Assembly: GCA_043754515.1 (NCBI GenBank)
Contig: JAYUUO010000282.1
Coordinates: forward strand, 1-64,000
Direction: 5' to 3'
DNA length: 64,000 bases
Source: Armatimonadota bacterium
GTDB lineage: Bacteria; Armatimonadota; Armatimonadia; Armatimonadales; Armatimonadaceae
Shown: positions 1-64,000 of the stretch, piece after piece
How the letters are laid out: each line of letters begins with the position of its first letter
Numbering within the stretch: the first letter of the stretch is position 1
Made by a program: the position numbers and the translations under genes
The notes under the pieces: generated by a model
The model's input: only the letters and a program-made list of their open reading frames with translations
What the model was told of the DNA's origin: nothing
Databases searched by the model: none

Positions 1-492
1 CCTAACGATAACTTCGATCCGCGCACCTCGCATGTCCTGCCCGCGCTGTTGCGCAAGATCCACGAGGCCAAGGTTGGGGGCGACCGCGAGGTGACGATCT
101 GGGGGACCGGGGCACCGCGCCGCGAGTTCCTGCACGTCGACGACCTAGCATCGGCCTGCCTCTTCCTGATGGATCGCTACAATGAGCCGGAGATCGTCAA
201 CATCGGGGTCGGCACCGATGTCAGCATCCGCGAACTGGCGGAGACGATAGCGGGCGTCGTCGGGTTTGCCGGGGACTTCGTTTTCGACGCCACCAAGCCC
301 GACGGCACGATGCGCAAGGTGCTCGATGTTTCGCGGATGCGGGGCATGGGCTGGGTCGCGGGCATCGGCCTGGAGGAGGGCATACGCTCCGTGTATGCCT
401 CCGCGGACACCGTCGCCTGGGAACGCCCACTGGATCTAGCCGTTCGGTCGCGGACGGAGGTCGCGGCTATAATACCCCAGAAATTCGCGTGA
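1..492 (+). CDS. fcl: GDP-L-fucose synthase, 5'-truncated by window edge
   Basis: Frame is open from base 1: PNDNFDPRTSHVLPALLRKIHEAK...IWGTGAPRREFLHVDDLA...VNIGVG...KPDGTMRKVLD, the typical Fcl/WcaG C-terminal half. Confidence 0.95.
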   Translation, partial: PNDNFDPRTSHVLPALLRKIHEAKVGGDREVTIWGTGAPRREFLHVDDLASACLFLMDRYNEPEIVNIGVGTDVSIRELAETIAGVVGFAGDFVFDATKPDGTMRKVLDVSRMRGMGWVAGIGLEEGIRSVYASADTVAWERPLDLAVRSRTEVAAIIPQKFA

Positions 493-1802
493 ACAGGGCA
501 CATGGCGCCATCTCCCCATGCGAGCCGCTACGTCTGTGCGTGGTGAACGAGTTCTTCTACCCCGACGAAGCGGGGGGGACGGGGGCGGTTTTGACGCAAC
601 TCGCCTCGACCCTGTGCCGCTCCGGGGATATGGAGATCACGGTCATCACGAGCCGGAACGGCTACCGCTCCGGCACGGCGGACTATGCCGCGGATGAGGA
701 GTGGGAGGGGATACGGATTAAGCGGCTCCGGACCCCGTCGGCGCGGGGTAAGAATACGGTTTTTCGGCTCGCGGTCAATCTATGGTTCGGTCTCGCCGCG
801 CTCGGGCGGCTGATCACGGAACACCGGAAACAGCCCTTCGACGTGGTGCTTGCCGGGACCGCGCCACCTACCCTCGCGTTCTGCGTGCATTTCTTCCGCT
901 ATATGACCGGCGTGCCTTATGTTTACGTCGTGTATGATCTCGACCCGGATCGCGCGGTCATACTGGGCGTCTTGAAAGGCGATAGTATCGCGGCGCGCAC
1001 TCTACACGCCGCGCAACGGGCCTGGTTACACGGCGCGGCCCGGGTCGTCGTGCTGGGGCGTTGCATGGAGGAGTATCTGGGCGCGCGTTACGGACTAATG
1101 CCGGGACGCTCCGAGGTCATAGCCGTTGGTGCCGACCCGGACGCGATCCGCGACGCGCCGGACGACCCGGCATATCGCGACCTTATCGGACTGGGCCGGG
1201 GGGATTTCGTGGTCTGCTATAGCGGTAATTTCGGACGCTACCATAACTTCGACGCGCTTTTAGATGCCGCGCGTGTACTCCGGGGGGATCCGAGCGTGGT
1301 GCTACTACTCGTCGGGGACGGCGCGCAACGCGAACATATCGCGCGGCGTGTCTCTGCCGAGAAGTTGAGCAACGTGAAATTGATGCCGTTCGTGCCGAAG
1401 GACGATTATCCGCGGCTGTTGAGCGTCGCCGACGCTTCCGTGGTGACGCTGGAGCCGGGCATGGAGGGGTTGTGCGTACCGAGCAAGTTTTACAGCATCT
1501 TGGCGTCAGGGCGCGCGGTGCTCGCGCTGACCGCCCCCGCCTCCGAGGTCGCGCGGGTTGTCGCCGAAGAGCGGTGCGGCATACAGGCGGATCCGGGAGA
1601 TGCGGAGGGCATCGCGGTGGCGGTTCGTCGGCTACGGGACGAGCGCGAGGAGACCAGGGCGATGGGCGCGCGGGCGCGGGCCGCGCTCGTGAATCGGTTC
1701 TCGACCGCCGTGGTCGCCGAACGGTACAAGCGGGTTTTACAGACGGTTCGGGCGGCGCGGCATCAGCGAGACGTGGCGCCCGCCGTACCTATTCGGAGAT
1801 AA
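489..1802 (+). CDS. GT4 glycosyltransferase (WcaI/WbuB-like)
   Basis: NEFFYPD N-terminus, YSGNFGRYH, VPSKFYSILASGR; GTGA overlap with fcl. Confidence 0.9.
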   Translation: MNRAHGAISPCEPLRLCVVNEFFYPDEAGGTGAVLTQLASTLCRSGDMEITVITSRNGYRSGTADYAADEEWEGIRIKRLRTPSARGKNTVFRLAVNLWFGLAALGRLITEHRKQPFDVVLAGTAPPTLAFCVHFFRYMTGVPYVYVVYDLDPDRAVILGVLKGDSIAARTLHAAQRAWLHGAARVVVLGRCMEEYLGARYGLMPGRSEVIAVGADPDAIRDAPDDPAYRDLIGLGRGDFVVCYSGNFGRYHNFDALLDAARVLRGDPSVVLLLVGDGAQREHIARRVSAEKLSNVKLMPFVPKDDYPRLLSVADASVVTLEPGMEGLCVPSKFYSILASGRAVLALTAPASEVARVVAEERCGIQADPGDAEGIAVAVRRLRDEREETRAMGARARAALVNRFSTAVVAERYKRVLQTVRAARHQRDVAPAVPIRR

Positions 1803-1814
1803 CACACTTAAACT

Positions 1815-3989
1815 ATGGATGATTTGGGACTACAACGACCGGCGGCGGAAGCCGAACGCAACGTGACGCTCGCCGAATATATAGACATCGTCCGGCGCCG
1901 CCGTCTCATGATCGGCTATACGTTCACGACGATCACTATGGTGGGCATCGTGGCGACTCTACTGACCGCCCCCATTTACCGCGCCTCCGCCTACCTATTG
2001 GTGAAGGCACCCGATCTACGACTCAACCAGGTAGACGCGTCTAACCCGCTGTCCGACCTGTTCAGTGCCGCGCCGAGCTACAAGATTGAGACCCAGGTGC
2101 GCCTTTTGAAAAGCGCGGATCTGTTGCAAGCCGTGGCCAAAAAACTCGCGGTGCGCCGCCGCGAACTGCCGACGCTGAACGTGAAGGCCATTGAGGACAC
2201 CGACATCATCCAGGTGGACGCCGAGACGCTGAACGCGAAGCGGGCGGCACTGGTCGCAAACACCCTGCTTAACACCTATATAGATCAGACTTCGGAGATC
2301 AACGGGCGCGAAATACGCCGCGCGCTTCACTTCACCGAGGAGGGTGCCGCCAGGGCACAGAAGGATTTAGAGGACACCGAGCGGAGCCTGCGCCAGTTCG
2401 AGCAGAGCCATAAGGTGATCGAACTCGACAAAAACCGCGAAGCGCAGATAGCGCAGGTTCAGAGACTCACCGACGGGTACGATGCCCTGCAAACCAGTCT
2501 CGCGGCGACGAACTCGCGGCTTGCCGCGGCGAACAGCGAACTCGCCGCCGAATCGCCGGTCGAATCGGCGGTCGTGTCGGCGGATTCCGACCCAGCGGTG
2601 CAGTCCGCGCAATCCCTGCTCGCCGGGATCGAGGCGCAACGCGCCGGGCTGGTCAAACGGTACACGCCGGTCAACAAGCAGGTTGTCGCCCTCGACGCGC
2701 AGATCGCGGCGCAACGGGCGTACCTCCGGCACCTGCGCGGCGCGACTCGGGCGCGAAACGCGCGTAAGAACCCGGTCTATGATGCGATCCGGGAGCGGCG
2801 CGCGCTTTTACAAGAAACCGCGACCGGTGCCGCCGCCGAAGCCGCGAAGACCGCCGAACAACTCGCCGCCGCACGTACGCAGCTCGAACGGTTCCCCGCG
2901 TGGAAGCAACAGATGGCGCGCTTGCAACGGCAACTCGAAATCGCCAAATCGAACTACACGTTGCTTTCGGCAAAACGGGAGGACCTGCGGCTACGCGACC
3001 AGGTGCAACGCGTGGATGCTCGCGTGATGGAGTACGCGGCGGTACCGGAAGCCCCGATTCGCCCGCAGAAGGCACTCAATATCATCTTCGCCGCAGTCGC
3101 GGGCCTCGTGTTGGGTCTCGTCTTCGCGCTGGTTCAGGAGTACCTTGATGACCGGATCAACTCGCAGGACGAGGCAGAGCGCGTGTTTCATCTGCCGACG
3201 CTCGGACTCCTGCCCCTCGTGCCGGAGGAGGGATTGCGTCTGCTCAAAAGCACCAGGGCGTTCTCGCCGTTCACGGAAGCGTACCGCGGTCTGCGCACCA
3301 ACATCGGCTTCGCGGCGGTGGACAACCCGATCCGCACCCTGCTTATCACCTCGACAAGTCCGGGCGAAGGCAAGTCCCATATCGCGGCGAATCTCGCGAT
3401 AGCGATGGCGATGGAAGGGAGGCGCGTGGTAGTGCTGGACGCCGACCTGCGCCGGCCGACCCAGCACAAGCTGTTCGGCCTGGAACAAACGCCGGGGCTG
3501 ACCGACGTGCTAATCGGGACGCACAGCCTGTCCGACGTGCTCACCGACACCGACTTCGCGAACATTTCCCTCGTCACCGCCGGGTCGCAGGCGCCGAACC
3601 CCGCCGAACTGTTAGGATCGGAGGCGATGGCACGTTTAATAGACGCGATGCGCGGAACCGCCGACATCATTCTGGTAGATTCGCCGCCCGTGCTCGCCGT
3701 CTCCGACTCCGTTCTGTTATCGTCGCGAGTAGACGGCGTGCTGTTCGTCGCGTCGCACGCGGAGACGAAAAAAGGTAGTGGGCAACAGGCACTCCAGTTG
3801 CTGTCACGCGCCCGCGCCAAAGTGATCGGCACCGTCTTGAACAAGATTGACCCCAGGGATCGGGGCTACTACAACTACTACCACTATGAATACTCGCACA
3901 GCGACATCAAAAGCGGGGGCGAGAAGCCACGGTCACTGGTGAGCAACGGCGCGGGACAGTCACCGATAGGCGAAGAGGAGACGTCATGA
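1815..3989 (+). CDS. wzc: Polysaccharide co-polymerase / tyrosine autokinase
   Basis: Two TM segments flanking a coiled coil, PIRP motif, Walker A (SPGEGKS), DADLRRP, DSPP and a C-terminal Tyr cluster YYNYYHYEY. Confidence 0.93.
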   Translation: MDDLGLQRPAAEAERNVTLAEYIDIVRRRRLMIGYTFTTITMVGIVATLLTAPIYRASAYLLVKAPDLRLNQVDASNPLSDLFSAAPSYKIETQVRLLKSADLLQAVAKKLAVRRRELPTLNVKAIEDTDIIQVDAETLNAKRAALVANTLLNTYIDQTSEINGREIRRALHFTEEGAARAQKDLEDTERSLRQFEQSHKVIELDKNREAQIAQVQRLTDGYDALQTSLAATNSRLAAANSELAAESPVESAVVSADSDPAVQSAQSLLAGIEAQRAGLVKRYTPVNKQVVALDAQIAAQRAYLRHLRGATRARNARKNPVYDAIRERRALLQETATGAAAEAAKTAEQLAAARTQLERFPAWKQQMARLQRQLEIAKSNYTLLSAKREDLRLRDQVQRVDARVMEYAAVPEAPIRPQKALNIIFAAVAGLVLGLVFALVQEYLDDRINSQDEAERVFHLPTLGLLPLVPEEGLRLLKSTRAFSPFTEAYRGLRTNIGFAAVDNPIRTLLITSTSPGEGKSHIAANLAIAMAMEGRRVVVLDADLRRPTQHKLFGLEQTPGLTDVLIGTHSLSDVLTDTDFANISLVTAGSQAPNPAELLGSEAMARLIDAMRGTADIILVDSPPVLAVSDSVLLSSRVDGVLFVASHAETKKGSGQQALQLLSRARAKVIGTVLNKIDPRDRGYYNYYHYEYSHSDIKSGGEKPRSLVSNGAGQSPIGEEETS

Positions 3990-5155
3990 AAACACGGTTC
4001 TACATCGCGGGTTTGGCCTTTGCCATGTCGGGCACTTTCCCGGTAGCCGCCGCGCCGCCCGCCACCGTCGCGTCGGCACCGGCGTACGTGATCCAGGCGG
4101 ACGACGTGCTCGACATCAGCGTGGCGGGCGAGCCGGAGATGACCCGGAGCGTGACGGTCCTGCCGGACGGCACGATCACCTACCCGTATGCGGGCGAGAT
4201 CGTGGCGGCGGGGCTTACCACCGCCCAGGTGCGCCGCCGACTCACGGCGAAGGTTTCCCGACAGCTTGCCGCGCCCGAGATCGTCGTCTCCGTATCGCAC
4301 CGCGCGGAGCGGGACGCGAGTGTTCTCGGCGCGGTAAAAACACCGGGCAAGTTCGCCATCGGCCCCGGCTGGCGGTTACTCGACCTGCTCGCGCAAACCG
4401 GAGGCTTGCTCTCCGCGCGCCCGGAATGGGCGAGCGCGGTACTCGCGCGGCGCGTCGGCGCGGCGACCCCTGTCAATCTGCTACGCCTGATCACGCTCGC
4501 CGCCCCCGCCGACAACGTGCTGGTGGCGAAGGGCGACATCCTGATCGTGCGCGAGATAGACCAGGCGAAGACGCAGGTGCAGGTGCTGGGCGAGGTCGTG
4601 CGCCCCGGCACGTTCCCGATCCCGAGCGACGGGTCGGTGGCGGCGACACTCGCGGCGGCGGGCGGGCCGACAGCGGCGGCGGCACTGACGCGGGCGGCGG
4701 TCCTGCGCGGCGCGGACACTATCCCGCTCAACCTGCAAAGCCTGATGCGGGGCGGCAACCCGGTCGGCACCGTGGTCCTCCAGCCGGGCGACACCCTTAT
4801 CGTGCCGACGAACCGGCTGACGTTCGCGGTGTTCGGCGCGGTGGCGAGGCCCGGCGCGGTGGCGTACCCGGAAGACCGGAAGCTCGACTACCTGTCCGCG
4901 CTGTCGCTCGCCGGGGGGCAGGAGCGGGACGCGGATCTGAGGAAGGCGGTGCTACTGCGCCCGTCGCCGACGGGGGGCAAGCCGGCCGTGATCGAGGTCA
5001 ATCTGTGGGACGTGATGCGGAGGGGAGATATGGCCAGGAACGTAGCGGTTGAGCCGGGGGATGTGCTGTTTCTACCGGGTAAGGGTGGGGACAGCCGACT
5101 GACTACGCGAGACTTCTTGGGACTAGCGAGTCCGCTGTTGTTTCTTCTTCGTTAG
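3986..5155 (+). CDS. wza: Polysaccharide export (OPX) protein with SLBB repeats
   Basis: YVIQADDVLDISV...VLPDGTITYPYAG poly-export domain, three VLGxVxxPG SLBB repeats; ATGA overlap with wzc. Confidence 0.88.
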   Translation: MKTRFYIAGLAFAMSGTFPVAAAPPATVASAPAYVIQADDVLDISVAGEPEMTRSVTVLPDGTITYPYAGEIVAAGLTTAQVRRRLTAKVSRQLAAPEIVVSVSHRAERDASVLGAVKTPGKFAIGPGWRLLDLLAQTGGLLSARPEWASAVLARRVGAATPVNLLRLITLAAPADNVLVAKGDILIVREIDQAKTQVQVLGEVVRPGTFPIPSDGSVAATLAAAGGPTAAAALTRAAVLRGADTIPLNLQSLMRGGNPVGTVVLQPGDTLIVPTNRLTFAVFGAVARPGAVAYPEDRKLDYLSALSLAGGQERDADLRKAVLLRPSPTGGKPAVIEVNLWDVMRRGDMARNVAVEPGDVLFLPGKGGDSRLTTRDFLGLASPLLFLLR

Positions 5156-5220
5156 CCCGTGATGCCGATCCGCAGGTTCGGCCGGTTCGACACCCTGACA
5201 CTCAACGAGACGCTGACACA

Positions 5221-6600
5221 ATGACTACAGACACCGTGACGAAACGCTTGCTGGCTAACCTATCCGGTTCTGCCATCGGTAAACTACTCGTCGTCGCCCG
5301 GCAATTGTTTCTCGTGCCGCTCTTCTTGCACGTCTGGGGCGTCGAGGTGTACGGCCAGTACATCCTCCTGTCGGCGATTCCGACGATGTTAAATATGTCC
5401 AATCTCGGGATGGGCACGGCGGCGGGTATTTCCGTGTCGCTCGCGATCGCGGGCGGTAAGCGGGAGGAGGCCGGGCGCATCTACACGACGGGGCTTGCCA
5501 TCTCGCTCATGGTAGGGAGTGTCATCATCCTCGGCGGTTTCGCCCTCATAAAACTGTTCCCCGGCGCCTTCGTCCCTCTGTCAGGTATTGGCCACTCCCG
5601 ACTGATCCTCATTCTTCTGTTGGTCAGTTTAGCGTCCGACCAGGCGAACGAGGTGATGAATGGGGTGTACATCGGGTGCAAAAAAATGTCGGTGGCGTTC
5701 CAAATATCCAACTCCGTGCAAGCGGTCCGCCTCGCGGCGACGTTTTTCACCCTGTTGTGGCGACAGTCGCCGCTCGTGATCGTCACCGCCGATACCCTGA
5801 TCAACGTCCTGGCGACGCTGTTCTTTATAGTTCCGACCGTCAGGCTATGCCCTTACCTTTACAAGAACGGGTTCCGGTTTTATAAAGATTTAGCGGGGCG
5901 TCTTCTGGTCACGGGGATAGGGTTTCAGGCCGCCCCCCTGTGGCAAGCCATCCTTTTTCAGGGGTCGCTCTGGCTGGCGCAGATCACCCTAGGCGCGGTC
6001 GGCGTCGCGACCTGGAGTACGCTACGCGCTTTGTGCCGTTCCGTGAACCAATTCTATGAGATGCTCGTCGCGACTATTTATCCGGAAATACAACTCGCCA
6101 TCGGGAGCGGGAACTATGCCCTGGCCCGGAAGTTGCACGGATTGGCGGTATGCCTGAGCGTGGCTCTTGCCGGGTGTGCTTTGATACCGTTGAGCCTTTG
6201 CGGCCCGGTCGTCTACCGCCTATGGACGAATGGCGTTCTGACGGTTCCCCCCGTGATCTGGCCGCTACTCGGCTTGAGCGTCCTTGTTAGCTCCTTATTG
6301 ACTACGAGTGGCGTGGTTCACCGCGCCATGGGCCGCCCCTGGCTCCTCAACGGCGGCGGGATTATCACCGCGCTCCTATCCCTACTAGTTATGTATCTGC
6401 TCGCGGGCCATGTGGGTATCGTCGGTTTCGCCATCGGCGGGCTAGTGTTCGAGTCGGTCATGTCGGCACTCGTTCTGAGTTTCTCCCTGCGATGGCTGGG
6501 CGACACCTGCCCGACGATGGTTCGCAGGGCACGGTCTGATATTCGTGACAGCTCGGCGGGGTGGATACAGGCTTTGACGCTAGACCGCTCCCGCCCGTGA
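5221..6600 (+). CDS. wzx: Oligosaccharide flippase (Wzx-like)
   Basis: Multi-TM protein with LVPLFLHVWGVEVYG...NLGMG flippase N-terminus; EPS operon context. Confidence 0.8.
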   Translation: MTTDTVTKRLLANLSGSAIGKLLVVARQLFLVPLFLHVWGVEVYGQYILLSAIPTMLNMSNLGMGTAAGISVSLAIAGGKREEAGRIYTTGLAISLMVGSVIILGGFALIKLFPGAFVPLSGIGHSRLILILLLVSLASDQANEVMNGVYIGCKKMSVAFQISNSVQAVRLAATFFTLLWRQSPLVIVTADTLINVLATLFFIVPTVRLCPYLYKNGFRFYKDLAGRLLVTGIGFQAAPLWQAILFQGSLWLAQITLGAVGVATWSTLRALCRSVNQFYEMLVATIYPEIQLAIGSGNYALARKLHGLAVCLSVALAGCALIPLSLCGPVVYRLWTNGVLTVPPVIWPLLGLSVLVSSLLTTSGVVHRAMGRPWLLNGGGIITALLSLLVMYLLAGHVGIVGFAIGGLVFESVMSALVLSFSLRWLGDTCPTMVRRARSDIRDSSAGWIQALTLDRSRP

Positions 6601-6622
6601 CAGCCGCCGTGCGTGAAAAAAC

Positions 6623-7837
6623 ATGAACACTATGTCGGACCTACCAAGAAAAGTATCGCTGATCGTGCCGGGGAAGTTTCATCACTTCCATCTGGCACGC
6701 CAGTTGTTGCGCCGCGAGATGCTCGAGCGTGTCTTCACCTTCTATCCGATTCAGAAATTGATGGATCAGGGGATACCGCCGGAGCGCATCCGTCCGGTGC
6801 CATATCTTTTTTTGCTGTGGCATCTGATACAGGGGACGAGCTTGCGGGGGGGGGACTTCGCGCGCGGGGTCAACTGGGAGGCGGCGAAGTTTCTGGCAAC
6901 GACGGCAGCCGGCGAGATGCTAGACACCACGGAGGTGATTATCGGACTCTCCGGCTCCGGCCTCGAATCCGGTAGGAAAATCAAATCCCGCGGAGGCATC
7001 TACATCTGTGACCGGGGCTCGTCCCACATTCGTTATCAGAACAGGCTCATCGCCGAAGAGTTCGCGCGATGGAAACAGTCGTACCGCCAGGATGACGAAC
7101 GGGTGATGGCGCGCGAGGAAGAGGAGTATGAGTTGGCCGATTGCATCGTCATCCCCTCGGAGTTTACCAAACGGAGTTTCCTGGAACATGGTGTTCCGCG
7201 ACAGAAGTTACGCAAGGTACCCTACGGGGTTGACCTTTCCCGGTTCGGACCGATTGAGGAGCCTGACGCGAACACTTTCGATGTCCTCTTCGTGGGTGGT
7301 GTTTCTTTCCGAAAAGGGTTCCCTTACTTGCTGGAAGCCTTCGGCCACTTTAAGCACCCGAGTAAGCGACTCCGAGTCGCCGGACACGTCAGCCCGGAGA
7401 TAGAACGCTACTTGAAGGATTTCAGGCCGACGCTCGATCATGTCGAGTTTCTCGGGGTGATTCCGCACAGCAATCTCAAACGTCTCATGAGCTCGAGCCA
7501 CGCTCTAGTCCTTCCCAGCCTGGAGGAGGGACTGGCACTCGTTCAAGGCGAGGCTTTGGCCTGCGGTTGCCCTGTTATTTCTTCTGCTCATTCCGGTGGG
7601 GAGGACCTTTTTCAGGACGGAGTGGAGGGGTTTATAGTTCCGATCCGAGATAGCCTTTCCATCTCTGATCGTCTCACCCATCTCGCCGGGGACCGCGAAC
7701 TCCAGCAAAATATGCGGGCCGCGGCGATTGATGGTGCCAGACGAATCGGCGGTTGGGATGGTTACGGCAGTAATATGGTGTCCGTCATACACGAGGCCTG
7801 TCTGAGTAAGTCGAAATCACACGCGGGGTCGTCATGA
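6623..7837 (+). CDS. GT4 glycosyltransferase
   Basis: FVGGVSFRKG and VLPSLEEGLALVQGEALACGCPVI (E-X7-E motif). Confidence 0.92.
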   Translation: MNTMSDLPRKVSLIVPGKFHHFHLARQLLRREMLERVFTFYPIQKLMDQGIPPERIRPVPYLFLLWHLIQGTSLRGGDFARGVNWEAAKFLATTAAGEMLDTTEVIIGLSGSGLESGRKIKSRGGIYICDRGSSHIRYQNRLIAEEFARWKQSYRQDDERVMAREEEEYELADCIVIPSEFTKRSFLEHGVPRQKLRKVPYGVDLSRFGPIEEPDANTFDVLFVGGVSFRKGFPYLLEAFGHFKHPSKRLRVAGHVSPEIERYLKDFRPTLDHVEFLGVIPHSNLKRLMSSSHALVLPSLEEGLALVQGEALACGCPVISSAHSGGEDLFQDGVEGFIVPIRDSLSISDRLTHLAGDRELQQNMRAAAIDGARRIGGWDGYGSNMVSVIHEACLSKSKSHAGSS

Positions 7838-7919
7838 CAAACTACATGTCGGATTTGGTGCCACATACAGTAGCCGGTCTTTGCCTGTGCTGTTCTCAGG
7901 GTGCGGACAGTTGTGAGAG

Positions 7920-9143
7920 ATGGCCAATAACACGGGGCCAGCGATTAATATGAACGATGCCCCGGAACCTCCTAGTGGTCAGCGAACTAACCATTTAATT
8001 TACCTCGACTCTATACGCGGTTTAGCGGCGATGTACGTGGTTGTCTTCCATATGGGTATGGCCACCGGGATGGATCACTACGTCCGCTTATGGGGCTGGC
8101 TCGGCCAAGGACACTGGGCAGTCAACGCGTTCATAGTGCTATCAGGACATTGTCTGATGCTCCCCGTGCTCCGGAATGATCTTGCTCTGCGCGGTGGGGT
8201 CAAGTCGTTCTTGTTGAGGCGAGCGGGAAGGATTCTGCCGCCGTACTATTTCGCCTTCGCCACAACTCTGATATTTTGCTTCCTACTAAACGCGAACCTT
8301 GCCCCGCCGGATATAGCGAAACGTTTGAGCGCGACGAGTGCTCCGGGTGTACTCGCCCACCTGTTGCTGGTTCACGATATCTCCAGCGCGTTCATCTACC
8401 AGGCGGCACCGCCTTTCTGGTCTGTGGCAGTCGAGTGGCGCATCTACTTCGCATTCCCCGTGCTAATCTTTTTGTGGAGGCGATTCGGGGCGCTGGCAAC
8501 CACGGTGATTTCTATTGTCACGTCCTTAATACTGAGTGGCCTCCTTAGCTTAATATGGGTCAAGAACCACTCGGTGATGGGACACCCTTATATGATCACG
8601 GGGATCATGCCCCAGTACCTAGGCTTGTTCACTGTAGGCATGTTAAGTGCTCATGTTTCGTCCAATAGCGCGCTCTTAAGTAGCCGTAGCTTTGTTAAGC
8701 ATGTCACAGTTTCGTTGGCAACGGCGATTCTCGTTGTCGCTTATTCGCCGTATATAATTGTGAAAGGTCATGTTTTGCCGCCCGCCATAACGGACCACTT
8801 TGTCGGATACATAGTAGTAGCACTTCTCGTTTTAGTTTCGACGTCACCTGTAGCTAAGACAGCACTCAGTTGGAAGCCCCTTGTGTTTGTCGGCGGCTTT
8901 TCTTACAGCATCTACCTGATCCATGCACTCGTCATATATTCCCTACAAACGTATGTGATCGGGGTGTTGATGCCAGCACAAACTCCCGCGACCGGGTTCC
9001 TCTTCATGCTGGTCTTTGGAATCCCCGCCGTGTTCGTGATCAGTTACATCATGTATCGGCTAGTGGAACTACCGTCAATGCGCTCGACGCGAAGAATACC
9101 TTTCTCAGGTTCGGGCGTGAGTGCTACGCAACCCGGCACATGA
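7920..9143 (+). CDS. Acyltransferase family 3 (OafA-like O-acyltransferase); real start may be ATG 7950
   Basis: YLDSIRGLAA, FIVLSG, RRAGRILPPYY, WSVAVEWRIY, FSYSIYLIH, LVELP motifs; multi-TM. Confidence 0.92.
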   Translation: MANNTGPAINMNDAPEPPSGQRTNHLIYLDSIRGLAAMYVVVFHMGMATGMDHYVRLWGWLGQGHWAVNAFIVLSGHCLMLPVLRNDLALRGGVKSFLLRRAGRILPPYYFAFATTLIFCFLLNANLAPPDIAKRLSATSAPGVLAHLLLVHDISSAFIYQAAPPFWSVAVEWRIYFAFPVLIFLWRRFGALATTVISIVTSLILSGLLSLIWVKNHSVMGHPYMITGIMPQYLGLFTVGMLSAHVSSNSALLSSRSFVKHVTVSLATAILVVAYSPYIIVKGHVLPPAITDHFVGYIVVALLVLVSTSPVAKTALSWKPLVFVGGFSYSIYLIHALVIYSLQTYVIGVLMPAQTPATGFLFMLVFGIPAVFVISYIMYRLVELPSMRSTRRIPFSGSGVSATQPGT

Positions 9144-9155
9144 TCGGCACACTAA

Positions 9156-10304
9156 ATGATTAATAATAAAGATCGCGTACTTTTTGTCCCGCATCTCGTC
9201 GCCTTCGGCGGCGGCGAGCGCGTCTACCTGGCCCTCTCTCGATTCCTGCATGAGAGGGGCATTCCCCACCGGATCGCTACGTACACGCAAGGGATTAATC
9301 TACAAGATCACGCCGACTGGCCCCTCACGGTACAGACTGTCAAACCGGAAGGCTCTTTTCTGCCCAGACCGAACGGGCTAAGGCGGCTCGTCAGTGAGCA
9401 GGCCAGGGCGGGATCACCTCCGCCGATATTGGTCGGTATCCAAGCCGCGACGCATCTTTCGGCGACTCTGGGGGGGCAAAGAAATCGTTCCGTACCTTAC
9501 TCGGTCATGGTCCTCGACGCGCCGAGTAAGATGGGAATCACCTCGGCAAAATCGCGCGGCGGACCTCGCCGCTTCGCCCGAAATATGTTGAATCGGTTCT
9601 TCGGTCGCGCCGGACTCAACCATGCTAACAATTTGTCCATTATCAGCGAAACGCAGGCTCGCGAAATGCAAACGTTGTACGGCCGGAAACCACAAGTCAT
9701 TTATCCCGGAATCAGACTCCCGACGGAGACGCGTGACCGCCGCCACTTCCGCGGGGTCTTCCGTTTCCTGTCCGTGTGTCGGCTCGAAGGCAACAAGCGT
9801 TTGGAGTGGATTATGGAATCACTTGCTCGCTTGGAACACACAGGAGGCAACAAGGCTCGTTTGTCGGATTTAGTGCCATGGCATCTAGATATAGTCGGGC
9901 ATGGAAGTCTCGCGGGAAAATTGGAACGCCTTTGCGACTCGCTTGGCATACGTGCTTTTACTACATTTCATGGTCTGGTATCGGACGACCGGTTGGACGA
10001 AATATATGCGCAAGCGGGGATGTTTTTAATGCCCGCCAATCAAGGTTACGGTCTACCGGCACTCGAAGCATTGGCGCGGCGCGTACCCGTGGTGATGCAT
10101 CAGGAGAGTGGTGTGAGCGAGATCTTGCGGAATTCCCCGTGGGTGGGGATGATTTACGGAAGCGATACGAGTTCCCTGACCGTCGGTATCGAGGAGATGG
10201 TCGGGCACGTCCTTGCCGGAGCGTTAGAGGGTGTGGCACCGCCCGAATTCCCCACGGATGAAGAGTGGGCGGCGCGGGTCTGCGCGTTTTGTGATTGGCT
10301 GTAG
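9156..10304 (+). CDS. GT4 glycosyltransferase
   Basis: FGGGERV N-terminus, VCRLEGNKR, QGYGLPALEALA. Confidence 0.88.
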   Translation: MINNKDRVLFVPHLVAFGGGERVYLALSRFLHERGIPHRIATYTQGINLQDHADWPLTVQTVKPEGSFLPRPNGLRRLVSEQARAGSPPPILVGIQAATHLSATLGGQRNRSVPYSVMVLDAPSKMGITSAKSRGGPRRFARNMLNRFFGRAGLNHANNLSIISETQAREMQTLYGRKPQVIYPGIRLPTETRDRRHFRGVFRFLSVCRLEGNKRLEWIMESLARLEHTGGNKARLSDLVPWHLDIVGHGSLAGKLERLCDSLGIRAFTTFHGLVSDDRLDEIYAQAGMFLMPANQGYGLPALEALARRVPVVMHQESGVSEILRNSPWVGMIYGSDTSSLTVGIEEMVGHVLAGALEGVAPPEFPTDEEWAARVCAFCDWL

Positions 10305-11368
10305 TGAACTTTATGAATATTTTGTATCTCGGTGTTGATAAAGGTACGACTAAACAGCGGGTCCAGGCCCTCCGACGATTAGGGCATGGCGTGGTCATCT
10401 GCCCTCCCGAACAGTTCGTTCCGGGGGAGGGCGTGCTTTCTAAAATCCACTGGGAGACGGGGGGGCTGATGATCGCCGAACGAGTACGCAAATCGGTTAT
10501 CGCGGCGGTACCGACTTCACTGAAATTCGATTGCGTGCTCGTTGATGGCGGGCGGTATGTCAGCCCGGCTCTCGTCCGGGATCTGCGGTCGCGGTTCGGA
10601 CCGGTGGCACTGTTCAACCATGACGACCCATTCGGCTGGCGTGACCGGCTCTCCTGGTTGTTGTTCCGGAGCGCGGTCTCTGAATATGATCTCGTGGTAG
10701 TCGTCCGAACGCCAAACCTGTCCGAGGCGAAGGGACTGGGTGCGAAGCGGGTTCTTCATGTGTACCGCTGTGCCGACGAAATCGCACACGCCCCCCGCCC
10801 GATTTCTACCGAAGACCGGGCGCGGTTCGATAGCGATGTACTGTTTCTAGGAACGTGGATGGGCCAGCGCGGTGCCTTCTTGCGGGAGTTGAGAGCACTC
10901 GGCGTGCCAATCACCATACAAGGGAGTAGCTGGCAAAAATGTCCGGAGTGGTTGGATTTGAGGGACTCGTGGCGCGGGCCTGCTCTGGATGATGCGGACG
11001 GCTGTGATTACTCGAAAGCCATCCAATGCGCCAAGATCTCGCTCGGTTTCCTATCCAAGGGAAACCGTGATTCGCACACGACGCGCAGTATGGAGATACC
11101 GTACATGGGTGGTTTACTATGCGCCGAGCGGACGGACGAGCACCTCGGGCTGTATGTGGACGGTAAAGAAGCCGTGTTCTGGTCCGACGTAACCGAATGT
11201 GCGGCGATCTGCCGGGAACTGCTAGCTAACGACGAGAAGCGCGCCGCGATAGCCCACAACGGTCGGATCCGCGCGCTTCAGAATGCCAATACGAACGAGG
11301 CCCTGGGACGACGGATACTAGACGCCTTAGTTCCAGTTCCGAAGGGGGTTAGGACACTACTAATATGA
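10304..11368 (+). CDS. Glycosyltransferase (CgeB / Glyco_trans_1_2-like)
   Basis: FNHDDPFG, DVLFLGTW, AKISLGFLSKGNRDSHTTRSMEIP, ERTDEH. GTG start overlaps the previous TAG; alternative ATG at 10313. Confidence 0.82.
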   Translation: MNFMNILYLGVDKGTTKQRVQALRRLGHGVVICPPEQFVPGEGVLSKIHWETGGLMIAERVRKSVIAAVPTSLKFDCVLVDGGRYVSPALVRDLRSRFGPVALFNHDDPFGWRDRLSWLLFRSAVSEYDLVVVVRTPNLSEAKGLGAKRVLHVYRCADEIAHAPRPISTEDRARFDSDVLFLGTWMGQRGAFLRELRALGVPITIQGSSWQKCPEWLDLRDSWRGPALDDADGCDYSKAIQCAKISLGFLSKGNRDSHTTRSMEIPYMGGLLCAERTDEHLGLYVDGKEAVFWSDVTECAAICRELLANDEKRAAIAHNGRIRALQNANTNEALGRRILDALVPVPKGVRTLLI

Positions 11369-12588
11369 TCACGAACCGCTATCGGGTCGCTTACTTCGTT
11401 TCCCATCCCATCCAATATCAGGCCCCTATGCTTAGATATATCGCAGATCATTCGGATATTGATGTCGAGGTCTTTTTCATCAGCGACTTCTCGATACGCG
11501 GATACAGAGACGAGGGGTTCGGCGGGATCACGGTGAAGTGGGACGTCCCCTTACTGGAGGGCTACAAGCACGAATTCCTTCCGGTGTGGGGGAGGCGTGG
11601 CGAGGTGTCGTCTCTCAGCCCGTTCTGCCACGGTGTGTTCTCACGGTTGCGAAGGGGGCACTTCGACGCGGTTTGGTGCCACGGCTGGGCACAGGTCACC
11701 ACACTACAGGCCATCCTGGCGGCGCGATTGTTAAAGATTCCGGTGCTGTTGCGGTGCGACGCACAAATAGTGAGTGCATTACGCCGTCCCGCGACGCGTG
11801 TCATCAAGGAAAAGTCGCTCCGAACGATCTTCTCCTGGGCGTCCGGCCTTCTCGCTGTCGGCCTGCATAACCGCGCGTATTATAGCCATTATGGGGTGCC
11901 GGATGACAAAATATATTCCGTGCCGTATGCGGTGGATAACGATTTTTTCCAGCGCAAGGTCGCCCTCGCGAAGCCGAACCGCGAGACCTTGCGCGCGGAA
12001 CTCGGTTTAACGGCACACCGTCCGGTGATCCTCTATGTTTCAAAGTTTGAATCCCGTAAGCGTGCGAATGACTTGCTGGAGGCATATACCCGTCTATCCG
12101 AGGACGGGCGAGTCGAACCGGAGCCTTACCTACTTTTCGTGGGCGATGGGGTGGAAAGAGCCGGGATGGAGACCCGCGCGGCCGCGACCGGCTGGTCTTC
12201 GATAAAGTTTCTCGGGTTCAAGAACCAGTCCGAACTCCCGGCACTGTTTGATCTGTGTGACGTGTTCGCCCTCGTGTCCGAGCGCGAGCCGTGGGGACTG
12301 ATCGTGAACGAGGTTATGAACGCGGGCAAGCCGGTCATCGTCAGCGAGGGTGTCGGCGCGGCACCTGATCTCGTCCGTGACGGGGTGAATGGGTTCGTGA
12401 CGCCGGTGGGCGACATAGCGTGCCTTGCCGACCGCTTGCGGCGGGTGACTTCGGATGCGACGCTCCGCGACAAGATGGGCGCGGCGAGCCTGGAAATCAT
12501 CAACGGCTATGACTTCCGCGCGGATGTAGCGGGGCTGACATCCGCGTTGCGCTCGGTCACGGGGCGCGGCGCGGCGGTGGAGCCATGA
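11365..12588 (+). CDS. GT4 glycosyltransferase
   Basis: SHPIQYQAP, WDVPLLEGY, EPWGLIVNEVMNAGKPVI. Confidence 0.92.
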   Translation: MITNRYRVAYFVSHPIQYQAPMLRYIADHSDIDVEVFFISDFSIRGYRDEGFGGITVKWDVPLLEGYKHEFLPVWGRRGEVSSLSPFCHGVFSRLRRGHFDAVWCHGWAQVTTLQAILAARLLKIPVLLRCDAQIVSALRRPATRVIKEKSLRTIFSWASGLLAVGLHNRAYYSHYGVPDDKIYSVPYAVDNDFFQRKVALAKPNRETLRAELGLTAHRPVILYVSKFESRKRANDLLEAYTRLSEDGRVEPEPYLLFVGDGVERAGMETRAAATGWSSIKFLGFKNQSELPALFDLCDVFALVSEREPWGLIVNEVMNAGKPVIVSEGVGAAPDLVRDGVNGFVTPVGDIACLADRLRRVTSDATLRDKMGAASLEIINGYDFRADVAGLTSALRSVTGRGAAVEP

Positions 12589-13745
12589 AATCGGCACTGA
12601 AGGTGGTGATGGTCGGCAACTTCGGCCCCGACGCGCAACACAGTATGGGAGGGTTTGCGTCCGCGCTTCTCGCCGGGATGCCGGATCACGAGACGCGAGT
12701 CGAAATGATCGCCCCCCGCCCGATCGTGTCGCGGAACGTCAAGCACCACGCCGTTGGGGTCGGGAAATGGCTCGCCTACGTGGACAAGTATGTGCTGTTC
12801 CCGAAGCAACTCCGCGAGCGGGCGCGCCGCGCCGATGTGCTACATATTTGTGATCAGGGTAACGGCATCTACGCGTCACAGGCGAAAGGCATCTGTCCGG
12901 TACTTTTGACCTGCCACGACCTGTTCGCCATCCGCGCGGCGCGGGGCGAGGGCGGGATGTGGCAGGTATCTAAAACGGGAAGGGCGTATCAGAAGTTGAT
13001 CTGGCGCGGGATCACGCAGGCGACGAACATCGCTTGCGACACTGATGCCACCCGGAACGATCTTCTGCGACTGCTAACAATTCCGGGGTGCTACTCGGTG
13101 GTGCCGATGGTATCGCGCGTGCTCATCGGAATGTGCAGACCCTACGCCCGGCTAGGAGCCGCCGAGTCCGAGGAGCTATTACGCGGCTCCGGGGTGCCCG
13201 ATAGCGAACCTTTCTTGCTACATGTCGGAGGTAATCAGGCTTATAAGAACCGGATAGGAGTGTTGTCTATCTATGGGTCGCTCCGCGCCCGGTTATCGCC
13301 CTGTCCGCCCCTGGTTCTTGCCGGTAGGCCGATGACGGAGGCTATGCGCGTGTTAGTAAGCGAGCAAGGATTGGGAGGAAGCGTCATAGAACTGACCGGG
13401 GCGAGCGACACGCAGATAAACGCCCTGTACTCGCGCGCCGTCGGCCTCCTATTCCCCTCCCTGATGGAGGGTTTCGGGCTACCGATCATTGAGGCGCAAG
13501 CCTGCGGCTGTCCGGTGTTCACGACGAACGCGGCCCCGATGACCGAGGTCGGCGGGAGCGCGGCTATCTATCTCGACCCGAGCGACCCCGAGGGCGCGGC
13601 GCGGATCGTCGCCGACGCACTCTCCAAGCCGGATAGGATGGCGCAATGTCAACGGGACGGTTATCGGAACGTCGCCGAGCGTTTCCCGGCGGAACGTATG
13701 ATCGAGGACTACCGAAAACTCTACCGGGAGATGTCGGGCGTATGA
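12585..13745 (+). CDS. GT4 glycosyltransferase (MtfB-like)
   Basis: TCHDL, LLHVGGNQAYKN, FPSLMEGFGLPIIEAQACGCPV. Confidence 0.92.
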   Translation: MKSALKVVMVGNFGPDAQHSMGGFASALLAGMPDHETRVEMIAPRPIVSRNVKHHAVGVGKWLAYVDKYVLFPKQLRERARRADVLHICDQGNGIYASQAKGICPVLLTCHDLFAIRAARGEGGMWQVSKTGRAYQKLIWRGITQATNIACDTDATRNDLLRLLTIPGCYSVVPMVSRVLIGMCRPYARLGAAESEELLRGSGVPDSEPFLLHVGGNQAYKNRIGVLSIYGSLRARLSPCPPLVLAGRPMTEAMRVLVSEQGLGGSVIELTGASDTQINALYSRAVGLLFPSLMEGFGLPIIEAQACGCPVFTTNAAPMTEVGGSAAIYLDPSDPEGAARIVADALSKPDRMAQCQRDGYRNVAERFPAERMIEDYRKLYREMSGV

Positions 13746-13773
13746 CCGCTGACAAAGAAGAGAGGGTGAGCGT

Positions 13774-15276
13774 ATGACGAAAACTCTGCCTTACGCGCGG
13801 AACGCTTCGCCGGCGGTTTCCGCGCTGACAAACAACCCGTTGCTCTACTGGCTGCTCGGGTCTATCGCGCTGGCGATGGGGCTGATGGTCACCGGCAGTG
13901 ACATCGTTTACGCCTTGCTGGTGGGCTGTTTCGCCCTTCTGACGGGGATGACGTTCCATGCCGTCGGTGGCTTTCACACCGTGATCGGGGTTTGCGTGCT
14001 GAATTTGGCGTGCCAGCACGTCCTCATCTCGCAGGTAGCGAAGGTCATCTACAACGAGCGCGCCGACACCCCCCTTTACGAGCCGGTACAAACGTTGTGC
14101 GTCTATTGCGTGGGGATGGCGAGTCTCCTCGCGGGGGCATACTTCCTCCGCGCGGTTCATATTATGGAGAAGCCGTCGGCACTCGTCCCCCGGTTCGAGC
14201 AACGCTGGTTGCTGACATTCGCGCTACTCTCTACGTTTGCCACTTTCGCGCGGTTTCTAATCATAATGGCATTCAGCCATCAGACGGGCGGCATCATCGG
14301 CCCGGTTAGATCCGCCGAAATAATCCCCTCAATGGCGGTCGCCGCATCCACCGTTTATACGATTTGCGAGAGCAAGGGGCGACGTAGTCTGTCGTGGGTG
14401 AACGGGCTATCACTTTTCACGATCTTCGCCTTCGCGGTAGTTAGTGCCGGGCGCAGTTCTATGTTCATGTGCCTAATCACCTATTCCGTCACTTGTCTGG
14501 CGTATGGCTACAAACTCCGCATAAAGCATCTGATCTGCTTCGCGCTGCTAGGTTTCGTCGCCAATGTATACTTGTTCCCCTACGCTCTTTATGCGCGTAA
14601 CTTCACGCGAACCAGCGACGTCGGCAAGAACACCTCCCGCGCCCGGGACCTACTTATTGATGTCGTGCAGGACCCTCGGAAGTATGCGGAAAGAACAAAT
14701 ACGCACCATTACGAATCCAGTGCGCAACGTCGTATCGAACGATATTTCGACACCGTCGAAAGCACCATGGGGCGCTATCACGTGATGAGTTCGGTGGACG
14801 CGGTTGTTTCCTCTTCGCAAGATAAGCAAGAGTACGGATGGAGGACGATCAAGCCGGTAGTCGGGATGTTGTCGCCGGGGTTTCTGAACCCCAACAAACA
14901 CATCGTCCAAACGTCTAATCTGCTGGCGCATAGCGCGAGAGGTTTGGTGAGCGAGGAGGATAAAACGACAGGGATAACGCTGGGCTTCTTCTGCGACGCT
15001 TATGCCAGTTTTCGCTGGATCGGCATCATCATTACGCCGTTCCTTCTGCTCGTCGGGCTATCGGTAACGGTTCAGAAGTGCTTTGGTCTGCAGTTGAGAC
15101 ACAATTTCTTTGCCCTCGCGGCGGTGATACCCATGGCGTGGGCTTTTTCCGAACAGACCATCGCCGCGAACATACTGGGCATCGAAGGCGTGCTAGTTTC
15201 CACCGGCATCTACTTCCTGTTCGGCCATGTCTCGACGGTCTTGTCGGACGCTCCGCGTAGGGCGTCCGTGGAGTAG
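13774..15276 (+). CDS. Putative oligosaccharide repeat-unit polymerase (Wzy-like)
   Basis: About 11 TM segments with a large periplasmic loop. It is the only unassigned polytopic protein in a wzx/wzc/wza locus, so the call rests on topology and context. Confidence 0.6.
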   Translation: MTKTLPYARNASPAVSALTNNPLLYWLLGSIALAMGLMVTGSDIVYALLVGCFALLTGMTFHAVGGFHTVIGVCVLNLACQHVLISQVAKVIYNERADTPLYEPVQTLCVYCVGMASLLAGAYFLRAVHIMEKPSALVPRFEQRWLLTFALLSTFATFARFLIIMAFSHQTGGIIGPVRSAEIIPSMAVAASTVYTICESKGRRSLSWVNGLSLFTIFAFAVVSAGRSSMFMCLITYSVTCLAYGYKLRIKHLICFALLGFVANVYLFPYALYARNFTRTSDVGKNTSRARDLLIDVVQDPRKYAERTNTHHYESSAQRRIERYFDTVESTMGRYHVMSSVDAVVSSSQDKQEYGWRTIKPVVGMLSPGFLNPNKHIVQTSNLLAHSARGLVSEEDKTTGITLGFFCDAYASFRWIGIIITPFLLLVGLSVTVQKCFGLQLRHNFFALAAVIPMAWAFSEQTIAANILGIEGVLVSTGIYFLFGHVSTVLSDAPRRASVE

Positions 15277-15283
15277 CCCGACT

Positions 15284-16444
15284 ATGAAACATCTGCACGT
15301 TATAGCGAGCGTCAACCCGGAAGGGGGCGGTCCCATCGAAGGGATACGCCAAATATCGGCCGTCGCTAAGCAACTAGGGTATGCCGTCGAGGTGGCGTCG
15401 CTAGACAGCCCCGACGCACCATTCCTGCGTGATTTCCCGATCCCTGTTCATCCGCTCGGCCCGATGGTGGGTCGGTACGGGTACACGAGTCGCTTGGTCC
15501 CCTGGCTGAGAGCGAATGCTGGCGACTACGACATCGTCATTTTGAACGGCATATGGATGTATTCGTCGTTCGGAGGTCACCTCGGGTTGAAGGATAGCGG
15601 CGTGCCCTACGTCGTTTTCACACACGGGATGCTGGATCCGTACTTCAAAACGTTCCCGCTGAAGCACCTGAAAAAGTCCCTGTACTGGCCGTTGGCGGAA
15701 TACCGAGTGTTACGCGACGCGGCGGGGGTGTGCTTTACCTGCGAGGAGGAGAAAATCCTGGCCAGGGGATCGTTCGCGCCTTACCGGTGCAACGAAATCG
15801 TGGTGAACTATGGCACCGCCGGACCCCCGCGCGGCGGGGTGAACGAAGCCGCGCAACGCGCCGCGTTTGTAGAAGCATTCCCTGAACTAGCCGGGAAGCG
15901 CCTCCTCCTATTTCTGAGCCGCATCCACCCTAAAAAGGGATGTGATCTGCTGATTGATGGGTTCGCCGCCGTGGCGAAATTATATCCTACGCTCCGACTC
16001 GTTATGGCGGGGCCGGACCAGACGGGGTGGAAAGCGGAACTCTCGGCGAGAGCAGCGAAGGCGGGCGTCGCCGACCGAATCACCTGGGCGGGGATGCTGT
16101 CCGGGGACAAGAAGTGGGGCGCGTTCCGTTGCGCCGAGGCATTCGTCCTGCCGTCGCACCAGGAGAACTTCGGTATAGTCGTCGCGGAAGCCCTCGCCTG
16201 CGGTACGCCAGTGCTAATAACGACGAAGGTCAATATTTGGCGGGAGATAGAAAGCGACGGGGCGGGCTTGGTCGAGAGTGATACCGGAGAAGGAATTACT
16301 CGGCTACTAACGCGCTGGTTACATCTCCCGGACGCGGAACGCCAGCGGATGCGCGAGGCCGCCCAGACCTGTTTCCTGTCACGGTTTGAGATCGAGAGCG
16401 CGGCGCATAGCCTGTTCCGCGTCCTCACGGCGTACAAAAAGTAG
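15284..16444 (+). CDS. GT4 glycosyltransferase
   Basis: MKHLHVIASVNPEGGGP, HGMLDP, FLSRIHPKKG, SHQENFGIVVAEALACG; ATG 15284 follows GGAG. Confidence 0.93.
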   Translation: MKHLHVIASVNPEGGGPIEGIRQISAVAKQLGYAVEVASLDSPDAPFLRDFPIPVHPLGPMVGRYGYTSRLVPWLRANAGDYDIVILNGIWMYSSFGGHLGLKDSGVPYVVFTHGMLDPYFKTFPLKHLKKSLYWPLAEYRVLRDAAGVCFTCEEEKILARGSFAPYRCNEIVVNYGTAGPPRGGVNEAAQRAAFVEAFPELAGKRLLLFLSRIHPKKGCDLLIDGFAAVAKLYPTLRLVMAGPDQTGWKAELSARAAKAGVADRITWAGMLSGDKKWGAFRCAEAFVLPSHQENFGIVVAEALACGTPVLITTKVNIWREIESDGAGLVESDTGEGITRLLTRWLHLPDAERQRMREAAQTCFLSRFEIESAAHSLFRVLTAYKK

Positions 16445-16603
16445 ATAGCGTAAGTCAAGTACGAGGATCGTGTGCCGCGATCAGGCGGGGGATATACTAA
16501 CTAATGGCCGTAAGCTACTACAGGAAGAAAGCACCCACTCAGGCACAGCGCGGTAAATCTTCCGCCATAACTTTATTCGCGCGACAAGTTCGAGGAAGTA
16601 GCC

Positions 16604-17833
16604 ATCACTAAACCCATCCCTACAGAACCTAGCCTGACCCTCCCTATTTCTCTGAACGAAAATCAGCGGAACACAAAACAAAGCAGTCTACATCTACGAT
16701 ATTTAGATGGCTTACGTGGCGCGGCGGCACTCTACGTAGTGCTTTATCACGTACAGCTTTTCACGGGGCTTTATGGAGCGACATCACGCTGCCCCGTATG
16801 GCTCCGGTACTGCGCGGCGTGGTTGACGTATGGGCACTATGCGGTACCTGTGTTCATCGTACTTTCTGGCTACTGTATCTTCCTCCCTTTAATGCGAAAA
16901 CGGCCAAACTACGGCTATCCATGGCTTAAAGAGTTCTTTAAACGCCGAGCACGTCGGATTTTACCAGCCTATTATGCCGCGTTGATCACCGCCGTCGGGT
17001 TGGTTTATGCTAGCAAAGTCGCACATCTAATCGAAACGGATGGGCATCTGAATGCCACGGATATTTTATCCCATCTGTTTCTCGTGCATAATTGGACGAT
17101 CTACTCGCGCGCCCTTGACGGACCAATGTGGAGTGTCGCGGTGGAGTGGCAAATATATTTTATTTTCGCAATCGCTCTATTACCCGTTTTCCTTCGTTTT
17201 GGGATGATTGCGGTAGTATCGGTCGCTTTTATAGTCGGTATTATCCCTCACCTCTTTCTCCGAAATCATACCTACGACGATCAAGCGACTTTTTACGTCG
17301 TCGGGTTTGCCTTCGGCATGGCAGCATCCTGGGTGAATTTTTCCCCTGATGAACGCGCATTCATTCTCAGGAGTCACATCCCCTGGCTGCAAATTTCGCT
17401 TGTCGCTATGGCAGTGGTGATAACTCTGTGTGCCGTGCACCCGATCGCAGTTTTTCAGTTAGGTCAAATACCGTTCCTTCCGAATTGGGCGGCGGATGGT
17501 GTCGTCGAGATGATGTCCGCGATGTTGATCATCGGTCTAACTAAAATAGCCTTGACTTCTGGTGGCAAAGACGGAATTGTTATTCATCTCCTCGAACATC
17601 CATGGCTTGTCAGGTTTGGGATATTTTCCTACAGCGTGTATCTCGTTCATCAATTGCTTTTACGCGTTTTTGTAGATTTCTTCGCGAAACATATGTTTCA
17701 CCTTGATGAGATGGGGTCGTTCTGTCTTGTGATAGCTACGTTGCCAGTCTTGATATACCTTTGTTACTTATTTTATCTTGTTTTTGAACGCCCATTCATA
17801 TCAAAAGCTAAAGTTAGCGAGGCCGCTGGATGA
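16604..17833 (+). CDS. Acyltransferase family 3 (second paralog); start uncertain, probably non-canonical
   Basis: Frame is open from 16571 and contains LRYLDGLRGAAALYV upstream of the track's GTG 16739. Also FIVLSGY, RRARRILPAYY, WSVAVEWQIY, FSYSVYLVH, FERPF. Confidence 0.88.
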   Translation: MTKPIPTEPSLTLPISLNENQRNTKQSSLHLRYLDGLRGAAALYVVLYHVQLFTGLYGATSRCPVWLRYCAAWLTYGHYAVPVFIVLSGYCIFLPLMRKRPNYGYPWLKEFFKRRARRILPAYYAALITAVGLVYASKVAHLIETDGHLNATDILSHLFLVHNWTIYSRALDGPMWSVAVEWQIYFIFAIALLPVFLRFGMIAVVSVAFIVGIIPHLFLRNHTYDDQATFYVVGFAFGMAASWVNFSPDERAFILRSHIPWLQISLVAMAVVITLCAVHPIAVFQLGQIPFLPNWAADGVVEMMSAMLIIGLTKIALTSGGKDGIVIHLLEHPWLVRFGIFSYSVYLVHQLLLRVFVDFFAKHMFHLDEMGSFCLVIATLPVLIYLCYLFYLVFERPFISKAKVSEAAG

Positions 17834-17948
17834 ACCTCAGAGGATGCCGTTCCGCGCGGCTCACTATGCTCCCGGTTATAGTGTGCGCGACTTTCGGGTC
17901 GCCCCCTGTTGGTACGCTGGAGTTTGCCAGGGAGAGATTTACCAAAAG

Positions 17949-19106
17949 ATGAAGATAACTATTGTACAAGGGGCGTTTCTGCCGGTTCCTCCCGTGATGG
18001 GTGGGGCCGTGGAAAAGGTCTGGTACGCCCTCGGCAGTGAGTTTGCGCGTAGCGGTCATGAAGTCACTCACATCTCGCGCGGATACGGCGATCTCCCAAC
18101 CATGGAAACTCACGCCGGAGTCTTCCACCACCGTGTTCCTGGCTACGATACGCCATCGTCTTTAGCGAAGTTGAAGGCACTTGACCTCCTGTATTCGATT
18201 CGCGTGTTGCGCTCGTTGCCGCGCGCCGACATCCTCGTAACCAATACGTTCTGGCTACCCGTCCTCGCGCAACACATTCAGCGGCGAGTCGGCCGCTTAT
18301 ATGTCCACGTTCAGCGTTACCCGAAAGGGCAGATGGGATTATATAGCAAGTCTGCTCGCTTACAAACGGTGTCGAAGGTAATCGCGAACGCCATCAAGGG
18401 GCAGTCTCCGAACAGTGCCGCCAGAGTCAATGTGATACCGAATCCCCTTCCGGGAAGCGCGTTCTCCGACGCTGTCATCCCGATCGCTGACCGCCCAAAA
18501 CGGATACTTTTTGTAGGAAGAATCCACCCGGAGAAGGGGATCGAACTCCTTCTCGCCGCGTTCGCCCGGCTAGTGAATGGGGACGAACACAAGAAGGATT
18601 GGCGGCTGATCGTCGTCGGCCCGTGGGAAAGTAAATTCGGCGGCGGGGGCGGGCTTTTCATGGATAAGTTACGTGAGCAGTCGCGAGTCGGGTTCGGCGA
18701 TCCCGGAAAGGTCGAATGGGTCGGGCCAGTCTTTGACGCATCCTTGCTACGGATGCACTTCGAGAATAGTCGTATTTTCGTTTACCCGTCGCTCGCGGGC
18801 AAGGGTGAGGCATCCCCGGTAGCGCCGCTCGAGGCGATGGCTTGCGGGTGTGCCACGCTAGTATCCGACCTGGAGTGCTTCCGCGATTACCTGACCCCGG
18901 ATGTCAATGGATTCGTGTTTGATCATCGCGGTGAGGGTGGAGCACTCCGCCTCGCCGTGAGACTCCTGGAATTAACCGATGCTCCCGAGACATTACAGGC
19001 TGTAGCGACACAAGGTATCATCACGGCAAGAACTTTCGCCGCCGAGACTGTATCGCGTGCTTACTTGAACGACTTCGACCGTGTGCTGGCGGAAGCGAAG
19101 CCGTGA
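17949..19106 (+). CDS. GT4 glycosyltransferase
   Basis: MKITIVQGAFLPVPPVMGGAVEK, FVGRIHPEKG, GEASPVAPLEAMACG; GGAGAG upstream. Confidence 0.92.
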   Translation: MKITIVQGAFLPVPPVMGGAVEKVWYALGSEFARSGHEVTHISRGYGDLPTMETHAGVFHHRVPGYDTPSSLAKLKALDLLYSIRVLRSLPRADILVTNTFWLPVLAQHIQRRVGRLYVHVQRYPKGQMGLYSKSARLQTVSKVIANAIKGQSPNSAARVNVIPNPLPGSAFSDAVIPIADRPKRILFVGRIHPEKGIELLLAAFARLVNGDEHKKDWRLIVVGPWESKFGGGGGLFMDKLREQSRVGFGDPGKVEWVGPVFDASLLRMHFENSRIFVYPSLAGKGEASPVAPLEAMACGCATLVSDLECFRDYLTPDVNGFVFDHRGEGGALRLAVRLLELTDAPETLQAVATQGIITARTFAAETVSRAYLNDFDRVLAEAKP

Positions 19107-19690
19107 AAGTGTCAGCACAAAAGACGTTCGTTCAAGCATCCGCTTATGCCTCGCCACATCCGCTCCGGATGCGCCTCTCTCTCCTGCTGTGGGACATCAT
19201 ATGGCAGGGGCTTTGCGCCTGGACGCCGAAGCCGATGAACCGCTGGCGACTTTTCGTCCTGAAGCGGTTCGGGGCGACCTTACACGGTACGCCTTTCGTC
19301 CACCAGCGTTCACGCATCCATATGCCGTGGAACCTTGTGATGCACGACCGGGCGTGCCTGGGCGACGGCGCGGTGGCATATTCTCAGGGCGTGATCGAAA
19401 TACACGCGCGGGCAACTGTTGCCCAGGAAGCATACCTCTGCACCGGCACTCACGACTTTTCTCAGAGGGAATTGCCGCTCATAACCGCCCCTGTGATCGT
19501 GGGCGAAGATGCGTTCGTCGGGGCGCGGGCTTTTATCATGCCGGGCGTAACGGTGGGGGCGGGCAGCATAGTCGGGGCGATGTCCGTTGTAACGAAAGAC
19601 GTCCCCCCGCAAGTGACCGTCGCGGGAAATCCGATCAGAGTCATCCGCGACACAGGCGTCGCGTGCGCTTCGGCGGGAGATGCCCGATGA
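19103..19690 (+). CDS. wcaF: WcaF-like hexapeptide-repeat acetyltransferase
   Basis: WRLFVLKRFGA, IHMPWNL, AQEAYLCTGTHDF, AGNP. Confidence 0.88.
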   Translation: MKVSAQKTFVQASAYASPHPLRMRLSLLLWDIIWQGLCAWTPKPMNRWRLFVLKRFGATLHGTPFVHQRSRIHMPWNLVMHDRACLGDGAVAYSQGVIEIHARATVAQEAYLCTGTHDFSQRELPLITAPVIVGEDAFVGARAFIMPGVTVGAGSIVGAMSVVTKDVPPQVTVAGNPIRVIRDTGVACASAGDAR

Positions 19691-20529
19691 TCTCCGTTCT
19701 CATCCTGACCAAGAACGAGGAGATGGATCTCCCCGGATGCCTTGCCTCCGTGGCGTGGTGCGACGATATTCACGTCTTCGACTCGTTCTCGACCGATGCG
19801 ACCGCGCGTGTCGCGGAGCAAGTGGGGGCCACCGTGACCCGGCGCACTTTTGATGGCTACGCCTCGCAACGCAACGCGGCCCTGCGCGGCTTGTCGTTCC
19901 GCTATCCCTGGGTTCTGATCGTGGACGCCGACGAGCGGATACCGCCCGCGCTCGCGAGCGAAATGTGCCGCTTCGTTTCGGACGAGACTGGATTCGTGGC
20001 TGGTCGCATCCGACGGCGCGATTACCTGTCGGGGTGCCACTTGAAACATGTCCAGGCGTCGCCGCTCTACATCCGGCTGGTCCGCCCCGAGCGGGTCGCC
20101 TACGAACGCGAGGTGAACGAAGTGTTGCGCGCGGACGGCCTGGTCAAGGATTTGCGCGAGCCGTTCGACCATCACCCGTTCTCGAAAGGGCTGTCGCACT
20201 GGGTTGACAAGCACAACGTCTACTCCTCGCTCGAAGCGAAAGAGGTTCTCCGATCCCGTCAGGGCGCGAACCCGGTCTCCTTCCGGGACGCCTTTTTCGC
20301 CCGCGATTTCAGCGAACGCCGGTTCCACCAGAAAGAACTATTCTATCGTCTCCCGGCACGCCCCCTGGTAAAGTTCTTACTGCTCTACGTACTGAAACGC
20401 GGCTTCCTCGACGGCAGGGCGGGGTTTGTCTACGCGACTTTGCAGAGCATCTACGAATACATGATCGTGCTGAAGACGGCGGAGTTGGAACGGGAAACGT
20501 CGGCGGTCAGCCCCTCGCCCCCGGTGTAA
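19687..20529 (+). CDS. GT2 glycosyltransferase
   Basis: MISVLILTKNEE, DSFSTDAT, QRNAAL, VDADE, RGFLDGRAG; ATGA overlap with wcaF. Confidence 0.93.
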   Translation: MISVLILTKNEEMDLPGCLASVAWCDDIHVFDSFSTDATARVAEQVGATVTRRTFDGYASQRNAALRGLSFRYPWVLIVDADERIPPALASEMCRFVSDETGFVAGRIRRRDYLSGCHLKHVQASPLYIRLVRPERVAYEREVNEVLRADGLVKDLREPFDHHPFSKGLSHWVDKHNVYSSLEAKEVLRSRQGANPVSFRDAFFARDFSERRFHQKELFYRLPARPLVKFLLLYVLKRGFLDGRAGFVYATLQSIYEYMIVLKTAELERETSAVSPSPPV

Positions 20530-20665
20530 CGCGCCGGGTGCTACTACGCTACCGGCAGTCTCGCACTCCCGGAAGCCCGCCGCATGCTCTTCTTCCGGCG
20601 GTTCGTATTAACCGCTATTGGCAAAAACGTTCCCCGCCCGTGCCGCCCCGCGATATACTGATGGT

Positions 20666-21772
20666 ATGGCAGTTACGATAGAAGACGCGAAGGGCGAACC
20701 CGCGACGCAGCTCGACGACATGGATCGCCGCCTCCTGAACGCGATACAGGACGATTTCCCACTAACGGAGCGGCCGTTCGCCGCGCTCGCGGAGCGGTTC
20801 GAGACGAACGAGAGCGACATCCTCTCGCGCATCACGCGGCTTAAAGAGGGGCGCATCATCCGGCAGATCTCCGCGATTTTCGACTCCCGGATGCTCGGCT
20901 ACCACGGCTCGCTCGTGGCGATGAAGACCACGCCCGAGAACGAGGCACACGCGGCGGAGGTCATCAACCGGCACCCCGGCGTTTCGCATAACTACAAGCG
21001 CAACCACCCGTACAACCTCTGGTTCACCCTGACCCTGCCGCCGGGGATGGATCTGCACGAGGAAATTACGGCTCTTGCGATGAAGGCGGGCGCGATAAAC
21101 ACCTGGCCCCTGCCGACGATCAAACTGCACAAGATCGGCGTCACGATGGACATGACCGGCGAGAAAGATCGGAGCGAGCGCGAGGGCGAGGACGCCCCCA
21201 AACGCACCCGAACCCGCGACTTGACGCTGACGCCCGCCGACGTACACTTGATCCGCGAGTTGCAACGTGACCTGCCCGTGATCTCCGAGCCGTTCGCGCC
21301 GTTCGCCAAGAGCCTCGGCACCAGCGTGGCGGAAGTGCTGGACGGGGCGACGCGGTTTCTGGACCAGGGCAAGATGCGCCGCTTCGCCGCCGTGCTACAT
21401 CACCGCGAGGCGGGATACGCCTACAACGCGATGGCGGTCTGGATCGTGCCCGAGGAGAACCGACCCGCGGTTGGCAAGATCATGGCTAGCTTCAAGGCGG
21501 TGTCGCACTGCTACGAGCGGCCGACGTACCCGGACTGGCCATACTCGCTGTTTACGATGTTGCACGGCCAATCCGAGGCCGATTGTATCGCGATGGCGGA
21601 GCAGATCAAATCCGTGTCGGGCGTCGGCGAGTACGCGCTATTGTACTCGACCAAGGAGTACAAAAAGATCCGCGTCCAGTATTTCACCGAGGACTACGCA
21701 CAGTTCCTGGATAGCGAAGGGCGCGCGCGGCGTCCCGGTGACGCGGCTCCAGAACTTGTCACGGTGTTTTAA
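20666..21772 (+). CDS. Fused AhbA/AhbB (NirDL-type) siroheme decarboxylase, two Lrp/AsnC-like modules
   Basis: Module 1 contains HPGVSHNYKRNHPYNLWFT; module 2 contains VSHCYERPTYPDWPYSLFTMLHG and LYSTKEYKK. Confidence 0.88.
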   Translation: MAVTIEDAKGEPATQLDDMDRRLLNAIQDDFPLTERPFAALAERFETNESDILSRITRLKEGRIIRQISAIFDSRMLGYHGSLVAMKTTPENEAHAAEVINRHPGVSHNYKRNHPYNLWFTLTLPPGMDLHEEITALAMKAGAINTWPLPTIKLHKIGVTMDMTGEKDRSEREGEDAPKRTRTRDLTLTPADVHLIRELQRDLPVISEPFAPFAKSLGTSVAEVLDGATRFLDQGKMRRFAAVLHHREAGYAYNAMAVWIVPEENRPAVGKIMASFKAVSHCYERPTYPDWPYSLFTMLHGQSEADCIAMAEQIKSVSGVGEYALLYSTKEYKKIRVQYFTEDYAQFLDSEGRARRPGDAAPELVTVF

Positions 21773-21839
21773 GGGCGACCCTAGCGGGTAAACCATACCA
21801 GAGAACTACTGTTTGCATTAACTGGAGAATATTACCCTG

Positions 21840-22259
21840 ATGGCACGAACGAAAAAGCACGAGAACCCTGAGGCGATTGAAACGCTTCGGCGCGACGCGA
21901 TGATGGCGCACCTGTTGGACGCATTAGACGCCGGTACCGACATCGGACATTACGGGCGGTTCGTTTTCGCGACTATCGCGCGGCACTTCCTGTCCGAGGA
22001 CGAGTTGGTGTCGGTGCTGGACCGCGACTCCGATTTCGACGAGGTTGCGGCGCGGCGGCTGGTCCACGACGTCAACCAGCGCGACTACAGCCCGCCGCGC
22101 CGCGAGAAGATCCTCGACTTCCAGTCCCGCCAGGAATTCCCGATCATCCCGAATCCAGACGACCCAGATTTCGGCAACGTCTACCGCGACTTGACCTTCC
22201 CGGACCGGGTGTATAACCACATCAGCGAGTACCACCACGAAAAGGAACATGCTCAGTAG
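21840..22259 (+). CDS. Conserved hypothetical protein, possible PriL-CTD/PriX-like fold
   Basis: Clean ORF with GGAGA upstream and host-like codon usage; GHYGRF, DFDE and YSPP motifs. Confidence 0.75.
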   Translation: MARTKKHENPEAIETLRRDAMMAHLLDALDAGTDIGHYGRFVFATIARHFLSEDELVSVLDRDSDFDEVAARRLVHDVNQRDYSPPRREKILDFQSRQEFPIIPNPDDPDFGNVYRDLTFPDRVYNHISEYHHEKEHAQ

Positions 22260-22306
22260 AACGGGCCACGTCCGGGGGGTGACCGATCCCGCCTCCCGGA
22301 CACCCG

Positions 22307-22786
22307 CTACTTGTCCTGCTTGCTTTCCCCAACCACGACCGACCGGCGTTTCAGCCAGCCCTTCGTGGCATCCCGTACCCAGGTGTCTTTGTCTGTTTCG
22401 GTGTAGGCCATCGGCTCCTCTTTCCCGGTCTTCGGTGCCACTAATACGAACGCTATGTGTCGGTCCACGATCACGGTGCAGGTGTCCCCCGAAGTCTTGG
22501 CCTCCTTCACTGCGGTCCGCAACTCGGCGGACTTCGCCAACTGGAAAAGTTTGGTCATCGTGTCGCGGTATTTCGGTAGCAGGTCGGTCTCGGAACCGTT
22601 TACTTCCTCGTAACCGGGCGACAAAACGGACACGACCGTATCCACGTTCTTCGCCGCGTAGCCCTTGCTCTGCGTGTCGTATGCGGCCTGAATGGCCTGC
22701 TTCGTGGCGGGATCATCCTTCGCGCAACCGAGCGAACTCGCCGCGATGGCGACAGCGGCGAGAGCCGCCCAGGTAGAGTTTCTCAT
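22307..22786 (-). CDS. Lipoprotein with NTF2/SnoaL-like domain
   Basis: Signal peptide with lipobox SLGC; AIQAAYD helix and DTWVR strand; AAGGAAG RBS. Confidence 0.7.
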   Translation of the reverse strand: MRNSTWAALAAVAIAASSLGCAKDDPATKQAIQAAYDTQSKGYAAKNVDTVVSVLSPGYEEVNGSETDLLPKYRDTMTKLFQLAKSAELRTAVKEAKTSGDTCTVIVDRHIAFVLVAPKTGKEEPMAYTETDKDTWVRDATKGWLKRRSVVVGESKQDK

Positions 22787-22892
22787 AAAAATGGCTTCCT
22801 TGATGGTGCACAGACAGGAATCGGCGTGCGCGACTACGAAATAGAGTTCGTCGCGGGTGGCGAAGTTCCTGCCATGCGGACGCCGAATAACC

Positions 22893-24002
22893 ATGCCAAC
22901 AATTGCTGTACTCGCCGGGGACGGAATCGGCCCCGAAATCATCGCCGAGGCGAAAAAAATAATCGCCGCCGTTGACGAACGCTACGAACTGAACCTGACC
23001 CTCGTCGACGCGCTCGTCGGGGGCGTCGCCTACGACCGGACTGGACACCCGCTCCCGCCCGAGACGCTCGACCTGTGCCGCGCGTCGGACGCGGTGCTAC
23101 TCGGCGCGGTCGGCGGCCCGAAGTACGACGCCATCGAACCCGCCGAACTCCGCCCGGAACGCGGCGCGCTCCTGCCGCTGCGCAAGCACCTCGGACTGTT
23201 CGCTAATTTGCGCCCCGCGATTCTCACACCCGCGCTCGCGTCCTCGTCCCCACTCCGCGCGGACATTGTCGCGGGGGGGCTGGACGTGCTGGTCGTGCGC
23301 GAACTGACCGGCGGCCTGTATTTCGGGCAGCCGAAGTCGAACGACGGCGAACGCGCGGTAGACACCTGCGTCTACACCAAACCAGAAATCGTTCGTATCG
23401 CGCGAATCGCGTTCGAGGCGGCGCGCGGGCGCGGCAGAAAACTCTGCTCGGTTGATAAGGCGAACGTGCTGGAAACGTCGCGGCTGTGGCGTTCCACCGT
23501 GCATGAGGTCGCGGGCGACTACCCGGACGTCGAAGTCACTGACATGCTGGTGGACAACTGCGCGATGCAACTGGTGCGAAACCCGCGCCAGTTCGACGTA
23601 ATCGTGACCGAAAACCTGTTCGGAGACATACTCTCCGATGAGGCGTCCATGCTGTGCGGCTCGCTCGGGATGCTCCCTTCGGCGTCGCTCGGCGTGCGCA
23701 AGACCGCTACGGGCACGTTCGGGCTGTACGAGCCGTGCCACGGCTCCGCGCCCGACATAGCGGGGCGGGGAATCGCGAACCCGCTCGCCACGATCCTGTC
23801 CGTCGCGATGATGCTCCGTTATTCGTTCGGAGCGGAAGACGCCGCGGCTGCCATCGAATCGGCGGTCTCTAGGGTGCTCGACGATGGTTTGAGGACGACG
23901 GACATCGCCGCGCCGGGCGAGGCGACTGTCTCGACAGTGACCATGGGAAACGCGGTGGTGGACGCGCTCGGAAGCGCGGGCGAAACACTTGCGCGGGACT
24001 GA
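22893..24002 (+). CDS. leuB: 3-isopropylmalate dehydrogenase
   Basis: [65 protein letters not shown]. Confidence 0.98.
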
Positions 24003-24142
24003 CGTCTTGCGACGGGAGCAGCCATAACGGAGGTCGGTTCATCGGCCAGTGCCTTCGCCTTCTCCTCCGCCACGCGTTCTCCGAGCACTTGCTGTGGCTG
24101 GGGGTGGGCCCGATCTGTGACAAGATTGAGCGGGTAAGACAC

Positions 24143-24958
24143 TCATCGCTCCGATCTGGCGGGAAACAGGAACATCAACACGTCGCCGAACCGCGCCCGC
24201 CACGCGGCCTCGTTGTGGACCGCGCCGGTCGCCTCGACGTAACGCAGGTCGCGCCCCGGCACCCAGCCGCTCTGGATAAGCGCGTCGCGTAGGATCCGTG
24301 CGTCGCGTAGCGCGCCCCCGGTCTCGTCCTCGGCCGTTCCGATGTCTACCCAAAGACGGACGAGTTTCTTCGGCGTGGAAGTGACGGTGCGCAGGATCGC
24401 CCGGTCGTTCCACCACACGGACGGCGACAGTACTGCGGCTTTGCCCCACATGCCCGGCACCGCGAGCGATTGGTGAAGCGCGAACAGTGCCCCGAGAGAC
24501 GAACCGCCGAGCGCGGTGTTCGCCGGATCGGGTCTGGTGCGAAACCGGCCGTCTATCTCCGGCTTCAGCGTCACCTTCATCCACTTCCCATAGGCGTCGG
24601 CCCCGCCGCCCGTCTTCAACTTAGTGTCATGGAAGGGGGTATATTCGTCCGCCCGATCCGCCCCGCCGTTGTAAACGGCGACCAGGATCACCGGCTCGAT
24701 CTTGCCTGCCGCCTCCAGTTTGGCCGCCGTTTCGTCCGCCTCCCACTCACCCGCGAACGAAGTAGCGGCATCAAAGACGTTCTGCCCGTCGAGCAGATAA
24801 AAGACCGGGTAGCGGCGTTTCCGGTTCGCCGGGGTGTCATAACCGGTCGGCAGACGCACTAAAACCGTGCGCCCGGAGACGGCGAGGGCGCGAATATCAC
24901 CGGAGAGGGTACAGGGCGCGGCGACCAGGGCAGGAATGGGGGGCAACGTTGGTACCAT
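24143..24958 (-). CDS. Alpha/beta-hydrolase (putative esterase family)
   Basis: RYPVFYLLDGQNVFD, nucleophile elbow GSSLG, HNEAAW. Confidence 0.9.
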   Translation of the reverse strand: MVPTLPPIPALVAAPCTLSGDIRALAVSGRTVLVRLPTGYDTPANRKRRYPVFYLLDGQNVFDAATSFAGEWEADETAAKLEAAGKIEPVILVAVYNGGADRADEYTPFHDTKLKTGGGADAYGKWMKVTLKPEIDGRFRTRPDPANTALGGSSLGALFALHQSLAVPGMWGKAAVLSPSVWWNDRAILRTVTSTPKKLVRLWVDIGTAEDETGGALRDARILRDALIQSGWVPGRDLRYVEATGAVHNEAAWRARFGDVLMFLFPARSER

Positions 24959-25006
24959 AGATGGTTTATACGCCCCCCCCGGATGAGTTGGAGAGGAGCG
25001 GGGGAG

Positions 25007-25678
25007 TCATACCGTAGTGTCAGATGGTAGCGGATTGAGCACGACATCCTCTGGTGGATCCTTCAAAGTGGCGACTTCGCCGTGGGTGGGCGGTTCGTCC
25101 GCAGTTGATACTGGCGGTGCGCCCTTCTGACCACGGGTGAGTCTCGCCTTCTGATAAGACATGGTCGCCCATGCCGGTCCTTCCAATTCCGAATCAGGCA
25201 CGACCAGTATGGGTTGCATCTCGTCCACGGATAGGCTCCGGTATTTGAATACCGCCGCGACCGCGAAAGCACCGGGCAGTAGTACCCCCGCCACCAACAC
25301 TATCTGCCAAAGGGTGTGATCCCCCGATCCGAATATCTCCGCCTGGTCTGGGTCGGAGGAAAAATACCGAACTATCACCGTTTCCCCCAGATACTCTTTC
25401 CTGTAGTAGTGGCCGCCGGTGTGTCCGTGCCTCTTGCCATCCACTGAGTAGGTAACGGTCGCCTGGCGGAAGCCTCTCGCTATCAAGACGGAGACAAGTT
25501 TGCCCTCTGTGTTAACTCCCTCATGGTCGAGGTGCCAGGTCGCCGACATATGCGAGTAAAAACCGATCAGGAAGCCAATCGCGATTAGCACCGCGATGCC
25601 ACCCATACAACCCAACGTGCTCTGCTCAGCCTCTCGCTCGAACCGGGATTTGCCTATGATGGCGCGGTGCCCGGCCAT
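25007..25678 (-). CDS. Membrane protein, DUF3592-like
   Basis: TM / small beta domain (VTYSVDG...GETVIVRYFSSDPDQA) / TM architecture. Confidence 0.6.
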   Translation of the reverse strand: MAGHRAIIGKSRFEREAEQSTLGCMGGIAVLIAIGFLIGFYSHMSATWHLDHEGVNTEGKLVSVLIARGFRQATVTYSVDGKRHGHTGGHYYRKEYLGETVIVRYFSSDPDQAEIFGSGDHTLWQIVLVAGVLLPGAFAVAAVFKYRSLSVDEMQPILVVPDSELEGPAWATMSYQKARLTRGQKGAPPVSTADEPPTHGEVATLKDPPEDVVLNPLPSDTTV

Positions 25679-25766
25679 CAAAGCACCCTTGTGGGCTTCT
25701 TCCTACAAACGGAGTCGCTTATCAAACATAGGCTCTTTTAGAAACGGCGGTAGCATGATTATTCCT

Positions 25767-27092
25767 TCAGGCGGGGTGCGCGAGCTGTTCCAGCCGCGCG
25801 AAATAGCCGGGGAACGTCTTGCTGACGCACGACGGGTCAGCGATCCGAACCCCCGGCACGCGAAGCCCGATCAGCGCGAACGCCATCGCCATCCGGTGAT
25901 CATCGTATGTTCGTACCGGCTCGCGCGGCGTGATCCCGGCGCATGGGTACACCGTGAATCCGTCCTCCCGCTCGTCAACGGTCACTCCGAGGCGGCGCAA
26001 TTCGGTCACGGTCGCGCCGATGCGGTCAGTCTCTTTGTGACGGATGTGCGCGACGTTCTCGATCACGGTGGGGGAGTCGGCGAACGGCGCGAGTACCGCG
26101 AGCGTCATCACCGTGTCGGAAATGGCGTTCATGTCGAAAGTACCACCCGTTAGTTTCCCGGTGCCGGTGACTTCGGTGTAATCGCCGCTTCTGGTCACCG
26201 CGCAACCCATCGCCTGTAGCACGTCCACGAATGCGGCGTCGCCCTGTAGCGCGTTGACACCGATATCCGGGACACGCACCGTGCCCCCGGTGATCGCCGC
26301 CGCGCCCCAGAAGTAGGATGCGGAGGACGCGTCCGGCTCGACCGCGTAGGAGCCGGAGGATCGGTAGGTCTGGTTTCCGGGGACGTGGAACGTCCTTCCG
26401 TCCTCGGAAACATTCACGACTCCGCCGAAGGAGCGTGCCATGGCGACCGTGATGGCTATATACGGCGCGGAGAGTAGGGGACCCTCGACCTGTATTACAG
26501 TCTCCGCGCCGCCCGCGCACGGCACGGCGAGGAGCAACCCTGACAGGAATTGGCTGGATTTATCCGCCCGGATCCGGCAGGTACCGCCGCTCAGACCGGT
26601 CGCCTGAAGGCGGATCGGCGGGGAGCCGTTGCCGGGCACGCTTATTGCGTCCACCCCGAGTGCTTGGAGTGCGTCGAGCAGATCCGCCATCGGTCTCTCC
26701 CGCATCCGCGCCACGCCGTCAATGATCACAACGCCGTGACCGAGGGCGGCGATAGGTGTTATGAACCGCGCAGTGGTGCCGCTGTTGCCGACGAACAGCG
26801 CGGCGGCTCTCCCGAATTCCACCTTGCCGCCTCGTCCGTAGACGGTGATCTGTTCTTTTCCTGGCTCCGAGTCCACGCGAAACCCCAGATCGCGCAAACA
26901 GTCCGTCATTCGGGCGGTGTCGTCCGCGAACAAGGCGTTGGTGAGCGTCGTCGGGCCGTCGGCGAGCGCGGCGAGTGCCAGAGCGCGATTGGTTATGCTT
27001 TTAGACCCTGGTACGCGCGCGGTGCCCGAAACGGGTATGGAAGCGGGAATGATTTCCAGAGGGTCGGGGAGTGTTGTGTCGGGTATGCTCAT
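25767..27092 (-). CDS. aroA: EPSP synthase
   Basis: PGSKSITNR, GNSGTTARF, SSQFLS, KETDRI, DDHRMAM, KTFP. Confidence 0.98.
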   Translation of the reverse strand: MSIPDTTLPDPLEIIPASIPVSGTARVPGSKSITNRALALAALADGPTTLTNALFADDTARMTDCLRDLGFRVDSEPGKEQITVYGRGGKVEFGRAAALFVGNSGTTARFITPIAALGHGVVIIDGVARMRERPMADLLDALQALGVDAISVPGNGSPPIRLQATGLSGGTCRIRADKSSQFLSGLLLAVPCAGGAETVIQVEGPLLSAPYIAITVAMARSFGGVVNVSEDGRTFHVPGNQTYRSSGSYAVEPDASSASYFWGAAAITGGTVRVPDIGVNALQGDAAFVDVLQAMGCAVTRSGDYTEVTGTGKLTGGTFDMNAISDTVMTLAVLAPFADSPTVIENVAHIRHKETDRIGATVTELRRLGVTVDEREDGFTVYPCAGITPREPVRTYDDHRMAMAFALIGLRVPGVRIADPSCVSKTFPGYFARLEQLAHPA

Positions 27093-27111
27093 GCTGTTTC
27101 ATCTCGCACGA

Positions 27112-27363
27112 TTAGTGGCGGTGGTTTGCCGCCGGTTTTGGCGTTTCTTTAGGCACTTCCGTGGGCGCGAAGTCGTGCATCGCTTTGTTCACGCCGAAAA
27201 ACAACGCCATGCAAATCAGCACCACCAGAAACCAGGTCCCGCCGATGCGGCGGGTTGACTTGAAGCAGAAAAGCACGGCGAGCAGGGTAAGTATCCAAGC
27301 CCAGATTTGGAACGCGTTAGGTACCAGATAAAGGTGTTTGATGACTTCGATATTCTTATCCAT
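27112..27363 (-). CDS. Small two-TM membrane protein
   Basis: 83 aa with two hydrophobic helices; GGAGA upstream; co-oriented with aroA. Confidence 0.6.
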   Translation of the reverse strand: MDKNIEVIKHLYLVPNAFQIWAWILTLLAVLFCFKSTRRIGGTWFLVVLICMALFFGVNKAMHDFAPTEVPKETPKPAANHRH

Positions 27364-27428
27364 AAGGGGAAGCGGTTCTCCAGAGTCTATGATGCCGTGT
27401 TCGCGCGCGAAGTATCAGCTATCCTTTC

Positions 27429-28307
27429 TCAGATTATTCGGAAGGCGAGTTCTACGGGGTAGAAGACGCCTCCGAAGGGTGCTGTCGTCAGCGTCAGACC
27501 GTCCGACCCGACGACCGTCTCGCAGAGCACCGTCCACTTCGTCGCGCCGATGATGCGCGACTGATGCAGGGACCCATTCACCGAACCCACCATACCTGCC
27601 TTGCCGCCGCGCGGGCAAAACGACACGCGCACCCGGCTCCCCTTCGGCGCGGCGACTTTGAAAGAGTAGAGCATGCCGTAGGTGCCGTCTAGGTACCGGC
27701 TCATTCCGGCGTCCGGCACCCCGATGCGGTAGCTCCCGCTCCGCCCTTTCGTGAGTGCCACCTCGACCTGTCGGCGCGGCGAGTCAACGGCGACGACGCG
27801 CGCGCCCCGCACCGACCATTTATTATGCCGCCAGTAGATGCGCAGACGGGCATCTGTCGTTGCCGTCACCGTCATCAGGCCGCTCCCGATTTCGCGGCTA
27901 CCCAGACTCACTGCGAAATGCGCGGCCCCTTTTTTCCCGCGGTAGGCGAGATCGGGAGCCGACAGGTAGCGCGCCATCGCCTGGCGACCAGCAAGCGTCG
28001 GGTCGCGCTGGGCATCCCCGAAGCCGCGCCGCGCGGTGAACGACAGCGGCGTGCCGGAGTCGCCGGACAGGGCGATCACGAGATTATCGCGGTGGCTGGT
28101 CGTGTTCTTGTAATGGAAGAAAATCGTGTAGCTCTTGCCCGCGCGGAGCATGGCGTCCGCGTGCGTCCCCGAGGCCGTAATTTTCTCGGGCCGGTTACAG
28201 AATAGAAGTTGGCCACGCGCGAGGACAGGCTGTTGCGCGGGGAGCAGCAACGTGAAAGCACCCAACACCATCAAAAGAAACACCCAGAACGGTTTTAAGC
28301 GACACAT
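27429..28307 (-). CDS. Secreted basic hypothetical protein
   Basis: Signal peptide followed by a beta-rich body (NRPEKI, YGMLY, PRGG); family not recognised with confidence. Confidence 0.65.
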   Translation of the reverse strand: MCRLKPFWVFLLMVLGAFTLLLPAQQPVLARGQLLFCNRPEKITASGTHADAMLRAGKSYTIFFHYKNTTSHRDNLVIALSGDSGTPLSFTARRGFGDAQRDPTLAGRQAMARYLSAPDLAYRGKKGAAHFAVSLGSREIGSGLMTVTATTDARLRIYWRHNKWSVRGARVVAVDSPRRQVEVALTKGRSGSYRIGVPDAGMSRYLDGTYGMLYSFKVAAPKGSRVRVSFCPRGGKAGMVGSVNGSLHQSRIIGATKWTVLCETVVGSDGLTLTTAPFGGVFYPVELAFRII

Positions 28308-28440
28308 TAAGAGCAGACCTATCGAGCGGCGACGGCGATAATTGAGATGGTGAGACCGCGCCGTCTACAACTGACCCGATTATACCGCGATTCCCCGGAC
28401 GCGACGCCGAATTATTGCCCAAACGCGGTATCCTGTCGCC

Positions 28441-28824
28441 ATGGATGAAGAGCAAACCTGGTACCCGTACGAGGGGGGCGTCACTATCGGTAAACCAGGA
28501 CCGTTAGGGGGGCATGTCACGCGCGACGAGGAGTGGGGCGACCCCGAGGAGCCGGAAGACGCCGACGCCCGGTTGACGCTGGAAGCCGTCGCGGGCGGTT
28601 ACGCGGTAACCGCGAACCTGTACGGTGGCTGGTTACAAGAAACAGCACGGTTTACGGACGAGGCGGCCGCGCTCGCGGCCCATGAGGCAACGCGCGAAGA
28701 ACTCACCCGCCTCGCCGCGCTCATCCCCGACGAGGAAGACCGTGACCTGGTGGGTGCCGTCGCTCATCTGAACCGCGAGGTCGCTGTGTTCGTCGCCCGC
28801 TTCGGAGGCGAGCCGACAATCTAG
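28441..28824 (+). CDS. Acidic hypothetical protein
   Basis: 127-aa ORF with host codon bias; TATCCT lies 6 nt before the ATG. Confidence 0.7.
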   Translation: MDEEQTWYPYEGGVTIGKPGPLGGHVTRDEEWGDPEEPEDADARLTLEAVAGGYAVTANLYGGWLQETARFTDEAAALAAHEATREELTRLAALIPDEEDRDLVGAVAHLNREVAVFVARFGGEPTI

Positions 28825-28983
28825 GCAACCCTCGCGGCGGGGACTATACAAAAAGGTCAACCGGCGCGTTTATTTTCGCGGAAATAAAGGTATAACAGAC
28901 CCGTCGTGGATCCATAGGCGATACGCCCCCGCGAGACACCATCACGCTCGATGAACCAATTTCAGAACCGAGAGGAACGAAAA

Positions 28984-29937
28984 ATGAAACCACTATTTAC
29001 CGCGCCCGCGCTCTGCGCCCTGGTCGCGCTTTCCGGAGCCGCGTTCGCGCAAGACGGCATGGGGAAGACACCGACCGTCAAAATTCAGGAGATGGATGGC
29101 AAGAAGGTCGTCATCGTTTCCAAGGACGCGACCGGAACCGATATGTATAAGACGCGCTGGGCGTTTTTCAACGCCGATAAGCGCGAAGTGGCCCGCTTCA
29201 AAGCGAAGGGTTTCTCCGACGCCGACTTCAAGGCGATCGCGAACATCGCGCTACGCACCGGCCTTGACACCGAGTATGTCGCCCGGCAGGTGAAGGAAGT
29301 CGGACACCCGCTCAGCGTCATCGCTGCACGCTATAACGTGTCTACGTTCGCTCTGCACGAAGACATTCCGGGGTTAGGCGCGACCTCTTTTGGGATTGAC
29401 ACGACCGGCTCGATGATGGGCGGCTCTAGCATGGACAAGCCGATGTCTGACGACTCTGGGAAGAAGAGCAAAAGGGGTAAAAAGAAGGGCGGAGCGGCTA
29501 TGGCCTCTGGCACCGTGGTAGATGTCGCCATGTCCGACCCGCAGTTCTCGACCCTGGTCGCGGCGATTAAAGCCGCCGGTCTCGTTGACACGCTCAACGG
29601 GGCAGGCCCCTTCACTGTGCTCGCGCCGACCAACGAAGCGTTCGCCAAGCTACCGGCGGGTGCGCTCGACGACCTACTGAAGCCCGAGAACAAGGATAAA
29701 CTGGTGTCCATTCTCACCTACCACGTCATCCCCGGCAAGATCAAAGCCGCCGACGTGATGGGCATGAGCAACCCCTCCATGCCGACCACGGTGAACGGTA
29801 AGCAGCTAAACGTCAAGACTACCGCCCCGGTGATGGTCAACAACGCCCGCGTCATCAAGACCGACATTGACGCGTCGAACGGTGTCATCCATGTGATTGA
29901 CACCGTACTAATGCCGGACGCGCCTGCGACACCCTGA
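28984..29937 (+). CDS. Fasciclin (FAS1) domain protein with unknown N-terminal domain
   Basis: Signal peptide; FSTLVAAIKAAGL, GPFTVLAPTNEAF, ILTYHV, ASNGVIHVIDTVL. Confidence 0.93.
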   Translation: MKPLFTAPALCALVALSGAAFAQDGMGKTPTVKIQEMDGKKVVIVSKDATGTDMYKTRWAFFNADKREVARFKAKGFSDADFKAIANIALRTGLDTEYVARQVKEVGHPLSVIAARYNVSTFALHEDIPGLGATSFGIDTTGSMMGGSSMDKPMSDDSGKKSKRGKKKGGAAMASGTVVDVAMSDPQFSTLVAAIKAAGLVDTLNGAGPFTVLAPTNEAFAKLPAGALDDLLKPENKDKLVSILTYHVIPGKIKAADVMGMSNPSMPTTVNGKQLNVKTTAPVMVNNARVIKTDIDASNGVIHVIDTVLMPDAPATP

Positions 29938-29965
29938 CCGTGAACGGTCAAATAGCATAGAAGAA

Positions 29966-29998
29966 GGGGCGGCGCAAAACGCGCCGCCCCTATCTTTT
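29966..29998 (+). terminator. Intrinsic terminator
   Basis: GGGGCGGCGC-AAAAC-GCGCCGCCCC followed by TATCTTTT, between convergent genes. Confidence 0.85.
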
Positions 29999-30037
29999 AT
30001 CCTGTCTCGCCGGGGAAACGGCGGGATCGTTCGCCCC

Positions 30038-30907
30038 CTACGCGCCCGCTACCAACACCGTGGCGTTTGCGGTCGCCGACTCTACGACCACCCGCCCATC
30101 CTCGACGTGTGTCACTAGGACGGAGGCACCGTTCGGGAGAAAGTCGCCTTCCGTCACCACGTCGAAGCGCGCCCCGCCGAAGTCCGCGATGCCGGAGGGA
30201 CGCAGGGCGGATAGCGCGGTACCTGTCCGACCGATCAGTGTCATCGGGCTTTGGCTAGCCGACAACGCGACCGTGGACTGTTGGCGCATCTGTTGGCTGA
30301 TCTGCTTCCAGAGCGGTGACTTCGGGAGGTAGGCGAAGAACGCCGTTAAAACAACGAGCGTCAATACCGAAGCCACTGGTAGCGCGAATGCCGCGTGATT
30401 GCTCCCGCCGAGAGCCCAGAACATACCCAGGAACAGTAGCAATAGCCCGCCGACCGCCGCGCTACCCTGACCCGGATAAACGTGTGTCTCCAGGAGAAGC
30501 AAGCCGACGCCCGCCAGCATCAGCACGATGCCGACCCAGCCGCCGGTCCCCTCGGTCACGTGCGCCGCGAACACGGTGCCGACCGCGATCACCCCGAGCG
30601 TGCCGGTCCACTCCCATGTCTTGGGAGTGAGTAGATCCACGAACAGTAGTAGGCAACCTACCACTAAAAGTAGTACCGTCGCCCACGGCGCGATGATTAC
30701 CAGAGCGGCTTGCGACCACCACCCCCCGGCGGACGCCGGGGCGTGGGTGCCCTGCGCGAGCGCGGCGGTCGCCCCGGCGGTCAATAGCCCTATGACCCCC
30801 AATACCCGCGTCGGACAATCCCCCGTAGAAACGGGGGATCCGCTCCGCGCCGATAGAGTGCGCCGCGCCGCGATGCGTGGGCCTGCTACGTAGGAATTAC
30901 CGGTCAT
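30038..30907 (-). CDS. NfeD-family membrane protein (YqeZ-like, no protease domain)
   Basis: Multi-TM region followed by LIGRTGTALSALRPSG...DVVTEGDFL...V OB fold. Confidence 0.85.
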   Translation of the reverse strand: MTGNSYVAGPRIAARRTLSARSGSPVSTGDCPTRVLGVIGLLTAGATAALAQGTHAPASAGGWWSQAALVIIAPWATVLLLVVGCLLLFVDLLTPKTWEWTGTLGVIAVGTVFAAHVTEGTGGWVGIVLMLAGVGLLLLETHVYPGQGSAAVGGLLLLFLGMFWALGGSNHAAFALPVASVLTLVVLTAFFAYLPKSPLWKQISQQMRQQSTVALSASQSPMTLIGRTGTALSALRPSGIADFGGARFDVVTEGDFLPNGASVLVTHVEDGRVVVESATANATVLVAGA

Positions 30908-30916
30908 CCGTGTACG

Positions 30917-31423
30917 CTACCCTTCCTCGCCCGCCGTCTGGAACGGGTCGGTCAGCAGATACTTTTGCAGTCGGCGCTCGGTGTTGAACGCGACGGCTTG
31001 CGTAAACCAGATCGCGCCGACCGCAACGTTGTTCAGGAGCCGGAACGCGCGCAGTTTCAGGCGCGGAAGAAAGCCTAGACGCTGCTCCGCGACGGCCTCC
31101 TCTACCTGGGGCGCGAGTTCGTGCCAGATGTCCAGCACCGGCTCGCGCCGGGGGACGTGCGCGTGCAGAAAGTCCAGCATCGTCCCGAGTGCCTTCGCCT
31201 CGCTCGCGCACTCAGGACAATCCAGGACGTGTGCCGCCACGACGGATCGCCGCTTGCTGTCTAAACTCCCTTCGACGAACTCCGAGAGGAGTGTCCGCGC
31301 ACCCCGGCACTCCGCCGTGCTTTCCTCCCGCCCCGCCGAACCCGTCTGCCCGTGAGAATCACGACCGAACGTAACACTCGTCGGGGACGGCGGCTTTTTG
31401 AACACGAAACCGTTCTGGCTCAT
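30917..31423 (-). CDS. Zinc-binding anti-sigma factor (zf-HC2)
   Basis: C...[10 protein letters not shown]...HVLDCPEC (HxxxCxxC); ATGA overlap with the sigma gene. Confidence 0.85.
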
Positions 31424-32175
31424 TGCCCGATTCCCCCTTCTATTAAATCCAGGTATGGCTGGAACCGCTTTTTGAAGACTAGCCGCGCCCGGTGTATCTT
31501 TGATTTCACATTCACGATAGAAAGTTCCGTCACCTGGGATATCTCATCGTACGATAACTGCTCGAAGTCGCGCAGAATCAGTAGCATTCGTGCCTCGGTC
31601 GGAAGCGTCGCCAGCACCTCGTCAACGACCCGTTGCAGTTCGCGCACCTCGGCGAGTTTTCCCACGTTCATCCCGACGTCAACCGGCTCGCAGTTCGGGT
31701 TATCTTCCTGCGACTCCTGGAGCGATTCTTCCTCAATTACATTCTTATGCCGGATGTGATTCAGGCAGGTATGTCGCGCGATGGTGTAAAGCCATGTGGA
31801 AACTTTGCTATCACCCCGAAACGAGGGGATGGCGCGCAGTGCTTTAATGAACACGTCCTGCGTGATGTCGTAGGCGTCTTCGCCGCGTACCATCCGGCAC
31901 ACCATGCTGAAAATCGGCGTCTGGTATTTCTTGAACAGCGTCTCGAATGCCTTCGGGTCGCCCGCGAGGTGCGCCCGCACCAGCAAGAAATCGGGATCGG
32001 CGGGGCGACCAGTCGGGGCGAAATCAACGGGCTTATCCTCCCGCGCGCCGAAAAAGCCGAACGGTTGTCGCGCGGGCTGTTGCGTGCCCGCCGGTGACGG
32101 GGTACTCGCCGCGTTCGTAAAGACCGCTTGCAGTGGATTATGTGCCCAGGCCGTTGCCGTCATCTTGTTACCCAT
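31420..32175 (-). CDS. ECF RNA polymerase sigma factor (SigW/RpoE-like)
   Basis: [41 protein letters not shown]; exact start uncertain. Confidence 0.93.
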
Positions 32176-32381
32176 TCGCGCCGCGTCCTCTCTTCGCCGT
32201 CCCGCGCCGCCCGACGCGACGGTAGGTGAATGAACACGGCTTCCTTATCATCTCGGTAGACACGCGGAGTGTGGCCGCGGTTGCATGGGGCGCGTAAATG
32301 TTCGGCGACGCGCGGCGGGAAACCGGACGCGACTTAAATACAACAAAACCGATTGGATATATGGTATTATTTGAAGCGGTT

Positions 32382-33239
32382 ATGACCATTGCCGATCCTC
32401 CCGCCGCGCGTCGCCTTTCCTCTCCAGGCGGCCGCGTCGCTACAACCGTACCGAGCGTATCAGGCACGTTCTCATTAGGTCGCTTGGTGCCGCAGGTCGC
32501 CTTTTACCTCGCCCTCCTATTCGCCTGGTGGTTCCTGGCGGAGCGGAGAGTCTGGCCTCCTTATCTCCTCCCACCCCCCCGCGACGTGTGGCTATTCCTC
32601 GCGGGTGCCACGAAAGACGGGACGTTGTTGCCCGCCGTGGCCACCTCCGCCCTGCGCGGCGCGGCGGGGTACGGTATTGCACTGGGGCTGGGCACGGTGT
32701 TGGGCCTCGCGCTCGCCCGCGTCCGATGGCTCGACGAGACGCTGGGCGGCGCGGTCGTCGGTCTGCAATCGCTCCCCTCGATCTGTTGGTTCCCGCTCGC
32801 GCTTCTCTGGTTCGGCCTGAACGAGAAGGCGGTGTTCTTCGTGGTCGTGATGGGTGCTCTCTTCGCGGTCACGCTCGCCGTACGCTCAGGGGTGCGCTCC
32901 CTGCCCCCGCTCACACTTCGTGCCGCGCGTACGCTGGGCGCGACCGGGCACAGACTCTGGCTATATGTGCTGTTGCCCGCCATTCTGCCCGCGTTCCTGT
33001 CGGGAATGCGGCAGGGCTGGGCGTTCGCGTGGCGTTCGCTGATGGCGGCGGAACTACTGTCGCAGTCACTGAAGGCCGGGGTGGGGCACCTGCTGAGCAC
33101 AGGGCGCGATCTAAACGACATGCCGATGGTGCTCGGCATGATCGCCGTGATTTTGCTGTTCGGCGTCGCGGTGGACAGGGTTCTATTCGCCCCGCTGGAG
33201 CGCGTCGTCGCCCGCCGCTGGGGCACGGAGGGCGCGTGA
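32382..33239 (+). CDS. Nitrate/sulfonate-type ABC transporter permease (SsuC/TauC-like)
   Basis: LLPPP, LQSLPSICWFPL, AARTLGA, AWRSLMAAEL. Confidence 0.9.
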   Translation: MTIADPPAARRLSSPGGRVATTVPSVSGTFSLGRLVPQVAFYLALLFAWWFLAERRVWPPYLLPPPRDVWLFLAGATKDGTLLPAVATSALRGAAGYGIALGLGTVLGLALARVRWLDETLGGAVVGLQSLPSICWFPLALLWFGLNEKAVFFVVVMGALFAVTLAVRSGVRSLPPLTLRAARTLGATGHRLWLYVLLPAILPAFLSGMRQGWAFAWRSLMAAELLSQSLKAGVGHLLSTGRDLNDMPMVLGMIAVILLFGVAVDRVLFAPLERVVARRWGTEGA

Positions 33240-33273
33240 CGCAACGCCCCATTTTCGATGCGGGCGGTGCGCC

Positions 33274-34077
33274 GTGCCCATAGCCGTCTCGAACGTCGGT
33301 CGTCGCTACGGGGATGTCGTCGCGCTTGAGGATGTATCTCTTGTAGTCCCGGACGGCCAGTTCCTCGCGCTGATCGGGCCGTCGGGTTGCGGCAAGTCCA
33401 CGCTACTCTCCATGCTCGCCGGTCTGGACGCGCCGACGACCGGTACCATTACGGTTTCCGGTCGGGTCGGGATGGTATTCCAGGAGGCCGCGTTGTTCCC
33501 GTGGCGCACGGTACGCGACAATGTGGCCTTCGGCTTGCAGATGCGGAGTGTCGCGAAGGGGGAGCGAGAGCGGCGCGCGGACGAGGCGTTGAAACTGGTA
33601 CACTTGTCGCGCTTCGCCGGGTCATTCCCGCACGAACTGTCGGGCGGCATGCGGCAACGCGCCGCCATCGCCCGCGCCCTGGTCGCCGACCCGGACGTGC
33701 TGTTGATGGACGAACCGTTCGGCGCGCTAGACGCGCAGACCCGCTCCCTGCTCCAGTCCGAACTGCTCGCGGTGTGGGAGATGACGCGCAAAACGGTGGT
33801 GTTCGTCACGCATGGCATGGACGAGGCACTGGTTCTCGCGGACCGGATCGTGCTCCTGTCCGCGCGGCCGGGGCGGATCATCGCCGACCTTTCGATAGAC
33901 GCGCCCCGCCCCCGCGACCCACGTGCCGATTCCACGCTCCGCGCCGCGTACGAGACGCTGCGCGATCTGCTCACGAAGGAGGTCGAGTCGGTCGCCCGCG
34001 CGGAGCACGACGGTGATTGGGCGGGCGTCTCGCAACCCGCCGCCGATCCGAACGCTTCCGAAGGTGCCGACATCTGA
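33274..34077 (+). CDS. Nitrate/sulfonate-type ABC transporter ATP-binding protein
   Basis: GPSGCGKS, VFQEAALFPW, LSGGMRQR, MDEPFGALD. Confidence 0.93.
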   Translation: MPIAVSNVGRRYGDVVALEDVSLVVPDGQFLALIGPSGCGKSTLLSMLAGLDAPTTGTITVSGRVGMVFQEAALFPWRTVRDNVAFGLQMRSVAKGERERRADEALKLVHLSRFAGSFPHELSGGMRQRAAIARALVADPDVLLMDEPFGALDAQTRSLLQSELLAVWEMTRKTVVFVTHGMDEALVLADRIVLLSARPGRIIADLSIDAPRPRDPRADSTLRAAYETLRDLLTKEVESVARAEHDGDWAGVSQPAADPNASEGADI

Positions 34078-34089
34078 CGCGCTCCTCCT

Positions 34090-34953
34090 TCACAACCCGA
34101 TACCCGTGAATCGCTTTAACCCGCCACGCCAGAGGAGCGTAGACAGGCACAGCCCGCCGATGATCCAGCCGACCTGATGGAGCAGACCGCTGTGGATCTG
34201 CTCGGTGGTCAGACGCCCCAGGAACAGCTCGGTCGGGAACGCGATGGTGTAGCGGAACGGCAACGCCTCCGCGAGCCAGCGAAAGGACGCCGGGAATAGC
34301 GCGATCGGCGCGACCTGGCCGTTGAATATCACCAGCGGGATGAACCAGAAGTTGAACAACGAGCGCGTCTCGACCACATATAGCGCGAGCAAGCCGACCG
34401 GGTAGGTGATACAGAACGACACGAAGTGCCCGAGTACCAGCGCAAGTAGAAAATAGCCGTCTGGATGGTAGTCGGCGAAATGGAGCGTGCCCCGAAACAG
34501 CCACGCGGCGAGCAGAAACACCGGTAGGAACAACACGGTGCGCATGATTCGCCACGCCAGAAACCCTAAATAGTTGTACGCCTGGTAGCCGAAGGGACGG
34601 AGCAGAAACGCGGAAAATTTGCCGTCTTTGATGTCCTGCGCGATCTCCCACATCTGGTGGCACGTCACGAAGTTGCCGACCGCGAGCAGGATCAGATAGT
34701 AGGCTGTGATCTGACTCGGGTCGTAGCCCGCGATGTTGCTCCGCCCATGGAACGACGCGAGCCAGATCAGCGGCATTACCAGGGTTGGGATCGTGTCGGT
34801 CAGGATCCAGATAACCGCGACGGCGCGGTACGTCAGAGCATCCTGCACGAAAACGCTGAAAATACGGCTCCATTTCCGAATCAGCCGCGGGAATAATTGT
34901 TTGACACTAAGCGGTGGGGGAGTGACAGGCGCGGGAGTGGTTGCGGTAAGCAT
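34090..34953 (-). CDS. ABC-2 family transporter permease (DUF990-like)
   Basis: ALTYRA, IAQDIKDGKFSAFLLRP, LPFRYTIAFP, terminal G-I-G. Confidence 0.85.
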   Translation of the reverse strand: MLTATTPAPVTPPPLSVKQLFPRLIRKWSRIFSVFVQDALTYRAVAVIWILTDTIPTLVMPLIWLASFHGRSNIAGYDPSQITAYYLILLAVGNFVTCHQMWEIAQDIKDGKFSAFLLRPFGYQAYNYLGFLAWRIMRTVLFLPVFLLAAWLFRGTLHFADYHPDGYFLLALVLGHFVSFCITYPVGLLALYVVETRSLFNFWFIPLVIFNGQVAPIALFPASFRWLAEALPFRYTIAFPTELFLGRLTTEQIHSGLLHQVGWIIGGLCLSTLLWRGGLKRFTGIGL

Positions 34954-34994
34954 CAGTCCTTATTATAGCGCGGGATGCCGCGCCGCGTTCCGCG

Positions 34995-35624
34995 CTAATT
35001 ACAACCCAGGTCCCGGCGCACCGATTCGCCCACCGGATAGTGCCGCTCCTCCGGCACTTCGGGCAGGTCGCCCCGCGGTTGCCGCACGCACGCCCTGATC
35101 TCATGCGCCAATCTGGTCACGTCCTCGACGCCGACGATCCACTCGTTAACGTAGCGGTGGACGAAATCGCCGCTGATGCCGAACTGAATCGCGCGTCGGT
35201 CCATCTTCTCGTTGCGCGGGGTGCGATCCGGATCCCACTGGCAACGCACCTTAGACCGGCGCAGGGCATCCCCCCACAATATCTCGGTCGTGCAAACTTC
35301 CGGCGCGTAGTGTGAGAGGACTGCCTCCTCCAGAATCGCGTCGAACCCGGCACGGGTGATCCGTATTCGGGCGATGGCCTCCTGCCGGTGAGCGGTCGCA
35401 TACTCGGACCGGTGGAGCATCCAGCCGAACGACGGCTTGATTCAGGTCATTCGGCTCATCCCGAATCCCTTGCCGAACGTGCCGTGCTCCGTTGCGTAGG
35501 CGATGATCTCGCGGTCGAACGCCTGGTAAACGGTGACCGTTTCATCGTCGTAGCACACCAGAACGCGGCGCGGGTTCGCCACCGCTTTATCATCCTGTGT
35601 GTTTAGATTGTGTATCATTGACAT
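34995..35624 (-). pseudogene. DUF4291 protein interrupted by an in-frame TGA
   Basis: VYQAF...MSRMT*IKPSFGWMLHRS...VRCQWDPDR...RRAIQFG. The stop at 35442-35444 falls on the conserved Trp of RMTWIKPSF. Confidence 0.88.
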
Positions 35625-35658
35625 CTATGTCGCGGGGTGTGAGCGATCCGCTAAATCA

Positions 35659-36773
35659 CTACCGGTAGTGCCGCGCCGTCATTACGCGCTTATCAGGACC
35701 GGTTGCCACATCACATACCGACGCGTCCACGAACGCTTCCTGAAGCCACGCCTCCTTCGGCGAGATTACCAAGGCGCCCGCCTTACCAGGTTTGAGGCGG
35801 CGGGGGAGCGAGAGCACGCCGCTCCACCCCGCCGCGACCTGTTCGGCCTCCGGTCGCTGTTCGCGAATCCAGCCGAACAGGAGCCGCTCGCCGCCCGCGC
35901 CGAGGCAGGACTTCGCGGCGTAAAACGGCCCGTCGTCGCACGAACCCCACGCCTCGCGGGCGAATGTCATGCTGCCTGTGTCCATAGTGCCGATGTGCCG
36001 CGCGACGTCAGCAGGCACCACTTGTCCGTGCCGGGCAGGGGAAGAAGTCGGGGCACTCGAAATCGTGCCCAGTCCCGGCGTCGCCCGAGAACAATACGTG
36101 CCGGTATTCCCAGCGGAGCAGGGTATCGTCCGTCGCCTCATAACAGAAACGCCGCGCCGCCCGCGCCGTTCCGTTGCTCGTTGCCGATCACGCAGTACCA
36201 TTTGCCGTCCGGCGTCGCGAATGTTTGCGGGTCACGGAAGCACTCGCCGTAACCGCCCGGTTTTTCGGAGAGGCCGGTCAGCGGGTTGTCCGCGCACTTC
36301 TCACATGTCATCAGATCGTCCGAGAGCGCGGCGCATTGCACCTGCGTGAACGGGTCGTTAGACGGGATCGCGGTGTACAGCGCGACGTATTTGCCGTCCG
36401 GCGGTCGTCGCGTGATACAGCCCGTCCAGACGCCGCGGAAATCCGGGTCGCCCGGAGTTCGGGACGGCGCGAGGGCAATCCCGTGGTTCTGCCACGTCAG
36501 CAGGTCGGTGCTAGACACGTGGAGCCAGTGCATGTCGCCTCAGACGGGCGCGCCCGGGTTGTGTTGAAGGTAAACGTGGTACCGCCCCGTCCGGTCGTCG
36601 AAAAACGGGACCGGGTCGTTGATCCAGGTTCCCGGTGGCGCGGCGAAATGGTAGCGCGGGCGGTTCTCGTCGGTCGGCATGGGCGGCGGCAGCATAATGG
36701 CGTCAGCGTTGGACGCTCCGGGCGGATATTCCTCCCACGCTCCCTGGGCGACAGACGAGATCGGTGTGTTCAA
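35659..36773 (-). pseudogene. GH32 (beta-fructofuranosidase-like) pseudogene
   Basis: WINDP, FRDP and FECPD catalytic motifs are spread over different frames. TGA at 36540-36542; frameshifts near 36142, 36040 and 35997; C-terminal beta-sandwich largely missing. Confidence 0.92.
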
Positions 36774-36820
36774 TCGTTTGCCCCGAAAACACTCGGCTTG
36801 ATGACCCCGTGAAACGAAGT

Positions 36821-36850
36821 TTGACTATTGCGCCGCGCTTGTGTTATCAT
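36821..36850 (+). promoter_or_regulatory. Sigma-70-type promoter for the surface-protein cluster
   Basis: TTGACT-18 nt-TATCAT with an extended -10 TG. Confidence 0.65.
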
Positions 36851-37179
36851 GTCGTCGTGATCGGTAATCAGAGTACGCCTACCGAATGTCAGTCGCCCGA
36901 CCCCGGAGCGGAAGGGGAGTGGGTGCGCCACCATCGCCCCCTCTTTTTCCCGGCGTGTCTGACCGAATGGCGGCAACTCCCCGGCGCGCGAGTTGTCCAA
37001 AACAGCGTTCGTTCTTTGGAATCAGGTGCCGACCGTTCCGAACATCACCCAAACCGCCCCGCCATCCTGCCGGGGTAAGATCGAAGATACCGCCTTGTTC
37101 GTAATCGTCCAAGGCGAACCAGGGGCGGTCTCTGAATATTTGCCAGAGGTTCCTTGCCGACACCCTATGAGGAGTTGAA

Positions 37180-38808
37180 ATGCGTTTGCTATTTTTTCAG
37201 TCTCGAACTGAGCGATCACTCCCCGTTGCGTCGCTGACGTGTACGGTGCTTGCCTGTTGCGCGTTGTTGGGCGCGGTGCTTGGTACCGGGGGGTGTGGCG
37301 GCGGCCACGACGACGGTTCGGGGAACGCCTCGCCCTCGCCTTCTCCCACCGCGACGCCCGCCTCGACTCCCATCCCGCAACCCGTCTCCTTCGACCTGAC
37401 CTGGGGGCCGCGCACCCGCGCCGTGCTTAACGCCGGTAGCATCAACTCCGCGCGGTCCGCCATGTTCACGCTGTATCAGGGGACCGACCGCCTCGGCGGA
37501 ATCAAAGCCTTAATCAAGGTCAACCGCGACACCCGTACCGATTCTTACACGGTCAGCCTCAACACTGGCACGGCGACCCTGGACGCGCGCCAGCCCGTGC
37601 TGATTGACGCCGTTTTCTACGCGAACCCTGATCAGGTCGGTGCCGTCGTCGCCGGTGCCTCGTTGCAGTCCTCCATCAGCAAGACGAACGGCGCGCTCGC
37701 CGACTCCGTCTCGCTCGTCGGCGAGATCACGAACGTCCAGGTGTTCGGCACCACCGCCTTCGTCGGCGAATCCTCTCCGATCACGATCAATACCAGCAAC
37801 CGGTTCGGGAGCCTGATACCCATCTCGCCCGGCTCGCTGACCCTAACGGTCGTGACCGGTACCGATAAATTGTCGGCGCAACCGGGTAACGGCCCCGCCG
37901 ATCCGCAGCAGGTAACCGGACTGGCACCCGGCGTCGCGACCCTCACGGCGAGCGTTGACGGTGCGACCAGCCCGCCCGTCACGATCAATGTTGCCTCCCG
38001 CGCCATCGTCACCATCGCGCCGCCGAACCCCGCCGTATTTCTCACCAGGACGTTGCAACTGACGGCGGTAGTTTCCGGATTGCCGAACGGTGCGGGCGCG
38101 GCGGGCCAGGCGGTCATATGGAGCGTGAACACGCCGAACGGCGGCACCATCTCGCCGACCGGTCTGTACACCGCGCCCGCCCAGGAAGGTAACTACGTCG
38201 TCCAGGCGCAGTCGGTTTACGACCCGACCAAGATCGCGACCGCCTCGGTCGCCGTCACCTCCGGCGTCGCGGTGATCGTTTCCCCGCCTACCGCCAACAT
38301 TTCCCTGGGCGAGCCGACGCAGTTCAGCGCGGCGGTTTCCAACGCGCCCGCCGGTAAAACCGACGTCATCTGGTCGGTACAGGGGGGCGACACAAACGGC
38401 ACCATCCTGGCAAACGGCACGTATACCGCGCCGCGCAGGGAAGGCACCTACACGGTGGTCGCTACCAGTGCCTTCGACAACCGGAAGTTCGGAACTGCAA
38501 CCGTCACCGTCACCTCGCAGGTAAACGTGGTAATCACGCCGCGCGTCAACGTGACCGTGGGCGTCGGGCTGACGCAACAGTTCACGGCAGCCGTGGCGCG
38601 GGCGGTGGGGGACAACTCGGTCACCTGGAGGGTGGAGCCTGATGCGAGCGGGAACGCGGTCGGCACGATCTCGCCGACTGGCTTGTACACCGCCCCCGCG
38701 AAGCGTACTCTGGTCTACATCCGCGCGACCAGTAATTTCGACTCCCGCCGGTTCGACCGCGTTCCGGTGCAGATAACCGCCGGTGGAGCCGACATCTCGG
38801 TCAAGTAA
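37180..38808 (+). CDS. Lipoprotein with tandem bacterial Ig-like repeats
   Basis: Lipobox GGC, Pro/Ser/Thr linker and three V-x-W-x-V...GTI...G-x-YTAP repeats; GAGGAG RBS. Confidence 0.85.
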   Translation: MRLLFFQSRTERSLPVASLTCTVLACCALLGAVLGTGGCGGGHDDGSGNASPSPSPTATPASTPIPQPVSFDLTWGPRTRAVLNAGSINSARSAMFTLYQGTDRLGGIKALIKVNRDTRTDSYTVSLNTGTATLDARQPVLIDAVFYANPDQVGAVVAGASLQSSISKTNGALADSVSLVGEITNVQVFGTTAFVGESSPITINTSNRFGSLIPISPGSLTLTVVTGTDKLSAQPGNGPADPQQVTGLAPGVATLTASVDGATSPPVTINVASRAIVTIAPPNPAVFLTRTLQLTAVVSGLPNGAGAAGQAVIWSVNTPNGGTISPTGLYTAPAQEGNYVVQAQSVYDPTKIATASVAVTSGVAVIVSPPTANISLGEPTQFSAAVSNAPAGKTDVIWSVQGGDTNGTILANGTYTAPRREGTYTVVATSAFDNRKFGTATVTVTSQVNVVITPRVNVTVGVGLTQQFTAAVARAVGDNSVTWRVEPDASGNAVGTISPTGLYTAPAKRTLVYIRATSNFDSRRFDRVPVQITAGGADISVK

Positions 38809-38933
38809 GTAATCCCGACCGGGCGGTGGACTCGCTCCGCCGCCCCCGCAACCGTTCCCTGCGCGAGCAGGGCGGGGGCACCGATCAAAGCGCGTTGCGA
38901 ACGCGCTGTGACCTACACCATAAACGGACCCGT

Positions 38934-40847
38934 ATGAAACCATTATTTTTCTTCCCGAAAGCCGCGACGCGCGGTCAACTCGCCGTGCGCCTGCCGCTCG
39001 CATTTGCCGCGATCGCGCTGTGCTCGCCGCTCCTCGTCAGCGTCGGTTGCGGCGGATCGGCGGGCGGCGACCCGTCCACAACGCACGCCACGTCGCGTAA
39101 AACCGGCGGCTTGTCACTCAGCGTCACCTGGCCCGAGCGGACCCGTCTGATCCCCGACGCGTCGGAAAGCATCGTCGTCACGGTGCTCAAGGCCGGTGCC
39201 AGCCTCCGTACCGCGACGCTCACTCGCCCCGCCGCCGGTCAACCGCTAACGACCACGGCGTCGTTCGATGACCTGCCCGTCGGCACCGATTACGTGGTCA
39301 CCGCCGCTGCGTTCCCCGTGCCCGGCGGTACCGGCGTCGCGCAGGCGCGCTCCTCCATGACGTTCGCCTTCGCCGTGACCGACAACGTACGCACCCCAGT
39401 TTCGGTCACGATGGACTCGACCATCGTGAAACTCGCCCTGCAACCCTTGCTCCTATTCCCGCTCGGCGCGGGGCGCACCCAGACCTTTAGTCTGGTCGCG
39501 ACTGACGCGCAGGGAAATATCGTGCTGACGTCGCCGCGCAAGTTGAACTTCAACCTTGCCCAAGACACTGCCGGTACCGCGACACTAACTCAAGACGCCC
39601 TTACATCGTCCGCGACGCTCGCGGTGGTCGCCCCGCCCGCGAACGGGCGCGTGAAGCTCACGATCACGGCGACGGATACCGAGTCGGGCAAAATAGCGAC
39701 GGAAGATGTTTACGTGAACGCGGTCGGGCTTGCCACCGATGCGACCTGGGCGAAGTTCCATGGGGATGTACATAACACGGGCCGGCTCGCGCAGATGCTA
39801 ACCCCGCCGGTCGGCGGCACGGCGACCGTTTTTGCCACGGTAGCCTCGCAGATCGTTTTCTCATCCCCGGTGATTGACAAGAGTGGGAATGTCTATATCG
39901 GGGCGTATGACAAGAATATCTACGCGTTCGACAAGAACGGCAACAAACTCTGGTCGGTTGCCACGGGTGACATCATCGAGTCTACGCCCGCTCTGTCGAA
40001 GGATGGCGCTCTGTATGTCGGTAGCAACGACGGGAAGTTGTACTGCATAGAGACTTCGACGGGCGCGGTGCGATACACCGTTCCCGTGGACGGCTCCATA
40101 TATGGCTCGCCGGTGATCGGGGATAATGGCATTGTGTACTTTGCTACGACCGACCCCGGTAGTAGCGTCTACGCGATAGACGCTCTGTCTGGCGTTATAA
40201 AGTGGAAACAAGCCGTGCCCGGTGCCGGCGTACAAACCACGCCCGCCCTGAGCCTCGACGGGAGCGTGCTCTACTTCGGCGCGAACAGCGGCATGGTCTA
40301 CGCCAAGAACGTGACAGACGGCAGTGACGCGCACACCGCCTTCCAGGCGGACGCCGAGGTTTACACTTCGTCGTGCATGGTGGGCGATGACGGGACCGTC
40401 TACTTTGGTACACTCGGTGGCAAGCTGTATGCGCTGAACGCGGACCTGACGCCCAAGTGGGCTAGCCCGTACGACACGGGTGCACCCATCTACGGTACTC
40501 CGGCGATCAGTAGTGACGGTAGCACGGTCTACGTCGGGAATCTCGACAATTTCAGCGGACTGAACACCAACAAGTTGACCGCCGTCAATACCGCCGGGGG
40601 CGACAATAAGTGGGAGTTTGTTACAGGGGACGGGATCACCGCGTCCGCCGCGGTCGGCTCCGATGACACTATCTATGTCACTTCTTTCGACAGCAACCTG
40701 TACGCGCTGAACCCGGATGGGTCGCTTAAATCGAAGACACCGATCGCGGCGGCGGCGGGAACCGCCGTCGAATCGTCGCCGGGCTTCGGGCCTGACGGGG
40801 CGATCTATTTCGGTTCCACGGACGGCACGATACAGGTCGTTCGCTAA
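38934..40847 (+). CDS. Lipoprotein with Ig-like domains and C-terminal PQQ-like beta-propeller
   Basis: Lipobox VGC; WAKFHGDVHNTG followed by about eight S/TPxI..DG.VY.G..DG.LYA repeats. Confidence 0.85.
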   Translation: MKPLFFFPKAATRGQLAVRLPLAFAAIALCSPLLVSVGCGGSAGGDPSTTHATSRKTGGLSLSVTWPERTRLIPDASESIVVTVLKAGASLRTATLTRPAAGQPLTTTASFDDLPVGTDYVVTAAAFPVPGGTGVAQARSSMTFAFAVTDNVRTPVSVTMDSTIVKLALQPLLLFPLGAGRTQTFSLVATDAQGNIVLTSPRKLNFNLAQDTAGTATLTQDALTSSATLAVVAPPANGRVKLTITATDTESGKIATEDVYVNAVGLATDATWAKFHGDVHNTGRLAQMLTPPVGGTATVFATVASQIVFSSPVIDKSGNVYIGAYDKNIYAFDKNGNKLWSVATGDIIESTPALSKDGALYVGSNDGKLYCIETSTGAVRYTVPVDGSIYGSPVIGDNGIVYFATTDPGSSVYAIDALSGVIKWKQAVPGAGVQTTPALSLDGSVLYFGANSGMVYAKNVTDGSDAHTAFQADAEVYTSSCMVGDDGTVYFGTLGGKLYALNADLTPKWASPYDTGAPIYGTPAISSDGSTVYVGNLDNFSGLNTNKLTAVNTAGGDNKWEFVTGDGITASAAVGSDDTIYVTSFDSNLYALNPDGSLKSKTPIAAAAGTAVESSPGFGPDGAIYFGSTDGTIQVVR

Positions 40848-40904
40848 TTTTCCGCGACGGGGTCAGGAAATCCCCGCGCCGCCAAGGATCAAACGGTAAC
40901 AATT

Positions 40905-43900
40905 ATGAACACACAAATAACGCGTCGAGCGGGGCTGAGTGCCTCGCGCTTTGCGAAACGGGCGATGTACGCCGTTTCGCTGACGGCACTCACTCTGCCT
41001 GCCGCCTTCGCCCAGAGCGTCTCGCCGGGCGACAAACCCGCTGTCCCCGCCGCGGAACTGTTGCGAATCCAGGAGCAGCGGTCACTGTTGCCCGCCGCCC
41101 GTCTCGGCTCCAAGACCCGGAGCGGAACCGCCACGGCGAAGGCATCGGGGAGTGCTGTGCCGCTACGCGTTGACCTGGGTAACGTGAGTAACACCACATG
41201 GGAGTCCATCGGTCCTTTCGGATCGCGCGTGGTTTCGGGATCGCAAGGTGCGCTAGGAGTGTTGGGTTCCTACGTCGCCGGGCGCGTGAACGGCGTCGCT
41301 TATGACCCGAAGAACGCGAACATCATCTATGCGGCGACCGCGGGAGGTGGTCTCTGGCGATACAACGCGGCGAGCACTCTGTCCGCCGCGCCCACGTACC
41401 CATGGCGGCCTCTCGGCGACAAGTTTCCCTCACTCGCCTGTAACTGCGTCACGGTTAGCCCGTTCAACTCGAACGTGGTTTTCGCTGGAACGACGGCGGG
41501 AATACAGCGCTCTATAAACGGCGGCAACTCGTTCGTCACTATAGGCACGCAACTCGGGTCGGTGACTAAGATCATCGTTGACCCCGACCGTAGTAACACC
41601 CTGTTCGCAACTTCGACCGGGGGAGGCATCTCCGTCTCAACTGACCTGGGTAACTCGTGGAGCAATGTCGCGCCCGGAACCAGGCTCGACGACGGGGTCG
41701 GCGCACCTAACTCAAAACCTCAACCCATCGGAGAGGAGTGGAACGGCGTCGCGATTTCGGCGGCAGACCCCGCCGACAAGAACGCAGTCAAAGCCCGGTC
41801 GCTGTACGCGACAAGTCGGCGCGGCGGGTTATACCAATCGCTCGATCGCGGGGCGACCTGGAACTTGGTGAACGCGCCGCTCCGGTACAACCCGATCTAT
41901 GACCCCAATACCGGCACAACGCCGCACTTTGACCCGTACCGGGGCGGATACGGCATTAAAGTGGCGACGAGTCTCACCGACCCGAAGACAGTTTATGTGA
42001 TGGACTCGAACGAGTTATTCAACGACGGAAAGATCTTCGTTAGCCGGGACGCAGGCGCGACATGGACGGAAATCAGTGGGAGCTACCCGGTGAATGAAGG
42101 TCCTAGCAACAACTGGTCAATCTCTTCGCGGAACCTTGCCATGATAGCTATTCCGCAATCAGTGCTGAATGAGTTCGGGATGTTCGACAGCGTGGACGCG
42201 GTTCTTGGTAGCGTTCGTACCACTTACTCGACGTTATTCAGCGGCGACAGTGTTCTCAACGCGATTTATCCAGGACGCGACTGGACATTCGCTGGCCAAA
42301 CCCACGTTGACCAGAAGGACTTCTCCTATACGCCGACGAACCCGCTCGGCGTCATAGCCGCGAATGAGGGTGGGATCTACGGGATGGTTTTCGATCCCAA
42401 CTCGGGAACCTGGGCGTACAGCCCGACTCCTTACAACGCGTTCCTCGCCGCCACGGAGTTTTATGCGACGGCGTTCCACCCCTTCCGGGAACTTACCGCT
42501 TTGGGTGGGACGATCAATAACGGAGTGACGCGCACCCAGGGGAGCAAAACTGGCTGGAGCCAGATCCCGACCGTGCCAGGGCCTTTCGGTCCTCTTCGGC
42601 CACGGTCGGTCTTGGTGGACGAGTTACCGACTGGCGCGGGTAACCCGGATGGCTTTTTCGGTGGTCCCCCGGACGAGTCTGTTAACGCAGGCCTGTATGT
42701 TGGATCGGTAGCCTACGACTCTGGTAGTCCTAACATCCAGTATATCTACGGCAGATTACGTAGTGGTAGTGGCAGTGACAGGGGGACGATTCTCGTTACC
42801 ACGGATAACTGGCAGCATGGTTTCGATATTACGCCGAGCCGCACTATACACAATGCGCAGGGGACCTCTTTCGTGTTGGCGGATGGGGTTACGAAAATTT
42901 ATGCATTCAATCAGGTGAATGCACAGGATTCGTCCACGCCGACAAACTGGGCGGGGGAGACGAAGCGGTATCAGGGCATTCTTGCTGTTGATCCATCGGA
43001 GAGTGACCTGGGTTCCAGTCTCCTCTACTCCGGCGGATACTTCCTGTGGCGCTACGACCTACGGCCGGGTATCGCTCCGATCGTCAACAAACTCAACGTG
43101 GATCGCGGGATCTGGCGGCGGGTCGGTACGACGCAACTCGCCACACCCGAAACGGTGAACGGGACCATGTCGGAAGATTACATTACCGCCATCGCCGTCA
43201 CAAGTGACGGGGGGCGCGTGTACGTCGGGACGCACCTCGGTCGCCTGTGGATGACGCGCTTCCCACGTAACGCGGACTCGACCGTTCCCATCCCGCTACT
43301 AACCGCGCCGTGGCTCAAGATGGATAATTCCACACTTCCGAGCCGATTTGATCCGCCCACGCCGGGGGGACAGATCCGCCGGGAAATTACCACGATCTCA
43401 GTGAACGAGAACACTTCCCTGTCAGACATCGTCGTCGGCGTGGCGGGGGCGGGGGTCTTCCGTTGCGCCAACACACTCAGCCAGAACTTCCTGTTCACCA
43501 CCCAGAACGGCACCGGGATAGGCACGAACCTGCCCGACCTGAACGTAACCACGATCGCTCGGGACACTATTTCAGGCGACCCCGACAACTCGTGGCTCGT
43601 CGGGACGAGTTCCGGCGTTTATTCCACCATCAACCAGGGTTCCTCCTGGGCGGATGCGACCGTGCCGCTTGGCTTGCCGCAGGTGCCGATCGTTTCGCTG
43701 GACATCAACCCGTTCACCGGCTTTGCCAGTGTCGGCACGGCGGGCCGCGGGGCTTGGCGGTTCGACCTCGAAGGCTCAATTGAAAACACCGCCGCGCCGA
43801 ATCTGGGTATCAACTACGCGCTCTCGCGCAACGCGGGCGTCATTTACGGCACGATAACGGTGAACAACCTGCCGTCGGTCGCCAACCCGAATCCGGGGCA

Positions 43901-44147
43901 GGCGCAGAACGTGCAGATTACGAGCGCGAAACTAAACACACGGTCGGGAGGGATAACCGAAGCGGTCTCCACGCCGGTCAAACTCGGCACCATAGGCGTC
44001 GGCGCGAACAGTTCGCGCACGACGACCGTTACGTGGCCGAACGGAGCCGGCAAGCCCGGTGAAGTGGTCATCCTGACGGTTACCGTGACCTACAACTCGG
44101 CTAGCGGCAAGCCCGTCACGCTGACGTCGCGGACGCGTCTGCCGTAG
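40905..44147 (+). CDS. Secreted Asp-box (BNR/Vps10-like) beta-propeller protein
   Basis: Signal peptide AFA; WESIGP...GRV...DP, YAATAGGGLW; Asp-boxes STDLGNSW, SLDRGATW, SRDAGATW; GTAGRGAW. Confidence 0.82.
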   Translation: MNTQITRRAGLSASRFAKRAMYAVSLTALTLPAAFAQSVSPGDKPAVPAAELLRIQEQRSLLPAARLGSKTRSGTATAKASGSAVPLRVDLGNVSNTTWESIGPFGSRVVSGSQGALGVLGSYVAGRVNGVAYDPKNANIIYAATAGGGLWRYNAASTLSAAPTYPWRPLGDKFPSLACNCVTVSPFNSNVVFAGTTAGIQRSINGGNSFVTIGTQLGSVTKIIVDPDRSNTLFATSTGGGISVSTDLGNSWSNVAPGTRLDDGVGAPNSKPQPIGEEWNGVAISAADPADKNAVKARSLYATSRRGGLYQSLDRGATWNLVNAPLRYNPIYDPNTGTTPHFDPYRGGYGIKVATSLTDPKTVYVMDSNELFNDGKIFVSRDAGATWTEISGSYPVNEGPSNNWSISSRNLAMIAIPQSVLNEFGMFDSVDAVLGSVRTTYSTLFSGDSVLNAIYPGRDWTFAGQTHVDQKDFSYTPTNPLGVIAANEGGIYGMVFDPNSGTWAYSPTPYNAFLAATEFYATAFHPFRELTALGGTINNGVTRTQGSKTGWSQIPTVPGPFGPLRPRSVLVDELPTGAGNPDGFFGGPPDESVNAGLYVGSVAYDSGSPNIQYIYGRLRSGSGSDRGTILVTTDNWQHGFDITPSRTIHNAQGTSFVLADGVTKIYAFNQVNAQDSSTPTNWAGETKRYQGILAVDPSESDLGSSLLYSGGYFLWRYDLRPGIAPIVNKLNVDRGIWRRVGTTQLATPETVNGTMSEDYITAIAVTSDGGRVYVGTHLGRLWMTRFPRNADSTVPIPLLTAPWLKMDNSTLPSRFDPPTPGGQIRREITTISVNENTSLSDIVVGVAGAGVFRCANTLSQNFLFTTQNGTGIGTNLPDLNVTTIARDTISGDPDNSWLVGTSSGVYSTINQGSSWADATVPLGLPQVPIVSLDINPFTGFASVGTAGRGAWRFDLEGSIENTAAPNLGINYALSRNAGVIYGTITVNNLPSVANPNPGQAQNVQITSAKLNTRSGGITEAVSTPVKLGTIGVGANSSRTTTVTWPNGAGKPGEVVILTVTVTYNSASGKPVTLTSRTRLP

Positions 44148-44167
44148 ACACTACCCGGATAGGGAAG

Positions 44168-44207
44168 AGAGCGGCCGGCGGGAATCTCCCGCCGGCCGCT
44201 CTTTTTT
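44168..44207. terminator. Probably bidirectional intrinsic terminator
   Basis: 16-bp stem AGAGCGGCCGGCGGGA/TCCCGCCGGCCGCTCT followed by a T-run, between convergent genes. Confidence 0.88.
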
Positions 44208-44224
44208 CGCCCGGTGTGGACTGA

Positions 44225-44881
44225 TTAGCGGCCTAGCCAGCCCAAGAAGAAGTAGAAAATGCCCCCCAGGCCGACTAGAAAACTGGCGTACCATATTGCC
44301 CGGATACGGGTGAGCGCGGAGATGGCGGACAGCGCGATGGCGACCTGGATGAGCGAGACCGACCACGCGAAGCGGTGGTGGCGGTGCAGGTTGTGTTCGG
44401 ACTCCTCCTCCAAGTGCTTCGCCTTCTCCATCAAGTCTTCCTCTTTGCCTTTCTCTTTCTCCGCGCGTCCGATGTATTCGGCGAGCCGCGCCGGTGGGGT
44501 AGCCGCCTTCCACGATGCTTCGGCCTTCTTCTCTCCGCCCTTCGCGGAACCGGTCGGTTTCTCGCTGCCCTTCGCGGGGGCGATGCCCGCGTCTAGGAAT
44601 GTGTTGGCTTGTAGCGTCAGCGCGTAATCCTTCTGCCGCGCCGCCTGGTATTCGCTCCACGTGTCCGACGCTTTCAACTGATTAATCATCGCCTCGTTCA
44701 CGAGCGAGCCGGATTGGAGTGATCCGACCGCCGCGAACACGGCGAGGAACGCGGTCGAAAGGGCGATATAGCGCACCCACGAGTTGCGGGTCTCCTCTTC
44801 CTTGTGCTCGCGCCGCTCCTCCTGCAACTCGGACAGGGTCTCCTGCATCTCGTTCGTTTCTATCTCGGGTCCTTCGGGCAT
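44225..44881 (-). CDS. DUF4337-like membrane protein
   Basis: IALSTAFLAVFAA, ASDTWSEYQA, LIQVAIALSAISALT. Confidence 0.8.
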   Translation of the reverse strand: MPEGPEIETNEMQETLSELQEERREHKEEETRNSWVRYIALSTAFLAVFAAVGSLQSGSLVNEAMINQLKASDTWSEYQAARQKDYALTLQANTFLDAGIAPAKGSEKPTGSAKGGEKKAEASWKAATPPARLAEYIGRAEKEKGKEEDLMEKAKHLEEESEHNLHRHHRFAWSVSLIQVAIALSAISALTRIRAIWYASFLVGLGGIFYFFLGWLGR

Positions 44882-45069
44882 TCTTTTTTCCTGTTCAGAA
44901 TAGGGTACAACTGGTGACATGCCGAATACGGCTAGGCGTAACCGATTGTGTGATATTTCATAGTGATCCGGCGCGCCAACGCCCGCCCTACACGCAACGA
45001 TTATACACCTTACGTGTCACAAGATTAGGCAGCGCGATAATGACCCGCGCCGCCGTGGAGAAAGCTAAC

Positions 45070-46323
45070 GTGAAAGTCTCGATTTTACAACGATCCTTAA
45101 TTCCTTTCGGAGCGGCTTTGATCGCGTCGGGATGCTCGCACCAGCAGCCGGTCGCGATGGCACCACCGACGTACCAGTCGCAACCCGTGCCGATGAATAA
45201 CGCGCCCCAGATGGGCGGCGGGGGCGGCATGATGGCCGGCAATCCGCAAGGGGGGGGAGGGGGACAGGCTGGCCAGGGTAGCGTCTATAACTGGGCGGAT
45301 GTTCCCGCCGGACAGCAGGTGCCGATCATTCGCGCCGTGTTCGATCAGGGCGGCTACCAGCTCTTCGCGCAGAGCGGCGAGACTATCGTGGTACCGTTCG
45401 TAAACCAGAACATGTATGTCATGCGCTTCGGCCAGACCGGTAGCGGTATGTACTTCATCAATGACGGTAAAACGCCTACCCTCTTCGTGCAACCGGGTGC
45501 CTCTTTAGAGAACGCCTCCGCTCAGGGGGCGCGCTGGTACCCGTTCCCACAGAACTACCAATATACCCAGCCGGTGTACATGGGCCTCGCGCCGAGTTGG
45601 GGGCAGTTCGTCAATATGGGATGGTACCCTGGCATGAGCTACTACGGCGGCTACTACGGGTACAGCCCGTTCGGCATCGGCTCGTTCTTGCCGATGGCGG
45701 GCTTGTATTTCAACATCGGCGGGCGGCCCTATTACGGCTGGGGCGGCTACAACTCGTATTACCGCTCGAACCCGAACTTCACGCGGATGCGCACCGTGTA
45801 CAACTACAATTCGGTCGGCTCCAGTCGGTCTGGCTCGTTCGGTAGCGGGGCGCGTAGCGGCGGGTTCGGGCGTAATAGCGGCTCTGGCTCGTTCGGCTCG
45901 GGGCGTACAATGGGCGGCTCCGGCTTCGGGCGCAACAGTGGTAGCGGCTCGTTCGGGTCGGGACGCACATCCACGGGGGGCGGTGCTTTCGGTTCCGGGC
46001 GAACGTCGTCGGGAAGCGGGTCTCTCGGATCGGGTCGCCCCGCAGGCGGTGGCGGCTCGTTCGGCGGGGGAGGCGCGCCCGCGCAACGGCCTTTCGGCGG
46101 AGGCGGGGGTAGCTTCGGCGGCACCACGCGGACCGCGCCCTCCGGCTCGTTCGGGGGTGGGTCATCGGGCTACCGTGGTGGTGGCTCCTTCGGCGGCGGT
46201 CGCCCCTCGTCCGGCGGGTCCTTCGGCGGCGGTTCGTTCAGCGGGAGCCGGCCTTCCGGGGGCGGGTCGTTTGGCGGCGGGCGGTCCTCGTTCGGCGGCG
46301 GTGGCGGCGGAAGGAGACGGTAG
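45070..46323 (+). CDS. Lipoprotein with Tyr/Gly-rich region and long Gly/Ser/Phe/Arg low-complexity tail
   Basis: GGAG then GTG 45070; lipobox IASGC; globular core; about 170-aa SFGGGR-type tail. Confidence 0.82.
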   Translation: MKVSILQRSLIPFGAALIASGCSHQQPVAMAPPTYQSQPVPMNNAPQMGGGGGMMAGNPQGGGGGQAGQGSVYNWADVPAGQQVPIIRAVFDQGGYQLFAQSGETIVVPFVNQNMYVMRFGQTGSGMYFINDGKTPTLFVQPGASLENASAQGARWYPFPQNYQYTQPVYMGLAPSWGQFVNMGWYPGMSYYGGYYGYSPFGIGSFLPMAGLYFNIGGRPYYGWGGYNSYYRSNPNFTRMRTVYNYNSVGSSRSGSFGSGARSGGFGRNSGSGSFGSGRTMGGSGFGRNSGSGSFGSGRTSTGGGAFGSGRTSSGSGSLGSGRPAGGGGSFGGGGAPAQRPFGGGGGSFGGTTRTAPSGSFGGGSSGYRGGGSFGGGRPSSGGSFGGGSFSGSRPSGGGSFGGGRSSFGGGGGGRRR

Positions 46324-46326
46324 ACG

Positions 46327-46776
46327 ATGAATAATCTGATGTTCCGCACCGGGGGCAATTGGGACAGCACCACGCTCCATAACAATGGCGTCGAGGTTCC
46401 GGCGGCGCAACTCTTCATCGAGTTGCTCGCCGGACGTGACGACTACGGCAACCCGGATGCGGGCGGCATCTATGCCGGTACACAGTTGACCGCTATCGTC
46501 CGTCCGCAAGACGACCCGATGAATCCGATGGACATATTGCCGGGGCGCGTCTCCGTGCAGTTTCCAGGGCACGAGATCATCATCGAGAACCTGCACCCGC
46601 TCGTGATGCTTGACAATACGCACGTCTGGTACAACGGCGAGGACATCACGCACCGCGTCGTGGATGTGTACGTTGATGTGAACGTCGTGGATGATGTCGT
46701 GAGTGCTTACGTCACCCTCTACAAGCCGCACTGGATCGCAGCCGATGAAGTCATTACCTACTCGATAGCCGGATAA
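46327..46776 (+). CDS. Hypothetical acidic beta-rich protein
   Basis: Starts 3 nt after the upstream stop, with AGGAG; host codon bias. Confidence 0.8.
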   Translation: MNNLMFRTGGNWDSTTLHNNGVEVPAAQLFIELLAGRDDYGNPDAGGIYAGTQLTAIVRPQDDPMNPMDILPGRVSVQFPGHEIIIENLHPLVMLDNTHVWYNGEDITHRVVDVYVDVNVVDDVVSAYVTLYKPHWIAADEVITYSIAG

Positions 46777-46800
46777 AAAAGAAGAGCAGAAAGACAAACC

Positions 46801-47310
46801 ATGTTTGGTACCAATAAAACAACCGCCCCGCCCGCCCGCCCCGCCGCCGCCGAAGTCGCCCGATTCCGGAATAACCTGACGCACGTCATCGTGAGCGGGG
46901 GGGCACCCGACGGTATTAACGTGTTCGTCAACGCCGTCCCGGTGCTTACGGGTGCCATCGAGAGCCTTAGCGTCACCATCGTCGCGCCCGGCGACGGCGA
47001 CGCCGGGACGCTGACCGGAATACTGTCCCGCTACGAGACCGGCGCGGACGGCACACGCACGCAGCAAGCCGTGGCCCTTTTTCCCGGCACGGTGGAGATC
47101 GTTACGAAGCAGAGGCGACTCGTAGTGTCCTGCCAGGAACCGGGCGTGTTCGACGGGCTGTGGCTCGGCTTGGGCATGAACGAAGACGGTACGAGTAGCG
47201 AGCTAACCGGGGTCCAGAGCCTGCATGTGGTTGTTACGCCGTCCCTGTGCGACGCGAAACTGACGTGGAGCGAGGACGGCACGACCGAAGACATTTTCCC
47301 GCTCACTTAA
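46801..47310 (+). CDS. Hypothetical beta-rich protein
   Basis: Co-oriented third gene, followed by a terminator hairpin. Confidence 0.78.
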   Translation: MFGTNKTTAPPARPAAAEVARFRNNLTHVIVSGGAPDGINVFVNAVPVLTGAIESLSVTIVAPGDGDAGTLTGILSRYETGADGTRTQQAVALFPGTVEIVTKQRRLVVSCQEPGVFDGLWLGLGMNEDGTSSELTGVQSLHVVVTPSLCDAKLTWSEDGTTEDIFPLT

Positions 47311-47325
47311 GTGGGAGTGACATAG

Positions 47326-47376
47326 ATCGCGGGCGCGGGGGATGGGTTCGATCCCCTCCCCCGCGCCCGCGATTTT
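47326..47376. terminator. Terminator hairpin between convergent genes
   Basis: ATCGCGGGCGCGGGGGA...TCCCCCGCGCCCGCGAT followed by TTT. Confidence 0.75.
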
Positions 47377-47380
47377 ACGA

Positions 47381-49141
47381 TCAGCGGCGGGGCGGGCGGG
47401 CGCCCTCCTGCGGATGCGCTACCTTCGCCATCACCTTCTGCCCGCGCAGTTTGGTCCGGTTCAGCGCGTCAATCACCTCGTCCACGCGGTCGGAGGGCAC
47501 TTCCACGAACGCCGCGCGATCCAGAATGTCAATCGCACCGACCTGCTTCCCGACTAGCCCGACCTTGGACGCGATCACGCCGACCAGATCGCCGGGGCGT
47601 AACCCGTCCTGCCGACCGAGCGGCACGAACAGCCGCGTCATGCCCGCCTCGGGCTGCTCGGAGTCCGCCGCGATCGCGTCCTCCGACTCCTCCTCGGACG
47701 GTCCGCGCGACTCCCAGAGCATCTGCAGAGCCGCCGCCGCCACTTCCGCCGCGTCGAACTCTTCCGAGAGCGCGGCGACTACCGGGCGTTGCCGGTCGAA
47801 GTCGTCGGCTTCGAGCCGCGCCCGGACTGCGGTGACGAACGTCTCGCGCCGCCGCGCCGCTATATCCGCCGCCGTCGGGATCCGCGCGAGCACGATCTTC
47901 GCGCCGGTCATCTGCTCGATCATGCGCAGGTTACGCCGCTCGCGCGGCTCGATCAGCGTGATCGCGTCGCCCGTGCGCCCGGCCCTCCCGGTGCGGCCGA
48001 TGCGGTGGATGTACTGCTCGACGTCCCACGGCATGTCGAAGTTGATGACGTGTGTCACCGTCTCGATGTCCAACCCTCGCGCGGCGACGTCGGTGGCGAT
48101 TAGCAGTTCGGAACGCCCTTCCTTGAACGACTTCATCACCCGGTCGCGTTCGGACTGGTTCATCTCCCCGTGTAGTGCCTCGGAGTCGTACCCGCGCTGG
48201 CGCAGTGCCTCGGCGAGCTCGCTCGTCTCCTGGCGCGTACGGCAGAAAACGATGGTCGGTCCGGGCGTCTCCATATCCAGTACGCGAGCGAGGGCGTCGC
48301 GCTTCTTGCCGGGTTGCACTTCGTAGTAAGTCTGTTTCGTCGTGTCTAGGGTGCGCCGCTGGCTCTCGATCTTCACGTACTCAGCGTTCGGCAGGAACTT
48401 CTTGACCAGCGCGGCGATGCGGGGCGGCATCGTCGCGGAGAACAGAGCGACTTGGCGGGTGGTCGGCAGTTCGGCGAGGATCGTCTCAATGTCCTCAATG
48501 AAGCCGAACGCCAGCATCTCGTCGGCCTCGTCCAGGGCGCAGAACTTAACCTGCGACAGGTCGAGCGAACCGCGACGCAGGTGGTCCTGGATGCGCCCCG
48601 GCGTCCCGACAACGATCTGCGCGCCCATCTTCAGCGCGCGGAACTGGCGATCAATCGGTTGTCCGCCGTAGATCGGGACGACGCGCATAGGGGTGCCCTT
48701 CGCGAGCAGGTGGAACTGTTCGGCGACCTGAACGCACAACTCGCGCGTCGGCACCATGACCAGTGCCTGCGTATGCGGCTCGCTTGCGTCCGCGTGGGTT
48801 AGTAGCGGGAGCGCGAACGCGGCGGTCTTGCCAGTACCGGTTTGTGCCTGTCCGATCAAGTCGCGCCCCGTGAGCAGGATCGGGATCGCCCGTGCTTGGA
48901 TGGGGGTAGGCGTCTCCCAACCGGCGGCGCGTACCGCGAGGCGGAGCGGCTCCGGCAGTCCGAGATCGTCGAACGACGGCGCGGAGTCTTCCATACTATT
49001 TTCTGGCCCAGACTCGGGCGTAGCGGTGAGGTTTTCGGCTTCGGCGGCTGGCTTCGGTCGTTTCGGCTTCTTCTCGGAGGGCGCGTCGGGCGCGTCTGAT
49101 CTCGATTTCATACCGGCAGGACGGGTTATCTTTTTTTGCAC
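47381..49141 (-). CDS. deaD: DEAD-box RNA helicase with DbpA-type C-terminal RNA-binding domain (DeaD/CsdA-like)
   Basis: TPIQ, AQTGTGKT, PTREL, TPGR, DEAD, SAT, ARGLD, HRIGRTGRAG. Start placed at GTG 49141 after GAAGGA; alternative ATG 49111. Confidence 0.92.
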   Translation of the reverse strand: MQKKITRPAGMKSRSDAPDAPSEKKPKRPKPAAEAENLTATPESGPENSMEDSAPSFDDLGLPEPLRLAVRAAGWETPTPIQARAIPILLTGRDLIGQAQTGTGKTAAFALPLLTHADASEPHTQALVMVPTRELCVQVAEQFHLLAKGTPMRVVPIYGGQPIDRQFRALKMGAQIVVGTPGRIQDHLRRGSLDLSQVKFCALDEADEMLAFGFIEDIETILAELPTTRQVALFSATMPPRIAALVKKFLPNAEYVKIESQRRTLDTTKQTYYEVQPGKKRDALARVLDMETPGPTIVFCRTRQETSELAEALRQRGYDSEALHGEMNQSERDRVMKSFKEGRSELLIATDVAARGLDIETVTHVINFDMPWDVEQYIHRIGRTGRAGRTGDAITLIEPRERRNLRMIEQMTGAKIVLARIPTAADIAARRRETFVTAVRARLEADDFDRQRPVVAALSEEFDAAEVAAAALQMLWESRGPSEEESEDAIAADSEQPEAGMTRLFVPLGRQDGLRPGDLVGVIASKVGLVGKQVGAIDILDRAAFVEVPSDRVDEVIDALNRTKLRGQKVMAKVAHPQEGARPPRR

Positions 49142-49285
49142 ACATTTCCTTCTTCCGTTTGTTTCTGACCAATAATACCAGTTTATGCGTAACAGTGTGC
49201 GGAAATGGGTAGGATACGCATACCGATGAAAAGTGATGCGAACGGCTGACGAGCTGGTATCGTTCTCACCCTGGAGATTACGTAG

Positions 49286-49771
49286 ATGTCGAAGACGCGA
49301 ACGCACGAGGCGATGCTGGATCACGAGCCGAAGGAGATGCCGATGATCAGTCTGACGTTCCACCTGCCGGAAGCACTCCCATATATAGTTCACCTCCGTA
49401 AGACGGCGCGGTGTTTAATAGAGAGTTTGGGGATCTCTATCCAGGACACTGATGACCTAGAACTCGTGATCGGCGAACTCGCGACCAACGCGGTGCGCCA
49501 CGCGCGGGGTGGGGACTATTCTGTCACGCTCGAATTTCTCACACACGAAGCCTCTGTCACCGTGGTTGACAGCGGAGCGGGATGGCGCACCGACACAATA
49601 CCTTTACCCGGCTCGTCGCGCCCAGACGAATTAAGTGACGATATGGCGGAAAGGATCGGCGGGTTCGGTCTGCCGCTCGTCCACTCGGTCTCGGATCATG
49701 TCGAGATTCACCCGAACGCGATCAGTGGAACCACGGTCCGCGTGCGCAAGGTATTGCAGTCCCGTAACTAA
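49286..49771 (+). CDS. RsbW-like anti-sigma factor / Ser kinase (HATPase_c)
   Basis: LVIGELATNAVRHA (N box), VVDSGAG (G1), GGFGLPLV (G2), GTTV. Confidence 0.88.
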   Translation: MSKTRTHEAMLDHEPKEMPMISLTFHLPEALPYIVHLRKTARCLIESLGISIQDTDDLELVIGELATNAVRHARGGDYSVTLEFLTHEASVTVVDSGAGWRTDTIPLPGSSRPDELSDDMAERIGGFGLPLVHSVSDHVEIHPNAISGTTVRVRKVLQSRN

Positions 49772-49962
49772 CCGGGAGAGTGTCCGGACACCTCTGCGTC
49801 CGCGTCTGATTCGGTCTGGTTCGTGCGTTTGCGATTTCGCGACGGTTGGGTAGAACCGGGGAACTAGAGCGGCCCCCGTCACGCTCTAGATGTAGTGCTC
49901 GTTTAACGGAAAAGGTCGCTACCCCGTATCCATGGGCGCGGCTTTGAGAAGGAACAAAAATC

Positions 49963-50271
49963 ATGTCATTTAACACAACTATCCGCCGTAATGCTGTTGC
50001 TTTCGTCGCGGTCGTCTCGCTGATGCCGATCAGCACGGCGTTCGCGCAGACCACGGCTCCGGCCGCTAAAAAGCCGAACTTCATCCAGCGTCACCCGACC
50101 GCGACCGGCTTAGTGGCTGGCGTCGCAACGCACTCGGCCCTGAAGCACTCGGCGGCGCAAAAGAAGGCGCGCCACCAGAAGCTTAACTTCGCGGAGAAGC
50201 ACCCGACCATTACCGGGATCGCCGCCGGTATGGGGACGAAAGCCGTCGTCAAGAAGTCTACGCCGCACTAG
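49963..50271 (+). CDS. Small basic secreted protein with internal duplication
   Basis: AAGGAA RBS, signal peptide AFA, two NF-x-x-x-HPT-x-TG-x-x-AG repeats, own terminator. Confidence 0.8.
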   Translation: MSFNTTIRRNAVAFVAVVSLMPISTAFAQTTAPAAKKPNFIQRHPTATGLVAGVATHSALKHSAAQKKARHQKLNFAEKHPTITGIAAGMGTKAVVKKSTPH

Positions 50272-50287
50272 CAGTCCGCGGTGCGGT

Positions 50288-50330
50288 CCCCGGCCACGGC
50301 ACTCATTCCGCCGTAGCCGGGGGCTTTTTT
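50288..50330 (+). terminator. Intrinsic terminator
   Basis: CCCCGGCCACGGC...GCCGTAGCCGGGG followed by a T-run. Confidence 0.8.
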
Positions 50331-50403
50331 ATGTCAGCCTCACGCACTACATCGGTCGTCTCTGGTAAGCGGCGAGGTGGGTGCGCCGTGCCTCGCGACT
50401 TTG

Positions 50404-51330
50404 TTACCGGATCGCGCCGTGCGGCAGGACCGCGTGCACCCCGCGAACGCCGTTCACAATCTGCGTTATCCGTAAGTCTACGGTGAGCGAGGCGATCGCG
50501 AGTGCCTCCCGCCGATCATAGCCGAAGCGCGACTCCATCAGCTCCAGCATCCCCTCCAGCGCGAGATACGTCGCCTCGTTCAAGTCTTCGTGAAGCCCGA
50601 AAGATACCCACCCGTTCGGCGTGTCCGCGCTGGGTGCCTTAAGCGGCATATCTTGATGGAGCGAGAAGGTAAGCTCGACGTGCTCCATCGGACACTCCAG
50701 TGCGGTGACCGCGACCTCGCCATCGCCCTGTGCGCCGTGCCCATCCCCGACACAAAATAGTCCGCCGGTTACCTCTATCGGAAGGTAAAGAGTGCTGCCT
50801 GTTACCAGTTCCTTACAGTCGAGATTTCCCCCCGTCCGCCGGGGAGGAGCCGTCGAATGCCTGCCCGCCGCGTCCGGCGGCATGCCCATCACGCCCATGA
50901 ACGGTCTCAGGGCGATCCGGTGTCCCGACCGACTCGTGGCGATCAGAGCGTCCTGGTCGAGCGTCCACGCCAGCCGGTATTCGTCGCCCCCCGCGATCCC
51001 GAGGCGACTGTTAACCGGGTGCGGCCAGCCGCCCGCGACCGTCCACCCCCAGGTTCCGGTGCGGATCGCCCCGATTTGTATGCCGAGCGTCATACCCGGC
51101 TCCGCGCCCTTAACCGCTATCGGGCCGCAGAGCGCGTGCCCGCTATCGCGTGCCGGATCGCGCGGCTCGAACCGCGTGAGCGACGAGCCGGAGTCGCCGA
51201 CACCCCACGCGGCATCAAGGGTGCGGTAGAAGATGGTGTCGCCGGGTTCGATAGTGAGTACGGGCGGATCGTTGCGCGAAAAAGTACCGATGAGCGTCCG
51301 GCGTTCGGGGAGAATGTGATGGATTGCCAT
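50404..51330 (-). CDS. Acetamidase/formamidase family protein
   Basis: GHALCGPIAVKGAEPG, PFMGVMG, GGNLDC, GDGHGAQGDGEV. Confidence 0.92.
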   Translation of the reverse strand: MAIHHILPERRTLIGTFSRNDPPVLTIEPGDTIFYRTLDAAWGVGDSGSSLTRFEPRDPARDSGHALCGPIAVKGAEPGMTLGIQIGAIRTGTWGWTVAGGWPHPVNSRLGIAGGDEYRLAWTLDQDALIATSRSGHRIALRPFMGVMGMPPDAAGRHSTAPPRRTGGNLDCKELVTGSTLYLPIEVTGGLFCVGDGHGAQGDGEVAVTALECPMEHVELTFSLHQDMPLKAPSADTPNGWVSFGLHEDLNEATYLALEGMLELMESRFGYDRREALAIASLTVDLRITQIVNGVRGVHAVLPHGAIR

Positions 51331-51461
51331 GTCGTCTGTTACCTAGTGGAATGTACCCGCTCGGTGCCAAAAACTCTTTCCTTGGTAGGAAAACTATATG
51401 GCGTGCAGGGGGAACATAAACAATCATTTTCGTGTCTGGTTGCTGAAATGTTCAGCACCAT

Positions 51462-52660
51462 TTGCACCTCCCACCGACACCTCAGCCCGAGAATATCTCG
51501 GTCAGTGCGCAGTCTTTGCGCTTGAGACATTCTTTCGAGAGTGGGGCGGGCCTTTACACCGCCGACAATCGCACGGGAAGATTGACCCCGTGGGACACAA
51601 TCACGGTTCACTTGGTGACGTCACGGGACTCTTTTTCTGCTATGCGCGGGGAGTGGAATCGGCTCAACTCCGATTCGCCACAAGCCTCCCTCTTCCGCAC
51701 CTGGGAATGGGCGTTCCATTGGTGGACTGTTTTTCTACAAGAACGATCCTGCTCGCTCAAGATACTCGCGTTCCGTGACCCGCGCGGGCGACTCGTCGCT
51801 GTCATACCACTGCATGACGCCAAAAATCCGTTCGACAAATTGTGGGCGCGCCGCCTGAGTCTGCTCCAGGACTTTGGCTGGCATCAAGAGCAGATGGTGG
51901 AGGAACCGACGTCCGTGATCGCGCTCGGGTATGAAACGCTGGTGATCGAAGCACTGTCGTGGTTCCTATCGTGCTCCCAACACTTCCGTTGGGACGCCTG
52001 TCAAATCGGCTTTCATTCGGCGCATCCCGCCGAGCGGTCGGAGAGAGTCATCTGGAAATTAAAGTCACCGTTAGTTGCGTGGCAGTGCAAGCAACACCCT
52101 GGTTCGCGGTTTGTCCTGTTGCCACCAGACTGGGCGACCTATCGTGGCTCCTTGAGCCGCTCCATGCGCGATAATTTGAGCTACTACCCGCGCAAGGACG
52201 CGTGTGCCGGGCTAGCTTTACGGGTGCGTATACTCACCTCGCTGGAGGACGTAGCCTGATACATCCCGGCGGTCATCCGTCTGCATCGTCTCCGCGCGGA
52301 CATTTCTGCGAGTCCCTGTCCGCACTACGATCACATTCCCACGGACGCGCACGAGAAGTTTTTGAAACTGTACTTCCCGATCCTTGCCGCTCGCGGCGAG
52401 GCGTTCATTGCGGTCGCGGAAGTCGCGGGCGAACCTGTAGCCGCCCAATTATTTTTGTGTTTCGACAATGTCGTGACTGCATCAAGAGCGGGGTCTACGC
52501 AGTCAACTTTTTGGCGGCGGATGCTCTCTGGAAATCCCGCTGGGGCGCGGAACCCTGGGACCCCATAAATGTGGTAACCATGACGCGTCTGACGCCCGCC
52601 TCAATGCTCCGTACCGCCCAAACCGTCTATGCGCGACACAGGGAGCGCGACAAGGCTTGA
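51462..52660 (+). pseudogene. GNAT acetyltransferase (CelD/BcsL-like) pseudogene
   Basis: EWNRL...FRTWEW...WW, YRGSLSRSMR; in-frame TGA at 52257-52259; frame change near 52475 before VNFL...WKSRWGA. Confidence 0.8.
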
Positions 52661-52761
52661 CCTACCCCGAAGAGGCCATTGTGAACGTGGGGGGGGATGG
52701 GGCGTGGAGTCAGGGATAGGTGAGTTCTTGCCCGGAGCCGCGAATGGGGCATAATAGAGCC

Positions 52762-54060
52762 GTGATTAACCCGCCCCCGGCTCCCAAGCCGTCCGCCGTT
52801 CTAGCCCTGCCCGAGTTCCGCCGCTTTCTGGTCGCGGTTGGAACGTCCACCTTGGCCGGAAGTGCCCTCGCGGTGGTGCTCGGCTACCAGATCTATGCCG
52901 TGACCCACTCGGTACTCGCTCTCGGATGGCTCGGTCTGGTCGAGGCGATCCCCGCGCTGTCGCTCGCGCTCTTCGGGGGGCACCTCGCCGACCGCGTGGA
53001 TCGCCGCCGCATCGTGATGATCACTCAGCAGGTCGCCATCGTTTGCGCCCTGATGTTCGCGTTTCTTTCGGGCGGGGCGACGCCGCCGACGGTGATCAGC
53101 CTGTACGCGGTGGTGTTCCTCGCGGGGATCGCGCGCGGCTTCTCCGGCCCCGCCATGTCCGCGCTCGAAGCGCAGATCGTCCCGCGCGATCAGCTTCTAA
53201 ACGCGTCCGGCTATCTCAGCGCGACCTGGCAGTCGTGCGCGATTCTAGGCCCCGCGCTCGGCGGCGTTGCGTATGATTTTCTGGGCGCGCGGAACACCTA
53301 CTTCCTGCTCGTGGGGTTGCTGACCATCGGACTCGGGTTCCTGTTCGCCGTTTCCCCGAAGCCGATGCCGACGCTTGAAACACCCGCCAAAGACGAGCCG
53401 GAAGAGTCCATCTGGCAAAGCATCGCCATCGGGATTCGTTTCGTTTTCCAGACGCCCGCGCTGATCGGCTCAATGGCACTCGATCTGTTCGCGGTGCTGT
53501 TCGGGGGAGCCATCGCGCTACTGCCGGTGTTCGCGAGAGACATACTGCATGTCGGCGCGGGCGGACTCGGACTGCTCAATGCCGCGCCGTCCGTCGGCGC
53601 GCTGACCGCGACCTTGCTCGCGACGCGCTTCCCGCCGCTCCGCCACGCGGGTCGGAACCTGCTCCTGTCCGTCGCCGCATTCGGCGTGAGCATTTGCGTT
53701 TTCGCGCTGTCTAAAAACCTCCTGCTTTCTCTGTTCGCGCTGTTCTTTTCCGGCGTGTTCGACGGGGTGAGCATGGTGATACGCCGCGCGATTATGCGGC
53801 TACTCTCGCCGAACCACCTGCGCGGGCGGATCGCCTCCGTTTCGATGATATTCATCGGCTCCTCGAACGAAATCGGCGCATTCGAGAGTGGCGTCGCGGC
53901 TAGTCTGCTCGGGACGGTCCGCTCCGTATGGCTGGGCGCGGTCGTCACGCTCGTTATCGTCGCCGGTACCGCCTACTTCGCTCCCGGCCTGCGGAACCTG
54001 CGGCTCGACGCGGAGGGGCGTCAAGAACCCGATCCCGAACGGGTAATTGGGACACCATGA
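52762..54060 (+). CDS. MFS transporter (EntS/DHA3-like)
   Basis: GGHLADRVDRRR motif A, LDLFAVLFGGAIALLPVFARDIL, LRGRIASV, SNEIGAFESG. Confidence 0.92.
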   Translation: MINPPPAPKPSAVLALPEFRRFLVAVGTSTLAGSALAVVLGYQIYAVTHSVLALGWLGLVEAIPALSLALFGGHLADRVDRRRIVMITQQVAIVCALMFAFLSGGATPPTVISLYAVVFLAGIARGFSGPAMSALEAQIVPRDQLLNASGYLSATWQSCAILGPALGGVAYDFLGARNTYFLLVGLLTIGLGFLFAVSPKPMPTLETPAKDEPEESIWQSIAIGIRFVFQTPALIGSMALDLFAVLFGGAIALLPVFARDILHVGAGGLGLLNAAPSVGALTATLLATRFPPLRHAGRNLLLSVAAFGVSICVFALSKNLLLSLFALFFSGVFDGVSMVIRRAIMRLLSPNHLRGRIASVSMIFIGSSNEIGAFESGVAASLLGTVRSVWLGAVVTLVIVAGTAYFAPGLRNLRLDAEGRQEPDPERVIGTP

Positions 54061-54068
54061 GGTCACTG

Positions 54069-54710
54069 CTACGGGACGGCGTTTTTCGCGCATTCGCCGC
54101 AGACGTAATCCGTCGCGCCGAGCAGCTCCGGCAGGCAGGCGTTCGCGTAGACGTCCGAGCGGAGTACCGCGTTTTGCAGGGTCAGGCAGAAGAACTGCCA
54201 GCCCGAGCCGTTGCTCACGATCCCGTAGACGGGAGCGAACAGGTTGCTTTGCAGGTTGTTCCAGCGACACGCGACCATCTCCGCGACACACTGCGTCTGC
54301 CCTTGCTCGAAGTCATCCTTCTTCGCCTCAGCCACGCATAACAGCGGCGTTTCCATATAAGCGCGCTTCGGGGCGATCAGGTAATCCGCGAACCCGGTCA
54401 GCGTGTCTCTTTCTAGCGGCTCCGCTTTCCAGACCTTGATGCGCGGGTGGCGCGGAACGACCTCCAGGAGTATCGTGTCTACTCAGTGTGATTTTCGCGG
54501 CTTCGAACTGCTCGAGATCGAACGACTCAGGCGAATTAGGGTTTCGCGTGAAACCGTGTTCGGCTCCAGTCGTACTGAGGGCAGTTCCCAGCGCGTGAAG
54601 TCCTTCGCCGGGACGAGTTGCATGGCGTCCTTCAGGCGAAACCCGGAGTAGCGGCGTTTCGTGACTGGCGGGACTGGGTTCGTCCGTCGCATATTCGTTG
54701 GGTTCGTCAT
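54069..54710 (-). pseudogene. PD-(D/E)XK / HsdR-N-like protein pseudogene
   Basis: GFADYL...VAEAKKDDFEQG.TQCVAEM...VYGIVSNG..WQF core; the N-terminal part is joined only through two frameshifts (about 54527 and 54483). Confidence 0.72.
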
Positions 54711-54792
54711 GCGCTGATTTTACGGCACGCGGGGTGTATTAGCGACCCGCCTTCGCTCGCGCCTCCTGCTAAAACGGGTACACTCTCACCCA

Positions 54793-56292
54793 ATGAATCC
54801 TGACCATAATGTAGCCATCGTCTGGTTCCGGCGCGGCATCCGGGTGCGCGATAACCACGCGCTGACCGAAGCCGTCCGCGCCGCGCGAACCGTCGTCCCC
54901 GTGTTCATACTGGATCCGGCGATCCTTACTCACCCGACAACCGCGCCGGTGCGCGTCCGCTTCCTGTTCGAGTCGCTCTCGGCACTGGACACCGAACTAC
55001 AAGCCATCGGCGGGCGGCTGATCATCCGGCACGGCAAGCCGGTCGAGGAGTTGGAGCGGCTCAGGCACGAGACCGGTGCGACCTCGCTGTTTTTCGGGCG
55101 CGAGTACGAGCCGTACGGGCGTGAGCGCGACAAGTCCGTCACCGAGGCGATGACTAAGTGCGGAGTCAGCGTGACCGAGACCGACGACCATTTGCTGACC
55201 GAGCCGGGCGAAGTGATGAGCAAAACGGGAACCGCCTACACCGTGTTCACGCCGTATAAACGCGTCTGGTTCGAGCGGGCGATGGACGCGCCCCTCCCCG
55301 CGCCGACTCGCGTCCAACTCCCCGAGGGCCTGAGTAGCGAGGCGATCCCGACGCTCCCGGCGAGCGTCGGTGTATCCGAATCGTATGGTGGGGATGCGCC
55401 CGAAGTGCGCGTCCGTGGCGGCGAAAAGGAGGGGGCAAACTGGCTACAAAAGTTTTTAGACGCCTGTCTCGGCGGCTACGGTACCGAGCGCGATTTTCCG
55501 TCGCACGAGGGCACATCGCGCCTTTCAGCGTACCTGCGTATGGGCGTTCTCTCGCCGCGTCAGGTGTTCGACGCGGTCCGCGCCCGGCGTGACGAACTCC
55601 CGGCGAAAACGGCAGACGGGGCGAACACGTTCCTGACCGAACTCGCCTGGCGCGATTTCTACTACCAGATTTTATTCCACTTCCCGCATGTCCAAAACGG
55701 GGCGTTCAAGCCCGCTTATGACGCCATCCGGTGGCAGAACGACGACCGGCTTTTCGACGCGTGGCGCGAGGGGAGAACGGGCTACCCGATCGTGGACGCC
55801 GCGCAACGGCAGATGAACGCGCAGGGCTGGATGCACAACCGGGCGCGGATGATCACCGCGTCGTTCCTGTGCAAGGATCTGCTCTGTGACTGGCGCACGG
55901 GGGAGCGGGTGTTTATGCAGCGGCTTGTGGACGGGGATCAGGCATCGAATAACGGTGGGTGGCAGTGGGCGGCGGGCACGGGGACTGACGCCCAGCCTTT
56001 CTTCCGCATATTCAACCCGACCTTGCAAGGGGAGAAGTTCGACGCGGACGGCGCGTACGTGAAGCGGTGGTGCCCCGAACTGGCCCGGATTCCGGCCAAG
56101 TATGTACACAAACCCTGGGATCTGACCGAGCGCGAGCAAGATGCGGTTGGCTGCGTGCTGGGGCGCGACTACCCCCGGCCGATAGTAGACCACAAGACGC
56201 AACGCGAGAAGGCACTCGCCATCTATCGCGCGACGCCGGACACCGATGAGGCACAGGGTAAGGAGGCGGGCGAGACGTCCTACGTTCCTTGA
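54793..56292 (+). CDS. phrB: Deoxyribodipyrimidine photolyase
   Basis: WFRR..RVRDN, YTVFTPY, TSRLSAYL, ELAWRDFY, GRTGYPIVDA, WMHNRARM, GWQWAAGTG, RIFNP. Confidence 0.95.
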   Translation: MNPDHNVAIVWFRRGIRVRDNHALTEAVRAARTVVPVFILDPAILTHPTTAPVRVRFLFESLSALDTELQAIGGRLIIRHGKPVEELERLRHETGATSLFFGREYEPYGRERDKSVTEAMTKCGVSVTETDDHLLTEPGEVMSKTGTAYTVFTPYKRVWFERAMDAPLPAPTRVQLPEGLSSEAIPTLPASVGVSESYGGDAPEVRVRGGEKEGANWLQKFLDACLGGYGTERDFPSHEGTSRLSAYLRMGVLSPRQVFDAVRARRDELPAKTADGANTFLTELAWRDFYYQILFHFPHVQNGAFKPAYDAIRWQNDDRLFDAWREGRTGYPIVDAAQRQMNAQGWMHNRARMITASFLCKDLLCDWRTGERVFMQRLVDGDQASNNGGWQWAAGTGTDAQPFFRIFNPTLQGEKFDADGAYVKRWCPELARIPAKYVHKPWDLTEREQDAVGCVLGRDYPRPIVDHKTQREKALAIYRATPDTDEAQGKEAGETSYVP

Positions 56293-56361
56293 TGTGGCGG
56301 CACATCACGGACTGAAACGCACGGATCAGGCGCGGCAGATCAGTCTACCGCGCCCGAGTTT

Positions 56362-56613
56362 CTAAATACCGCCCGCCGCGACGACCCCGTCCTGCTCGCC
56401 GACCACGCCGGTTTGCGCGTAATCCGTCTCGCCCTCATCCCTACTACTGGGAGCGGTTACTGCATCGGATTGTCCCACGGGGGGCATCTGTTTCGTCGTG
56501 TTTGCGGGATCGTCACCGTCCGAGGTGCCGCCGACCACCGCCTCCGTAGCCGAGTCCCGCTCGTCAATCAAAGAAAAGTTCGGCGTGTCGCCGGTGGTTA
56601 GTGCTGATGTCAT
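56362..56613 (-). CDS. Small acidic, probably disordered protein
   Basis: AGGAGA RBS before ATG 56613; D/E/T/G-rich; hairpin at about 56329-56354 between it and the convergent phrB. Confidence 0.6.
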   Translation of the reverse strand: MTSALTTGDTPNFSLIDERDSATEAVVGGTSDGDDPANTTKQMPPVGQSDAVTAPSSRDEGETDYAQTGVVGEQDGVVAAGGI

Positions 56614-56698
56614 AATCACAGTCTCCTGGGGCAGTTATGCCCGAAGGTGGATGTGGGCGAAACCGACCGGGATGGGTTATAACAGAGGTGGAAAGTCT

Positions 56699-57460
56699 AT
56701 GTGGAACCGTCACCCGATACGCCCCCTGGTCACGCCGCTCCTCGCCGCGCTGGCACTGTCGCCGCTCGCCGTGTTCGCGCAAGGGGACCCTGCGGCTCAA
56801 GTCGCACCCCCGAATGCCCCGGCGCGTGCGACCAGTCCCGATGTCGAGATCGTGGTGATCGTGTTACCGACGGGTGATTACGCGGTCTCCTCCGTCTACC
56901 CCGGACAGGTGCCGCAAGCCGCCGCGCAGGCGCGAATTAACCGTCTTCTCTCGCTCACGAAGTGGCGGGCGGTGCATCGTAAGTTCTCCGACGCGCCCGC
57001 CGCGTCCAATCTGCTTCGTGACGACGCGCATGCGAAACTGTCCGCCGCGTCGTTCGAGACCGATGGTGGTGTCTACGCCGCCGACGGGACCATTGACTGG
57101 GAGCCGTTCCTGCAAGCGTTCGGCGACCTGCGGCGTGTCAACATCGTTTGCTTTACGGGGCCGGGGTTCACCTATGGCGGTCCGGTCGCCTGGGACAGCG
57201 AGCGGATTGCGTTCTCGGCGACCGCCGCGCCGGGAGCGGTCTCGGCAACAGCGGTGATCAAGAAGCCGGAAGCGAACGCGTCGCGGTTCGGTCTGCCCCG
57301 GTTCGGCACTGTTGTGGCGAAAGCCCCGGTGGCGGCGGTCGGTGCCGCTAAAGAGGGTGGGCGGGGGCGCGATGCGAAGATTCTACTTCTCGCGCTGTTT
57401 TCGGTCGGCATCGCGCTCGCCATTTACCGGCTCGCCTCGCGCCTTGTTCCCAAAGCGTAG
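56699..57460 (+). CDS. Exported hypothetical protein with C-terminal TM anchor
   Basis: GAGGTGG RBS, signal peptide ending VFA, C-terminal hydrophobic helix with basic tail. Confidence 0.72.
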   Translation: MWNRHPIRPLVTPLLAALALSPLAVFAQGDPAAQVAPPNAPARATSPDVEIVVIVLPTGDYAVSSVYPGQVPQAAAQARINRLLSLTKWRAVHRKFSDAPAASNLLRDDAHAKLSAASFETDGGVYAADGTIDWEPFLQAFGDLRRVNIVCFTGPGFTYGGPVAWDSERIAFSATAAPGAVSATAVIKKPEANASRFGLPRFGTVVAKAPVAAVGAAKEGGRGRDAKILLLALFSVGIALAIYRLASRLVPKA

Positions 57461-57592
57461 TTTATACGATACAATTCGGCGTGAATCGGCGCGGGTAACC
57501 ACTGCCCGTAACCAGTCAAACGATTGCGCGTTACACTTACAACACGCGTCCTACACACAACCGTTGGTACCGGGAAGGATTAAGCAGACCCT

Positions 57593-58666
57593 ATGGCGGA
57601 CTTACGCGAATTGATTCGTCTCGCTTTCGACAAAAAAGCGTCCGACTTGTTCATCAAAGAGGGCAGCCCGCCCGCGATGCGGATACACGGACGTATCCAG
57701 GTCATTACGGACTCCGGCTACGGAAAGTTGACCGCCGACGACACCCGGAAGCTCGCCTACTCGGTGATGAGCCATGAGCAGATCGGGCGCTTCGAGCACC
57801 GGCACGAGATGGACCTCGCGTTCGAGGTCGAGGGCCTGACCCGCGTGCGCGTCAACATCTTCCAGCAGAAAGGCTCGATGGGCCTGGTCTGCCGACTCGT
57901 TCCTCTCAAGATCTTTTCCCTTGAACAGCTCGGCCTGCCGCCCGTTTTGGGCGATTTGACGCGCCACCGGCAGGGTCTGGTGCTGGTGACGGGGCCGACC
58001 GGTTCGGGGAAATCCACCACGCTCGCCGCGATGGTCAACAAGATCAATGAAGAGCGGCGCGCCAACATCGTGACCATTGAGGACCCGATCGAGTTCGTCC
58101 ACCCCGATAAGTCATCCATCGTTTCCCAGCGCGAGATCGGCATTGATACGGATTCGTTCACCGACGCCCTCAAATATATCGTGCGCCAGAACCCGGACGT
58201 GATCCTGATCGGGGAGATGCGCGACATCGAAACCCTGAACGTCGGCCTGCAAGCGGCGGAAACCGGGCACCTCGTCTTTTCCACGCTCCACACCTCGTCG
58301 GCGTCGGAAACACTCGACCGTATTATGAACATCTTCCCGCCCCACGAGCGGGGCACGCTCTGTCTGCGACTGTCCAACTCCCTGCGCGGCATCGTGGCGC
58401 AGAAACTGCTGGCGCGCGTGGACGCCGAAGGGCGCGTCGCGGCGGTCGAGATCATGATCGCTACCCCGACAATCGCGAAACTGGTGGAGGAGGGGAGAGC
58501 AGGCAACATCTACGCCGCGATCCAGGAAGGTGGGTTCTGGGGCATGCAGACGATGAACCAGTGCCTGACGAAATACTACAAAGCCGGGATCATCTCCGAG
58601 GAAGACGCGCTGAACGCCGCCGGGAACATCACCGAGCTGAAGCAAATGATCCGCCGCCCGACGTAG
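57593..58666 (+). CDS. pilT: Type IV pilus retraction ATPase (PilT/PilU family)
   Basis: ASDLFI, RVNIF, GPTGSGKSTTLA, TIEDPIEF, QREIG, RQNPDVILIGEMRD, AETGHLVFSTLH, GMQTM. Confidence 0.92.
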   Translation: MADLRELIRLAFDKKASDLFIKEGSPPAMRIHGRIQVITDSGYGKLTADDTRKLAYSVMSHEQIGRFEHRHEMDLAFEVEGLTRVRVNIFQQKGSMGLVCRLVPLKIFSLEQLGLPPVLGDLTRHRQGLVLVTGPTGSGKSTTLAAMVNKINEERRANIVTIEDPIEFVHPDKSSIVSQREIGIDTDSFTDALKYIVRQNPDVILIGEMRDIETLNVGLQAAETGHLVFSTLHTSSASETLDRIMNIFPPHERGTLCLRLSNSLRGIVAQKLLARVDAEGRVAAVEIMIATPTIAKLVEEGRAGNIYAAIQEGGFWGMQTMNQCLTKYYKAGIISEEDALNAAGNITELKQMIRRPT

Positions 58667-58719
58667 GTACCGGCTGGGTTGAAGCGGGAGGATCGGCGGA
58701 AAGTCTGGCGATCCTCCCG

Positions 58720-58959
58720 TCCTGTACACTCGTCGCGAACCGCGCGAGAAACTTCCGCTCGGAGTCGCGACTGGCATACTCGACGATGTCGTCGGGACAC
58801 TCTGGGACGGCGAACGAGGGTCTCCATCAACGTGCCGCCCATCCCTATATCCGGGTCGTGGTCGGCTAGATGGTATAAGGCGCGGAGCATATCCGGTTCG
58901 AGCGGCTGATGAGCAGCGACAAAGTCTTTGAGCGCTTTGTACCGATAGTGCTCGGCGTC
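58720..58959 (-). pseudogene. 3' remnant of a small helical hypothetical gene
   Basis: DAEHYRYKALKDFVAAHQPL...DPDIGMGGTLMETLVRRP, frameshift near 58805, then ECPDDIVEYAS; no start; cut off at 58960. Confidence 0.5.
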
Positions 58960-58980
58960 CTACGGAGGGTATGTCCGGTA

Positions 58981-59574
58981 ATGGTATATAACGGGTTCGG
59001 GGGAAACGGTCTTTTTGTGGATGTGTTACCGCGACTTTGTGGCAAAGCGATCCAAAACGTGAATTACAATCTTATCCAAAGCGACAATCCTATAAATGCA
59101 GAGAGAAGCGGTATAGATATTGAAGCATATCCTATTCTAGGGCTTGAAGCCGTCGAGCTGGTAACTCAAGATGGCAACGAGCAGGTGTTTGTTTATTGGG
59201 ATTGGGTCCGAGGACTCGTGGGTGGCAAAAACTATCATATAATGTGTTCCGCTATCCAGCCTGATTGGTTGATGCAACCCGGTAGTTGCGTGACTTTACC
59301 TGCGGCTGACAGTTCCCTGTGGCGTCAAATTGTTGGTCGCACAATAAATAATGTTATGGTCTACGGGATTGGCACAAGTCCACAAGCGATAGCTTTTCAT
59401 ACAAGCAAAGGAAGCGTTGTTTTGGTAGCGGCAACAGCATGGCATACGGACATATTAGGGGATGCAGATGAGATAATAGTGATGAACTATGATGATTTTA
59501 TTCTTTCTGTATCTACATCCGATGATTCCGATGATTGGGGTGTGCTGAGCAACTTTGCAACGCCATCGGATTAA
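58981..59574 (+). CDS. AT-rich hypothetical protein, probably horizontally acquired
   Basis: Long ORF in visibly AT-richer DNA; start is ATG 58981 or GTG 59017. Confidence 0.7.
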   Translation: MVYNGFGGNGLFVDVLPRLCGKAIQNVNYNLIQSDNPINAERSGIDIEAYPILGLEAVELVTQDGNEQVFVYWDWVRGLVGGKNYHIMCSAIQPDWLMQPGSCVTLPAADSSLWRQIVGRTINNVMVYGIGTSPQAIAFHTSKGSVVLVAATAWHTDILGDADEIIVMNYDDFILSVSTSDDSDDWGVLSNFATPSD

Positions 59575-59828
59575 TGAGGCAAAAGAGGGGTTGATTGAGG
59601 CGACGCTGGCTCCTGTGTCCAGCGCGAAGTTGCCCGGTCGGTCTTCGTCCGCGCCGAATAGGCGTACCCACACCATACTCAAGCGACCGCTTCGGCGAAA
59701 ACGAGTGGCAAATAGCGCATCGGCTGTCGTCACCAATTCACCAGCATGTCGTCGTGATGCCCGGTGAACTAGTAAGCGGCACTGCGCGGGCGCGGTGTAC
59801 GAGTCATCGCGACTTGATGCATCTCACT
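59575..59828 (-). pseudogene. Remnant of a small-protein + retropepsin-like aspartyl protease gene pair
   Basis: Protease N-terminus with FALDTGAS breaks off at the AT-rich ORF. It is preceded by an overlapping fragment EMHQVAMTRTPRPRSAAY*FTGHHDDMLVNW with an internal TAG. Confidence 0.6.
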
Positions 59829-60344
59829 TCAAGCGGACATCTTCCCTGACACGCACTCATCGAATATCTCCACCATCCGGTCCACGAACAACGGATCGTG
59901 AAAATAGCTCCCCTCTTCCATGAAGTCTATGAAATATTCCACAACATATTGACCACACTCAACTAGATTTGAACGACTGGAAAACATACAATTTAACGCC
60001 CGCATACCGCGCCAGGAGGCTCGCTCCCTTCGCAAACTTTCGTCCGCCCTATCCCACTCACCTGACGGCCATGTCCGTGAGGTCCCCCATTTATCCGCCA
60101 GAGCGTCGCACCGCTTCCACAACTGCACGCGGAAAGGGACTACCTCGGCTTCCTCCGCCACGCCACAGAGCCGTTCTGCCTGGTCCACCAGAGGCAGCAG
60201 GTCCTCCGGAAGGAAGCCACACTCGCGGAGCGACCACGCCATGAACCGCACGTCGTCCGGGACGTAGTCGCTGTCACTGATGCTGTTATCGCGCATCCCG
60301 ACATACGAATCTTCGTCCACAAGATTCTGATAATGATCCGACAT
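59829..60344 (-). CDS. Acidic hypothetical protein
   Basis: 171-aa ORF with protein-like composition; no family recognised. Confidence 0.55.
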   Translation of the reverse strand: MSDHYQNLVDEDSYVGMRDNSISDSDYVPDDVRFMAWSLRECGFLPEDLLPLVDQAERLCGVAEEAEVVPFRVQLWKRCDALADKWGTSRTWPSGEWDRADESLRRERASWRGMRALNCMFSSRSNLVECGQYVVEYFIDFMEEGSYFHDPLFVDRMVEIFDECVSGKMSA

Positions 60345-60501
60345 GAAAAGCATGGTCCGAGGTCCTCAGTGGCATCACGGGATGCAAGCGTCTACAAAGT
60401 CAGCCCTGGCGATCACTGTACATCGTCCGGCATCGTTCCGTCTCCATATTCGTGCCTACTGTACCATTTTCCCCGTGGTACAATCGGGCGTTGTAACGTC
60501 T

Positions 60502-62586
60502 ATGAAAATCTCCGTCAACTGGCTCCGCGAGTACCTCCCCGTCCCTGAAGACCCGACCGCCCTGTCCGCGTTTAACGACGTGCTCACAATGGCCGGGCTG
60601 GAGGTCGAGGAGACGTTCGACTCGCCGGATGGGGTCGCGCTGTTCACCAAAGTCACGCCGAATCGAGGCGATTGGGCGTCCGTTTACGGCACCGCGCGCG
60701 AAGCGTCTGCCGCCAGGAACCTGCCGCTCGCGCCGTACCCCGGCTACGCGACCCGCGTTCCGGAACTGACCGGGAACACCGCCAAGAACGGCTCGGCGTC
60801 CGCGATCGTGGAGGCGACGGAACTCGCGCCCCGGTTTTCGCTGACCGTTGTTCGCGGGGTCAAGGTCGCGCCGTCCCCAGCGTGGCTACAAAATCGTCTG
60901 CTCGCCGCCGGGATGCGCCCGATCAACAATGTCGTTGACGTCACGAACTACGTCATGCTGGAGACAGGGCAACCCCTCCACGCGTTCGATCTCGCGACCC
61001 TGCCGGGCGGTGTCATCGTCGTGCGTGTGGCGCGACCGGGCGAGACGCTGAGGACGCTGGACGGGGTTGACCGCGCGCTCGACGAAACCATGCTCTGTAT
61101 CTGCGACGCGGACAAGCCCGTCGGGGTCGCGGGCGTCATGGGCGGCGCGAGCACCGAAGTCACCGACGCGACGACCGATATATTACTCGAGTCGGCGCAC
61201 TTCGACCCGCTCTCCGTGCGCCGCGCCGCCAAAAAACTGGGGTTGCGCACCGAGGCATCGTACCGGTTCGAGCGGTATGTGGACCCGTTTTTAGTTCCCG
61301 CCGCCGCGCTCCGTGCCGCGAAACTGCTCGAGGATCTCGCCGGCGGCACCGTGGAAGGGGAGCGGCTCGACGTGGTGTCGAAACGCTTCACGCCGCGCCG
61401 CGTGGTCGCGCGGGTGGAGCGGATACGTAAACTGCTCGGCGCGGACGTCAGCCGCGACGCGGCCATCGCCGGTTTAGAGCGGCTGGGCATCTCGGTGGAG
61501 CGAGCGGCGGGCGCGATTGACTGCGTGATCCCCGCGTGGCGACCCGACATCACCCGCGAGGATGACATCGCCGAAGAAGTAGGCCGGATCGCGCTCGGCT
61601 ATGACAACCTGCCCGAAACACGCCCCCCCGTGCGCTCCGGTAGCGGCGCGGACTCACGCAAAGGGCGGTTTACCGCGCTCGTTCGCGAGGCGTTGATACG
61701 CGCCGGTTTGCAGGATGTGCTCACGCATTCCGTCGTACCGCCGTCGCCTCTCGACCTGGAAGACGCCGCGAAGCGCGTGACGATCCGTCTGCCGCTCACC
61801 GAATACCTGTCCGGGATGCGCACCTCGCTTCTGCCGAACCTGCTGAAGATCGTCGGGAACGCGCTGGCGGGCGACATCAAGGACGTCGCGATATTCGAGA
61901 TCGGGCCGGTCTACCACCGTGCGGAGGACAGCACCTTCCACGAGCCGCTCCGTATTACCGGGGCGGTGACCGGCTCGGCGATACTGCGAACCTGGGGCGT
62001 GAAGCAGGACGCGCTAGCCGCCGACTTCTACTTCGCGAAGGGCGTGGTCGTCGAGTTATTGGATGCCCTCGGGGTCGGGAACGGCGTGACTTTCGGGCCG
62101 GCGGTTCTTCCCAACCTGCACCCCGGACGGACGGCACGCATCCTGCGCGGGGGCGCGGTCCTCGGCCATATCGCGGAACTTTCCGAGACGACCGCCGAGG
62201 CGAACGGGTTGCCGCGCCACGTGTATATTTTCGACCTGGATGGCGAACGGCTCCTCGACGCGTGGGATGACGCCGCGTCCGCCCGTTACGTGCCGCTGTC
62301 GAAGTACCCATCCGTCACGCGGGATGTCGCGCCCGTATTCGACAAATCGGTTGCCTTCGCTGAAATCGAGCGTGTCGCGCGGGAGGCAGCTGGCCCGCTC
62401 CTGGAGCGGTTCGCCCTGACCGACGTCTATGAGGGCGCGAATATGGGCACGGATAAGCACGCGCTGACCCTGCGTTTCACCTTCAGGTCTCCCTCCGAAA
62501 CGCTGAAAGAGATGGAAGTCGAAGCGGCACTGGCCTCGGTGCGCGACGCGCTCGGGGCGCGGGCGGGCGCGGAGTTCCGCGGCTGA
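60502..62586 (+). CDS. pheT: Phenylalanyl-tRNA synthetase beta subunit, short form lacking the B2 domain
   Basis: MKISVNWLREY, TPNRGD, INNVVDVTNYVMLE.GQPLHAFD, RPDI..EDD.AEEV, MRTSLLP, LHPGR, SKYPSVTRD. Confidence 0.97.
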   Translation: MKISVNWLREYLPVPEDPTALSAFNDVLTMAGLEVEETFDSPDGVALFTKVTPNRGDWASVYGTAREASAARNLPLAPYPGYATRVPELTGNTAKNGSASAIVEATELAPRFSLTVVRGVKVAPSPAWLQNRLLAAGMRPINNVVDVTNYVMLETGQPLHAFDLATLPGGVIVVRVARPGETLRTLDGVDRALDETMLCICDADKPVGVAGVMGGASTEVTDATTDILLESAHFDPLSVRRAAKKLGLRTEASYRFERYVDPFLVPAAALRAAKLLEDLAGGTVEGERLDVVSKRFTPRRVVARVERIRKLLGADVSRDAAIAGLERLGISVERAAGAIDCVIPAWRPDITREDDIAEEVGRIALGYDNLPETRPPVRSGSGADSRKGRFTALVREALIRAGLQDVLTHSVVPPSPLDLEDAAKRVTIRLPLTEYLSGMRTSLLPNLLKIVGNALAGDIKDVAIFEIGPVYHRAEDSTFHEPLRITGAVTGSAILRTWGVKQDALAADFYFAKGVVVELLDALGVGNGVTFGPAVLPNLHPGRTARILRGGAVLGHIAELSETTAEANGLPRHVYIFDLDGERLLDAWDDAASARYVPLSKYPSVTRDVAPVFDKSVAFAEIERVAREAAGPLLERFALTDVYEGANMGTDKHALTLRFTFRSPSETLKEMEVEAALASVRDALGARAGAEFRG

Positions 62587-62594
62587 GTTCCGTC

Positions 62595-64000
62595 ATGATA
62601 CATGTGATCCTGTCCTTTTTCAGCGCGATAGCGTTTTTAGCCGGACCGCCCGCCGCCGCGCCGGTGCTACCGCCCGCGCCCGCCGTAACCGTCCCGCCAC
62701 CGCCCGCAACGGTTCCCGCACCCGAGTTTGCGGCACAGGCCGCCGGGCGCGGTCGCCTGTGTGATGCCCTATATGCTCTGATGACCGCGCCGCGCTACAG
62801 CCACCAGGGCACCTACCGTCTCGCAACCTTCGGCGACGACGGGAAGCTAAACAACGATTTCTCCGGCACTGAAGCCGTATCCTGGGATCGCAAAACCAAC
62901 CGGCTCGCTTTCGTCGCGACCTCGGGCGGCGGGAAGTCGGTGACGCGGTATGCTTCGGACGGCAAGACGCTACTCGGCGTGCGCCTTGAAGGCAGAAATC
63001 GCACCTTCTACCGCGTGCCACTGCAAGGGGACACGTCGCTAGTCGGGGACGCGCTAATAGCCGTTGATGCCGACCGGATGTACATCAGCGCGGTCACGCG
63101 CCTGACTTTGTTCGGGCGCGTCGCGGACGGCTCATTACGCTCCCCGAACCTTGTCTACGAGAGCGCGAAGAACGAGGTCATTGAGCAGGTTGCCCCTCGT
63201 GATGATAAAGGGCACCGGCTGATCACCTACTACCGCTACCGCTTCGCGCCGGGGTCGCCACGTATAACAACCCGCGAGCAGTGGGATACGTGGCAGGACG
63301 CCGCGAAGCCGGTTCTCATACGCTCCTATGAGAACGGAACATTTTCCGTGGCACCGCCCGCGGTTACCGCGACCACGTTCCTGACGAAGCCGCCGGTCGG
63401 TGCCGTCGAAGTCCCGCCACCTTCGACGACCCGAACCCCGCCGCTCCGTCCGGGCCCCGAGCGTGCCGACCCCAAAGCGCGTGCGCTCCTTTTGCGCTGG
63501 GCGCGGGCATGGGCGCGGTTTACTTCGTTCCAGGCGCAAGTGCACGTCCGGGAGGGGGAGCTGGCGCAGACCCCGGAGAGTATGGCACCGGACCCGAGCG
63601 GGTTCCGCGAAGCACTCATTGACGTTTCTTACCAACGCCCCGGCAAGATGTTCCTGGCCTCCCACCCTACCGGGCCTCCGAACGCGTTCCGGCTCACCCA
63701 AAACTTGGTAAGCGACGGTCAGAAGTTCGTGATCTACGAAGGGGCGCGCCGCGAACGAAAGCGGGGCGAGGGCGATAACATGGATGACCCATACCTTAAT
63801 GATCGTCTGCGTGACAACGGCCTGTTTGACTTCTCGGAGGTCGTGCCACGAATCCTGCGCAACCCCCGAGAGTTGGTCAACGACAGCAACGAGGGCAAAT
63901 ACAGGGGTATGTTGCCGCTACCCGGCGGGGGCGCGGCGGAGGTGGTGACCCTTACGCAACTTTTCGGCGGCAACGGCCCGCTACGACTTAATGGCGATGT
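62595..64000 (+). CDS. Secreted hypothetical protein with apparently two LolA-like domains, 3'-truncated by window edge
   Basis: Absent from the ORF track because it has no stop. ATG 62595 MIHVILSFFSAIAFLAG, Pro-rich linker, ASDGKTL and later YQRPGK...VSDGQKF; frame open to the end. Confidence 0.7.
   Translation, partial: MIHVILSFFSAIAFLAGPPAAAPVLPPAPAVTVPPPPATVPAPEFAAQAAGRGRLCDALYALMTAPRYSHQGTYRLATFGDDGKLNNDFSGTEAVSWDRKTNRLAFVATSGGGKSVTRYASDGKTLLGVRLEGRNRTFYRVPLQGDTSLVGDALIAVDADRMYISAVTRLTLFGRVADGSLRSPNLVYESAKNEVIEQVAPRDDKGHRLITYYRYRFAPGSPRITTREQWDTWQDAAKPVLIRSYENGTFSVAPPAVTATTFLTKPPVGAVEVPPPSTTRTPPLRPGPERADPKARALLLRWARAWARFTSFQAQVHVREGELAQTPESMAPDPSGFREALIDVSYQRPGKMFLASHPTGPPNAFRLTQNLVSDGQKFVIYEGARRERKRGEGDNMDDPYLNDRLRDNGLFDFSEVVPRILRNPRELVNDSNEGKYRGMLPLPGGGAAEVVTLTQLFGGNGPLRLNGD

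Follow-up and report, generated by a model that had tools for sequence, protein, structure and literature searches.

Short open reading frames bridging intergenic gaps in an exopolysaccharide operon of an Armatimonadota bacterium

Translational coupling by termination and reinitiation has been shown in 13 of the 14 gene pairs tested that overlap by −4 or −1 (PMC6728339). Such coupling depends strongly on distance, and a gap of 38 nt lowers reinitiation by 80–100% in E. coli (PMC10666635). In integrons, a ribosome that ends one cassette restarts on a short open reading frame (ORF) in the attC spacer and arrives, by termination-reinitiation, at the following cassette; the peptide sequence of the short ORFs of attC and attI1 (ORF-11, ORF-17 and ORF-18) is of little importance (PMC8876359). 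Ribosome-delivering uORFs and bicistronic designs also employ a short ORF solely to bring the ribosome to the next gene (PMC12548453). The mechanism as such is already known from interspersed repetitive units of mycobacteria (MIRUs), from integrons and from synthetic bicistronic designs. The passages of PMC5972666 that were consulted added nothing on bacteria. A literature search, with subscription journals mostly outside its coverage, turned up no description of bridges independent of repeats in exopolysaccharide (EPS) operons.

The window studied here, that is, the whole stretch of DNA analysed, comprises 64,000 nt. A preliminary description had pointed to short ORFs that start on or beside the stop of one EPS gene and end on the start of the next. 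Our results indicate that this cluster of bridging mini-ORFs is real and unusually dense, that it has a modest echo in the rest of the genome, and that its conservation is weak.

Geometry of the operon and its bridges

The bridges lie in one operon:

49 to 20529, forward strand: Wzx/Wzy-type EPS operon of 17 co-directional genes

Its genes encode an epimerase, a WcaI-like glycosyltransferase, Wzc, Wza, seven further glycosyltransferases, two Acyl_transf_3 proteins, a WcaF-like acetyltransferase and two membrane proteins. The labels flippase-like (wzx) and polymerase-like (wzy) are given from position and hydrophobicity, with no family hit. Seven of the 16 junctions overlap or abut, one has a gap of 7 nt and eight have gaps of at least 10 nt, six of which are bridged:

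5159 to 5224, forward strand: mini-ORF between wza and the flippase-like gene, 21 codons; its GTG lies 3 nt past the wza TAG and its stop overlaps the ATGA of the flippase-like gene
6597 to 6626, forward strand: bridge from the flippase-like gene to GT4, 9 codons, GTGA...ATGA
7834 to 7953, forward strand: bridge from GT4 to acyltransferase 1, 39 codons; ATGA overlap only with the gene start at 7950, not with that at 7920
9140 to 9163, forward strand: bridge from acyltransferase 1 to GT4, 7 codons; its 3′ end is an 8-nt overlap (ATGATTAA)
13742 to 13777, forward strand: bridge from GT4 to the polymerase-like gene, 11 codons, ATGA...ATGA
17830 to 17952, forward strand: bridge from acyltransferase 2 to GT4, 40 codons; an SD-like motif lies upstream of the bridge ATG

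The two unbridged gaps are the one at 1802/1815, which has only an ATA, and the one after 16444, before acyltransferase 2, where no start lies at the stop. Two features belong to them:

1799 to 1822, forward strand: ATA-only counterpart of the 9140 geometry, not counted as a bridge
16504 to 16611, forward strand: ORF of 35 codons that lies 59 nt past the upstream stop and has an SD-like site of its own

The gap after 16444 was absent from the preliminary list. The TAA of the 16504 ORF lies in an 8-nt overlap with an in-frame ATC (16604) of acyltransferase 2, a gene that has no ATG, GTG or TTG ahead of its conserved motif. The six mini-ORFs and the ATA case are all found where they had first been reported, open and with the ends described.

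Five bridges begin with a −4 overlap on the upstream stop and one at +3, and five (one of them ambiguous) end with a −4 overlap on the downstream start and one with an overlap of −8. Stop and start thus overlap or lie within a few nucleotides at both ends, as in a termination-reinitiation pair, and the operon bridges are short ORFs with a −4 overlap to a flanking gene, as in the MIRU type. The full RTGA...ATGA form occurs in four, and the 7834 bridge is among these only if acyltransferase 1 starts at 7950. This is the second in-frame ATG of the gene, and a start at ATG 7920 would give a 34-nt overlap and no ATGA. Judged by the N-terminal lengths of homologues, ATG 7920 appears equally or more likely. 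The GT4 start at 17949 is supported by homologues, since 87 of the 95 that bear the motif (among 120) begin there. The 5159 bridge is the weakest of the six and is without an SD-like site; it lies in the frame of wza, two codons beyond the wza TAG.

Across the junctions at 7837, 9143 and 17833, near-identical contigs of four other studies show 0 gaps among the matches listed, and assembly error is therefore ruled out for these three bridges. A relative 90–95% identical was seen in run X7, and the search for data sets containing the sequence listed no RNA sample. A scan for internal promoters and terminators gave 10 promoter-like sites against 7.5 expected and 25 terminator-like sites against 17.8 expected; none of the scanned sites was informative, and this explanation was set aside.

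Excess over the background and recurrence in relatives

The comparison was made with 4551 genes called genome-wide with a purpose-made model, on which the gene starts depend. Bridges of the kind first described occur in 27 of 940 gaps of 10–150 nt outside the locus, against six of eight within it (five if the start is 7920). The preliminary description took frame agreement to arise by chance in about one gap in three. This is not the correct null, because the six bridges fall in all three classes of gap length (mod 3 = 1 in four, 0 in one and 2 in one), and the true background, 27/940, is lower. An RTGA stop precedes the gap in 5/8 cases in the locus and in 127/940 elsewhere (p = 0.002), and all five RTGA-ended gaps of the locus finish on a −4 or −8 overlap, for which length-matched control rates are 0.07–0.22 each.

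The locus was picked post hoc from a very large scan, so that locus-level odds overstate the case and a locus-free test of the genome weighs more. This test compared RTGA stops with stops lacking a start codon, leaving out the locus and, in both groups, the in-frame gap class (mod 3 = 2). In gaps of 10–50 nt, the frame opened by RTGA closes on a canonical overlap with the following start in 17/38 cases against 38/221 controls (permutation expectation 8.2, p = 0.0007). The excess is absent genome-wide in gaps of 51–150 nt (6/59 against 32/302). Bridging beyond chance, as originally claimed, is thus borne out in the locus and in short gaps of the genome but not in longer ones, and the word systematic does not apply, given that two of the eight operon gaps are unbridged and that the longer class shows no excess. 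Three of the six locus bridges have gaps of 51–150 nt.

A shuffle null with the locus included points the same way, with 28/47 RTGA cases against 17.9 expected, while controls (82/264) stand beside an expectation of 90. Outside the locus, gap length modulo 3 falls in the relay class in 23/38 RTGA cases and in 94/221 controls. Two relatives (G008 and G036), a small sample of only 2.0 Mb, gave 4/15 against 33/246 (p = 0.13), in the same direction as the genome but not significantly. For the EPS loci of other genomes, the strict rule gave 7/35 bridges against 3.0 expected, two of the seven being near duplicates, and the loose rule 10/35 against 7.7, with the control also raised (55/173 against 41); the start rule used for these loci overlooked two junctions of the present locus and assigned no ATG at 261 of the 862 junctions.

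It had also been expected that the frame would be kept in related loci while the peptide drifts, and this holds at one orthologous junction of the operon and in one further operon. The junction from wzx to GT4 was found in two relatives, and is bridged in G036 but not in G013; the G036 bridge is again GTGA...ATGA, of 41 codons unrelated in sequence, across 118 nt (chance about 0.04). Upstream of wzy, on the other hand, none of nine homologous loci has a bridge, and the neighbours there are mostly different. No close copies of two EPS genes were found in the same-genus genomes searched. Seven other bridged junctions of the genome were followed in relatives, and two of these had lost gene order (ftsY and thrB, retained in 1/28 and 0/4 relatives), leaving five testable. 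Four of the five have no bridge in relatives: the exbD junction (0/3), the C189 ABC junction (0/19), the nadK junction (0/17) and pstA/pstB, where the sole relative with RTGA plus a gap is unbridged. The fifth, an ABC permease/ATPase pair (33239/33274), has a recurring bridge:

33236 to 33283, forward strand: bridge from an ABC permease gene to that of its ATPase, outside the EPS operon, 15 codons

A direct ATGA overlap joins this pair in 10 of the 20 relatives having both genes, and in all three relatives where RTGA is followed by a gap (16, 144 and 175 nt) the frame stays open as far as +4, +20 and +10 relative to the following start, the chance of which is 0.17–0.37 each. Two of these three relatives are of the same genus, and an alternative TTG start exists in one.

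Origin of the bridges and competing readings

We put at about even the chance that the six mini-ORFs are relics of once-overlapping ATGA junctions, whose frame would have been weakly filtered by selection so that termination-reinitiation kept working. RTGA ends are found in 11/17 operon genes and in 971/4551 genes genome-wide, an excess which suggests a history of overlaps, and the operon may formerly have been tightly coupled through ATGA. As cassettes were shuffled, short duplications or insertions would then have opened the gaps, and variants whose new frame ended on the next start would have been retained more often. The ribosome stopping at RTGA would restart on the overlapping RTG, read 7–40 codons and terminate at the start of the next gene, where it would restart once more; the bridge peptides would have no role of their own. 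The sharp fall of coupling over 20–40 nt offers a reason to keep bridging frames. Control of stoichiometry, or shielding of the mRNA from Rho or decay, as first suggested, might be further benefits. The genes at 5221, 6623 and 9156 are without SD-like sites of their own and are thus predicted to be the likeliest to need the relay.

Traces of duplication are seen at two bridges. The 13742 bridge resembles a degenerate 32-nt tandem duplication of an SD and ATGA junction (15/19 bases alike, p 0.005–0.03), and at the 9140 junction CGGCACA is repeated with a period of 11 across the first ATGA (empirical p 0.018). As nine junctions were tested, the evidence that these are duplicated stop/start junctions is only suggestive, and no duplication signal was found among relays genome-wide. 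We rejected a repeat-element origin of the gaps, since the gap sequences are not repeated in the genome: only one of nine gap queries had a second genome match below E 0.01 (33 nt of the 17833 gap), and the gaps do not match one another, as members of a repeated family of the MIRU type would. The peptides match no gene end. The earlier proposal that the ORFs are scars of glycosyltransferase swaps is consequently left without direct support. We rejected a reading of the 7834 bridge as a gene-start relic, suggested by the similarity of its first codons to GT4 at 6623, because 72 of 1000 shuffles scored equally well.

The main rival is a neutral one, which we regard as possible though doubtful: junctions that once overlapped would leave RTGA at both ends and formerly coding or duplicated sequence inside, the frames would agree by luck and the downstream genes would start by themselves. 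It needs no selection to account for the duplication traces and the excess of RTGA, and it fits the poor conservation (0/9 at wzy, and four of five other junctions unbridged in relatives). It also fits the SD-like motifs, scored against an assumed anti-SD sequence; no 16S end was found in the assembly. The genes at 13774 and 17949 carry their own SD-like sites, and relay starts genome-wide lack the mark of real −4 overlaps, which carry an SD-like motif in the upstream gene in 87/210 cases (41%) against 3/23 relay starts genome-wide (p = 0.007; background about 10%); in the locus, relay starts have it in 2/5. Luck would nevertheless have to give five canonical overlaps out of five at about 1/3 each (0.4%), gap lengths outside the locus lean towards the relay class, and bridges recur with different inserts in G036 and in the ABC permease/ATPase pair.

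Chance aided by flexible rules, with the best locus taken from a very large scan, is a decidedly improbable explanation. The rules accepted bridges of any of the three frame classes, together with a GTG lying off the stop and a gene start at a second ATG; short gaps are easily bridged, with control rates of 0.27–0.40 under loose rules, and an ATG followed by A yields TGA automatically. Against this, bridges as first described are rare in other gaps (27/940) and the genome-wide excess in short gaps holds with the locus removed.

Bridges might instead be spacers tied to membrane-protein genes, the ribosome switching between translocon-bound and free states while on the mRNA. A predicted membrane-protein gene flanks each of the eight gaps of at least 10 nt, and pairs of soluble enzymes overlap directly. 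We judge this reading very unlikely, since genome-wide a protein with at least three predicted helices lies beside only 6/23 relays and 127/943 other gaps (p = 0.12, not significant; these 966 gaps, also used for the SD-like counts, include some long overlaps left out of the class of 940), the membrane-protein genes at the gaps are also the operon's most swapped and lowest in GC, and wzc and wza overlap directly. That the mini-ORFs encode functional small peptides is the least credible reading: two of them reach 39–40 codons, but neither the genome nor the 106 loci compared contain a homologue of the peptides, with none of the conservation of a small-protein gene, and the G036 bridge at the orthologous junction is unrelated in sequence.

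A far wider form of the relay reading strikes us as unlikely. The whole 20-kb operon would be a near-unbroken ribosome relay in which throw-away mini-ORFs cross every swapped membrane-protein cassette, and a repeat-independent frame filter would shape short spacers across bacterial genomes, implying a hidden class of unannotated linker ORFs and polar non-coding indels. If the bridges do work, 'non-coding' operon gaps could be under reading-frame constraint, a spacer change of 1 nt would silence the gene that follows, and cassettes could enter polysaccharide operons only where the relay survives. The comparison of start-capable with start-less stops by gap length is cheap and scalable to thousands of genomes.

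Relation to described systems

The bridges are proposed to work like the short ORFs of MIRUs (PMC12548453). MIRUs, however, form a repeated, apparently mobile family, whereas the six gaps of this operon have no sequence in common and are not genomic repeats. The bridges would hand over the ribosome in a manner similar to that of the short ORFs of attC and attI1 (PMC8876359). ORF-11 of attI1 starts de novo and has an SD of its own, while the bridges begin on the upstream stop, and the flanking genes here are EPS genes. Ribosome-delivering uORFs and bicistronic designs lie in the 5′ leader and the bridges between two long genes; the 16504 ORF is closer to the uORF type than to the bridges. Pairs coupled by −4 or −1 termination-reinitiation have the same ATGA geometry that is found at each bridge end. 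What distinguishes the present operon from such pairs is that two overlaps are chained through an unannotated ORF of 7–40 codons, an arrangement read from the DNA sequence.

Putative relays and the context of reinitiation

The following junction lies outside the EPS operon:

33236-33283, junction of the ABC permease and ATPase genes (also compared at loci L128, L129 and L145)

In 10 relatives, these two genes are joined by an ATGA overlap. Differing inserts split the overlap in four genomes, in each of which the frame to the next start is open, and the insert in one relative (G002) is an inverted repeat of the GTGGTCA type. Judged from these sequences, the junction is the best candidate for a maintained relay, in which a short ORF would pass ribosomes from the stop of one gene to the start of the next.

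SD-like motifs were counted genome-wide in the genome under study and in samples of two relatives (G008 and G036). Such motifs are frequent upstream of starts overlapped by 4 nt (41-48%), whereas the remaining gene ends carry them in about 10% of cases. When scored by energy, SD-like sites are rarer at starts that follow long gaps (32% versus 61%). SD use in this lineage thus seems, on motif counts, to be linked to reinitiation.

Gene starts and ends

Within 5153-5224, the frame of wza stays open beyond its TAG for 22 codons, as far as the ATGA at which the following gene starts. Either a premature stop in, or read-through of, a formerly overlapping wza would be consistent with this.

In the region 16504-16742, the reading frame of acyltransferase 2 is open from 16571 and no ATG, GTG or TTG precedes the conserved N-terminal motif. 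A 35-codon ORF upstream has a strong SD-like site, and its end overlaps by 8 nt an in-frame ATC at 16604, possibly a near-cognate start supplied by this uORF. Alternatively, acyltransferase 2 may be a gene in decay. Most of 16504-16742 is covered, gap-free, by a contig from another study.

Separately, the family-model match of PheT (60502-62586) begins only at model position 163; the protein may be without N-terminal domains, or its called start may be too short.

Gene content of the EPS operon and its relatives

Within 1-20529, all operon gaps of at least 7 nt adjoin a gene for a membrane protein. The lowest GC in the operon is that of the two acyltransferase genes (52% and 48%; genome, 62%), both of which look recently acquired.

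The polymerase-like membrane protein (13774-15276) has no Pfam or NCBIfam match. In a sample of 300 further genomes of the phylum it was detected in 7, within EPS-type neighbourhoods. Related EPS clusters of relatives (L013-L026 and L371) contain the same genes in varying orders, and that of G065 carries as many as four acyltransferase genes.
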